Part shown: piece after piece, positions 1 through 64,000 of the stretch
How positions within the stretch are numbered: position 1 is the stretch's first letter
Layout: every line of letters begins with the position of its first letter
Source: Squalus acanthias
Taxonomy: Eukaryota
Assembly: GCA_030390025.1 (NCBI GenBank)
Contig: CM059444.1
Location: 46,748,001 to 46,812,000, forward strand
Length of the DNA stretch: 64,000 nucleotides
Direction of reading: 5' to 3'
Program-made: the position numbers and the translations under genes
Notes under the pieces: model-generated
Seen by the model: only the letters and a program-made list of their open reading frames with translations
Told to the model about the DNA's origin: nothing
The model's database searches: none

Positions 1-165
1 GTTATAGTCCAACAGATTTCTTTAAAATTACAAGCTTTCGCACCTTTACCTGACAAAGGGGCGACAGCATTGCACCTTTACCTGACGAAGGGGCGACAGC
101 TCCGAAAGCTTGTAATTTTAAATAAATCTGTTGGACTATAACCTGGTGTTGTGCGACTTCTCATT
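1..165 (+). mobile_element. Penelope-like element terminus (partial tandem plus inverted pseudo-LTR) with hammerhead core
   Basis: 1-40 is an inverted copy of about 103-142; 41-68 is repeated directly at 73-100; contains CTGACGA...GAAA. Confidence 0.7.
78..115 (+). ncRNA. Minimal type I hammerhead ribozyme motif
   Basis: Stem I TTAC/GTAA, core CTGACGA, extra A, stem II GGGGC-GACA-GCTCC, GAAA, palindromic AAGCTT stem III. Confidence 0.6.
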
Positions 166-169
166 TTTG

Positions 170-500
170 GCCAAGAGATTTAACAGAGACATTGAAAATT
201 ATCAAGCATTTTAACAGAGTGAATTGGAAAATACTATTTCTTCTGGCTGGGGAGTTAATGACAAGAGATCACCAATTTCAAATTATCCCCAAGAGTGCAA
301 TGAGAGGTGTTCGGAGAAATTTCTTTATGCAGAGTGTTGTTGAGGCATCTTTTAAGGGAAAACTGCATAAATATTTGAAGTGGGGAATGATACAATGTAG
401 AGGGCAAGGCAGTGGGACTAATTTTGGATTGCTCTAGCAAAGAGCAAAGACATAAGGATCCGAACAGCCTCTTTCTGTGCTGTAAAATTCTGTAGTTTTA
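170..500 (+). mobile_element. Degraded CR1 LINE 3' end
   Basis: Similar to the CR1 3' ends at about 38250-38600 and 58210-58420. Confidence 0.6.
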
Positions 501-1084
501 CTTCTATGAAACACCATGAATGGGACTAAAAAGAATTGCACACACCGGGAGTGAGACTAACTCACTCAGGCTGTAACTGACTGCATTGGCACTAAAAAAG
601 GCAAAGGCAGATGATCGCCAAAGAAAATGTTTTAATGTTATTCCCAGCTGATGGCCAGAAACCTGGTGAGGGCGGGTAATGGATTAAACACTGTTCCCTG
701 CAGGGAACCAGCAGGTTAATGGCCAATTAAAATGTTAAATACTGTTGCCGGCAGGGAACCTGTGGGCAAAGTCTGCTGACTGCAAATACAAATTTAAACA
801 GCGTTTCTGGCTGATGGTTGGGAACTTGCAGGCAAGGCCGCCTGACAACCAAATAAAATATTGATATAGTGTTTTATCATTACAAATGCTAACATAAAAA
901 GCATGATTTAAAAATCATGACACAGAAAGTAAACTTAGTGTGTACAGAAGTATAAACCATTCGCAAGATTTTTATATATTAAAGATTTTTTTTTACATAT
1001 AGTGCACATCTATAAGAAATCACACTTGAAAAGTGGTTATCACACCTCAAAAGTGTCCATCATGCAAAAATATATTTTTTTATA

Positions 1085-1500
1085 TTCGTTCAAGGAATGT
1101 GGGCTTCGCTGGCAAGGCTAGCATTTATTGCCCAGCCCGAATTGCCCTTGAGTGGCTTGCTAGGCCATTTCAGAAGGCAGTTAAGAGTCAACCACATTGC
1201 TGTGGGTCTGGAGTCACATGTAGGCCAGACATAGAAACATAGAAAAATAGGAGCAGGAGTAGGCCATTCGGCCCCTCGAGCCTGCTCCGCCATTCAATAT
1301 GATCATGGCTGATCCTCTATCTCAATACCATATTCCCGCTCTCTCCCCATACCCCTTGATGCCTTTTGTGTCCAGACCAGGTAAGGATGGCAGATTTCCT
1401 TCCCTAAAGGACATTAGTGAACCAGATGGGTTTTTACGACATTCCGGTAGTTTCATGGTCACCATTACTGATACTAGCTTTTTATTCCAGATTTTTATGG
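1085..1500 (-). mobile_element. SINE (probably MetaSINE-type) sharing its 3' tail with the LINE at 26165-27455, interrupted by a CR1 3' end at about 1229-1370
   Basis: 1085-1150 is the reverse complement of the tail at about 27378-27450; body contains TAATGGTGACCATGAAACT...CTGGTTCACTAATGTCCTT; CCAGAC flanks the CR1 insert on both sides. Confidence 0.6.
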
Positions 1501-1705
1501 TTGGTTAAAATAATCCTTAACTAATCATACCGATTGGATGAAGTATTCTGTCATTGTCGAAAGGTAAATGAACCAAAAACCATTTAATTCACTGGACAGG
1601 CAAGAAAAGCTACCCATCAGCAATGAGAAAACAGCACTAAATCAGCTAAGCAAACCACCCAATTAAATCAGTACAGTAATTTATTTTCTTAAACCCAGCA
1701 ATCTG

Positions 1706-1899
1706 TGTCGTAAGAATGAGCCTTACGCGTGGTGAACTTAAAGTAAGCTTTAATCAACTAAAAAGGTGCTACATACAAAAGAGGTCTTACTCTATGCCTC
1801 TCCAGGATCCAACTGCTCAGTCCAGTATTTATCCTGGACTAATCACAGGAAGTGATGCAATAAAGTTCGAGTCACAGGAAGCTGTATTGTGTTACCACA
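1706..1899 (-). repeat. 3' LTR of the Gypsy element
   Basis: Identical by eye to 5953-6146; preceded on the minus strand by a G-run plus AGAA polypurine tract (about 1900-1911). Confidence 0.96.
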
Positions 1900-1917
1900 T
1901 TCTCCCCCCCCAAAAGA

Positions 1918-4900
1918 TTAGGAGGCCGGGATGCTCCCTCCATTTCGTAGCCGCCGGACGAGGGAGAGCCGCACCCGTTTGGGTTCTCGTAGCGGTAGAT
2001 GGCCCCTAGCCCGTTTACCCGCCGCGGGCCGTGGACCAGAGTCCGAGTGATCCAGCCCGCTCTGTGAGGGGTCAGGACGATCCTGACTGTGTACTGGTGC
2101 CCGAACGGGTGTCGGGCAGGGCTGTGGCAGATCAGTTTCCGAGCGTATGGTACGGGGTGGATCATGGCTGCGCGTGCGAGCCCCGACGGGCTCATAGTCA
2201 GTCTGCCCCAGGTCGGCACGCTGGAGTGAGGTACCAGCCGGCGTCAGATCCAGATCGTGATGAGAGGCACCTGGCGAGCCCAGAGATGTGCCTGGTACAA
2301 TATCATCCCCTGGTGTCCCTCTATGTTTCGGCGGGCAGGGAGCCAGATCCCGCAATGACACGGTAGATTCCCGACCGTCAGGATACCGAATATAGGCGTA
2401 GGTAGGGTTGACGTCAGTGAGCTCAACCTCATCTACCAGGGGGTCATTCTTAGACGCCCGAACATATCTTCGGAGTAGCACTGGTCCCGGTGCAGTCAGC
2501 CACGACGGGAGAGATATCCCATAGGATGAGCGACGCTGAAATCGGAAGAACCGTTCATGAGGCGTCGTATTTGTGGCGGTCGAAAGGAGGGACCGTGTGG
2601 AGTGTAATGCGTCTGGAAGTACTGCTTCCCATTGCTGGTTGGGTAGGCCCCGAGATCTCAAAGCCAGGCGTACCGCATTCCAGATGATAGCGTTAAAACG
2701 CTCGACTTGCCCATTCCCGACCGGATGATAAGGCGTCGTTCTGCTGGCAGCAATACCCCGTTCCGAGAGATAGGCCTTGAGTTCTCCTGACATAAAAGAA
2801 GGGCCCCGATCCGAATGAACATAGGATGCCATGCCACAGAAAGCAAATACCTGCTCAAGGCAGCTGATAACCGTGGTCGTCAGCATATTGGGGCAGGGAA
2901 AGGCAAACGGAAAACGGGAATACTCATCGACCATGGTCAATAGATAAGTGTTGCGAGTTGAAGAGGGCAACGGCCCCTTAAAATCGATGCTAAGCCGTTG
3001 CATTGGCTGGGTCGCATGTATGAGTATACCACCCGAGGGGCGGAAAAACTGAGGTTTCAATTCCGCACAGACTCTGCAGTCCGAGCACATCTTCTTTACA
3101 TCCCCGGTAGAGAATGGGAGATTTCGGGACCGCACGAAGTGTAGCATGCGAGTAACGCCTGGATGACACAACCCATCATGGATGTCTACGAGCGTAGAGG
3201 GTGCCATGGCGGAGCAGAATGCTCGTGTGAGGGTATCCGGAGCCACATTCTCCTTGCCAGGTCGATAGTGGATGGTGTAACCAAAAGAGGCCAATTCCAG
3301 CCGCCAAAGCTGGATTTTATTATTTTTAATTTTGGTCCGTTTTCGATTATCGAGCATGAAGGCGACCGATCGCTGGTCCGTGATTAAGGTAAAGTGCTGG
3401 CGAGCTAGGAGATGAGTCCACTTCCGTACTGCCTCTATGATGGCTGTAGCTTCTTTTTCGACTGGAGGATAATGTAGCTCAGCCCCTTGAAAAGTCCTGG
3501 ACAAAAATGCCACCGGACGACCTTCCTGATTCAGAGTGGCCGAGATCGCCACCTCCGAGGCATCACACTCAACGACAAAAGGAAGACTCTCATCGATGGA
3601 GTGAAGAGCCGCTTTCTCCAACTGTTTTTTCAGGAGGTTAAAGGCTGCAACAGCCGCTGTATCTAGTGGGAATGTGCTGGCCTTCAGTAGAGGTTGGATT
3701 CGGTCCGAGAAGTTAGGAATCCATTTAGCATAGTATGCAAACAGGCCGAGGGCCCGGCGCAAGGAGGCCGGATTCTTAGGTGGCGGGAGCTCTTGGAGTG
3801 GGCGAAGCCTTTCAGGGTCAGGTTTAATGATGCCATTGCCCACACAATAGCCAAGGATGTTGATGGTTGGTTGTGACTCAATGGATTTAGCCGCATTTAA
3901 TGTCAAATTACGGTGCTGGAGTGCATCCCAAAATCGTTGGAGATTGGCGTCATGTTCCCGCTGATTGCGACCTGCGACAGTAATATTGTCCAGATAAGGA
4001 AACGTATCCTTCAAGTCTTCCTGTTTGACCAGGTCATCCATTGCTCGCTGGAAGACAGCCACTCCATTAGTGACCCCAAAGGGGAGGCGACGAAATTGAT
4101 ACAGCCGTCCATTGGCTTCAAAGGCCGTATACTGCTTGTCTGAGACCTTCAAGGGTACCTGATGATAGGCACTTTTCAGATCATATGTTGAGAACACCGT
4201 GTACTCAGCCAGTTTATTAACCATATCATCGATGCGCGGCAATGGGTATGCGTCCAAGTCCGTATATTGATTGATGATCTGTGAATAGTCAATGCACAGC
4301 CGTTTCTTGTGAGGTTGTAGAGGGTTCTTAACAATAACGACCTGGGCGCGCCATGGCGACGAACAAGGCTCGATGATATCCTCTGCTAAAAGCCGAGAAA
4401 TCTCAGCCGCAATAAAAGACTGGTCTTCCTGACTGAAACGTCGTGACTTTGTTATAATCGGTTTGCATCGAGGAGGGATACTGGTAAACAGTGAGGGTTC
4501 ATCCAGTGAAGCTGCTGACAATGCACAGAACGGTAATCGAGGTCGTATATTAGAAATAGTGAGTTCAGGTTTGGATCCGCCGAACTCAATGGTGAGCTTC
4601 TTATGCTGCTTTTGAAAATCCAGCCCCAAGATAAGATCACTACATAAGTCCTTGAGCACCGAAAGCCGGGTGGAGGGATACCTGCGACCATTAAGTGTTA
4701 TTTCAACCATACAAAAGCCAGAAATTCTGGTATTAAGTGATGACTGAGCCATCGCAATTGCCTGGTCTGATGGGAAAACATGTAGCTTTAACTCTGCAAC
4801 AATCTGTTCCCTAATGAAACTATCAGTGCTACCTGAGTCAATTAAGGCATCTAAAGTATGTCCATTAATTGATGCTTTTGTAGCTGCATGGAATAGGTTC

Positions 4901-5874
4901 TGAGGACAAGCAGCTGTAATTGGTGTTGTTGCACAAAGAGTGGCTGAAACTCTAGGTGTGTTTCTTCGAGAGAAAACCCGAGAGGAAGCACGATAGATTT
5001 TAGCCGGAACATCTTGATAGGCCCTTACCGGGGCAGTTCGGTAGGACTTAGCTTGATAAGCCCTCGTAGAGGCTCTTGATAGGCAAACCTTTGCAAAATG
5101 ACCCTTTTTGTTGCAATGACTGCAAAACGCATTGCGAGCAGGGCAGAATTTCCAAGGGTGAAACTCATCACCACAAAAGAAGCATTTCTTAGATTGCCAA
5201 GAGGCTGCCACAGTGGGGTCATCATCCTCTTCATCAGTGAAGTCATCAGATTGATCGTCGGGGATAAAGTCCTCCCTAATAGAGTTCACCTGTGGCCTCT
5301 TAAATTGCCTGACTGTAGTTAAGGCAGCAGACCGAGGTCTGGGCACTGTATAAAGGTCTGCATTTCTTTTTGCCAGATCTAGAGAGCAAGCCATGTCATA
5401 AGCTCTCTGAAGCTCAAGTGTCTTACTTTCCAGTAGACGCTGGCGTATAAATGGGGAGGCAAGCCCGCAGATGAAAGCATCACGGATCATTTCTTCACGG
5501 TACAGCTCAGCTGAGGCCGCCTGAAAGTTACAGTCCATACTAAGTCTGCGAAGCTCTTGGAGGAATTTATCAATGGATTCCTCCGGCCCTTGTTGGGCTG
5601 TAGCTAGTAGATGTCTGGCATAGACCTCATTCGGTGTCTTAGTATATAGTCTCTTAAGCTTCCGAATTGCCTCCTCGTAACTGTCCCATTCCTCCACATA
5701 CTGAAATACATTCGGGGTGACACAGTTGATGAGTATCCGCAACTTTGAGTCATCATCAGCCTTACAATATTCCAGAAAATTGTCAAACGTGCGATACCAG
5801 TGTTTCCACACCTTACCGGCTGCTGGGGTGTTTGGGTCCAAGTCAAGACGCGATGGTTTAAGGATGTTTTCCAT
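1918..5874 (-). CDS. Gypsy Gag-Pol polyprotein, 1318 aa, uninterrupted
   Basis: Zinc knuckles (CFFCGDEFHPWKFC, CSHCNKKGHFAKVC), protease LIDSGST, RT (YDLKSAYHQ, LPFG, YLDN), RNase H (VECDAS, EKEATA, TDQR), integrase HHCC and D-D-E (SIDF, HSDRG, GQVER). Confidence 0.96.
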   Translation of the reverse strand: MENILKPSRLDLDPNTPAAGKVWKHWYRTFDNFLEYCKADDDSKLRILINCVTPNVFQYVEEWDSYEEAIRKLKRLYTKTPNEVYARHLLATAQQGPEESIDKFLQELRRLSMDCNFQAASAELYREEMIRDAFICGLASPFIRQRLLESKTLELQRAYDMACSLDLAKRNADLYTVPRPRSAALTTVRQFKRPQVNSIREDFIPDDQSDDFTDEEDDDPTVAASWQSKKCFFCGDEFHPWKFCPARNAFCSHCNKKGHFAKVCLSRASTRAYQAKSYRTAPVRAYQDVPAKIYRASSRVFSRRNTPRVSATLCATTPITAACPQNLFHAATKASINGHTLDALIDSGSTDSFIREQIVAELKLHVFPSDQAIAMAQSSLNTRISGFCMVEITLNGRRYPSTRLSVLKDLCSDLILGLDFQKQHKKLTIEFGGSKPELTISNIRPRLPFCALSAASLDEPSLFTSIPPRCKPIITKSRRFSQEDQSFIAAEISRLLAEDIIEPCSSPWRAQVVIVKNPLQPHKKRLCIDYSQIINQYTDLDAYPLPRIDDMVNKLAEYTVFSTYDLKSAYHQVPLKVSDKQYTAFEANGRLYQFRRLPFGVTNGVAVFQRAMDDLVKQEDLKDTFPYLDNITVAGRNQREHDANLQRFWDALQHRNLTLNAAKSIESQPTINILGYCVGNGIIKPDPERLRPLQELPPPKNPASLRRALGLFAYYAKWIPNFSDRIQPLLKASTFPLDTAAVAAFNLLKKQLEKAALHSIDESLPFVVECDASEVAISATLNQEGRPVAFLSRTFQGAELHYPPVEKEATAIIEAVRKWTHLLARQHFTLITDQRSVAFMLDNRKRTKIKNNKIQLWRLELASFGYTIHYRPGKENVAPDTLTRAFCSAMAPSTLVDIHDGLCHPGVTRMLHFVRSRNLPFSTGDVKKMCSDCRVCAELKPQFFRPSGGILIHATQPMQRLSIDFKGPLPSSTRNTYLLTMVDEYSRFPFAFPCPNMLTTTVISCLEQVFAFCGMASYVHSDRGPSFMSGELKAYLSERGIAASRTTPYHPVGNGQVERFNAIIWNAVRLALRSRGLPNQQWEAVLPDALHSTRSLLSTATNTTPHERFFRFQRRSSYGISLPSWLTAPGPVLLRRYVRASKNDPLVDEVELTDVNPTYAYIRYPDGRESTVSLRDLAPCPPKHRGTPGDDIVPGTSLGSPGASHHDLDLTPAGTSLQRADLGQTDYEPVGARTRSHDPPRTIRSETDLPQPCPTPVRAPVHSQDRPDPSQSGLDHSDSGPRPAAGKRARGHLPLREPKRVRLSLVRRLRNGGSIPAS

Positions 5875-5952
5875 GATGGGTGATTCCCTGGATCCTTAGT
5901 TCCGAGTTCGTCCAAAAAGTTTGAGTGCGAAGTTTTCCAAAGTTGATTAAAT

Positions 5953-6146
5953 TGTCGTAAGAATGAGCCTTACGCGTGGTGAACTTAAAGTAAGCTTTAA
6001 TCAACTAAAAAGGTGCTACATACAAAAGAGGTCTTACTCTATGCCTCTCCAGGATCCAACTGCTCAGTCCAGTATTTATCCTGGACTAATCACAGGAAGT
6101 GATGCAATAAAGTTCGAGTCACAGGAAGCTGTATTGTGTTACCACA
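5953..6146 (-). repeat. 5' LTR of the Gypsy element
   Basis: Identical by eye to 1706-1899; TG...CA ends; ATTAAA poly(A)-signal variant on the minus strand. Confidence 0.96.
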
Positions 6147-6444
6147 ATCTGGTACCAGAAAACCAATCAAAACAACAAATTATCTTTTAAAATTTCTTTC
6201 AGCTGCTATTTTCGTTCCTTCCCTGGTCAGTATATACAGGTAAAAATATTTAATATCAAACATAGAGAAATTACATAAGTATGGAAAAAAAACTAAAATA
6301 AAATAATCTTCCAGTATTGTGATAGACCGTACTGCCAGTCTTCTGAAGGCTCAACACCCTTGTTCATCAAGGGTAAACAGGTGCTCCAGTTTACTATCAG
6401 TTCCAAACCTCTGAAACCAAATCCAAAGCTATGATACAAAATAT

Positions 6445-7405
6445 TACCACCCCCTTTTGCCTTGCACCTTCATCCCTTTTGTCATTTAATCACGCCTGGC
6501 TTCCACCCGATCACAGACCTTCCCTTTTCCTCCCCTCCCTGCCTCTGTACCTGCTTTAAAAACCATTAAATTTCTAACATTTTCCAGTTCTGACGAAAGG
6601 TGATCGACCCAAAATGTTGGGGGTAATTTTAACTCCCAAAAATGGGTGGGATGGTAAAATCTTTAAAATCTCGAACCCAACCCGCTTATATTCCGCCCAT
6701 TTCTGGTTTTAAAGAGGCGGGACGGGGTTGACCAATTCGCTCCCAGGAGATGGGTCGCTCATTTAAATATTTTAATGAGGCTGCATGCCTCAGATTTTAT
6801 CTCTCTTCCTGCCTTAACACTGGCCAGCCAGGTTTCCCGGGCCTCAGAAAACCCAGCACCTAAAAGGAGACGAGGAATGCTGCATGGAAGAGGCAAGTGC
6901 TTTTCCAGCACTGCATGTGGGCCAGGAGGAGCAGGAGTGTTTCCCCCAGCCCCCCAAGCAAACTTGCTTCCCACTTCACGCGATCGGACCCCCACCACCG
7001 CGATTACCGACCCCCCTCCCAGCTCTGTCCGACCCCCCGCGATCATCCCCCGACCCTCCAAACCACACTATACCTCCCCCACCCACCCCACCCCCACAAT
7101 CTCTATCCCGAGCAGCAGGAAAGCTATCTGCTCCTGGGCTGCAGCCTCTTCTGGAGTGTTCTCCACCCAGCAGGGAGCTAAGCCTGTCAATCAGGCTGGC
7201 ATCTGGGTGGAGAACCTGTTTTAAAAACAAACGCACGCTGTGGAGTTAACCCAGAAGTCCACACCCCCACTTGGAAATCGCGCCCCAGTAAATAGGGGCA
7301 GTTAACTCTGTTTCTCTCTCCACAGGTGCTGCCTGACCTGCTGAGTATTTCCAGCATTTTCTGCTTCTATTTCAGATTTCCAGCATCCGCAGTATTTTGC
7401 TTTTG
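6445..7405 (+). mobile_element. Penelope-like terminus split by a Harbinger-type MITE (about 6619-7305)
   Basis: Flanks rejoin to match 34700-34835; insert begins GGGGGTAATTTT and its right TIR appears truncated. Confidence 0.6.
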
Positions 7406-8019
7406 TTTATCTTTGCTCAGTTCCTTGCTCAACTTTAATATACTTTCAGGAAATACCACACAAGCTATTTGTTACAAGAGACTTGCAATAATAGAATTTG
7501 TTATTATAAGTTTGCCCCTTCCCCTTTGTGAGATTAAAACAAATATCCAAAATGCTCAGTCAAGCCATTAAAGACAAGGCACAAAGAAGAACAATTCCAT
7601 AATTGACAGACTCCATACCACCCAAGGATTTGGTTGCAGTTATATAAGAGTCTTTATGACTGCAGGCAATTGGGTATTTAATTGTATATTCTGTTAAAAC
7701 AAGTTAGCAGTATCCTAAAGTTTCCCACAATCATGTTTTCCTGACATAGATAAGAATTTTAGAAAACACTTTAAATAAATATTCTCACCACCAGCAGTGA
7801 CTGTAACTCTGCCTCGGGTTCCAAAGAACAACTATGAGCCAAAATTTTGAAACATGAAAGATGATCAATATTACAAACTAAACATTCTGCAAGTTACCTT
7901 CACTACAAAAAAAAAAACTCAAATACTGTATATAGAATGGTGCTTGGAAGCACATTTTGTAACAGATGGATTTCCTTGTTCTCATCTATACAGCAACAAA
8001 ATATGTTAGATGGGGAAAT

Positions 8020-9340
8020 TAAGAACGTAAGAAATAGGAGCAGGAGTAGGCCATTTGGCCCTTCGAGCCTGCTCCGCCATTCAGTAAGATCATGGCTGAT
8101 CTTCTACCTCAACTCCACTTTCCTGCACTATCCCCATATCCCTTGATTCCCTTAATATTCAAAAATCTATCGATCTCTGTCTTGAATATACTCGACGGCT
8201 TAGCCTCCACAGCCCTCTGGGGTAGAGAATGACAAAGATTCAGCACCCTCTGAGTGAAGAATTTTCTCCTAATCTCAGTCCTAAATGGCTGACCCTTTAT
8301 TCTGAGACTGTGACCCCTGGTTCGAGACACCCCAGCCAGGGGAAACATCCTCCCAGCATCTACCCTGTCAAGTCTTGTAAGAATTTTGCATGTTTCAATG
8401 AGATCACCTCTCATTCTTCTAAACTCTAGAGAATATAGGCCTAGTCTACTCAATCTCTCTTCATAGGACAATCTTCCCCATCCCAGGAATCAGTCTGGTG
8501 AACCTTTGTTGCACTCCCTCTATGGCAAGTATATTCTTCCTTAGGTAAGGAGACCAAAACTGTACACAATACTCCAGGTGTGGTCTCACCAGGGCCCTAT
8601 ATAATGGCAGTAAGACGTCTTTACTCTTATACTCAAATCCTTTTGTAATAAAGGCCAACATACTATTTGCTTTCCTAATTGCTTGCTGTACCTGCATGGT
8701 AACTTTCAGTGATTCTTGTACAAGGACACCCAGGTCCCTCTGAACACCAACATTTCCCAATCTCTCACTATTTAAAAAAATACTCTGCTTTTCTATTTTT
8801 CCTATCAAAGTGGATAACTTCACATTTCTCCACATTATATTCCATTTGCCATGTTCTTGCCCACTCACGTAGCTTGTCTATATCCCCTTGAAGCCTCTTT
8901 GCATCCTCCTCACAACTTACATTCCCTCTTGGCTTTGTATCATCAGCAAACTTGGATATATTAATTTGGTTCCCTCATCCAAATCATTGATATAGATTGT
9001 GAATAGCTGAGGCCCAAGCACTGATCCTTGATACCCCACTAGTTACAGCCTGCCAACCCGAAAATGACCCGTTTATTCCTACTCTCTGTTTTCTGTCTGT
9101 TAACCAATCCTCAATCCATGCTAGTATATTACCCCAATCCCATGAGCCCTAATTTTGTTTAATAACCTCTTGTGTGGCACCTTATCGAATGTCTTCTGAA
9201 AATCCAAATATACCACATCCACTGGTTTCCCCCTTATCTATTCTGCTAGTTACAACCTCAAAAAACTCCAAGAGATTCGTCAAACATAATTTCCCTTTCA
9301 TAAATCCGTGCTGACTCTGCCCAATCCTATTATTATTTTC
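8020..9340 (-). mobile_element. CR1 (HER1-like) LINE, 5'-truncated
   Basis: RT C-terminal peptides (LVRPHLEYCVQFWSP, RRMRGDLIE) in broken frames; typical 3' UTR and tail. Confidence 0.9.
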
Positions 9341-10079
9341 TAAATTGCAACACTGCAAATTGAACCCTTTCAACATCATGGATGAGTTTACTTGTCTGGG
9401 TACTGTCAGGCTGCAGAACCCGTAGATCATCAGTCACATGCACAGCATACACAGACCTATCCTGTCGGGATTGCATCGATATCCAATATTAGAAATGGCA
9501 GTGGGGGTGTAACCCAAAAGCTAACTTTTTTTTAGGCCAAGCATCTCAAATCTAACTGAGAAGCCTCGTTTACTCTCACTAGCTGATATTTGGGTGAAGG
9601 ACATGGACGCTAAGAAGGGAGGTTAAAGCCTCATATCCAGTACCAAACTCAAGGGCTAGCACAGTCGGAACTAGGAGGATGATTCCTCCTTCTGTGAGGA
9701 GGAGATACTCCACTCGGAAGTGACAGAAAATAGTCTGCTGCAAGGAGGTCATTCTCAAAGATATCTTAAAGTTAGCACCCATGAAGAACCTGAGGTCTTG
9801 TATTAGCTCCAGTTGAGATTTCTTGAAATTCAAAAGAAACCAGAGGAAATTAAACAATCTGAAATGTTGTCCTTGGAGCCTAAAGAAAAGCCCTCTTTAT
9901 AATATGCACTTCTTTGACAGGATATGCAAAACCAACTAACTTAAAATGGAGGGCAATAGCAAAAAAAACTCTAGCCACAGTCTTACATAGACAGTTACAC
10001 CATGCAAGCACAGAGACCCACCGCTATCAAAATAAGAACATTCCTACAGAAACAAAGAATTCTGAAGTAACCAGCTCAC

Positions 10080-10213
10080 CTGATGACCATGGAGGGTGTA
10101 GAGTAACTTCCCCTCCAGTAAATCAAGTATCTTCAGCGTTGAATCATTAGATGCAGTGATGAGGTAGTTTCCATTTGGATGGAAAGAGAGGCAGTTTACC
10201 ACAGCACTATGCA
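10080..10213 (-). CDS. POC1A: POC1A coding exon 7 ([45 protein letters not shown]); later exons lie left of the window
   Basis: 134 nt, ttacag|TG...CAG|gtgag; inside ORF 10044..10313. I found no exon-8-like peptide in 1-10079. Confidence 0.95.
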
Positions 10214-10339
10214 CTGTAAGAAAATAAAGATTACCTAACTTAACGGTCTTCATTCTTTGAATGCAAGTACCCGACGTACCAACAGGTTTTCCAAAATAGA
10301 AAAGCCTGACCATTTTGGAATTAATGACCTCAGTTCAAT

Positions 10340-10900
10340 GCCCATTTCCCCTGTTCCTCACACAGAATAAGAAGCATACCCCACCCACTGAAACCATTAT
10401 ATTTTGGCCCAGTCCCTGAGAAACAAAAGGAAGGGGTCAATATCATATTTAAAGCAGCCTCACCAAGGAAATGATGGGATGACAGAGTGAGAGTTTGATG
10501 TGTGGTGAACGCCTACATTTGAAGAATGGAGACAACTTTACAAGACAGGTAATCTTTCCTTCTTCAGTTGTCATCCTTCACAAACCAGCACTGACCTAGT
10601 TGTGGAATCAGGACAAGCAAATCCACTGCAAAGAACAGACAGTCTGACTGCTAGGAGAGACTGCCAAAACAGATAACATGGTAATAATACAACTTTGCAA
10701 AGTTGTGCAAATTACTCCAATTCAAAGCTATTTCAATGGAAACACGTTTTAAATTAGCCCATGAGGTAGCCAAGTGGTCTACCCTTGACTGAGCCCAAAG
10801 GTTTCCTGCCAGCTAGGCGTTATCCACATGAAATGCATACCACCATCCCATTTCACAAACTTTATTTTATATAAAGATGGATTTAACAAGTGCCTTTGAG
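10340..10900 (-). mobile_element. Probable DIRS retrotransposon remnant (tyrosine recombinase C-terminus)
   Basis: About 10675-10785 on the minus strand translates ATSWANLKRVSIEIALNWSNLHNFAKLY, resembling the DIRS recombinase end ATSWA...WSS.HTF..FY. Confidence 0.45.
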
Positions 10901-13026
10901 CTGTAATCTTCAGAGTTGCCAGGATTTACAAATGAAATCCACTGCAGTATAAATATGGCATTAATTTACTTTTCTCGCCCACTCTTATTTACTGTCTCTA
11001 CTTTCCCGTCTTTTCATCTACATTCGTTTTTCTCTCATTATAACCGGTTACATTTTTGGTCCTTTTCGACCCTTCTTACTCTAGATTTTTCAGCCTCCAT
11101 ATTTTAAAGTATTCTCATACATATGTCCCAATTCCCTGTGCCCTGCAGAGCACCTTCACTGGCCATTATACCTAGCCAAGCTTTCAGTAACGAACTTTAA
11201 TAAATTCGAAAGACACAAGTTGCAGTACAAAAGGTTACACAGCAGTGAGGTCTAAAGTTACATGGGTAGGGACATAAGTACCCCTTATTAAATTCTATTT
11301 TAGGAACTGGATGGAAAAACTTTTAAGTGGGAGAGCCTGAAGCAAGTTGGTCTGTACTGGTTGAGCAGACAACAGTCTCCATTAGCAGCAAGGAAGCTAT
11401 GTTCAGGGTAACAGTGCATGTTTTCCCTCATTCTTTCTCAGGGATCACATGATACCAGTTGATACATAGGTTGCAGACAAAATTGGTGATTACTCCTCAG
11501 TAGTGCAACTGCTGTATTAGGAGGCCAACTAATTCCAACTGAAAACAAAGCAGTGCCCCACCCCCCACCAATGGTTTATACCCTTTAATACTGGCTTGAT
11601 TAACACATCATACCACTTACAGCCAAGCACAATCCCAGATTCTGGAGCTAATATCAACATCAATATCGGGAAGAGAAGTACTGAAAAAGAGCATATCTTC
11701 AGGATAGTTTTTTTTTTAATTTTCCAAGAAAGCGAGCCCCCACAAACTGGAGTCCATCGAACCGGTTATGGGCCATGAACCCCAAATAAATTTTTCACAA
11801 TCTAAAATGACAATTTGGCAAAAAGAAAATAAGGCCTGCCTGGACCATTCCGTACAATGTTTGAAACAGTTATACATGAAATTAGTGTTACTCAACAACA
11901 CTGGCCTGTGTCAGTCATTACTTCACACCAAAAGAAAAAAAATACTAAACACTCATCACTATTGTCAAAAGGTCCATTAGACTAGCACAGGCATCAAATA
12001 AATTAAAATAGGTTAAAAAAGCATTTTAAAGCTAAACAACACTCTGCGTAGTTGAAACATTGAGGGGACAGTTCTGCCATTCATGAACAAGAGCGGCAAC
12101 ATGGGAGATGTACTGATGTCAACATCATAATCTAGTAAAAGGGATATTGTCCATTTGCATTTTCTGAATATTCACTTTTTACATTAAAATGACACTTAAA
12201 AAAGGTAACCCATGGACTTTGGGGGCATATTTTCAAACAAACAGGTCTAACAGTTTTATTGGCAATTAATTACGAATGCTACATTTAAAATACATTTTGA
12301 AATAATTGCATAAGCCATTGTGATCCACACACCTCCATAAACATACCTTCATCCTACAACTCTTCCTTTCTGCTAACACACATGCAGCTCATACATATAC
12401 ACTGGGCATTCACTAAAGACACTGTAACCTATGTAATTTGCTTCGAGCACCTTGTGCTACATCCCAATACATGGCCTTCGACTTTCTCTCGTATACCCTA
12501 TGTACCTTTTTCAAGCAATCTTTTCCTCCTGACTGCAGAATTTTCCAAATGTCCACAGGACAAAGAAATAGTCTTGCTGTCAGTACTGTATTCACTTTCA
12601 GCCTGTAGGCGCAGCTAGTGTTCAAGATCATTAATTTCAATTACTTTTTTTAAGGTGACGCTTTAAAATTTGTATGGATCATTGCAAAGCCCTTCCTGTT
12701 AGATGATCATAAAAGGTACTTTTCATGGACAAGACTGCACAACCTACAAATTAGGAGCTGTGCCCTGGAAGTAATTAAAGTAGAAGAATTTGTGGAACTA
12801 AACAGAGATCTAATGTTGCAGTCCACAAAACAGTTATTTAAACCCATTTTCAGCTCCTAACCCCTGATACTAATTTAAAAAAAACAGGTAGCAGAAAGTT
12901 ACTTTAAGATGCCATCTACCTCAGGGTTCAGCCAACTATTATAAACCCACTTAAGGTATTCATTATTTCGAGTACATTTGCTTCCTAGCTATCTAAGATG
13001 CATAACAGAGAATGCTATCTACTAAC

Positions 13027-13142
13027 CTCGATAATGTTGAAGAAGCTTAGTCATACGAATATCCCAAACTTTTACTGTGTTGTCTGTTCCTGCTGCTGCA
13101 ATACATGTTCCATTGGGATGAAAATCTACATAATTAACAAAC
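13027..13142 (-). CDS. POC1A: POC1A coding exon 6 ([38 protein letters not shown])
   Basis: 116 nt, taaag|G...G|gttagt; WD40 repeat, in frame. Confidence 0.95.
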
Positions 13143-13575
13143 CTTTAGGGAGGGAAGAAAGTAAGTTTTAGTTTCTTTATTTTTCTCAACTTACTCAGAG
13201 GGAAAGCTACAGGTCTACAGCAAAAACTATTTTCATTTGTGTCTACATTGGGTAATATACAGTAACAATGTGGAACAACTGAGCCAAACTGTAAAAGTAT
13301 CATGGTAGCTGATGGGAACATACAAAGTTAGAGAGATTTAACTGTTTGGGAACTGGATAAAGCAATGTCTAGACATGATTGATGGGATGAATATTCCTCT
13401 TCTTAGTGTGTTCCAAATTAAATATATTTGAGCAGTCTCAATCAACAACTTGTCGCAGCAGTTCACAGAACAAACCTCAATACTGTATTTCAGCAATCAC
13501 TGGCAATTACACTCAAAGGCAACAAGGAAAGCTGCTGTACAAAATGAAAAACATTACAATGGTGCAGCAAATAGT

Positions 13576-14323
13576 GGGCCAGAATTTACTATAAAAATAA
13601 CGGTGAGGCTAACGGCGCTCGCCGTTACGTATGCACAAATCGGACAGAAACTTCAGGCGAGCGGAAATGCGCAGTTAAACACAAAATCCGGAAGTTGCTG
13701 TACGAGATGTTCCTCCGCAAGCTGCACGAAAACGTCATCTCACCGTCTGCCTCGCCATTCAAATGTATTCAACGGCGTGAAGTTGCTGTACTTGCATGGT
13801 AGATATGGACTAAACTCGCCACAGAAAGTTAAGGCTTGTCTATTTCAGTCTAAGTACCCTTTTTAACATGATCAGCGTGATAATTTTTAAATCCTGCCAA
13901 ACAACCTCTCTACCACTTAAAATGAACTTTTACAAATGTGGAGTCTCATAACTTCAGATTTTAATTGTAGCTGGAGATTTTGTTCTTTCTGTCTTTTTTT
14001 TCTCTCTCTCTCTTAATCCAATCTTTCCCTCTCTTTATTTTGCTTTCTGTACCTGATTTGACATTGAATTCACTATTCTAGCTTACACTTCCTGGTTCAG
14101 ACTTTGCAATGTTAATTTAACAATACTTCAATCTGATTGGTTAAGGAGACATACAGTTGCTTGTCCTGTTCAGATCACAGTTACCATGTAGAGGGCACCA
14201 CGCTGTTTCAATCTCCCATTTACAGCAACTTCTAGTGCAAAAGGTCATTGATATTAAATGGGCACGGGCAAGTCCAATGAACAGCAGTCGCCATTCATTT
14301 GCCAGCTACAGTAAATTTTGACC
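13576..14323. mobile_element. Harbinger-type MITE, family A
   Basis: Ends GGGCCAGAATTTACT / AGTAAATTTTGACC; homologous along its length to 18582-19335. Confidence 0.75.
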
Positions 14324-14409
14324 AATTGCTTTTCTAAGGTTGGGTCAAGCACATTATTACAACAGAGTAAAAGGAGCTGAACCTTGTACTGGGAAAAGTG
14401 ATCCATCCG

Positions 14410-16403
14410 TGACTAACTAAAGAAGTTAGGGATAGCATTATATTGAAAGAAGAAGCTTCTAATGTTGCGAAGAATAGTAATAAGCCTGAGGATTGGGAGT
14501 TTCAGAAACCAGCAAAGGATGACCAAAAATTGATAAAAAGGGAAAGAATAGAATGAGAGAAAACTAACAAGAAATATAAAAACAGATTGTAAGAGCTTCT
14601 ACAAGTATGTAAAAAGGAAGAGGAGCAAAAGTAAACGTTGGTCCCTTAGAGGCTGAGACAGGAGAAATTATTATGGGGAATAAGGAAATGGCAGAAACGT
14701 TAAACAAATGTTTTGTATCTGTCTTCACAGTAGAAGACACAAAAAGCGTACCAAAAATGGTGGGGAACCAAGGGTTGAATGAGGGTGAGGAACTTAACGT
14801 AATTAATATAAGTAGAGAAAAAGTACGAGAGAAACTAATGGGACTAAAAGCCGACAAATCCCCTGGACCCGACGGCCTACATCCTAGGGTTCTAAAAGAG
14901 GTGGCTGCAGAGATAGTGGATGCATTGGTTTTGATCTTCCAAAATTCCCGAGATTCTAGAATAGTCCCAGCGGATTGGGAGGTAGCAAATGTAACACCGC
15001 GTTTCAAGAAAGGAGGGAGAGAGAAAACAGGAAACTACAGGCCAGTTAGCCTGACATCAGTTGTCAGGAAAATGCTGGAATCCATTGTTAAGGAAGTGGT
15101 ATCAGGACACTTAGAAAATCATAACATGATTAGGCAGAGTCAACATGGTTTTATGAAAGGGAAATCGTGTTTGACAAATATATGGAGTTTTTTGAGGATG
15201 TAAATAGCAGGGTAGATAAAGGGGAACTAGTGAATGTAGTATATTTGGATTTCCAAAAGGCATTCGATAAAGTGCCACATAAAAGGTTATTACACAAGAT
15301 TAGGGCTCACGGGGTTGGGGGGTAATATAGTAGCATGGCTAGAGGATTGGTTAACGGACAGAAAACAGAGAGTAGGGATAAACGGGTCTTTTTCAGGTTG
15401 GCAGGCTGTAACTAGTGGGGTGCCGCAAGGATCAGTGCAGGGGCCTCAACTATTTACAATCTATATTAATGACCTAGATGAACGGACCAAGTGTAATGTA
15501 TCCAAGTTTGCTGACAATACAAAGCTAGGTGGGACAGTATCCTGTGAGGAGAACACAAAGAGTCCGCAAAGGGATATAGATAGACTAAGTGAGTGGGCAG
15601 TAAGGTGGCAGATGGAGTATAATGTAGGGAAGTGTGAGGTTATTCACTTTGGTAGGAAGAATAGAAAAGCAGAATATTTTTTTAAATGGTGAGAAACTTT
15701 TAAATGTTGGTGTTCAGAGAGTTTTCGGTGTCCTCGTGCAAGAAACACAGAAAGCTAGCATGCAGGTACAGCAAGCAATAAGGAAGGCAAATGGCATATC
15801 GGCCTTTATTGCAAGGGGGTTGGAGTATAAGAGTACAATTTTACAGGGCCTTGGTGAGACCACACCTGGAGTACTGTGCACAGTTTTGGTCTCCTTATCT
15901 AAGGAAGGATATACTTGCCTTGGAGGTGGTGCAACGAAGGTTCACTAGATTGATTCCTGGGATGAGAGGGCTGTCCTATGATGAGAGATTGTGTAGAATG
16001 GGCCTATACTCTCTGGAGTTTAGAAGAATGAGCGGTGATCTCATTGAAATATACAAGATTCTGAAGGGGATTGACAGGGTAGATGCTGAGAGGTTGTTCC
16101 CCATAGCTGGAGGGTCTAGAACTAGGGGGCATAGTCTCAGGATAAGGGGTAGGCCATTTAAGACCGGAGATGAGGAGGAATTTCTTCACTCAGAGGGTTG
16201 TGAATCTTTGGAATTCTCTGCCCCAGAGGGCTGTGGATGCTGAGTCTTTGAGTACATTCAAGGCTGCGATAGATAGATTTTTGGACTCTAGGGGAATCAA
16301 GGGATATGGAGTTGAGGTCGATGATCAGCCAGGATCGTATTGAATAGCGGAGCAGGCTCGAGGGACCGTATGGCCTACTCCTGCTCTTATTTCTTATGTT
16401 CTA
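14410..16403 (+). mobile_element. CR1 (HER1-like) LINE, 5'-truncated, frameshifted ORF2
   Basis: KSPGPDGLHPRVLKE, NYRPVSLTS, GVPQGS, FADN motifs; tail TTCTTATGTTCT. Confidence 0.92.
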
Positions 16404-17101
16404 ATTCACATTATAATTGATCAAGGTGTGTTTGGACAAAAAAAGTTCCATGTCCCAACCTTCACATCAAAACTTCCCAAGTATAAACTTAATGCATTAA
16501 AGAAACTCTATCGGGCACAATAGCAAGCCCAGGTTTCATGAAGAAAACCTCAGTCACTAAATTTAGTTTACTGGATATGTCACAAATCACTCTCTTCATC
16601 TGCTATATTTTGGAAAGTGGTAGTGTAAAGCTTAAGCTATAAACTAGACAGGTTCATTAATAAGATAAGCAGTAGCAAAGGCAAAACAGCAGATGACAGT
16701 AGTTTACCAAAAATATCTATCCTCCCCGAATAAAGAAAATAATAAACATTATCCCTTGCCCATTCCCCATGCAGCCAAAGGAAATCAAAAATGCATTTTG
16801 AAATTCAAATACCACTGTTGGCTAATAAAAGTCAGACCTAAATCCATTTATCATCTGATTGCAAATGTATTTAATCTTAAAGGACCATCTGCAGGTGACA
16901 AGGCAAACTGCAAGTGACAAGGCAAACTTCAGGTGGCATCAATCCAAATAGTTTTGTAATGAACCACTGTTAACACATATAATCTAACTAATGTCATGCC
17001 AACTAGTTTACCCCTAGCAATAAATACACTGATATAGTGAAATCCACAGCCCCAGTCTGGGTTACTTCTTTAAGCAAACCTGTTTTAACCCCAGAGTACA
17101 G

Positions 17102-18060
17102 TAACAACAACAACAACTTGTATTTATATAGCGCATTTAACGTAGTAAAACGTCTCGAAGGCACTGCACAGGAGTATTTTAAGACAAAATAATTTGACAC
17201 CGATCCACATAAGGATAAATTAGGGCAGGTGACCAAAAGCTTGGTCAAAGAGGTAGGTTTTAAGGAGTGTCTTAAAGGAGGAAAGAGAGGTAGCGAGGCG
17301 GAGAGGTATAGGCAGGGAATTCCAGAGCTTAGGGCCTAGGCAACAGAAGGCACGGCCACCAAAGGTTGAGCGATTTTAATCAGGGATGTTCAAGAGGGCA
17401 GAATTAGAGAGCGCAGATATCTCGGGGGGTCGTGGGGCTGAAGGAGATTACAGAGATAGGGAGGGGCGAGGCCATGGAGAGATTTGAAAACAAGGATGAG
17501 AATTTTTAAATCGAGGCGCTGCTTAACCAGGAGCCAATGTAGGTCAGCGAGCACAGGGGTGATGGGCGAACGGGACTTAGTGCGAGTTATGACACGGGCA
17601 GCCGAGTTTTGGATGACCTCAAGTTTACGTAGGGTAGAATGTGGGAGGCCAGCCAGGAGTGCGTTGGAATAGTCAAGTCTAGAGGTAACAAAGGCACGGA
17701 TGAGGGTTTCAACAGCAGGATGTGCTGAGGCAAGGGCGGAGACGGGCGATGTTACGGAGGTGGAAGTAGGCGGTCTTTGTTATGCTGCGGATATGTGGTC
17801 GGAAGCTCATTTCAGGGTCAAATATGACACCAAAGTTGCGAACAGTGTGGTTCAGCCTCAGACAGATGTTAGGGAGAGAGATGGAGTCAGTGGCTAGGGA
17901 ACGGAGTTTGTGGCGGGGACCGAAAACAATGGCTTCATTTTCCCCAATATTTAATTGGAGAAAATTTTTGCTCATCCAGAACTGTATGTCGGACAAGCAG
18001 ACTGACAATTTAGACACCGTGGAGGGGTCGAGAGATGATGTAGTGAGGTAGAGCTGGGTA
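17102..18060 (-). mobile_element. L2-clade LINE 3' fragment
   Basis: Peptides WMSKNFLQLNIG and AYFHLRNIARLR; (TTG)n tail after ATATAAATACAAG. Confidence 0.85.
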
Positions 18061-18349
18061 CCGCAGCCAAAAGATACGCTATGGAAATATGTCACAAGTT
18101 AGAATGTGCGGAAGGTACCTTTCTCCAGGTTCCTCCCATTCTTTCAGGGGAAGCTCCACATCCTGCACTGGCTCACAACAGCACAACTACAATCAGGAAT
18201 TTGCCATGCAGGAAAATCATGGATGCAAACCTACATCACACCACTCCACTGCACTTTGCGACAGTGCACGTAATACAAGGTAGCAATTATTCAACATTTA
18301 ATACACTAAATATTTATTATTTGCAAACATATGTCATTAAAAATCTCAC

Positions 18350-18457
18350 CCTCCATGTTCATAAAATGAATGTATACATTCTCTAGTAGCTTTATCCCAA
18401 ATTTTAATAGTTTTATCATCACTGGCAGAAACAATGAGCCGTCCATCTGGAGAAAAT
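18350..18457 (-). CDS. POC1A: POC1A coding exon 5 ([36 protein letters not shown])
   Basis: 108 nt, ttctag|A...GG|gtgag; WD40 repeat, in frame. Confidence 0.95.
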
Positions 18458-18581
18458 CTAGAATTTAAAAACAAAAAAGTTAAATTATAAAAAATGAGGA
18501 AGCAACCAATTCCCAACCTGTACTAAATCTGAATAGGGGTGCAGACTGAAAATACAAAAATAAACCTCCCTCAAACATATT

Positions 18582-19335
18582 GGCCCACATTTTGCGGTAA
18601 TAATAACGGTGAGGCCATCAGCGCTCACCGTTATTAAAGAGTAAATCAGACAGCAACTTCTGGCGACCACACACACGCAGTTAAACGTGGAAATCAGGAA
18701 GTTGCTTTTCAAGTTGCCCTGCTCCTTCAGAAGCTTCGCTATAACAGTATCGCGCCAAGAGACTCAGCATTCAAATACGTGGAAGGGCATGAAGATGTGG
18801 TACTTACCCACTATATACCCACTAAACTCGCCAGAAAAAGTTAGGGCTTGTCCATTCAACTGTAAGTGAATTTTTAACAGGGTGATAAGTTTTAATTACT
18901 GCCAAGCAACCTCTCGGCCGCTGAAAAGAAAAAAGTGTGGGGTCTCATTCCTTCAAATCTGTTGGAGAATTTATAAAATTTAAAAATGTATTTTTTTTTT
19001 ACTTTTTCCCTGTCTCTTTTATCTCTCTCTCTTAATCCCATTTTTCTTTCCCTCTCTTTATTTCACTTTCAGTGCATCATTTGACATTGAGTTAACTATT
19101 CCAACTTACACTTCCTAGTTTAGACTCTGCATGCCTCAGTAAGGATTCTTCAATCAGATTGGTTAAGGAGATACACAGTTGCTTGCCCTGTTCACACAGG
19201 TCCCACATCCCCTGTAGAGGGCACTGCACCATTTTGGATTTCTAATCACTGGAACTTCTCGTGCAAAAGTCCATAGAAAGGCTGTGGGCAAGTGTAAGAC
19301 GCCGTTCATTCGCCGCTGACTGCAAAATCCGGGCC
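18582..19335. mobile_element. Harbinger-type MITE, family A
   Basis: TIRs GGCCCACATTTTGCGGT / ACTGCAAAATCCGGGCC. Confidence 0.8.
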
Positions 19336-20362
19336 AATGTACACCTCAGATGTGCAAGCTTTTCTGTGATGTGAAAACTGTTGTACACAACCTCTGTGAT
19401 AGCTTTTATTTCCTCTGAATAAAAGGAAGTGTTTTACACTAACATGATAGACAAGATTTTTAACCGAAATGACACTGTATAAAAGGGCAGCATCTTGTAC
19501 GCAATTTTAAAGTATTTCAGTTACACTCTGTCCATATACATAGCCTACCGATTTAAACATACTATAAAAAGACCCATTTGTAGTGACCTATTCTAATCTG
19601 TTAATGGACCCAAATATCACTAACCAAAAAGGACAACCCAAAAAGGAGGGAAAATAAAATCTGCCAGTCATATGAAAAAAAGATCCTCCCACCCGATTTT
19701 TAACGTTATTATTTGCCTCCCACTTTCTAGATTTCATGAGGCTACTGGTCAAGTATGTGAATAAGCAATTTAGGCCCAGGACCAAGCCAATATTGCTCTA
19801 AATTGGCCACAAGAAAGTAGAAAGACCTGTTTTGGTATGGCGCATTCTACAAGCTTCCTCATTCCCTCATACTTCGACCACCTTCACTTCTATTTAATGG
19901 CTCCCCAGGGAGTCAACTGAGATCCAAACTCACCAAGTAAGGGATGGCACACAGAAATTCCAGTACAGCATTAAAAAATATTTTAAAATGAGCACAATAT
20001 AGCAAACATATTCTAACTTCCTGAAAAGGGAAGAGAAGAAATTTGCATCATGCAGAAAAACAGAAGAAACTAAGCAGGGAGGATAACTTTCCACATTATT
20101 AAATGTATATCAACATTGAGAGTATTACTGAAATGAAGTAAAACTCAGATCGCCCCACCCTCACCAGGAGCATTGGTACAGAGGACAGAATTTCTGTCAA
20201 AATGCTTTAAAATACAAGTTTCAATATATACTTTAAAATGTCTGTAGTCACACAAAAACTAACCTATACATCAAAAGATGTGCACCATATAGAGGAATAC
20301 CAACCTGACCATTTCCCACCTCCCCGCTATAACAGTATGATTACTACCATTTAAGTACTTAC

Positions 20363-20542
20363 TTGGCACAGCGAACCCAATTTATGTGCTGGCTCAGAGA
20401 AAAAAGAAACTTCTGCCGATGAACTGTCCAAACTTTGATGGTTTTGTCATCAGAAGCTGTAACCAATGATTGTCCATCACTAGAGAACTGAACACTTCGT
20501 ATGGTTCCTGTGTGAGCTTTTAACACTGTTGACTCACCCTTC
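20363..20542 (-). CDS. POC1A: POC1A coding exon 4 ([60 protein letters not shown])
   Basis: 180 nt, ttctag|G...AA|gtaagt; KGEST and [20 protein letters not shown] are POC1A-type; phases match exons 3 and 5. Confidence 0.96.
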
Positions 20543-21122
20543 CTAGAAAGAAATGGGAAAAAAATCCAGTGAGTCTATGAAAAGCAGTGTTATATACTAC
20601 ACAGATTACAGGTCCAATCACTGACTAAATTCATCTCTCCGAAGGGAACTTCTTTCCAACACCACCCCACCGCTCGACACCGCACCCCCGCCCCCCCCCC
20701 CCCCCCGCCCACTGTCATTTCCCAAGTTCCCAGTACTTTATAACTTCAAGAAAACAACTGCGTGCCATAATCAAGTAAAAGGCAGCCACTTAAACTAAGA
20801 GATGATATCATTTATAACTAATGGAAACACTCCAAGATAAAATTCAAAATCTTTTTAAGGTTCAGTATGCTTTATCAATAAAGAATACAGATAAGGCCTC
20901 ATCTTTAAGTAAACTGTTGCCAACCCCACATCCTTGGGGAGAAAAAAAGTGGTTGCCCTCCATAAACAATGAATAATGGTGGGGGGGAAAGAGAAAATGT
21001 GCTGAAAACCAAACACACCATCTTATAGTTTCCCAGCCTCAGAGATGATGCATAAATGCCTGCTATGATCAAGTAACCAGCCAAGAAATTCATGGCTACA
21101 TTTTTAAAAACATGCAACATGG

Positions 21123-21151
21123 GGAGAGGGAGAGAGAGAGAGAGAGAGAGA
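21123..21151. repeat. (GA)n microsatellite
   Basis: Direct reading. Confidence 0.85.
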
Positions 21152-23267
21152 GTGTGTGCGAAGGGGAGGTAGAGTGGAAGATAACTCCTTGAATTCAGAC
21201 ACAGAAATCAATATTTCAATCCAGAAACACACTTGCTAAGTTTATGTTGCCAGTTTCTAAAAATAATGGTTTATGGTTTAAATTTTAAAAGTGTTTCATA
21301 GAGGTTGCCATATTGAGGAATAATGAAATGCCTCTGGCCAGATCGTGAGAATGAGTCAGTCATAAGAGGAACTTTTCCACTTTGTTCAATAGTTCTTTTA
21401 ATATCCCTCTTGTCTATTAATCTTTGTTACATGCTGTAGACATGAGCAGTGAATCAGGACATGCTCACCAAACACCTTTGTGGAATTTTAATGAGTGTGT
21501 GATGCAATTGCAAAGTACTCTTTTAGAACATGAAATACTTCTATAGATTACAACCTACATACAATGATTCAATGTGAACATAAAAATGATATATTATCCA
21601 AGTAAAATTGCAAAATAAATCCTTTAACCCATTGGCTCAACTTTTAAACAAATTTAGTAGTCCAATATATATATGTGCTATTAATACACTTGGAGTTAGA
21701 TAAGAACATAAGAAATCAGAGCAGGATTAGGCCATTTGGCCCTTCGAGCCTGCTCCGCCATTCAATAAGATCATGGCTGATCTTCCACCTCATCTCCACT
21801 TTCCTGCACTATCCCCATATCGCTTGATTCCCTTAATATTCTAAAATCTCCTCATCTCAGTCCTAAATGGCTGACCCCTTATTCTGAGACTGTGACCCCT
21901 GGTTCGTGACACCCCAGCCAAGGGAAACATCCTCCCTGCATCTACCCTGTCAAGTCTTGTAAGAATTTTGTACATTTCAATGAGATCACCTCTCATTCTT
22001 CTAAACTCTAGAGAATATAGGCCTCGTCTGCTCAATCTCTCCTCATCCCAGGAACCAGTCTGGTGAACCTTCGTTGCACTCCCTCTATGGCAAGTATATC
22101 CTTCCTTAGGTAAGGAGACCAAAACTGTACACAATACTCCAGGTGTGGTCTCACCGGGGCTCTACATAATTGCAGTAAGACATCTTTACTCTTATACTCA
22201 AATCCTCTTGCAATAAAGCCAACATACCATTTGCTTTCCTAATTGCTTGCTCTACCTGCATGCTAACTTTCAGTGATTTGTGTACAAGTTCACCCAGGTC
22301 CCTATGAAGACCAACATTTCCCAATCTCTCACCATTTAAAAAATACTCTGCTTTTCTATTTTTCCTACCAAAGTGGATAACTTCACATTTCTCCACATTA
22401 GCCATATTCTTGCCCACTCACTTAGCCTGTCTATATCCCCTTGAAGCCTCCTTGCATCCTCCTCACAACTTACATTCCCACCCAGCTTTGTATCAGCAGC
22501 AAATTTGGATATATTACATTTGGTCCCCTCATCCAAATCATTGATGTAGATTGTGAATAGCTGAGGCCCAAGCACTGATCCTTGCAGTGCCCAACTAGTT
22601 ACAGGCTGCCAACCCGAAAATGACCCGTTTATTCCTACTCTCTGTTTTCTGTCCATTAACCAATCCTCAATCCATGCTAGTATATTACCCCCAATCCCAT
22701 GAGCCCTAATTTTGTTTAATAACCTCTTGTGTGGCACCTTATCGAATGCCTTCTGAAAATCCAAATACACCACATCCACTGGTTCCCTCTTCTCTATTCT
22801 GCTAGTTACAACCTCAAAAAACTCTAACAGATTTGTCAAACACGATTTCCCTTTCATAAAACTGTGTTGACTCTATTATTATTTTCCTAAGTGCCCTGTT
22901 ACCACATCCTTAATAATAGATTCTAGCATTTTCCCTACTACTGATGTCAGGCCAACTGGTCTGTAGTTCCCAGTTTTCTCTCTTCCCTCCTTTCTTTAAT
23001 AGTGGGGTTACATTTGCCACCTTCCGGGAACCGTTCTAGAATCTATGGAATTTTGGAAAAATGACAACCAATGCATCCACTATCTCTATAGCCAACTCTT
23101 TCAAAATCCGAGGATGCAGGCCATCAGGTCCAGGAGATTTATCAGCTTTCAGTCCCATTAATTTCTCCAGTACTATTTTTTTTTACTAATACTAATTCTT
23201 TCAGTTCCTCATTCTCCACTATTTCCAGGAAGATTTTTACCTCTTCTTCTGTGAGGGCAGACACAAA

Positions 23268-23885
23268 GGGCTGGATTTTCAATGACCCGTGGAGTCGGGT
23301 TTGGAGGCGTGTGGGGGGGGTTAAAGTTGCAGATTCGGGGGGCCCGACCCCATTCTGCCTCCACGCAATTTTGACAAAATCGGTCGCGGGGTTCCCGACT
23401 CCGTCCCGCCTCCAAGAGGCGGGAGAGGCCATTAAAGCCCTTAACAAGCCCTAAATTGGCTCTGTAATGCCATTTTGAAATGTTTTAGCTAGTTTAACCC
23501 TTTTCCGACGTGAAGTACGCCTGATGTGAAACACGCCAGTGAAACCTGGCGGGAGCACAAGTGGAGACTGCCTGGGAGGACTTGGTTGCAAAAAAAATTC
23601 TCATTCTCTCTCTCTGAGATGCTGCTCATTTTGCATCCAGGTCCTCTCACAGCAAAGGCCAGGCAGTCTCTGAGACCAGGCAGTCTCTGACCTGCAATGA
23701 TGACATCATCAGAGGCGACTTTCAGACTGAAACCACTAATTGGTTCATGGGTTCCCACATGCTGGAACTCAATTGCCCAATTAAGTGAAAATTGCATCAA
23801 TCTCCCACATCCAATTACAGGCGGGTGGATAACACGAAATGCAGATGACACGACCCCAACCCGCCCCAGTATCAAAATCTAGCCC
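23268..23885. mobile_element. Harbinger-type MITE, family B, nested in CR1
   Basis: 12-bp TIR GGGCTGGATTTT / AAAATCTAGCCC, 3-bp TSD AAA; removing it restores the CR1 sequence. Confidence 0.85.
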
Positions 23886-26164
23886 AAAGTATTTGTTTAA
23901 TTTCTCTGCCATTTCCTTATTCCCCATTATAATTTCTCCTGTCTCAGCCTGTAAGGGACCCACATTTACTTTCGCTAATCTTTTCCTTTTTACACACCTA
24001 TAGAAGCTTTTACAGTCTATTTTTATGTCTCTCGCTAGTTTATTCTCATATTCTATTTTCCCTTTCCTTATCAATTTCTTGGTCCTCCTTTGCTGAATTC
24101 TAAAATGCTCCCAATCCTCAGGCTTACTACTCTTTTTAGCAACATTATAAGTCTCTTCCTTTGATCTAATACTATCTTTAACTTCTCTTGTTAGCCACGG
24201 TTGGACCACTTTTCCTGTGAGGTTTTTGTGCCTTAAAGGAATGTATATTTGTTGTAAATTATGTATTCATTCTTCAAATGCTAGCCATTGCTTCTCTACC
24301 ATCATACCTTTCAATGTAGTTTCCCAATCTACCTTAGCCAACTCACCCCTCATACCTATGTAGTTTGCTTTGTTTAGATTTAAGACCCTAGTTTCAGATT
24401 TGACAATCACTTTCAAACTCAAAATTCTATCATATTATGGTCACTCTTCCCCAAAGGCCCCTTTACTACAAAGGTTATTAATTAACCCTTTCTCATTGCA
24501 CAATACTAGATCTAAAATAGCCTGTTCCCTAGTTGGTTCCTCAACATAATGATCTAGAAAACTATCTTGCATACATTCTATGAATTCGCCCTCCACGCTA
24601 TTACTGCAAAATTTGGTTTGCCCAGTCCATATGTAGATTAAAGTCCCCCATGATTACTGTATTATCCATGTTACATGCGCCTCTAATTTCCGGATTTATA
24701 CTCTGCTCTACATTACAACTACTGTTTGGGGGCCTATAAACAACTCCCACCAATGTTTTCTGCCCCTTGCTGTTTCTTGGCTCCACCCAAACTGATTCTA
24801 CTTCTTGATTTTCAGAGCTAAGATCCTTTCTCTCTACTGTCTTTATCCCATCCTTTATTATCAGGGCTACCCCGCCTCCTTTTCCATTTTGCCCATCTCT
24901 TCTAAAAGTTAAGTATCCTGGAATATTTAGTTCCCAACCTTGGCCACTTTGCAACCACGTCTCCGTTATGGCTATTAGATTAAAACCTGTTAATTTCTAT
25001 CTGCACTATTAATTCATCTATTTTGTTGCAAATGCTTCGCACATTCAGATATAGTGCCTTTAGCTTTCACTTATTTCTATTTTTCCCTGATGTCAACTTA
25101 GTCACTGATGTCTTATTACCTTTGTTACTCTCTCTGTCCCTTCCTGACCCACTATGCTTAATTTTACCCAAAACTCTACTCTACTCCAGGGCCTTGACAT
25201 TTCTCTCGCTGCTTTTAAATTTACTCTTTCCTGAATCCTTCCACCACCCCCCATCATTAGTTTAAAGCCCCGTCTACAGCCCTAGTTATTCGGTTCGCCA
25301 GGACACTGGTCCCAGCCCGGTTTAAGTGGAGCCCATCCCAATGGAACAGCTCCCTCTTTCCCCAGTACTGGTGCCAGTGCCCCATGAACTGAAACCCCTT
25401 CCTCCCACACCACTCTTTGAGCCACGCATTTAAAACTCTAATCTGATTGCCCCGATGCCAATTTGTGCGTGGCTCAGGTAACAATCCAGAGATTATTACA
25501 TTTGAGGTTCTGCTTTTTAATTTGGATCCTAGCTCCTCAAACTCCCTCAGCAGAACCTCATTCCTAGTTCTACCTATGTCATTGGTTCCTACGTGGACCA
25601 CGACAACTGGATCCTCCCCCTACCACTCCAAGTTCTTCTCCAGCCGCGAGGAGATGTCTTTAACCCTGGCAGGCAACACAACCTTCAGAACTCTCGGTCG
25701 CGGCTGCAAAGAACAGTATCTATCCCCCTGACTATACTGTCCCCTACCATAACTACATTCCCTTTCACTCCCTCCACTTGAATGGCCTCCTGCACCATGG
25801 TGCCATGGTCAGCTTGCTCATCCATCCTGCAAGCTTTTCCCTCATCTACACAGGCAGCAAGAACCTCATACCTGTTGGACAAGGGCAAAGGTTGAGGCTC
25901 CTCCAGCACTGCACCTGGGGTCCCCTTACCTGCCTGAGTTGCAGTGACACCCGCCTGTCCCTGACCACTAACCAGACCTGTACCACTACCTAACCTAAGG
26001 GGTGTGACTGCCTCCTGGATTAAAGTGTCCAGGTAACTCTCCCCATCCCTGATGCCCCGCAATGTCTGCACCTCAGACTCCAGCTCAAAAACTCTGAGCT
26101 GAAGTTCTTCAAGTTGCAGGCACTTACTGTAAACGTGGTTGTCCGGGATCACAGTGCTCTCCAC

Positions 26165-27455
26165 AAAGCTATCAAGCGGCACTTACTCAACAATAACCTG
26201 CTCACTGATGCCCAGTTTGGGTTCCGCCAAGACCACTCGGCTCCCGACCTCATTACAGCCTTGGTCCAAACATGGACAAAGGAGCTGAATTCCAGAGGTG
26301 AGGTGAGAGTGACTGCCCTTGACTTCAAGGCAGCATTTGACCGAGTGTGGCATCACGGAGCTCTAGTAAAACTGAAGTCAATGGGAATCGGGGGGAGAAC
26401 TCTCCACTGGCTGGTGTCATACCTAGCACAAAGGAAGATGGTTGTGGTGGTTGGAGGTCAATCATCACAGCCCCAGGACATCGTTGCAGGAGTTCCTCAG
26501 GGCAGTGTCCTAGGCCCAACCATCTTCAGCTGCTTCATCAATGACCTTCCCTCCAACATAAGGTCAGAAATGGGGATGTTCGCTGATGACTGCACAGTAT
26601 TCAGTGCCATTCACAACTCCTCAGATAATGAAGCAGTCCATGCCCGCATGCAACAAGACCTGGACGACGTTCAGGCTTGGACTGATAAGTGGCAGGTATC
26701 ATTCGCGCCAGGCAATGACTATCTCCAACAAGCGAGAGTCTAACCACATTCAACAGCATTACCATCGCCGAATCCCCCATCAACATCCTGGGGGCTCACC
26801 ATTGACCAGAAACTTAACTGGACCAGCCACATAAATACTGTGGCAACAAGAGTAGGTCAGAGGCTAGGTATTCTGCGGTGAGTGTCTCACCTCCTGACTC
26901 TCCAAAGCCTTTCCACCATCTACAACGCACAAGGAGTGTGATGGAATACTCTCCACTTGCCTGGATGAGTGCAGCTCCAACAATACTCAAGAAGCTCGAC
27001 ACCATCCAGGACAAAGCAGCCCGCTTGATTGGCTATCCATCCACCACCTTAAACATTCACTCCCTCCACCACCGGCGTACCGTGGCTGCAGTGTGTACCA
27101 TCTACAAGATGCACTGCAGCAACTCGCCAAGGCTTCTTCGGCAGCACCTCCCAAACCCGCGACCTCTTTCACCTAGAAGGACAAGGGCAGCAGACGCTTG
27201 GGAACACCACCACCTCTAAGTTCCCCTCCAAGTCACACATCATCCTGACTTAGAAGTATATCGCCGATCCTTCATCGTCGCTGGGTCAAAATCCTGGAAC
27301 TCCCTACCTAAGAGCACTGTGGAAGTACCTTCACCACATGGACTGCAGCAGTTCAAGAAGGCGGCTCACCACCACCTTCTCAAGGGCAATTAGGGATGGA
27401 CAATAAATGCTGGCCTCGCCAGCGACTCCCACATCCCATAAACGAATAAAAAAAA
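26165..27455 (+). mobile_element. Second CR1-group LINE (RT and 3' end) inserted antisense into CR1 ORF1
   Basis: QFGFR, ALDFKAAFDRVWH, GVPQGSVLGP, FADD; ends in an A-rich tail at about 27455. Confidence 0.88.
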
Positions 27456-28945
27456 CCTCCCACATGCTGCAGTTGCGGCACACCACCTGCACTGCCATCC
27501 CTATATGACCTTGTTTTATTTAAATTAAATTTAATAAAATTTGTAATTAGGTAATTTAGTTTACAGTGTAGTTTCTTGACTAATTACTTGATCTAGATTA
27601 CGTTAAGGGTACTGAAATTAATTATCTACCTGCAACACAAAGCACTACAAGTAGTGTAGGCAAAAAGCAACAACTCCTTCTCCCTCTCCAATTCCCACTC
27701 TTTCCAAATTCCCAACTAAAACACTCTGTTCAAGTCCGCTCCGTTTAATCCCGCTCTGTGCAGACCGCAACTCAGACAGGTAATACTATCGATAGTGTGG
27801 CTACTGATGGAGTGGCATGAAGATAGGCATACTGTGATCGTGTTTGTTTTATTCCACCTCAACCATCTGTATTTTTGCAGTGAATTTCCTTTCATTGCTC
27901 AGATGGTTTTAAACATGGGTATAGAAGGAATCTTAATCATCCTATTACCCAGGACAATTTTCACAAGAGTCGGATGACCTGGCGGACTGCTGCATAGGGC
28001 ACTGAGAGTGAGAAGTACACTGGTCCGGGTAACTGAGGAGCCTCTTGCATATGGTTTCTTTTCAAATCTTTCACCAAGTTATTTTCAAGTGCCTAACAGA
28101 TTTGAAAAGAGACGGAAGGCAAGAAGAACAATTTATATTTGGGATCAGATGGCAGTGGTAGCAGCTGGGTCAGATTCCTGGGGATTAACGAGAGGAGTGC
28201 ACTGATCAGGTGCTATGGGGAGCAAAGCAAGTTCTTCTATTTGGCTCTACTTACACTCTGTTATTTTCAAATTTCTGGTCAGCTCAAAAATGGTTCAATC
28301 AATTTGATAAAAATAGTCCTTTCAGCCCCAGCTGATTTTGCCAGCAGAAGCAGATGAAAGGTAAGTAAAAGCAAGGAAAATTCAGGCATCCCCAACTCCC
28401 ACAGGTCTTCCATTATCTCTGAAAATTATCATAGATATTCAAGTACACATATAATTGAGGCTGCGCTGTATATACAACATTAAACAGATACTTGTCATTT
28501 ACCAAATACTATTATTTATACTCTAACTAAAGGGCACTAATTACTCTAGCAGATCTCTAGTGGCATTGTTCATGGTGAGTTGGAGATTTTATAAGAACAG
28601 GGATTTTATGTCAAGTAGTTCTACTAAGGAAACTAACTTATTAACATTAGGGTTAGCCTTGGGATCTGGGAACACTTGGAAGGGGGCCTAGAAATTGACA
28701 GTGCTGGAGTCAGCCTCAGGGCCTAAGAGCACTGGCAGGAACGCCCAGGGTTTCCAGAACACTGGAGGAGGGGGGTCAGGTAGGTCCTGTGATCTGTGAG
28801 AATTGGCGAGGGTAGTCTCAGATTGTGGGAGCATTGCAGGAGGTTCTGGGATCAGGAATAACTGGGAACATGGTCTCGGAGTTTGTGAACACGGAATAGG
28901 AGTTTTGGGTCAAGGGGGAAAGAGTCTGGGGAGTGGACTCTAGGG

Positions 28946-29770
28946 GGGGGGAATTTTGCCAGCCCTGAGGAGGCGGGTTTGGAGGCGGGACTGTCCAGAA
29001 AATGGCAGAAACTGGGAGCAGGTACCGAACCCGCTCCCAACCCGCCTCCATGCCATCTTCCCGGGAGGCGGGTCCCCGAGTCGCGCAGGGACCCGTCTCG
29101 AGGAGGGAAGGGGATTAGAGCCAATTAACTGCCTGTTAATAGGTAGTTAACAGGCAGTTTTGAGGTTTCTCCCCATTTTACGCCTGCAACAACAGGCAGT
29201 TTTGAGGTTTTTCCCCATTTTACGCCTGCAATTACGGGCTTCCCGATGGCTGCGAACCTCGCCAGGGTCAGCGAGGCGAGCAGTGGGTCTGCGGGGGTGA
29301 GAGGGGTCGAAATGACAGATGTAAAGGCGAGTGATGGGTGCAAGTGTGGACAGGTAAGTATGAAAGGGGAGTGTAAAGTTTCCTTACCTTTGCTTCTTTC
29401 TGCAGGCTTTCAACCATTGAGCATCCGGAGGTGCCTCATCTCAACGGCAGAGATGACAGAATGGCTGCTGCATTCTCAGATGCTGCAGCCATCTGCTTTC
29501 TGCTGAGGAGAGAGGTCATGCTGAGCCTTTGTGCAAGGGCTCACCTTAGAACAGAGATTGTCAGTGTTTGACAGCTTCTCAAAGCTGTCAAACGCTGACA
29601 ATTCATCTGTCAAAAAATTTGACAGATGAAGTGTCATACGCTGACGTCATCTGTCACCAGCTTTCCCTTAATTGGCCGGTTAAGCCCGTCCGACGTCGCT
29701 GGGGGCGGGACTAGAACCCGGAAGGCAGCAGTCCCGCCCCAAACTCGTCTCAGCTGGTAAAATCCAGCCC
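28946..29770. mobile_element. Harbinger-type MITE, family B-related
   Basis: Ends GGGGGGAATTTTGCCAGC / GCTGGTAAAATCCAGCCC; left subterminus matches the right end of the element at 39370-43008; internal ~40-bp tandem duplication at about 29148-29232. Confidence 0.8.
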
Positions 29771-30797
29771 TGGAAGTTCTTCAGGGCTAGAGAAAGACAA
29801 ACAGTTTATCTGGCCATTTATCTCACCGTTGTTTGTGGGACCTTGCCACCATTTCCCTACATTACAACAGTGACTAGACGTCAAAAGTAATTAATTGGTT
29901 GTGTAGCGCTTCTGAATATCCTGAGGTCCATAAATGGCATATGTAAATGCAAGTTCTTTCTTCTATATCAGGAAATTGTGCAACTCCAGCCCATTATTTT
30001 TTACCCATTAATAGCAATAGTGGAAAATCACAGCTGAAGGGGGGGGGGGGGGAGGTGCAATTTTCAGACATGGAAAATCCCCCTATTGCATCATAATTCT
30101 TAGTAATAAAATAATGGACACGACTGCGCATGTGCAGTTTCAATGTTTATTTGGTGGTTCTGAGTGGAAAAAAAACTGTTGGGTGCAACTATGCTGTGAA
30201 GCCGTTTGCAGCGACTGTTAAAAACATCTGTTGGTTGCTCCGTGAAGAGGCTGTCACAGTCATATCGGAAGTGCTTATTTTATATAGGTTTTGTGTACTT
30301 TTTAATTGGGATGAAACTTTATAAAATAAAGTCTGGAGAAAGTGTGGAGGCTCGGTTTGAAAAAAATTGAATCCATGTTAAAGGATCCCAAGTACAAAGT
30401 GAACAGTGAATGTTTGCTGGTAAATATGAAGATTAATGATGAGTTTAATGCATTTCTGCCGAAACAGAGCCGCAACAGGAAAAGAAAACCTGGGCCAGCA
30501 AAACTCAGCAAACGTCGATTTTTATTAATTTTCTTCTCCTTTCCCTTCACACAGAGCTCGCGCTTCAAACAAATATATCTCTGCAACCCTCCCCCACGAT
30601 ATTACTATACATTAATACTTAAACCAACCCGCGCGATATTATTATGCATTATTATTAAACCAACCTAGAGCTCCACAGATTTATGCGATACGACGATATT
30701 ATTATACATTAATACTTAAACCACCACAGATTTATGTGCAGAACGCTTCGGCACAGCTTCCAGTTCGTTGGCAGCAGTCACTCTGTAGAATGATAAT

Positions 30798-31541
30798 GGC
30801 CCAAAAATTAGTGCCGCTACGCGAGAGTACGCACTGTGTACTCTCGCGTATTCTGTCTCCAATTGCCGGTTTTCTGCATGCACTGCGCATGCGCTGAAAA
30901 CCGGCACTTGGTGAATGGAAAAGGGGGCGGTTCCTAGGTGAACCGCGTGCACGCTACAGGCTGCGCGCACGCTGTGCACTTCATGCTTTGGACGCACAGG
31001 TAAGTAGGGAAGATTTTGGAAATGTAAAAAGGAGGAGTAAGACCCGCTTTTAAGAAGGTAAGTAGTGAATTAAGTATTTTTTTGAATTTTTTTTAACAGG
31101 TATATCTTTTTTAGAGACTTTAAAGACAGGTAAGTTTATTTTTATAACTTTTTAAAAGATTTTAAAATTTTTCAAAAATTTAATTTTTTATTTAAAATGG
31201 TTAATTTAATTAACTATACTTATTTTATTAATGTGATGGTTTTTTTTTAAAATTTAATTGAGGTTTAGCTGTTATTTTGGGGGGGTGTAAGATTCATAGA
31301 TTTCACAGCCATGCTGTGAGACTTATGAATGGAAGATGGTGTGCTGCCATTGGCTCTAACTGAGTCACGTGATCCCACAGCTCGCACGAATTCACTACGC
31401 CGCTGGGATACGCAAGCCCAGCACAGCTGATGTCTGGAACATCAAGTTCGTGCGAGCTGGAACTGAAAAAGCCAACGCGCAGTGAGAGATCGCGGGGAAG
31501 CCTTACCCTCGCACGAAGGCTTCCTCACGAATTTTTGGGCC
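30798..31541. mobile_element. Harbinger-type MITE, family C
   Basis: TIRs GGCCCAAAAATTAGTG / CACGAATTTTTGGGCC; internal palindromes. Confidence 0.8.
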
Positions 31542-31899
31542 ATTGTGCATAACATTTTAGGAACCTCACCCCCCACTATTTTGCATCATTTTGGTCATTT
31601 GAAGTCCTCTTCAACTGAGCAGCTATTTGTAGATGCCCTCACCCCACTGAGTATTGTTTCCCACATCTGGACCAGTCTTTTCCCTGCCCTCCCATTTCAT
31701 CCCCAAACTGAACAGTTTTTTTTTTGGGGGGGGGGGGGGGGGAAAGCTCCACTTCCCCACACCTACAAAATTTTCCAAATAAAATCCAAAGTTCCAAATT
31801 ATTTTCTAAAGTAACTAGAAATCCAATAAAGTAGCTACTGACAGGCTTAAAAAGTGAAAAAAGACAAAACACCAGGCCTGGATAGGCTTCATGCAAGAA

Positions 31900-33190
31900 T
31901 ACTTACAGAAGTGGCCAGCAAAATCGGTCACCTCTTCAAGGAATCATTAGAAATGGGAAGTAGTGCCCAAGGATTGAAAAACAGCAGTTTTTAAGAAGGA
32001 ATATAGGGATGATACGGGGAAACTACAGAACAGTAAGGCTAACATCTCTTGTGGGTTCAGTATTAGAAGACATCCAAAAGAAGGGATAATGAAACACCGA
32101 GACAGGTACAGTTTGGTAAAAGGGAGTCAGCATGGATGAGAGTCTTGCCTGATAAATTTACTGGAGATCTTCATGAAAATAACTGGTTTGTTAACAACAG
32201 AAATCTGTGTATGTTATGTATTTAGATTTCAGCAGTTAGCCCATAAGGCAGGAAGTCATGGTATAGGAGGTAAACTTCTGAGGCGGATTAAAGATTAGCT
32301 AAATCAGAGAAAGCAAAGGGTGGATGTGAATGGAGCTACATCGGCGTGGCAAGGAATCACTAGCAGGGCGCACCAAGGATCAGTGTTGGGGCCATTGCAT
32401 ATATAAATGATTCGGAGCTAGGCACAGAAACAGATCTGTGTAAATGTGCAGATGACAACAAATTGGTAACACACAAACTAAATACGAAAGGGATTTGGAT
32501 AGGTTGGGAGCTGTGCTGATGAGTGGCAAATGGCATTTAATGCGAACAAATACAAGGTAATGAGACTAGGGAAGCATGAACAATGAGAATATAAACTCAA
32601 GGGCTCCAGAGGGATATAGCAGTATTAGTAGTTACCTCAACAGAACCAACAGCATAGTGTGTGCAGCAGTAGTAAGAAAAGCTAACCAGATTTTGGCATG
32701 TGTAACATCAAGAACAATTCCCATAGTGAGTTTTTACAGCTCAGCCACACCTGGAGCAATGTGCACAACTCTGGTCACCGTACTGCAGCAAAGATATCCA
32801 GGCTTTGGATTCAGTGCAGAATAGGGCAACCAAACTGATAATTAGCTCAAGACATTGAGCTACAAGAAGTTGAAGAGCCTGGAATTGTTTATTCTGAAAA
32901 AGGGAATGCTCGGGGAAATATTATTTAATTATTCAAGTTTCTTAAAGGAATAGATAAATTGAAATTCACTAATATATTGGAGATTGCGACAAACTCTAGA
33001 ATTAACAAACATAGGCTCAAGCTTAGACGAGGGAAGGCGTCTAGACAGTTTACACAGTGTAGAATGGACTGCTCAGAGAAGGAGACAATGTGGAAAAATG
33101 TAAATAGAGAATTGGATTGGGCAATTGAAGTGCATTAGTTTTTGGGACTGTCTAGATACAGTCTTTTCCACTCCTGTACTTTCTGATGTT
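31900..33190 (+). mobile_element. Old, heavily degraded CR1 LINE
   Basis: Colinear nucleotide similarity to the CR1 RT regions elsewhere in the window. Confidence 0.7.
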
Positions 33191-33285
33191 CGTTATAGAA
33201 TCATACAGTACACAAGGAGGCTATTTTGCCCATTGTGCCTGTGACAGCACTTTGAAAGAGCTACTATCCCACTCCCTTGCTGTTT

Positions 33286-34390
33286 CATAAGAACATAAGA
33301 AATAGGAGCAGGAGTAGGCCATTCGGCCCTTCGAGCCTGCTCCACCATTCAATGAGATCATGGCTGATCTTCTGCCTCAACTCCATTCACCGGCCCTATC
33401 GCCATATCCCTTGATGCCCTTACTAGTCAGAAATCTATCGACTTCTGGTTTGAATATACCCAATGACTGAACCTCCACAGCCCTCTGGGGTAGAGAATTC
33501 CAAAGATTCACCACCCTCTGTGTGAAGAAATTTCTTCTCATCTCAGTCCTGAATGGCCTACCCTTTATCCTGAGGCTGTGGCCCCTGGTTCTAGACTCCC
33601 CAGCTAAGGGAAACATTCTCCCAGCATCCATCCTATCAAGCCCTGTAAGAATTGTGTGTGCTTCAATGAGATCCCCTCTCATTCTTCTGAATTCAAGAGA
33701 ACACAGGCCTAGTTTACTCAATCTCTTCTCATACGACAGTCCCACCATCCCAGGAATCAATCTCGTGAACCTTTGTTGCACTCCCTCTATGGCAAGTATA
33801 TCCTTCCTTAGGTAAGGATACCAAAATTGTACACTGTTCTCCAGGTGTGGTCTCACCAAGGCCCTATATAATTGGAGTAAGACTTCTTTACTCCTGTACT
33901 CAAATCCTCTTGTAATGAAGGCCAGCATACCATTTGCCTTCCTAATGGCTTGCTGCACCTGCACATTCACTTTCAGTGACTCATGTACAAGGACACCCAG
34001 GTCCCTTTGAGCATCTGCATTCCCCAATCTTTCACCATTTAAGAAATACTCTGCCTTTCTGCTTTTTCTACCAAAGTGGATAACTTCACACTTATCCACA
34101 TTATATTCCATCTGCCATGTTCTCGCCCACTCACTGAGCCTGTCGAGATCCCCTTGAAGCCTCTTCACATCCTCTTCGCAACTGACACTGCCACCTAGCT
34201 TTGTATCATCAGCAAATTTGGAAATGTTACATTTAGTCCCTTCATCCAAATCATTGATATAGATTGTGAATAGCTGGGGCCCAAGCACCGATCCTTGCGG
34301 TACCCCACTAGTCACAGCCTGCCATCCTGAAAAAGACCCGATTATCCCTACTCTTTGTTTTCTGTCTGTTAACCAATTCTCAATCCATGA
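33286..34390 (-). mobile_element. Young CR1 (HER1-like) 3' fragment with open 312-aa RT C-terminus, nested in another CR1 3' end (about 33195-34935)
   Basis: ORF 33377..34315 with GVPQGSVLGP and FADD; tail at 33286; host CR1 resumes at about 34390. Confidence 0.9.
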
Positions 34391-34687
34391 GATTCCCCAT
34401 AGTCCTGCAAATTTTTCCTTTTCAAGTATATATCCAGTTCCCTTTTGAAAGTTACTATTGAATCTACTTCCACCACCCTTTCAGGCAGTGCACAATAACT
34501 CGCTGCGTAAATTTTTTTTTTCCTCGTGTCCCCTCTGGTTCTTTTGCCAATTACCTTAAATCTGTGTCCTCTGGTTACCAACCCTTCTGCCACTGGAAAC
34601 AGTTTCTCCTTATTTACTCCATCAAAACCTTTCATGATTTTGAACACCTCTATTAAATCTCCCCTTAACCTTTGCTGCTCAGAGAAC

Positions 34688-34838
34688 AATTCCAACATCT
34701 TCCAGCTCTGATGAAGTCATTGACCTGAAACGTTAACTTTGTTTCTCTCTCCGCAGATTCTGCCTGACCTGCTGAGTGTTTCCAGCATTTTCTGTTTTTA
34801 TTGCCGATTTCCAGCATCTGCAGTATTTTGCTTTTGTT
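34688..34838 (+). mobile_element. Penelope-like terminus with hammerhead core, inserted in CR1
   Basis: CTGATGA (34708-34714)...GAAACGTTAACT; same family as 6445-7405. Confidence 0.6.
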
Positions 34839-35844
34839 AATCCCAGTTTCTCTAGTATCTCCACATAACTGAAGTCCCTCATCCCTAGTACCATTCAAGT
34901 AAATCTCCTCCGCATCCTCTCGAAGGTTCTAAGCAAGACCCTGTTAATCAAACATCAGTATACAAAGCTACACAAGAATACAGAAAAAAATTTCTCGAAA
35001 AATATACACTGATTATAATTAGTTATTTACAGATCAGTAATGAATTTCACTTTTCTGTATCAACGTAATATTTAACAGTAGCTTGTGCTGATCCATGAAT
35101 AAGATTCACAATAAACATATATTCCACAATTGTTGCTTAATTTTGCACTCAGATTTCTACAGCCTTGAATTACACACATCTATGTAACCAAAAGTCTTTC
35201 CCATGCCTTACAGTCACACAATAGGGGTAAATATCAGTCACATTTGAAATCCTGGTCGGAAAACTACTAATGAACAACCAGTAAGCAGCAAAGAACAGCA
35301 ATGAACAACCACACCACAAGCCAAACAAACACTAATGAACAACCAGCAAGCAACACTGAAAACACTTTTTTGAGGTGCAGTCAGTATCCATCTTCTCAGT
35401 AACTGAAGAACGTAGTCCTAACATAGTAAAATTAAATAATTCTCAAAAGAAATGACTAAACTTAGCCATAACCCGACCTATTTTACCCAAGATATTTCTA
35501 CAATAACTTTCCTCTGCAGAGGTCTTTCCTTTTCCCTGGAACAGGACTATTTGGCTCTAAGAGCTTGCAGTGTTTAACTGAGCTTGTCTACCAATACTAC
35601 CTCAATTCAAAGGATGCTAGATCTCAGTTTGCAGACTGTGTCCATTTGGTGCCTGACAAAACCTCACTCTCTACTGCTGAAAAAAATTAAAGCCATAAGT
35701 TCATACAACCTAAATTTATCTATTACTGAAATCTGTACTGCTAAGACAAATTTAAAAAAATGGGCTGGACTTTAACTCAGCAGTTCTCCTGATTAGTCAG
35801 CACAGAAATGAGCAGTTAATTTGAGGTTTTTTTTGGTAGTACTG

Positions 35845-36040
35845 GTTTAGAGAGGATTGCTGACCAGGACACTGGGAAAATTCCTTGCTCTTCAAGTAGC
35901 ATCATAGGATTTTTATCATCCACCTGAACCACTGGAATGGAGAGACAGCGCCTCAGTTTAATGTCTCCTGCAAATGACAACACTGACAGTGCAGAATTCC
36001 CTCAGTTCTACACTGGATTGTGAGCCTAGATTATGCACTA
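35845..36040 (-). mobile_element. Degraded DeuSINE (SacSINE1-like) fragment
   Basis: Similar to 54365-54640. Confidence 0.6.
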
Positions 36041-36699
36041 CAGGAAGAGGGGGATTTCTTTTTGCCCATGAACAATGTCACGAGATATTAATTATATGTT
36101 ATTTAATAATAAATACTGGGTTACATAATATAATAATCCTGTTGTAAAATAGCACATCTTCCAGCTCAGTGAGCAATGCCACAGGAGATCATCTTGTTTT
36201 CTATAAATCTCAGTATATAACAATTGAAGAATTACACGTTCCTTTTATCTACTTTTAATTATTGAGCAAGCATGGTTAAAAGTATGCATACTAATGTGAT
36301 TGCGATGTGCCCTAAAGTGCCCAAAATCTAATACTGTTAGCCTACTTCTAACAACAGGTTTTCATTAGCTGTGACGTAGGTATAAAACTAGAAAATAGGG
36401 CAAGGATATATATATCTATCTATCAAGTAAAAAGCTCTGTCTATAGTGAATGTTGTGACTGCAGTGAACATGTGCCAATTGTCTTTAGGAACATTTGCCA
36501 GTTGTTGTCTTCATTCGTAAACTGTTTGGTTCTGTTTTTCTGTTTGAATTGGTAATTTTCTTTCACTATCTGATTAATAATACAGTAGAAAGCCATTCTC
36601 CCCACACCTTTTAATTATCTCCCCACAAAAATATTCTCCCAATTACATTACATAAAAGATAATTTTAGGATTTCAACAAAAATATTCTCCCCAATCACA

Positions 36700-38620
36700 A
36701 TATGTGATAAAGTACCACATAATAGACTTGTTAGCAAAATTGAAGCCCATGGGTTTAAAGAGGCAGTGGCAGCATGGATACAAAATTGGCTAAGAGACTG
36801 AAAGCAGAGAGTAGTGGTGAATGGTTGTTTTTCAGACTGGACGGAAGTATACAGTGGTGTCCCCCAGGGGCCAGTATTAGGACCACTGCTCTTTTTGATA
36901 TATATATTAATGACCTGAACTTGGGTATGCAGGGCACAATTTCAAAGTTTACAGATGACACTAAACTCAGAAATGCAATAAACAGTGAGGAGGATAGTAA
37001 CAGACTTGAGGAGGATATAGACAGACTGGTGAAATGGGCAGACACATGGCAGATGCAAGTTAACGCAGAAAAGTATGAAGTGATCCATTTTGGTAGGAAG
37101 AATGAGGAGAGGCAATTACCCGGATTTTGCAGTAGTAATGACGGTGAAACTGTCAGCATTCGTCGTCAGTGCCCCTCTGAAACTGACCGCAACTTCAGGA
37201 TTTAGTGCCTGTGCAGATAAACGTGGAATTCCTGAAGTTGTAGTCAGTCATTCCCTGCTCCACCACAGGCTGTGCTGTGGAACACCCCATAGCCAGCAAT
37301 CACTGAAATCACTTGAACTGACGAAAACTTCCCCTTTTCCGCTCTAATATTGCTGTTTAAAAATCCCATAAAAAGTTAAGCCTTGTTCAATGAGGTGTAA
37401 CTGGGTTTTTAACGGTGTTATGAGTAATAACTACTGCTGAACAACCGTTCTGGCCCTGAAAAACTAATTTAATATTTGTGGAATGTCAAATTTCTCCATT
37501 ACGATAAAAGTTACTAGATTTTTAATAAAAAGTATTTATTATTATTTTTCTTTAAAGTTTATGATATTTCAACTTCTACTTTAACCCCATGTGTATGTCC
37601 CAACCTTTATTTTGCTCTCTGTAAAATTAAAAAGTGACTGATAAAAGCTGCTTTTTATTTCCTGGTTTGCTATCTGTGAGAATTCTTCAATGTGATTGGC
37701 TACTTAGCCAGCTTGATGACATCACTGCTGCTGCATGCTGGAGATTCTCTTTAGACAGCGCTACAATGAAATTAACATTGTTTTAAAGATTTTGCCACAG
37801 AGATCGCGAGATGTTTATGGGCAGCTTTCTTCGAGGTCAGCAGCAATCGCCGTCACTTCGCTACTGACTGCAACTTCCAGGCCAATATAAACTAAATGGT
37901 ACAATTTTAAAGGGGGTGCAAGAAAAGAGAGACCTGGGTGTGTATGTACACAAATCTTTGAAAGTGACACAAGTTGAGAAGGCTGTTAAAAAAGCATACG
38001 GGGTCCTTGGCTTTATAAAAAGTGGCAGAGAGTACAAAAGCAAAGAAGACATGCTAAAACTTTATAACTCATTGGTTAGGCCCCAGGAGGAGTATTGTGT
38101 CCAATTCTGGCCTCCACACTTTAGGAAGGGTGTCAAGGCCCTAGAGGGTGCAGAGGAGATTTACTAGAATGCTACGTGGAGCGATTCGGAACTTCAGTTA
38201 CATGGAGAGACTAGAGAAGCTGGGGTTAATCTCATTAGAGCAGAGAAGGTTAAGGAGAGATTTAATAGAGGTGTTCAAACTCATGAAGTGTTTTGATAGA
38301 GTAAATAAGGAGAAACTGTTTCCAATGGCAGGAAGGTCGGTAACCAAACGACACAGAGTTAATTTAGTTGGCAAAAGAACAAAAAGGCGAGATAAGGAGA
38401 AATGTTTTTTAACGCAGCAAGTTGTTATAATCTGGAATGCACTGCCTGAAAGGGTGGTGGAAGCGAATTCAATAATAACTTTCGAAAGGGAATTCGATTA
38501 AAAAAAAATGTGCAAGGCTATGGAGAAAGGGCAGGGAAAATGACAAATGAATAGCTCTTTCAAAGAGCCTGCACAGGCACGAGGGGCCGAATGGCCTCCT
38601 TCTGTGTTGCACCACCCTAT
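36700..38620 (+). mobile_element. CR1 LINE 3' fragment split by a MITE
   Basis: RT peptides (IYINDL, KFTDDTKL, YCVQFW); flanks of the MITE rejoin as GGCAATATAAAC, matching the empty site near 57940. Confidence 0.85.
37117..37883. mobile_element. Harbinger-type MITE, family A-related
   Basis: 3-bp TSD AAT (37114-37116 and 37884-37886); TIR-like ends CCCGGATTTTGCAGT / ACTGCAACTTCCAGGCC. Confidence 0.8.
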
Positions 38621-39373
38621 CAATTATTCAAGAACATATTTGTCTACTCACTGAATATCGACCAGGACCCTGAAAGAATTAATGCCTTTAATGCTATTGT
38701 TCCATGTTTGCATCCTATTAAAGGCTCTAAATAAAATGGCATTTATTTTAGAGTAGCACATCACACACTTGAAAAATAACTACAATCCCACATTTTTAAT
38801 CGAAGAGCACAAGCTCAAGGTCTGTATGTGAAAACAAACTGCTTTTAAATCCACACTGCTAAATATAGCTACCACATCTCTTTATCACAGGCCATTATTG
38901 TTACATTTATTTTCTAAACTTCTATTTGAACACTCTGTCGCCCAGCAACAACCTACAAGTACCTTCAGACCTTTTGATTTAATCATCAGCCCTCTTGGTC
39001 TTGAATCTTTCTATATATGGATTATGGTGATTTTACCAGGATACAACAGTGATGCCCATAAGACTTAATCCTCAGCACCCCATACAGTACATCAGTTCAT
39101 ACAAAATAATCTTACCCAGACAAACATCAACTTTTCATTTTCACTAAGGGGGCAAAATTGCCAACAAATTTCATTTTTAATTCAAATGTTGGCATAGTAT
39201 TTCACAAACGATATTCACAATCAATTTCTGAAAATCCGAGCACTTATAAAGGCAGATCACTTGATAATAGATTTTTTCCACTTGATAATAGATTTTTTTC
39301 AACCAATTTAAAGCACATTTAGTATCATGCTTTAGCAAAGTTCGAAAGGTGTTCAGCCGCAATTTTACCATCT

Positions 39374-41094
39374 TTGTGCTCACGCACCTGGGTTCAGTGC
39401 CGCAAAAGGTTCAATGATCTGCTACTCTCAGCAAAAGTGAGTATAACATCACACTTACCTTCAATCTGCTCCCCATCTCCTCTCATCACCAGCACTCTGC
39501 ATTGTCAACCTACTCCTGCACATCCCAACTTACCCTTACATCCCTTGCACCCTTAACCATCCCTCTCTATGTATAGAATCACTCCACCATTCTACTATGC
39601 ACCCCTCACACTCGCTATCACTGTTATGCAATGGCAACAACTAACAACGCACAGGGAGGGCCCTTGGTATTGGCACCTCACTCCATCTTTGTCTTCCTCT
39701 AAGGATCTATGCTATGGATTCTCTACACTCACTCCAACATTCTCGCTCAAACTCCACTTGCGTCCCTCATTGCATGAAGAGAGAGCCCACAATAAGAGGA
39801 GGACAGGAGGAGGGCCACCTTCCATGGCGCACTTGACCACCACTGAGGAGGCTGCTATCGACATCGTCGGAGGTGCTGAGGAGCTGGAAGTGGGGGACGG
39901 AGAGACGGGCACAGTAGAGCAAGCTGGTGACAGAATAGATTTGCAACCCTCTCATTTAGATTGCATGAGTGACTGATATGGCATCTGATGTTCATACAGA
40001 TTGAGTTCTGATCATCTGCGCAATTGGATGTGTCTGCTACGTTAATATCACGTCTAACTCATGCCTTTACTCCCCCACAGGACCATCGAGAGCCCCCCTC
40101 CCCATTGTTCAGGAGGAAGAGCCAGAAGACTCCTCAGAGGAAGCTGCAACCTGAGGGTGCAGTGTCAGCAGAATTGAGCACACCCAGCACCAGTGCAGAG
40201 ACGCACACCTCGGTGGGTCATTCGCGAGATAGATTAGTGTTGTCACCTGGTGTATCACAGCTCACAAGTAAGCATCAGCAGATGGTGGAGACAAGGACAG
40301 CAGTCGAGAGTCCTCGTCGGAGGGCGCGGGACGCTCCTAGCTCTGCTCAGCTGCATGTGGACGCTGTGCCTCTGGGGCCATCCAGAAAGAGAGCGGTGCT
40401 GGAACTTCAGGAACAAGTGCAGGAGTCTCTGACAGGGTTTGCAACCACTGTAACTGCGAGAGTGCACAGAATGGAGGAGTCCATCTCAAACATGAGCAAT
40501 GCCGTGGTGCACTCAATGGCAAATGTAGGTGCCGCCATTGAAAGGATGGCAACCTCCATGGAGGACATAAATCGCCAGACGCAAATGAACATGGTGACTC
40601 TTCTAAATAGATGGCCTGCTATGGAGGATAGATGGGCATCTATTGAGGAGAGGAACCAGAGGTACATGGACGTCCCCGTTATGAGGACTGTCAGTACAGA
40701 GACGGATCCTCATGGCCCCACTGATGTGCAGCAAGGTGCTCTCCAGCTACTTGCTAGCAGTGAAGTGCGGGTGACCCATGAGAGAGATGTTGGTGGTCGA
40801 CAACAAGGAAGTGTGGGCTCCTCTCCAAGTGCTCACACTCCCATGCCACTGTGGAGCCCTCGGTCACAGTCCCAGACTCCTCACCCAACTGAGATGGCCA
40901 TCTCAGCCCCTGCACAGCCGCAGGAGGAACAGACTGTTGCCGAGCCCTCTCAGGCTCTCAAACCCAGAGGACGCCCGCCAAAGACGTCGAAGCAGGTGCA
41001 GCATGGAAGTGAGCAAGGTGCCTCAACATCTGCTGAAGCCACAGGGGAAGCACCACGTAGAAGCACGCGCAAGAGAAAGCTAACACACAAATAG
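39374..41094 (+). pseudogene. Harbinger Myb/SANT-like DNA-binding protein gene, 5'-truncated, spliced
   Basis: RTWVQCRKRFNDL then donor gtgagt (about 39437); middle exon RRTGGGPP (about 39776-39927); last exon after cccacag at 40081 ending in basic PRRSTRKRK. Confidence 0.75.
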
Positions 41095-41379
41095 TCACAA
41101 GGGTAGTCACTTGGTGTTTTGATCTAATACAGAGTGAAGATACTCATCATTATTTCAATTGTAATAAAGAAATGCGATGGCAAAGATTCAAAGAGTTGGC
41201 CTATGTGTGCTCAGAAATGGAAGTGTCACAGTGAAGGGTCAGGGCGCCATTCCTCTGTAATGATGGTGGTGAGAGTGATAGGAACCCACAGTTTATTGTA
41301 CAGATGCTGTATGGTGTATTAAGAAGGTCGGCCAGACACTTATTTCCATGTGCCAGCCACATGTGTTTGCTGCGTAAAC

Positions 41380-42519
41380 TTACGCGAATCTGGCATGGAT
41401 TAGTGCATCCCTTGCCTCACGGCCAGCAATGTGCTCGCGTGCTGGTGGAACTGGCACATCCGCCTCCGCAAGGTCTTCCTCCTCCGAGGAGGAGGAGGCT
41501 GTGCGCTGAGCCACTTGTTCCTCAGGCAGCGGTAAGCCACGCTGCTGTGCGATGTTGTGCAGTGCACAGCAGACCATGATGATTCTGGAGACCCTGGCTA
41601 GTGCATACTGCAGGGCTCCACCAGATCAGTCGAGGCATCTGAATCGCATTTTGCTTCTGGTGGAAATGTGGCTCACATTTGTACCGCTCCTCGGCTTCAT
41701 TTGATGGCCTCCTCATCGGTGTCATTAGCCACGTCTTCACGGGATAGCTCTTGTCTCCAGGTAGCCATCTGGAAAGTTGGGTTGGCAGATTGAACAGCTG
41801 AGGCACAGTAGACTGCCGCAGGATGAACAGGTCATGGCAACTGCCAGGGAATTTGGCGCAAACATGCATAATGTTCTTCCTGTGGTGTTACACCAGCTGG
41901 ACGTTAAGGGAGTGGAAGCCCTTGCGGTTGACAAATACAGCCGGGTTATGATGGGGTGCCCTAATGGCCACATGTGTGCAGTCTACGACGCCCTGCACCC
42001 TTGGGAAGCCTGCCATATTTGCAAAGCCAACCGCATGCACGGTTACACTCGCTTCATCCGTGGAGAAGTGGATGTAATTGTGCGGCTTTGCAAAGAGGGC
42101 ATCGGTAACCTGTGTGATGCAAGTGTGTGCGGCCGACTGGGAAATGCCGCTGATGTCTGCTGCTGATCCCTGGAAGGACCCTGAAGCAAAGAAGTTGAGT
42201 GCGGTGGTGACTTTGACAGCCACTGGTAAGGAGTGTCCACCCGCTCCTCTGGGCTCCAGGTGTTGGTGCAGCATTGTGCAGATGTCAGTGACTACCTCTT
42301 GCGAAAGTTTCAGCCTCCTTTGGCACTGCTGCTCACTCATGTTGAGGAAGCTCATCCTCGGCCTGTAAACCCTGTGTTGGGGGTATCTCCTGCGGCGCGG
42401 TGCAGCCCTGCGCTGACGCCCTCTGCCGCATCAGGTGGGTGAGAAGGTTGGCGCTCCTGCCGCGGCTGCTCTTCCTCCGATTCTGAGGACCAGGATAAGA
42501 GGGTATAAATGGTTCCCAT
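41380..42519 (-). pseudogene. Harbinger (HARBI1-family) DDE transposase, frameshifted
   Basis: [49 protein letters not shown] spread over broken frames. Confidence 0.9.
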
Positions 42520-44599
42520 TCCGCTGGTATATATCTCAGTTGAGGAATAGATGTTATAAGCGCTCAGTCAATGTGGGGAGAGGGTTTTCCAAGGAGCTCA
42601 CATTGCATATGGATCTCAGCTTAAACAAGCTCAATAGACCTGCAAAATGTGTTCCAAAACCTCAAAACACAAAGTTCTGGCATCTGAAAGTCAGCCATGT
42701 TAAAGGTCCGCTTTTATGCTGCAGGTGCAGCTGTCAAGAATTCAGCGAGTTGCTGAACCCGGCAACATGCTGAAAATGTAGTAAAATGGGAAGAGCCTGT
42801 TATAATGGGATTATGTAGGCAGTTAACAAGCTGTTAACTGCCTTAAGTGCCTCTCCCGCCGCTTGGTGTCGGGTCTCATCGGGACTTGCAGACCCGACAC
42901 TCTGTAAAGTTGCATGGAGGCGGCTTCGCAATCCACCGTCAATCATTTTGATTTTCACTCCTGACCCGTCTCCAAACCCGCCCTCTGAGCGCTGGCAAAA
43001 TAGTTTCAAAGCAGAACGCAATCCAATTAAATTTGGACGTCAAAATCTTGAGTGCAGGATTGTTCACCACTACTTTGCACGAGACTAGCTGGTTTATGGC
43101 TATTGACTGTAGCAGTTCAAGAAGGTGGCTCACCACCACCTTCTCAAGGGAAACTAGGGAGGAGCAATAAATGCTGGCTTTGCCAGCATGTCCACCCATC
43201 AAGGGCTCAAACCTGTTGTGGGGAGTTGTCTGATGACAAACTAATTACGAAGCTCCTGGGGGAAAGTTGGTAAGGTCTCTGGAGGTCAAGGTAGCTCTAA
43301 AGTGACATGCCTAGCGATGGAAGCTCAGAATCAAGTCAACCCTCTGTGATGGACTCTACCCCAAGAATAGCTCACTAATACCCCAAGAATGGCTCACTAA
43401 TGGCACCTGGAGGATTAAACCTATCACTGGGGACCATAATTCTTCCCACTCGACTCCAGATAGGCTTGCAAGTCAGGTAGGGTAGTCCTAGCTGGACAAG
43501 CAGCATGATGCAGTTCTAGTAAGCATGGTGTTAGCTAGTTAAACTCCAGCAGTTCCCCTGTGTACACATGGGGATCTCGAAGCCTTGCCTCTGCCAACCT
43601 GCTTTTAAGTTCTCTGAACTTGGGTAAAAGAGTTGTATCCCCGACAAGTGGAATATGCACTCAGTTGGGCAGACAGAAACCTTATAGGTAGCTTGATCTG
43701 GAGGGTCAAACCTGGCGAGGGATTTTTGAACATCAGAAATCCAGTTGATGGAAAAAAAAAAACCTCAAGTGGGTTATGTTATATGAATCCCCAAGATGTA
43801 ATACATTCTTGAAACAAACTCTACACTGCTTTATTCAATACAATATGCACAGGTTGACTTTGTGGAGATAGTTTTATTCTGTTTTTTGGCAATTTATTTC
43901 AAGGGCGAATATTGTGAATGTCACTCTGGATTGCAAAGTGGCAAACTTTCATGATTTAAACTGCAATGATATCTGGTTTCATTTGACTGCATGTTACAAT
44001 AGCCTCAGCATATTGTAGCTTCAATGTTAACCTATGTATAAAAAAAGACTCAAAACCACCCAAACCCAGAAAATATCATGCCCCTGATCATATCCACAAC
44101 CAATCGCTCTTCTCTATACATAGTTTTATTTGTTTTAAAATAACTAGATCTGGGGGTTTTACTGGAAATAAAATGTGTGGCCTTCTCACGTGACCGGGAA
44201 AAAGACATTTACTGAAGAAACAAAACGGTCTTCTACTGATTACAGTACACCTGCATATTATTATAACCTAGCAATTGTTACATGTAAACCACAGATAAGA
44301 AATGAATATCAAAATGACTTAATGAAGCGCTTGCAGCCTGTTGAAATACTTTCATTATTTAATCTGGAGACTGCTTCAAGTGTGTGTTCTACACAAAGAA
44401 GAAATACTGGATAAGTACCTCTTATGATATCATTTTAATATGCTACATTGTGTACAGTCTGATGAGTACACTCCTAAGTACTACAGGCCTACAAGAACTC
44501 TCTTTACAGCCTTAGCAAAATTTCACCTCAAAAAGAACCTCACTTTTAGAAGAACAGTAGCAATAGCACCATCTAGTGACCATTCTGAAGTACAGCAGA

Positions 44600-44950
44600 A
44601 GAAAAACAAAACTTGCATTTATGCAGTAACAAATCATATCTTTTACTAATGTCTCACTGTGCCTAATGTACAATAAAATAACTCTGAGGTACAATAACTG
44701 TTATGCAGGCATGTGATAGCCATTTTGCATACAGCAAAATCCTACAAACAGCAATTAAATGAATGACTAGTTAATTTGCTTTTGATGGTTTTGGTTAAGC
44801 AAAGAATGGTGTCCAGCACACCGGGAAAACTCCCTACTCTTCTTCAATTAGTGCAATAGGATCTTTAACATTTAGACAAAACTTGGTTTAACATCTCATT
44901 CAAAGAATAGCATCTGCAAAAATGATACACACTCTCACTACTGCACTAGT
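44600..44950 (-). mobile_element. Degraded DeuSINE (SacSINE1-like)
   Basis: Tail AAAACTTGCATTTAT and body similar to 54365-54640 and 62752-62880. Confidence 0.6.
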
Positions 44951-44955
44951 TCGCC

Positions 44956-47900
44956 GTCATTACCCCTCTGAAACGGACTCTAACTTCAGGATTTAGCACA
45001 TGCGCAGCTAAACGTGGAAATCCTAAAGTTGCGGTCAGTCATTCACTGCGCTGTGGAACCCCCCCCCCCCGCCTAGTCAGCAATCAGTGGAACAGATGAA
45101 AACTTAAGCTTTTCCGCACTAATATCGCTGTTAAACACCCCATTAAATGTTCAGCCTTGTTGGAATACATGTAACTGGGGTTTTAATAGAATATTGACTG
45201 CTAAGTAACTGTACAGGCCCTGAAAAATAAATTTTATTTGTGGAATTTCAAATTTCTCCATGATAAAAATTACTAGAATTTTTTTTTAAACTTTTTTTTA
45301 AAAGTTTGTTCATGATATTTCAGCTTCTACCTTAACCCCATGTGTATACCCCAATCTTTATTTCGCTCTCTATAACATTTTTAAAAAGTGCAGATAATCA
45401 GTGCTTTTTATTTCCTGGTTTGCTGTCTGTGAGAATTCTTTAATGTGTTTGGCTGCTAAGACAGCTTGATGACATCACTGCTGTTCTTCGCTGGAGTTTT
45501 GACAGCACTACAATCAATTTCACGTTGATGAAGCTAAAGTTCTCGTGAGATCACTGTGGGCAGCTTTCTTCAAGGTCAGCGACGATCGCCGTCGCTTCAC
45601 CGCTGACTGCAAATTGCGGGACAATGTCAATTTTGAGATCTTGGTCATTAACATGGTCAAAAAGAGGTTCTTAATCATTTTTGGCCAATCAAAGTGTATT
45701 TTATTTCTGTTCAAGGCGAAGGATGTCATTGCTGCTGAGAAGAACACTTTCCATTTCAGGCACCAGTGACAGTATCAAAACATGCCCGAGCCAAATACAG
45801 TATAGTTAGATGAAGATTAAAGCCCCCGATTGTCTGCTTTAACAATGCATCTTAGAAGAGCACCACCAGCTGCACCAATGTGGCATTTTTAAACTTCCCA
45901 CACCAACTAACCTGTGGCCTAAGTGAGCTTCTCAATTTATTATCAATTGGTGCCAAATGTTTCAAACCGTTTTCTGCCGTGGCTCCCATCTTCAAGTTAG
46001 TGGGTGCAGGGAGGCAGAAGAAAATTAAAGCTAAAACTGAAGGAAAATAGGTTGTTTCATTTATTTTAAATTGTGATTTTAGTTTAGGGTCAATGTTACA
46101 GTAATAAAGCTGTTCATGAGTTTGAGCACATTTATTATTGTATTTTATCAGCATCACAGTGGAGGAGTTGAAAACATACAAAAATGGTTGGACCAGGAGA
46201 TAAGTTTCCCCAAACCTGCCAGCAATGGTCAGGGGCTGAAGGGCACCAAACAAAATTACAGGGAACATTGCCTGCCAGTAGTCCGAGAGTTATAACCTTC
46301 AGATAGACAACTTTGAACTGCACTGCCCATCTTCAACAACAATAGTGTTGGAAGAATGTTTTTCTCTAAACCACAGGCTTTCAAACTGGGGTCTTTGAGA
46401 AGTTCTAAGGGGGCCACTAATTTCCAAATTTTCTGTATTTGCTGACTTATTAGCATATTAATTCTGTTGCATTTAATTCAGATGTTTTCTACAATGATGG
46501 TAGTGTACTCCTTTGCTTGCTGACACTGTCTGTCAGAAGCATGGGAAGGGAGTTCCCTGAAGTGTGTCAATATTTGCAGGGAGTCCCCCACACAGAAAAT
46601 TTCAAAAACCACTGCTCCAAACTAGTCTGAGGTATTATGCAAATATATGCTATCATAACTTTAAAAATAAGTAGTGCTGGACTGGCAATAATTTTAGCAA
46701 CCACCTGCCTCTGCAACCAAATTCAGACACAATCCACCGTTGTTGAGGCTCCAAGGCAGCTGACCCAGTTATCTCAAGTGCCTAAATTTCCTCCTCTAAA
46801 CTGCAGCTCTAAATTGGCCAACTGCTGCCTCAATCTTTGCCGCTACTGTCCCACTGCCTGTCATTTCTTGCTTAGGTTTCTATGCTGCATCTGTCACCCT
46901 GACTCTCTTGGATGTTCACAGCTTCTCCAACGTCCTTGCACATCACAATCTACTTCTATCTCCTTGTTGCTCACAGCCCTCACTAACCTTCCTGCTGTCC
47001 ACAACCTTCTGTGACATCCTTGTCGCTGACCTTCCTCATGTATACTGGACTTCACCAACCCTATACAGAATCCAACCTCCTCCAATCTTTCTCAACAATC
47101 CCAGAACCACCACTGGTTACCCCCATTCATCATGCCCTTACTGCAATGACTTCATTACCAAGTCTAGCTCTCTGCCTCTTGTCCAGGTAATTTAAGTTAT
47201 GCCCTTGTGTCCAATTGTGTTTGTACACTGGCTGCCGTACTGGACCCAAGCCCCCTCCACTATACTTTTGCACATCTTAGTCCTGCTCCACTATTTCTTG
47301 CTCTCCATTTTTCCTTTAATGCCTTTTCTTTTTTTCAAGCAACATTTCCCATCCAGCTCCCAGCCACCCTTATTCTTCTTGCAGATCAATCCCTTCCCCT
47401 GCTGCTGTTCAACTTCTCGAGTCGCTTCTGGGTGATCTTCAGCCTCCTTCTGCTCAACCATTGGTGTTGCCTGGCACACCAACCAATGCTAGCTCTTCCT
47501 GAGTAGCAACACCAACTGGTGCATCTCTGTCTCCTGGCAACAATCCCATCCTTCTTCAACCTTCTCCCTCCCCAACCTCATTAGCGAGTCATATACGACC
47601 ACTTGCTGCATATTGCCCTTCAAAATGTTCATTCCTTTGTGAGCAAGGTCACCACCATCCACAACCTCATCGTGTATGAATGAATTAGCATTTTGCTGCT
47701 GACAGAAATCTGGCTTATAGACGGTTATTTTTTCTTCCTCACCTTGCCCTTTGATCTTTTCACTCTGACCTCATTCATGTCCATCCCCTTCCCCCTTAAC
47801 TCTAGTAGTGGCGGCAGAGCTTAGACCCATTTCAGTTATAGTGTGTGGGACTCCCTCCCCGAAATCCCTCTGACCCAAAGCCTTAAAAAGCCTTCTCAAA

Positions 47901-48790
47901 AACCATCTCCTCAACCAAGCTTTTGATCCACTCTCCTAACACGCACACAAATACTCAATATATGTTCCGCTTCCTTGCCTCTGATGCGCCTTGGGATGTT
48001 TTACTATGTTAAAGGCATTACATAACGGCACATGATTCCTTTCCGATCCATTTAAACTACATGTTATCTCTCCCCCATGGCACTGTTGTAACCCACTTCC
48101 CATCTGGTACTTATTGCCCCCACCAATTTCAACCCAGAGATAAAATTAATAATCACCTAAAAAGCCGTGGATTGAGTACAGCCATATGATGTAAAAGGCA
48201 AGTCGTGTCTGACAAATTTAATAGAGTTTCTTAGGCAACTAACGGACTGTATTCACAAAGGAAATGCCATGGATGTTGCGTATATAGATTTTCAAAAGGC
48301 TTCGGGAGGCAGACTGCTTTAAAGGGAGTGTTACAGTATGGATAGGAAGCTGGCTGAAGGACACAAAACAGAGAGCAATGGTTCATGGATGTTTTTTGGA
48401 TTGGGGGAATATAAGCAATGCTAACCTCCTGAGGTCTGTGTTGGGAACATCAAGATCTGGATTGGTACAGGGGGCAACATATGAAAATATGTAGATATTT
48501 TGAGCGTGGTTAACTGTGGAGAGAACTGTAAGCAGTTTCAGGAAGATACAGACAGGTTAGTAGATTGGACAGATAGATGTCAAATGAAATTTATCATAGA
48601 GGAATGTGAGATGATACATTGTGATTGGAAGAATAAGGACATGTACACTAAATGGTAAAAATGGAAAAAGAGCAGAGACATAGAGGTCTGGATGCACACA
48701 TTTCAAAATGGGATGGCAAGTTAACAAAGTTGTTTAAAAATAAACGTCTGTGACCGTAAGTTTTATAGACTACAAAAGCAAACAGATGAT
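44956..48790. repeat. Tandem duplication, copy 1 (MITE, hAT-like MITE, L2 fragments, CR1 fragment)
   Basis: Colinear with 48791-55100 including unique flanks. Confidence 0.88.
46374..46614. mobile_element. hAT (Charlie-like) MITE
   Basis: Ends resemble CAGTGGTTTTCAAACT (caggctttcaaact / tttcaaaaaccactg); the duplicate is split by the CR1 at 50060-52788. Confidence 0.5.
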
Positions 48791-49163
48791 GTCATTACCC
48801 CTCTGAAACTGACCGTAACTTCAGGATTTAGCGCATGCACAGCTATACGCAGAAACCCTGAAGTTGCAGTAAATCATTCACTGCGCCGCCACAGGCTGCA
48901 CTGTGGACCCCTATCCCCACCCCCATAGCTAGCAATCAGTGAAATCAGTGGAACTGATGAAAACTTAAGCTTTCCGCACTAATATCACTGTTAAACACCC
49001 CATTAAATGTTAAGCCTTGTTCGAACAGGTGTAACTGGGGTTTTAACAGTGTATTGACTGCTAAACAACTGTTTTGGCCCTGAAAAACTAATTTTATATT
49101 TGTGGAATGTCAAATTTCTCCATTATGATAAAAATTACTAGAATTTAAAAATAAATATATATA

Positions 49164-49569
49164 CAGGAAACTCTTTATTAACCGGCACCGACGGGACCGG
49201 CGTGGTGCCGGTTTATCGAAAGTACCGGATAACGGAGAGTTATATCTACCGAGGCTATTTTTAACAAAGAAAAATAAATAAATCAAGAAATGTGCAGTAT
49301 ACTTCCGACAGCGCCAGGAGGCCGAGCAGTGGCACTTTTGAAAACTACCCCTACTGACTAAATCGGCGTTCGCGGACTCGGACTTGGACTCGGGATCGGC
49401 AACATTGCCGGTTATTTGAGAGGAGTTTTCGGAGTACTCGGCGTTCGCGGAGACTCGACTGCGACTCGGCAACATTGCCGGTTATTTGAGAGGAGTTTTC
49501 GGAGGATGATTTTTGCCGGTTAAGCGAGAATTCCGGATATTTGGGTGCCGGATAAACAAAAGTTTCCTG
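49164..49569. mobile_element. Tc1/mariner (pogo/Tigger-like) MITE
   Basis: 26-bp imperfect TIR CAGGAAACT...CCGGCACC, inserted after a TA run; absent from duplication copy 1; internal ~70-bp tandem repeat. Confidence 0.8.
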
Positions 49570-50059
49570 TTTATTTTTAAGTTTGTTCATGATATTTCAG
49601 CTTCCACCTTAACCCCATGTGTATGTCCCAATTTATATTTCGTTCTCTGCAAAAAAAAAATTTAAAGTGCAGATAATCAGTATTTTTCAATTCCTGGTTT
49701 GCTGTCAGTGAGAATTCTTCAATGTGATTGGCTGCTTAGACAGCTTGATGACATCACTGCTGCTCTTCACTGGAGTTCCCCTTTTGACAGCGCTACAATC
49801 AATTTCACGTCAAGGAAGCTAAAGTTCTCGCCACAGAGATCATGAGATCTCTGTGGGCAGCTTTCTTCCAGGTCAGCGACAATCGCTATCGCTTCGCCAC
49901 TGATTGCAAATTACGGGCCAATGTCAATTTTGAGTTGTCATTAAAATGATCAAAGAGGTTTTCAGTCATTTACCACAGGTTTTCAAACTGGGGTCTTTGA
50001 GAAGCTCCAAGGGAGCAACTAATTTCCAAATTTTCTGTATTTGCTGACTTATTAGCATG

Positions 50060-52788
50060 TCATAGTAATAGTGCATCAGCGAATAAGGGGAAATCAGGGA
50101 CTAATAGTAAAAAGTTAAAATTAAAGGCTATTATCTGAATGCACAAAGCATTCCAAACAATATAGATGAATTATTGGCACAAATAGAGATAAATTGGTTT
50201 GATTTAATAGCCATTACAGAGACATGATTGCACGATGACCACGGTTGGGAACTAAATATTCCAGGGTACTTGACTTTTTGAAAAGACAAGCAGAATGGAA
50301 AGGAGGGGGGTAGCCCTGATAATAATGGATGACTCAAGGACAGTAGTGAGAAAGGACCTTGGCTCAGAAGGTCAGGAAGTAGAATCAGTATGGGTGGAGA
50401 TAAGAAATAGAAATAACAAGGGGCAGAAAACACTGGTGGGAGTAGTTTATAGGCCCCCTAACAGTAGCTATATCATTGGACAGAGTATTAATCAAGAAAT
50501 AATAGGAGCTTGTAACAAAGGTAATGCAATAATCATGGGGGACTTTAATCTTCACATAGACTGGGTAAATCAAATTGGCAAAGGTAGTCTGGAGGACGAC
50601 TTCATGGAATGCATTCGAGACAGTTTCCTAGAATAATATGTGATGGAACCAACCAAGGAACAGGCGATTTTAGATATTGTATTGTGTAATGAGACAGGGT
50701 TAATTAGTAATCTCATAGTAAAGGATCCTCTGGGGAAGAGTGATCATAATATGATAGAATTTCATTTTGGGTTTGTGAGTGAAATATTTCAGTCGGAAAC
50801 GAGAGTCTTAAACTTAAATAAACTAATTACATAGGTATGAGGGGTGAGTTGGCCAAGGTAGATTGGGAAATTTAAAAGGTATGACAGTAGTTAAGCAGTG
50901 GCAAACATTTAAAGAAAAATTCTAAAATTCTCAACGAATATACATTCCATGGAGAAATATAAACTCAACAGGAATTTTTTTTCCATCTGTGTCAACTAAA
51001 GAAGTTAAGGATAGTATTAGGTTAAAAGAGGCTTATAATGTTGTGGAGAATAGTAGTAAGCCTAAGGATTGGGTGGGCTTTAGAAACCAGCAAAGGATGA
51101 CCAAAAATTGATAAAAAGGGAAAAAATAGAATGAGAGTAAGCTAGCAAGAAATATAAAAACAGACTGTAAGAGCTTCTACAAGTAAAAAGGAAGTGAGTA
51201 GCAAAAGAAGCGTTGGTCCCTTTTAGAGGCTGAGACAGGAGAAATTATAATGGGGAAACAAGGAAATGGCAGAGCCTTTAAACAAATATTTTGTATCTGT
51301 CTTCACAGTAGAAGACACAAAAAGCATACCAAAAATAGTGGGGAACTAAGGGGCTAATGAGAGTGAGGAACTTAAAGTAATTAATATCAGTAGAGAAAAA
51401 GTACTTGAGAAACTAATGGGATTAAAAGCCAACAAATCCGCTGGACCTGATGACCTAAATCCTAGGGTTCTAAAAGAGGTGGCTGCAGAGATAGTGGGTG
51501 CATTGGTTGTGACCTTTAAAAATTCCCTAGATTCTAGAATGGCCCCAGTGGATTGGAAGGTAGAAAATGTAACCCCGCTATTCAAGATAGGAGGGAGAGA
51601 GAAAACAGGGAACTACAGGCCAGATAGCCCGACATCAGCTGTTGGGAAAATGCTGGAATCCATTATTAAGGAAGTGAGAACAGGGCACTTAGAAAATCAT
51701 AATATGATTAGGCAGAATCAACATGGTTTTATGAAAGGGAAATCATGCTTAACAAATTTATTAGAATTTTTGAGAATGTAACTAGCAGGGTAGATAAAGG
51801 GGAACCAGTGGAGTGCAGTATATTTAGATTTCCAAAAGGCATTCAATAAGGTGCCACATTAAACGTCGTTATGCAAGATAAGGGCTCATGGGGATTGGGG
51901 GTAATATATTAGCATGGATAGAGGATTAGTTAACAGACAGAAAACAGAAAGTAGGGATAAATGGATCATTTTCAGGTTGGCAGGCTGTAACTAGTGGGGT
52001 GCTGCAAGGATCAGGGCTTGGGTCTCAGCTATTTACAATTTATATTAATGGCGTAGATGAAGGGACCGTGTTTAATGTATCCAAGGTGACGACACAAAGC
52101 TAGGTGGGAAAGTAAACTGCGAGGAGGACACAAAGTGCCTGCAAAGGGATATAGACAGGTTAAGTTAGTGGACAATAAGGTGGCAGATAATGTGGGGAAA
52201 TGTGAGGTTATTCACTTTGATAGGAAAAATAGAAAAACAGAATATTTTTTAAATGGTGAGAAACTACTAAATGTTGGTGTTCAGAGAGATTTAGGTGTCC
52301 TCGTACAGGAAACACAAAGTTAGCATGCAGGTACAGCAAGCAATAAGGAAGGCAAATGGAATGTTGGCCATTATTGCAAGGGGGTTGGAGTACAAGAGTA
52401 AGGAAGTCTTGCTACAATTGTACAGGGCTTTAGTGAGACCACACCTGGAGTACTGTGTACAGTTTTGGTCTCCTTATCTGCCTTAGAGGCAGTGCAACAA
52501 AGGTTCACTAGATTGATTCCTGGGATGAGAGGGTTGTCCTATAAGGAGAGATTGAGCCTATATTCTCTGGAGTTTAGAAGAATTTGGAATTCTCTACCCC
52601 AAAGGGCTGTGGATGCTGAATCGTTGAGTATAGATAGATAGATTTTTGGGCTGTAGGGGAATCAAGGGATATGGAGATCGGGCGGGAAAGTGGAATTGAG
52701 GTCGAAGATCAGCCATGATCTTATTGAATGGCGGAGCAGGCTTGAGGTGCTGTATAGCCTACTCCTGCTCCTAATTCTTATGTTCTTA
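50060..52788 (+). mobile_element. CR1 (HER1-like) LINE, APE domain to 3' tail, frameshifted
   Basis: VYRPP, MGDFN, LGKSDHN and RT motifs; tail TTCTTATGTTCTT; empty site visible at about 46456-46461. Confidence 0.92.
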
Positions 52789-54364
52789 ATTCTGTTGCAT
52801 TTAATTCAAATGTTTTCTACAATGATGGTAGTGTACTCCTTTGCTTGCTGACACTGTCTTTCAGAAGCTAGGGAAGGGAGTTCCCTGAAGTGTGTCAATA
52901 TTTGCAGGGAGTCCCCCACACAGAAAATTTCAAAAACCACTGCTCCAAACTAGTCTGAGGTATTATGCAAATATATGCTATCATAACTTTAAAAATAAGT
53001 AGTGCTGGACTGGCAATAATTTTATCAACCACCTGCCTCTGCAACCAAATTCAGACACAATCCACCGTTGTTGAGGCTCCAAGGCAGCTGACCCAGTTAT
53101 CTCAAGTGCCTAAATTTCCTCCTCTAAACTACAGCTCTAAATTGGCCAACTGCTGCCTCAATCTTTGCCGCTACTGTCCCACTGCCTGTCATTTCTTGCT
53201 TAGGTTTTTATGCTGCATCTATCACCCTGACTCTCTTGGATGTTCACAGCTTCTCCAACGTCCTTGCACATCACAATCTACTTCTATCTCCTTGTTGCTC
53301 ACAGCCCTCACTAACCTTCCTGCTGTCCACAACCTTCTGCGACATCGTTGTCGCTGACCTTCCTCACACATACTGGACTTCACCAACCCTATACAGAATC
53401 CAACTTCCTCCAATCTTTCTCAACAATCCCAGAATAACCACTGGATATCCCCATTCATCATGCCCTTACTGCAATGACTTCATTACCAAGTCTAGCTCTC
53501 TGCCTCTTGTCCAGGTAATTTAAGTTATGTCCTTGTGACCAATTATGTTCGTATACTGGCTGCCGTACTGGACCCATTCTACTTTGGCCACATCCTAATC
53601 CCGCTCCACTCTTTCTTGCTCTCCATTTTTCCTTTCATGCCTTTTCTTTTTTTCAAAGCAACATTTCCCATCCAGCTCCCAGCCACCCTATTCTTCTTGC
53701 AGAGCAACTTCTTCCCCTGCTGCTGTTCCACGCTTGAGTCGATTCTGGGTGATCTTCAGCCTCCTTCTGCTCAACCATTGGTGTCGTCTGGCACACCAAC
53801 CGATGCTAGCTCTTCCTGAGTAGCTACACCAACAGTCGCATCTGTGTCTCCTGGCAACAATCCCATCCTTCTTTAACCTTCTCCCTCCCCAACCTCATCA
53901 GCGAGTCATATACCTCCACTTGCTGCATATTGCCCTTCAAAATGTTCACTCCTTTGTAAGCAAGGTCACCACCATCCACGACCTCATCGTGCACGAATGA
54001 ATTAGCATTTTGCTGCTGACAGAAATCTGGCTTATGGATGGTTATTTTTTTTCCTCACCTTGCCCTTTGATCTTTTCACTCTGACCTCATTCATTTCCAT
54101 TCCCTTCCCCCTCAACTCTAGTAGTGGTGGCAGAACTTAGAGCCATTTCGGTTATAGTGTGTGGGATCCCCTCTCCTAAACCCCTCTGACTCCAAGTCTT
54201 AAAAAGCCTTCTCAAAAACCATCTCCTCAACCAAGCTTTTGATCCAATCTCCTAACACGTACACTAATACTCAGTGTATGCTCCTCTTCCTTGCCTCTGA
54301 TGCGCCTTGGGATGTTTTACTATGTTAAAGGCATCACATAACTGCAAATTATTCTTTTCCAAAC

Positions 54365-54640
54365 CATTTAATCTGTTTTAATGACGCTGACTGAGGGATA
54401 AATATTAGCCAGGGCACCAGAGATAACTCCCCTGCTCTTCTTCGAAATATCGCCATGGGATCTTTTACATCCACCTGAGAGAGCAGACAGAGCCTAGGTT
54501 TAATGTCTCATCCGAAAGACGGCACCTCTGACAGTGCAGCACTCCCTCAGTACTGCACTAGAGTGTCGGTCTAGATTTTTGTGCTCAAGTCTCTGAAGTG
54601 GAACTTGAACCCACAACCTTCTGACTCAGAAAAGAGAGTG
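54365..54640 (-). mobile_element. tRNA-derived DeuSINE (SacSINE1-like)
   Basis: Reverse complement of 63858-64000, including B box GGTTCAAGT. Confidence 0.8.
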
Positions 54641-55450
54641 TAACAGTATGGATAGGAAGTTGGTTAATTGACAGAAAACAGAGTAGGGGTTAATGGATGT
54701 TTTTTTGGATTGGGAGATATAAGCAGTGCTATCATCCTTGGGCCAGTGTTGGGACCATCAAGTTCTGGATGGGTACAGGGGCCAAATATGAAAATATGCA
54801 GATATTTTGAGTGTGGTCAACTGCGGCGAGAACTGTAAGCGGTTTCCGGAAGACACAGACAGGTTAGCAAATTGGGCAGATAGATGTCAAATGAAATTTA
54901 TCACAGAAAAATGTGAGATGATACATTTTGATTAGATGAATATGGACATTTACACTAGTTGGTAAAAATTTAAAAAGAGCAGAGAGACACAGAGGTCCAG
55001 ATGCACAAATCTCGAAGTGGGAGGACAAGTTGACAAAGTTGTTTTTAAAAAAAAACAAAGGTGACCCTAGGTTTTAGACTACAAAAGCGAAGAGATGATG
55101 CTAAAATCTATACAAATCATTTGTTAGGCCTCAGTTAAAATATTGTGTCCAGTTTTGAGTGCCTTACTTTAAGAACGATGTCAAGTCTATGAAGAGGGTG
55201 CAAAGATTCATTAATATGATACCAGGGATGAAAGGCTTAAGTTAAAAGGAAATATTAGAGAAACTGGTGTTCTTTTCATTAGAACAAAGAAGATTGGAAG
55301 ATCTCATGGAGATGTTCAAAATTAGGAGGCGTTTTGATGAGTTAAATAGGGAAAACTCATTCCACTGGTCAGCGAGTCAGTGGGCATAAATTTAAGATTA
55401 AGATTATCAGCCAAAGAACAAAGGGAGACATGAAGAGAATTTTTTTCCAA
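54640..55450 (+). mobile_element. Degraded CR1 RT fragment
   Basis: Similar to other CR1 copies; first part duplicated at about 48330-48790. Confidence 0.75.
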
Positions 55451-55622
55451 GTAGATCCTTATTTAAGTGTCAGAAATTTCCAGCTCGCAACTAAAAAATA
55501 AAAATTGACAGACAATAAAAAAGGGACTAAGCTAAATCAAAATCCACAGCTCAAGAGCAGTAATAGTAACAATTATTCATGTCCCTTTCGACATCACACA
55601 AATACAAAAAATATTTCCTTAC

Positions 55623-55794
55623 ACACTGGGAACCCAGAGGCGGACTGTTTTATCTCGGGACGCAGAAGCCACTAAGTGACCAGAGGGCGAGAACTGGACT
55701 GAGAGGACTGCATCTTTGTGACCTACAAATCGATAGGCTCTCATCTGTGGTTTCAAATTCCAGATCATGACACAGGAATCCATTGATCCAGTTG
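55623..55794 (-). CDS. POC1A: POC1A coding exon 3 ([58 protein letters not shown])
   Basis: 172 nt, taacag|CA...GT|gtaag; WD40 repeat; GSMDSC is POC1A-like rather than POC1B-like; inside ORF 55619..55852. Confidence 0.96.
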
Positions 55795-56859
55795 CTGTTA
55801 AAAGAAAACAACTTTTAATTTTTGTTTCAAACCTGCAACATAATTTATACATTTTCCTTGTTTAAAATGATGTATTAAAAGCAGTCTCCTTCAACTCCCT
55901 TTCCTACATTTGTATACTGAGTGCACAACCGCCCAATTGCATAATCCTTCGGTTATGTAATTTCTATGATTCTATGACAACTATGCCTCCCAACACACAT
56001 CTGCTAATTTTGATAAGTGTATAAAAACTGCATAATAGAAGTCAGGTTTTTGGAGCAGGATCTCTTTGCTCGTTGCAGGAACAAAGGCTACCCAAAAGCT
56101 CCGAAGGTGGCAATACTACTCTTCTTTTCTCTCACCAACTTTCTCCCTCCTGTTCCTTTCCTCTCTTGAAGGTATTGACTCCTTCCTGGAGATACACAGT
56201 TACCACAGCCAATATTCATCCATAAGCCTTGCCATCAAGTGTCAGCAAACGATTCAATAGTGAAGACATCACAGCCAAACCCAATTCTGTCCTCATCCAA
56301 CAACCACACACAAACTGCCACCAGGGCTCACTGGATACAGATTAGGAGCATGACTTCTGGCTGATTTTCATCTCCTTAAGCCAAGGGGGGGGGGGGATGA
56401 GACCAATTGTGCCCTCGCCACTATCCCAGCTGAGATTGGGGACTGAACCTTGGGCTTTCCTGGTCTATGTGGCTCACCTAGTCAATGGATAAACCAGCTG
56501 AGCCATCAGATGAGCCAATACGACTGTGAAAAATAAGCAACTATCCAGCCTTTTGGACTATTAGTGTGAAACAAAATAGATGAAGTCTGGTGCCACCTGT
56601 GTAATATTTGTAAATTAGCAAAGCTTAAAAAAAAGTGAGCCAAAATTATGTTCATTCTTTCATTTTCAGCAGTTTATGCACCTTTAAGGATCTATATAGA
56701 AGCACTGATCTTCCACAAATTTGGTATTTAAGATTCAAAGCATTCATCGAAATAATCAATTTTAAGAAACTGTCTACTAACTACAGGCATAATATTATCA
56801 TTGCTTTTAGTAAAGAGTCGCAATATTGAATTATACTTTCTCCCAACCAACAGGAATCA

Positions 56860-58425
56860 TTAGAGTCATTAGGGAAAAGGGCAAGGAACAATCAAAGGTG
56901 AAGATACTCAACTCGAAGAGGGCTAATTTCAGTAAGTTGAAAAGGGATCTAGCCCAGGTGGATTGGAAACAAAGATTGGCAGGCAAAGCAGTAAATGAGC
57001 AATGGGAGGCCTACAAGGAGGAGATAGTTTGGGTACAGAATAAACACATTCCTGATAGGGAAACAATGGGCATCCAAAACCAGAGCTCTCTGGATGACTA
57101 AAGATATAGAGATTAAAATGAAACAGAAAAAAGGAGGCTTATGATAAATGTCAGATTCATAATACAGTAGAAAATCAAGCAGAATGCAGAAAGTGCAGAG
57201 GAGAACTGAAAAAGGAAATAAGGGCAAAGAGAGTGTACGAGAAAGATTAGCAGGTAACATAAAAGGGAACATAAAAATCTTTTATAAACATATAAAAAAT
57301 AAAAGGATATTCAAAAGGAAGGGTGAGGCCGATTAGGGACCAAAAAGGAAATCTTCTTGTGGAGGCAGAGGACATGGCTGAGGTACTAATTGGGTACATT
57401 GCATCTGCCTTCACAAAAGAAGAGGATGCTGCCAATGTCACAGTAAAAGAGTAGGGGGAGAGAAATTGGATAGGATGAAAGTAGATAAAGAATGTACAAC
57501 AAAGGTTGTAGCGCTTAAAGTAGAAAAGTCACTTTGGCCTACTCCTGCTCCTATTTTGCTATGTTTCACCCGGTCCAGATGGGTTGCATCCTAGGTTGCT
57601 GAGGGAAGGGTGGAAATCGTGAAGTCTCTGGCCATAATCTTTCAATCCTCTTTGGATATGGAAGTGGTGCCAGAGGACTGGAGGGTTGCAAATGTTACAC
57701 CCCTGTTCAAAAAAAGAGGGATAAACCCAGTAACTGCAGGCCAGTCAGCCTAATGTCGGTGATGGGGAAACTTCTAGAGACCATAATCCGGACAAAATTT
57801 GTCACTTAGAAAAACGTGGGTTAATAAATGACAGCCAACACAGAGGACATAGGTAGACTGGTGAAATGGACAGACACATGGCAGATGAAATTTAATGCAG
57901 AGAAGTGTAAGTGATTCATTTTGGAAGGAAGAACAAGGAGAGGCAATGTAAACTAAATGGTATAATTTTAAAGGGGGTGCAGGAACAGAGACCTGGGGAT
58001 TCACATACACAAATCTTAGAAGGTGGCAGGAAAAGTTGAGAAGGCTGTTAAAAAGCATATGGGATCCTTGGCTTTATAAATAGTGGCATAGAATATAAAA
58101 GCAAGGAAGTTATGCTAAACCTTTGTAAATTACTGGTTAGGCCTCAGGCTGGGGTATTCTGTCCAATTCTGGGCACCACACTTTAGGAAGGATGCCTGAG
58201 AAGGTGCAGAGGAGAAACTGTTTCCACTGACAGGAAGGTCGATAACCAGAGGACACAGATTTAAAATCATTGGCAAAAGAACCAGGGGAAAGATAATTAG
58301 AATTTTTTTTTTTTACGCAGTGAGTTGTTATGATCTGAAATGCGCTGCCTGAAAGGGCGGTGGAAGCAGACTGAATAGTAACTTCCAAAAGGGAATTAGA
58401 TACATACTTGAAGAGGAAAAATTCA
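56860..58425 (+). mobile_element. CR1 LINE fragment with internal deletions
   Basis: RANFSKLKRDLAQVDW peptide, PGPDG-like and 3' motifs. Confidence 0.8.
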
Positions 58426-59742
58426 ATGATTGTGTCTAGCAATATTTAGAAAGGGAATACCAGGGTCTGGGAGTCAGACTCAGAAGAGCGTACCATAGTT
58501 CTGAGAACACTGGACAAGGAAGCTCTACGAACACTGGGGCAAGTCCTTGAATCGAGCATCACTAGAAGATGATCCCTGGAATCTTGGGAGATTGGGGAGG
58601 GAAATCTCATGCTCTGGCATCATGGGACACTTCGCAATGTAGTCTAGGTGTTTATGAACAATGCAAGAGGGTGCCAGGATCCGAGAGCTGATGGGAGGGA
58701 AGCGGACTCAGGAGGGGATCCTGGGCCCCAGCAGAACTTAAAGGGTTTGGATGAATTGGAAGTCTCGTGGTCAGAATTAAGGACAACATACACAGAACCT
58801 AAATACCCCAACACCTTTTCCCTGGACACACTGCAGTGGGCAGAGGAGGATCCAACAGCTTTATGTGGAGGAGGACCATGGAGAATGGGACCCAAACTGC
58901 CATTGGTCCCTATCAAACCATACAGATAGATCATGTAACATTGAAATTCCCATTAGGGCATCACCTAGTGGCATGACAGGAAATAGCTACAGGTAAGTGT
59001 AGCAGGTATGTATTGACATTTTAACACTGGAATTCCCATTGGAACTGTTTATGGTTTCAATTGAGCATGCGGCCTACACAAGATTTTTAATAAGATATGA
59101 AAGATAGATATATTCATATTATAATATAAAAATGTTGCGACTGTTGTGTCTGTCTTGAATGGCTGTCAATTTTTTTCTTCCTCATTGGTTAAGTCTCTGT
59201 ATTTCTCCTTTGTAATTGGTTATCTTCTGCAGATAGTAGGATAGTAAAAATGTGGGGTCGCACAGTTATTCCAGAATTTCATTTCATAGCTTTTGGACTC
59301 GAGCAGAAGTCACACAGAATCATTCCTAATGACATTAAGAAAATGGTCTACTGTCTACATTACTGAAGATTGTGTACATAATTTTCAAAAGATGTGGACT
59401 TGATAAGCTTTTTATTTTCTTTCCTGATTCCATTTTTTGTATTCTTCTAGCTGCTGTAAGCAAAGCCAAAGTCTGTACCTACAGTGATGGTAGCCCAGTT
59501 CAGAACAGCCGGTTGAGGATCTGGATGTTTTGGTTATACATGATCGACACTGATGTTGGCTGATCTCTGACCTGGAGAAAAAAATCTTGGGTTTTGACTG
59601 ATGTTGGAATAGGTAATTTGACCTCTTGAAAACTCCAATGTCTTCTCCCTGAACACACAAGTGGTCACATCTGTGATCCCCTAACTTTATGCATGTCCCA
59701 AAAGATTATAAATTGATAGTTTCCTCAGGAAATGCAACATAC

Positions 59743-59827
59743 CTAACTGTTTCATGTTAGAGTTAAAGTCGATACTTGTGATGGTGTCGCGATGGCCTTT
59801 AAAGTGCCGTTCCAATGCTGGATCCTC
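59743..59827 (-). CDS. POC1A: POC1A coding exon 2 ([28 protein letters not shown])
   Basis: 85 nt, ctttgtag|GAG...TTAG|gtatg; peptide matches the POC1A N-terminus ([14 protein letters not shown]) as I recall it. Confidence 0.95.
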
Positions 59828-60924
59828 CTACAAAGTGAAGAAAAGTGAAACCTTAAATATTTGTACATACATCAACTGCACCATTCAATAAACCTAGCTA
59901 CAGTATGTTACTTTTTAAATGATGTCACATCTTTGTATAAAAGAAAGCATTTCCACACAAAAACTGTTTTTATAATTATTTCATATATAAGTAAACTGTG
60001 CCCCCCACAAGCCCTACCTTCCAGCCAGTTTAGCATTGAAGCTCCGCCCTTCCACAAGCAGTGAGCTGCTGCGGAATGCCCGTTTGGCACCCACAGCTTC
60101 CTGGCTACAATCGAACGAGACCCAAACCTGAAAATGGTGTGGGTCTCCCAACACCAGCTTCAGGTGGGCAGTGTGGCTGTTTTGCCGGCTTCACATCTGG
60201 CTCGGACAGAAATTGAAGACTCCCCCACAACATGTCTCGATGGAGGAGGCTTGACGAACCTGATGGCCTTTTCCCACCCTTCATTTCGTATGTTCACATG
60301 TAACTTAAGGAGGCAGACATGTGCTGATCGGAATAGGTGGCAATGCTTATACCAGTTGTGATGTGCATTAAATTATAGACTATTGTGTCAACTCCCGCCA
60401 CACTATAGTTGATATATTACTATTGCATGGATAGATCATCATATTCAGCAGGTTTTAGTGAAAACAATGTAGTCACAGGCAGTTTCGGATTCCACACTCC
60501 ATTTACACCATTACAATCACAAATATGACACAAAAATCCAAATGTAACATTAGTGACCTGTACCTCTAACATTTCTTTCTCTGCCCTCATATTTTCCTCA
60601 TAGGCCACCATTAACTCTGGCATCTTTGCCTAGGTCTTTCACCTAGTCTATCCTGGTAACATTTTATTTTCCTATTTGCTCTCCATCTGTGGTGGTGTCA
60701 CCTTGCTGTCCTCTTGTCTTGCTTTTCTTGCCACATTTCCCACGCCAAGGAAACCCTCCAAAAACAAGTTTATGAATGCAGACGGCAATGGCGTTTATAC
60801 TACATATCCATTCACAATATCTCACCCAAGATGCATGGAGTTTCTCCAGCACACTGGAAATCCTACATTGAAATTTAGCTGAAGTAATTTTAAAAAATCA
60901 TAAGTTGATGGGGCCTTTATTACA

Positions 60925-63130
60925 ACAATAACCTGCAATTATATAGCACTTTTAACATAATAAAACTTTCCTAGGCACTTCACAGGAGAATAATCAGACA
61001 AAAATTGACACCAAGCCAAAGAAGGAAATATTAGGACAGCTGACTAAAAGCTTGGTCAAAGAGATAGGTTTTAAGGAGCATCTTAAAAGGGGGGGGGAAA
61101 GGAGAGAGGTAGAGAGGCGGAGAGGTTTGGGGAAATCATTCCAGAGGTTAGGACAAAGATGGATGAAGCCACGGCTGTTAATGGTGGGGCAAAGGTAGTG
61201 GGGGATGCACAAGAGGCCAGAGTTGGAGGAACACAGAGTTCCTGGAGGGTTGTTGGACAGAGGAGGTTACAGAGATAGGGAGGGATTTGAACACGTGGAT
61301 GCTAATTTTAAATTTGAGATGTTGGGGGACCAGGAGCCAATGTAGGTCAGCAAGGATAGAGGTGATGGGTGAACGAGACAGTGCGGGTTAGGATATGGGC
61401 AGCAGAGTTTTGGATGAGCTCAAGTTTATGGAGGGGGAAGATGGGAGGTCAGCTAGGAGAGCATTGGAATAGTGGAGTCTGGAGTTAACAAAGCATGAAT
61501 GAAGGTTTCAGCAGCAGAGAAGCAGAGGTGAAGACAGGCAATGTTACAGAGGTGGAATTCGGCGGTCTTTGTGATGGAGAGGCTATGGATTCTGAAGCTC
61601 AGCTCATAGTTAAGTATGATGCTGATGTTGCGAACAGTTTGGTTGAGCCTGAGACAGTGGCCAGGGAGTGGAATGGAATCGGTGGTGAGGGAACGGAATT
61701 TGTGGCAGGGGCCGAAGACAATGGCTTTGGTCTTCCCAATGTTTAACTGAAGGAAATTGCGGCTCATCCAGGACTGGCTGGCAGACGAGCAGTCTGATAG
61801 CACAGAGGCATGGTACAAGGACTAGGGGACACAGATTTAAGGTTTTGGGCAAGAGGGGGAGGTGAGGAAAAACTTCTTTACGCAGCGAGTGGTGAGGAAC
61901 TGGAACTCACTGCCGACGGAAGTGGTGGAAGCGGAGATACTCAATGTTTTCAAGGGGAGATGGGATAGGCACTTGAGGAAAATAAACTTGCAGGGCTACA
62001 GGGATAGAACGGGGGAATGGGACTGACTGGATTGCTCTAGAGAGCCGGCACAGACTGGATGGGCCGAATGGCCTCCTTCTGTGCCATTATGACTCTATGA
62101 GAGAGGTGGTGGTGAGGTAAGCAAAGTGTCATCAGCGAACAAGTGGAGCCTGGAGTCATGTCTGCAGATGATGTCACTGAGGAGCAGCATGTAGATGAGA
62201 AATAGGTGGTCAAGGATAGATCCTTGAGGGACTCCAGAGGTAACGGTACAGGGGTGAGAAGAGAAGCCATTGCAGGAGATTTTCTAGCTACCACTGGATA
62301 GGCAAGAGTGGAACCAGACAAGGGCAGTCCCACTGAGCTGGACAATGGAGGAGAGGCATTGGAGGAGGTTGACGTGGTCAACCGGGTTAAAGGCTGCAGG
62401 GGGTAGAGAAGGATGAGAAGGAATAGTGCACCACTGTCACAGAAGATGTCCCTTATGACTTTAGAGAGGAAAGGGAGGTTGAAGATGGGGCAGTAGTTTG
62501 CAAGGACAGAAGGGTCAAAGATTCTTTTTTTAAAAAAAGGAGGGGGTGATGACAGTATCAGCTAGCATGGGGGCCAGGAAGAGAAGTGAGACGGTAAGCA
62601 ATTTAGTGGGAATAGAGTCAAGAGAGCAGGAGGTGGGTCTCATGGATAAGATGAGCTTGGAGAGGGAAGATAGCAGAAAAAATACAGAAAGCAGCAAGTG
62701 CCGGGCTGGGTGTGCAAGGGGAAGGGAGGGAAGCGACAGAGGCAGCTGAATGGAAAGAAAGAATGAAAGAAAGACTTGCATTTATATAGCGCCTTTCACG
62801 ACCTCAGGACGTCCCAAAGCGCTTTACAGCCAATGAAGTACTTTTTGAAGTGTAGTCACTGTTGTAATGTAGGAAACGCAGAACGGATGGTGTCAATCTT
62901 AGCTTCAAAGCATTCCATAAGCTCCTCGCACTTGTTGGAGGAGAGGAGGCAGGGGAAAAGGGTTTAAGGAGACAGTTGGTAGCAGGGAGATAAGAAGCCA
63001 GGATAGCATCTTTGCATTCCAGGATGATCCTGGACTAATGAGCAGTTTTGGCAGAGGCGGAGAGGGGCCTCATACTGCTTGATGCGGTCCAGCCAGATCT
63101 GGCGATGAATGGCTAAACCAGTTAGCCATT
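60925..63130 (-). mobile_element. L2-clade LINE, decayed, with a nested CR1 3' end (about 61815-62100) and a SINE tail
   Basis: WMSRNFLQLNIGKTKAIVFG and CSLDSIPTKLL peptides; 3' end matches 17102-18060. Confidence 0.82.
62752..62880 (-). mobile_element. DeuSINE 3' tail
   Basis: Minus strand ...GGCGCTATATAAATGCAAGTCTTTCTTTC; another copy on + at about 29800-29962. Confidence 0.75.
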
Positions 63131-63279
63131 ATTAGTTGTATGATTGACTAAACGCACCTGTTTAAAATGGGCTGGTTCACTAAAATTGCAATTTAAATAC
63201 GAGCCTAAGTTGAAACTTCAGTCTAAGTGTGTTCGTCCGCACCTTGATTGTGTTGTTTTATGATGATGATGGATGTGAG

Positions 63280-63760
63280 GGTCGTCAAGTTGGGCGCGCG
63301 TCAGTGTAAGGAATAAATGTAAACACGGCAGCATTCGCGGTGCAACAGCTCAATCCGCCCGCCACCTGCAGTCTGCCAGCGCCGAGCGAAACGCTGCAAA
63401 TCCGCCCCCCATCCTCGGGCCCGGGCACCGACCCAGAAGCGGGCCTGGAAACAGCGGAGTCCGCATCGTGCTTCCAAGCCCCGAAACACCGAGCCGGAGG
63501 CGGATCAAATGTCCCACCCCACACGCCGCTCACTTACCAGCAGAGCGCTCATGTTGTTCCCACCAGTGTCGTCGGCCTGTCCTAGGCCCAACGCCGCCGC
63601 GTCTCCTTGGTTACCCGCCGCCTCCAACCGGCGCCTTCAGCTTCCGCGCGCAAAACGCCGCCGCCCCCAGGCCACGCCCCTCCCTTAAAGGCACAGGCAC
63701 ACCCCGAGTTTATCACAGCCGATTGATAAGACAATCGCGTCATATTCGTCGCCTAAAGCA
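63280..63760 (-). promoter_or_regulatory. CpG island / POC1A promoter and 5' UTR
   Basis: GC- and CpG-rich non-repeat tract spanning exon 1; X-box-like GTCTCCTTGGTTAC (63601-63614), E2F-like TTCCGCGCGCAAAA (63642-63655), GC/KLF box GCCACGCCCC (63671-63680). Confidence 0.8.
63538..63552 (-). CDS. POC1A: POC1A coding exon 1 (MSALL)
   Basis: Minus strand reads aacATGAGCGCTCTGCTG|gtaagt: ATG with A at -3, strong donor, phase 0 join to exon 2 (EDP...), inside a CpG island. Confidence 0.85.
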
Positions 63761-63857
63761 CTCAATACACCCTCCTCTCCCACTTATGGTAAGCTGATAT
63801 CCTAAACAAGCAACAGGCCACAGCAGTTTTATCACCACATTTTATTGAAGCATGTTG

Positions 63858-64000
63858 TTGACTGTGGCTCAGGTGCTGGCTCTCTTGCCTCTGAGTCAGA
63901 AGGTTGTGGGTTCAAGTCCCCTCTCCAGAGACTTGAGCACAAAAATCTAGGCTGACACTCCCGTGCAGTGCTGAGGGAGTGCTGCACTGTCAGAGGTGCC
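63858..64000 (+). mobile_element. tRNA-derived DeuSINE (SacSINE1-like) 5' part
   Basis: A box TGGCTCAG, B box GGTTCAAGTCCC, followed by Deu-like domain; runs off the window. Confidence 0.8.

Follow-up and report, generated by a model that had tools for sequence, protein, structure and literature searches.

Predicted Tf1-like self-priming in a Mag-related clade of Ty3/Gypsy retrotransposons

[quoted passage not shown] Directly observed were the pairing, which starts 1 nt past the LTR end and co-varies across families, and the position of the clade outside the chromoviruses. Judged from these sequence features, the best reading is Tf1-like self-priming, probably of independent origin, in a Mag-related Gypsy clade, and we consider this reading likely. 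A preliminary description of the same DNA had proposed that the element primes itself; the exact complement, the co-variation, and the lack of a PBS for a tRNA 3' end support that proposal.

The element is 4,441 bp long, with identical LTRs, a 5-bp target-site duplication (TSD), and a single ORF (Table 1). The order of Pfam domains in the ORF (protease, reverse transcriptase (RT), RNase H (RH), integrase) is that of Ty3/Gypsy elements (Metaviridae), and so are the TG...CA termini of the LTRs, a TSD within 4-6 bp, and the presence of a polypurine tract. The best relative of the ORF among solved structures is Ty3 Gag-Pol (E 1.7e-58), and no Pfam match to a chromodomain was found in the ORF. The element had been described as intact, with a YLDN RT and without a chromodomain, and the identical LTRs, the TSD, the one ORF, and the Pfam results confirmed this. 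The acidic residues of RNase H are present in the sequence of the ORF. The YLDN active site lies at 3986-3997 of the window (minus strand; amino acids 634-637 of protein P0001), in a family with numerous young, intact copies; the second aspartate of the RT active site seems dispensable in the clade. The U3 part of the LTR holds repeated CTTCCTG/CAGGAAG motifs, which we presume to be ETS-like.

Table 1. Coordinates of the element and its features in the window, listed in the order of the element strand
Feature	Position	Strand	Remarks
TSD, upstream copy	6147..6151	-	CAGAT on element strand
5' LTR	5953..6146	-	194 bp, TGT...ACA; 0 differences from 3' LTR
TATA-like box GATAAATA	6073..6080	-	inside 6-bp palindrome 6086-6067; putative promoter role
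Predicted self-primer segment AGTTGATTAAA	5996..6006	-	last six bases are the sole ATTAAA of the LTR
U5-end hairpin	5956..5974	-	6 bp and one G-U; within chance, not conserved
PBS TTTAATCAACT	5941..5951	-	1 nt past LTR end
gag-pol ORF, single	1918..5895	-	first ATG 5874, 1,318 aa; Gag, protease, RT (YLDN), RNase H, integrase
Gag double zinc knuckle (two CCHC)	5083..5184	-	aa 238-271; kind also found in tRNA-primed Mag-type elements of the same genome
Polypurine tract	1900..1911	-	–
3' LTR	1706..1899	-	194 bp
TSD, downstream copy	1701..1705	-	CAGAT, as at 6147..6151

A query consisting of the LTR and leader yielded 1,619 candidates in the 3.7-Gb genome; the best 40 of the 1,619 were scored, and all were near-identical. 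The family of this element, family A, is young and abundant. One of its loci (L204, G000:C1:565500-575499) is a head-to-tail array with three identical LTRs, a period of 4,247 bp, and a PBS after each LTR. With internal regions between its LTRs, the array resembles the single-LTR tandems of Tf1/Tf2, as the available part of PMC11042837 describes them.

Other repeats are present in the window. Two ORFs on opposite strands (40012-42430; a nuclease-like ORF at 41888-42430, minus, and its partner at 40012-41094, plus) resemble what we take to be a PIF/Harbinger transposon. Fragments of LINE reverse transcriptase, presumably CR1-like, occur in both orientations at 8109-8877, 14613-15203, 22336-22872, and 33377-34480. 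A local duplication (46447-48685 and 52775-54992, spaced by ~6.3 kb) is 87-97% identical, and a 45-nt inverted repeat at 1-142 is 93% complementary, with arms 52 nt apart.

On the sense (minus) strand of the element, the 5' LTR ends with ...TTACGACA at 5953 and is followed by a single A at 5952 and then by TTTAATCAACT (5951-5941). No TGG tRNA-type site directly follows the 5' LTR end, which bears out the earlier statement that a PBS for a tRNA 3' end is missing. The LTR segment AGTTGATTAAA (6006-5996) is the exact reverse complement of the PBS; the pairing is 11 nt long, ends on both sides, and encloses a loop of 44 nt. TTAGTT is found at 6008-6003, and the ATTAAA at 6001-5996 is the only A[AT]TAAA hexamer within the LTR. 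The coordinates, the exact complement, the stop of pairing, the loop length, and the positions of both motifs were all reproduced as they had been given in the preliminary description. An 11-nt complement at offsets 0-5 was obtained in none of 500 dinucleotide shuffles of the LTR. Of 63,680 positions in the whole window, only 44 are preceded, within 194 nt, by an 11-nt complement. Folding of the 88-nt region gave z = -2.28. A 6-bp stem inside the loop, also described earlier, is present where it was said to be (5974-5969 with 5961-5956) but carries no signal, as 34 of 200 shuffled loops fold equally well. Scanning 5800-6200 with Rfam produced no hit at E up to 1. Contigs of runs X1, X2, X3, X5, X6, and X10 (assembled contigs, mostly only presumed to be RNA) show a variant LTR whose primer segment is one base longer (window 6005 / 1758) and which has ~11 other differences; it would extend the pairing to 12 nt. 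Among the eight sequencing runs compared with the element, the single run of raw RNA reads gave 0 matching reads, and neither a transcript start or end nor a poly(A) tail was listed for the others.

Within this genome, both arms of the pairing were kept in all 30 fetched copies of family A. Family B (L031-L060), which was found with a homologue query, is ~82% identical in RT-RH, has a different LTR, and pairs over 13 nt; of 30 copies looked at, both ends were located in 25, and the TSD is 5 bp in 24 of these. A pattern that fixed just the ends of both arms had 3,422 matches in the genome, compared with 25 for the control, and revealed further families, with the pairing of family C being 12 nt long. 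In subfamily B', both arms have changed. Where the fourth primer base in the LTR is C (27 copies), the PBS has the matching G in 24; the remaining three are stray A, B, or C copies. Nine of the 12 copies with the T/G combination belong to B', and both of those that were opened retain C in the 3' LTR, as expected if the T arose by CpG decay after insertion.

Relatives elsewhere were collected in a metagenome scan that matched at least 601 stretches, of which 372 were confirmed and 80 kept; 22 of the 80 contained the Gag start and at least 25 nt upstream of it. Together with four elements of this genome, 26 loci were tested. Pairing was complete (11/11) in 16 loci and reached 10/11 in five more; the other five (L072, L084, L085, L122, and L126), none of which has an LTR pair adjoining the gene, lack the signature. 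The 21 signature loci represent about 14 families and 10 distinct PBS 11-mers. These 11-mers pair with their own LTRs at 108 of 110 positions, compared with a mean of 80.1 for permuted partners (0 of 100,000 permutations, relatedness being ignored). One pair differs between L061 and its family mates L064, L070, and L093, and it is changed in both LTRs and in the PBS; one pair likewise differs between the sister families L062 and L063. These close pairs, and B' versus B, are separate compensatory events. The comparison of the PBS with the LTR segment in relatives, which the preliminary description had put forward as a check, thus came out in favour of the duplex: complementarity is retained while the letters differ (21 of 26 loci, B', L061, and L062/L063).

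The pairing is also well separated from chance at most single loci. Of 13 loci put through the shuffle test, 12 reached at most 1/500; L130, a decayed element whose LTRs are 84% alike, failed the perfect-match test (362/500). The intact arm of L105 is located in its 3' LTR. In families with the signature, perfect pairings are 11-16 nt long and start 1 nt after the CA of the LTR, most relatives pairing over 12-16 nt. An AG is found exactly 11 nt ahead of the predicted cut in nine of the 10 variants.

These data also bear on whether a host tRNA fragment might be the primer. A cut in the D-loop of tRNA-Ile(AAU) would leave its 5' 24 nt, which could pair with the PBS through AGUUGGUUAGA. The earlier proposal to look among host tRNAs for a partner of the PBS therefore gave a divided answer: the D-loop of tRNA-Ile does pair with the PBS at 11 of 11 positions (two of them G-U; predicted -10.9 kcal/mol, versus -10.1 kcal/mol for self-pairing), an outcome named beforehand as one that would count against self-priming, but it fails on most relatives, with true mismatches to six of the 10 PBS variants (the comparison being with the tRNA-Ile of this genome only). 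In this genome the D-arm motif occurs at 42 sites, some of them within tRNA-Ile genes, and half-tRNA primers exist in copia lineages, according to the part of PMC6317226 available. Against a tRNA primer, the change in B' weakens the pairing with the tRNA while self-pairing is kept, and the sole genomic site with an exact AGTTGATTAAA in a D-arm context (L199) was not called a tRNA (the best 63 of 369,166 candidates were scored to sample the host tRNA set). Moreover, a primer pairing in trans would leave the LTR unconstrained, and a tRNA thus cannot explain why the LTR segment follows the PBS. We regard priming by a tRNA fragment as very unlikely. The primer segment and the bases next to it do resemble a tRNA D-loop (AGTTGGTTAGAGC in tRNA-Ile); that a captured tRNA piece was the source of the self-primer is speculation.

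If the element primes itself, the 6006-5996 segment would be part of the transcript, situated at its 5' end or close to it, and would fold back onto the PBS across a loop of 38-66 nt. A cut after ...TTAAA, probably made by the RNase H of the element as in Tf1, would free a 3' end. RNase H is reportedly required for Tf1 self-priming, a result ascribed to Levin (1996). The RT would extend the primer through U5 and the rest of R and would then jump to the RNA 3' end, and the RNA would therefore have to be polyadenylated downstream of 5996; ATTAAA would be the only canonical signal in family A able to direct polyadenylation there. Plus-strand synthesis would copy the primer, passing changes in the LTR segment to the PBS, and such copying would by itself explain the matched changes in the two arms. 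The corresponding steps in Tf1/Tf2, as given in the portions available of PMC10085805 and PMC5341516, are pairing of the PBS with a self-primer that forms the 5' end of the RNA, within a three-duplex structure, a cut of this primer by the RT, and priming; the copying of the Tf1 primer site into the cDNA end appears in the available part of PMC11042837.

The families of this genome (A, B, B', and C) each have a TATA-like box 74-92 nt upstream of the primer segment, reading GATAAATA in family A and TATAAATA at the equivalent position in the other three; none of the 11 metagenome loci tested has such a box. The box lies within a short palindrome in each of the four (window 6067-6086, minus strand; L032, L413, and L417). 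In a vertebrate, a TATA box so placed would start transcription ~45-60 nt ahead of the primer segment, which questions 6006 as the start and points to an earlier one. The AG at -11 in nine of the 10 variants fits an initiator. In most relatives, pairing passes 1-5 nt beyond the AG, and, with total lengths of 12-16 nt, the 5' end of the primer would thus not be fixed at the A. Two placements appear about equally probable: the primer may be the first 11 nt of the RNA (start at 6006), or it may form the 3' end of a longer 5' RNA piece whose TATA-driven start would be near 6050. A spliced primer was rejected on inspection: the GT at 6037 and the AG at 6006-6005 bound just 33 nt, and their removal would shorten the pairing.

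The preliminary description had further suggested that the primer and the poly(A) signal are the same nucleotides. In family A such double use is plausible from the sequence, since the LTR has no canonical hexamer other than ATTAAA and the RNA must end beyond 5996 for strand transfer to occur, but it is no rule of the lineage: among 14 loci, an A[AT]TAAA is inside the primer segment in seven, just downstream in three, and missing in four. A Tf1-like three-duplex pretzel was not found in the 14 loci, where loop folds were matched by 11-187 of 200 shuffles and complements between leader and loop were 4-6 nt long.

The position of the hexamer allows the duplex to be viewed differently, as a structural or regulatory stem that hides the ATTAAA lying near the promoter in the 5' LTR or aids packaging, with another RNA or a protein serving as the primer. 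The PBS arm would indeed cover the only canonical hexamer of the LTR in its 5' copy alone, the TATA-like box suggests that the segment is internal to the RNA, and co-variation demonstrates pairing rather than priming. A stem of this kind leaves unexplained that pairing begins 1 nt past the LTR end in all signature families, where the 3' end of a primer must sit, and that it is kept in the seven of 14 loci with no A[AT]TAAA in the segment; moreover, no TGG or other primer site remains. We consider a purely structural role unlikely, while masking and priming are compatible and can both be true.

Phylogenetic placement was studied in RT-RH trees, the references being unnamed eukaryotic Gypsy elements in prokaryote assemblies and IMG/VR, without Tf1 or sushi-ichi themselves. 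(Eukaryotic Gypsy elements occur in many prokaryote assemblies of the GTDB collection, L257-L340, evidently as contamination.) A chromodomain scan was positive for nine of 14 comparison proteins, and Chromo or SH3_Tf2-1 was found in 0 of 34 members of the clade. The same PBS test found TGG sites in tRNA-type controls, and L311, a full chromodomain element, has a 10-nt self-complement after its LTR. In every tree the clade was a single group (100) with a long stem branch. A tree with one poor Mag-type row (SH-aLRT 88) and a tree with no Mag-type row (92/84) set it, weakly, beside the chromoviruses. This placement was gone once Mag-type rows were added: with two such rows of this genome, the clade joined them at 100/98, and the chromoviruses were set apart at 99/99. 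With the long outgroup removed and a mixture model applied, the clade and the Mag-type rows were joined at 96.

The Gag of the clade matched five of six Mag-type loci (E 1e-18 to 3e-9); of the other reference loci it matched only L307, over the knuckle. Four of the Mag-type loci have the double knuckle, and two (L418 and L422) have TGG tRNA sites and YLDD. The label "Mag-type" is our assumption from the features of these loci of this genome, no named reference having been compared, and we likewise take a Gag with a double CCHC knuckle and a homologous capsid region, both present here, to be a feature of the Mag lineage. The Mag-side RT-RH placement and the Gag homology make an origin of self-priming separate from Tf1/sushi likely but not proven. 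A chromodomain-less offshoot of the Tf1/sushi group that inherited self-priming would have the same signature and a 5-bp TSD, and the long stem branch, which hampers placement, and the weak chromovirus-side trees leave it some room. The joining of the clade to the two Mag-type rows, also under the mixture model, the lack of Chromo and SH3_Tf2-1 in its members, the Gag matches, and the rejection of nesting in the group of the self-complementary chromovirus L311 (p-AU 0.0003, for a group named after the trees were seen) all argue against inheritance from Tf1/sushi, which we judge extremely improbable. The suggestion that the element belongs to a separate Gypsy lineage thus held in part: the clade is outside the chromodomain elements in the trees but is related to Mag-type elements and is perhaps an already named clade.

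Searches of this genome for chromovirus-type elements gave 16 short-frame matches for Chromo and 0 matches for DUF4939 (an uninformative probe). Four of the six SH3_Tf2-1 loci that were opened carry a retrovirus-like YVDD, and retrovirus-like pol stretches with YVDD were also seen elsewhere in the genome (L206-L210).

At E <= 1e-50, 605 proteins were found among 7,999 candidates, with Palaemon, Trichuris, Caligus, Armadillidium, Clavelina, and Xenia as named hosts, and with Acropora, Montipora, and Porites among the members of the protein clusters; all of these relatives are represented by their proteins. The RT motif, followed in 121 proteins, was YLDN in 77, another Y/FxDN in 10, and Y/FLDD in 23, with 11 giving no match to the pattern. 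No relatives were found in IMG/VR. Cluster members carried no element names, names in the protein atlas were generic, and the YLDN motif was not found as text in the supplements that were searched (text files only). MolGy3, MolGy11, PolGy1, and LGF7-9 are placed in the Mag lineage in the parts of PMC6238403 and PMC8556966 available, and the clade may therefore be catalogued already, e.g., as MolGy3/11. Troyka and Saci2/lennie, which are likewise animal LTR lineages with short LTRs, were rejected as its identity. In Troyka the termini are CG and the TSDs 3 bp long (PMC12440569, available part), as opposed to TG...CA and 5 bp here, and Saci2/lennie has 4-bp TSDs and tRNA sites (PMC12471100 and PMC4558846, available parts), as opposed to 5 bp and no tRNA site; specifically, the tRNA-Leu-type PBS of Saci2/lennie was not found in this element.

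Like Tf1/Tf2/Tj1 and Tf1/sushi elements generally, the element has no tRNA PBS and has a short (11-nt) LTR segment complementary to a PBS beside the LTR end; like Tf1/Tf2, it has a single ORF. Unlike Tf1/sushi, it has no chromodomain, a YLDN RT, a double CCHC Gag, an LTR of 194 bp, a loop of 44 nt, and no three-duplex structure that we could find; its clade is placed outside the chromoviruses, and the location of its primer at the RNA 5' end is only predicted. The element likely works like Tf1 but is not a member of Tf1/sushi. With the Mag lineage it shares short LTRs, a double zinc-knuckle Gag, Gag homology, and an RT-RH position as sister to the Mag-type elements of this genome. It differs from these, which have TGG tRNA sites and YLDD, in the self-complementary PBS, the mostly YLDN motif, and the long stem branch of its clade. 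Self-priming has likewise been predicted for the TAR lineage of plant Ty1/copia (Houba, Osr-1) and for Tcn1, from a complement that measures 10 nt or more and begins 0-5 nt past the LTR (available part of PMC6317226); these cases indicate that the design arose outside Tf1/sushi before. Neither is related to this clade, TAR belonging to another superfamily, in plants, and Tcn1 being a chromovirus. Odd primer sites are also described for Skipper (PMC5006619) and bivalve TRIMs (PMC6934838), in the parts of these papers available. In the open-access literature that we searched, we found no report of self-priming in an animal non-chromovirus Gypsy clade.

A fuller account can be offered only tentatively, and taken as a whole we hold it to be possible but doubtful. 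According to it, a large Gypsy clade with a YLDN RT, spread across animals, would have evolved self-priming on its own, its Mag-type ancestors having been primed by tRNA. The design would be compact and unlike that of Tf1: there would be no pretzel, the primer would be released by a cut after TTAAA within a longer 5' leader, and six bases would have several roles in the vertebrate families, as the primer end and as the poly(A) signal of the 3' LTR, and in the 5' LTR they would be masked by the PBS.

Self-primed reverse transcription is described as the hallmark of Tf1/sushi chromoviruses; it has also been predicted for plant copia elements, and proof of it is known only from a yeast element unrelated to this clade. 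If it arose separately in the Mag-related Gypsy elements found in corals, crustaceans, nematodes, tunicates, and a vertebrate-sized genome, loss of the tRNA primer would be shown to be easy and recurrent. The self-complementary PBS would also account for the failure of PBS finders to detect these elements. Since the family is very young and has a high copy number, the origin of the primer, the start site, and the cleavage should be readable from endogenous RNA and cDNA. If the proposal is true, the thousands of near-identical copies would mean that the design is now running in a vertebrate-sized genome. With regard to host control, 3' tRNA fragments should not be able to block elements that have no tRNA site through that site, and such elements would, if the proposal is true, escape silencing by tRNA fragments.
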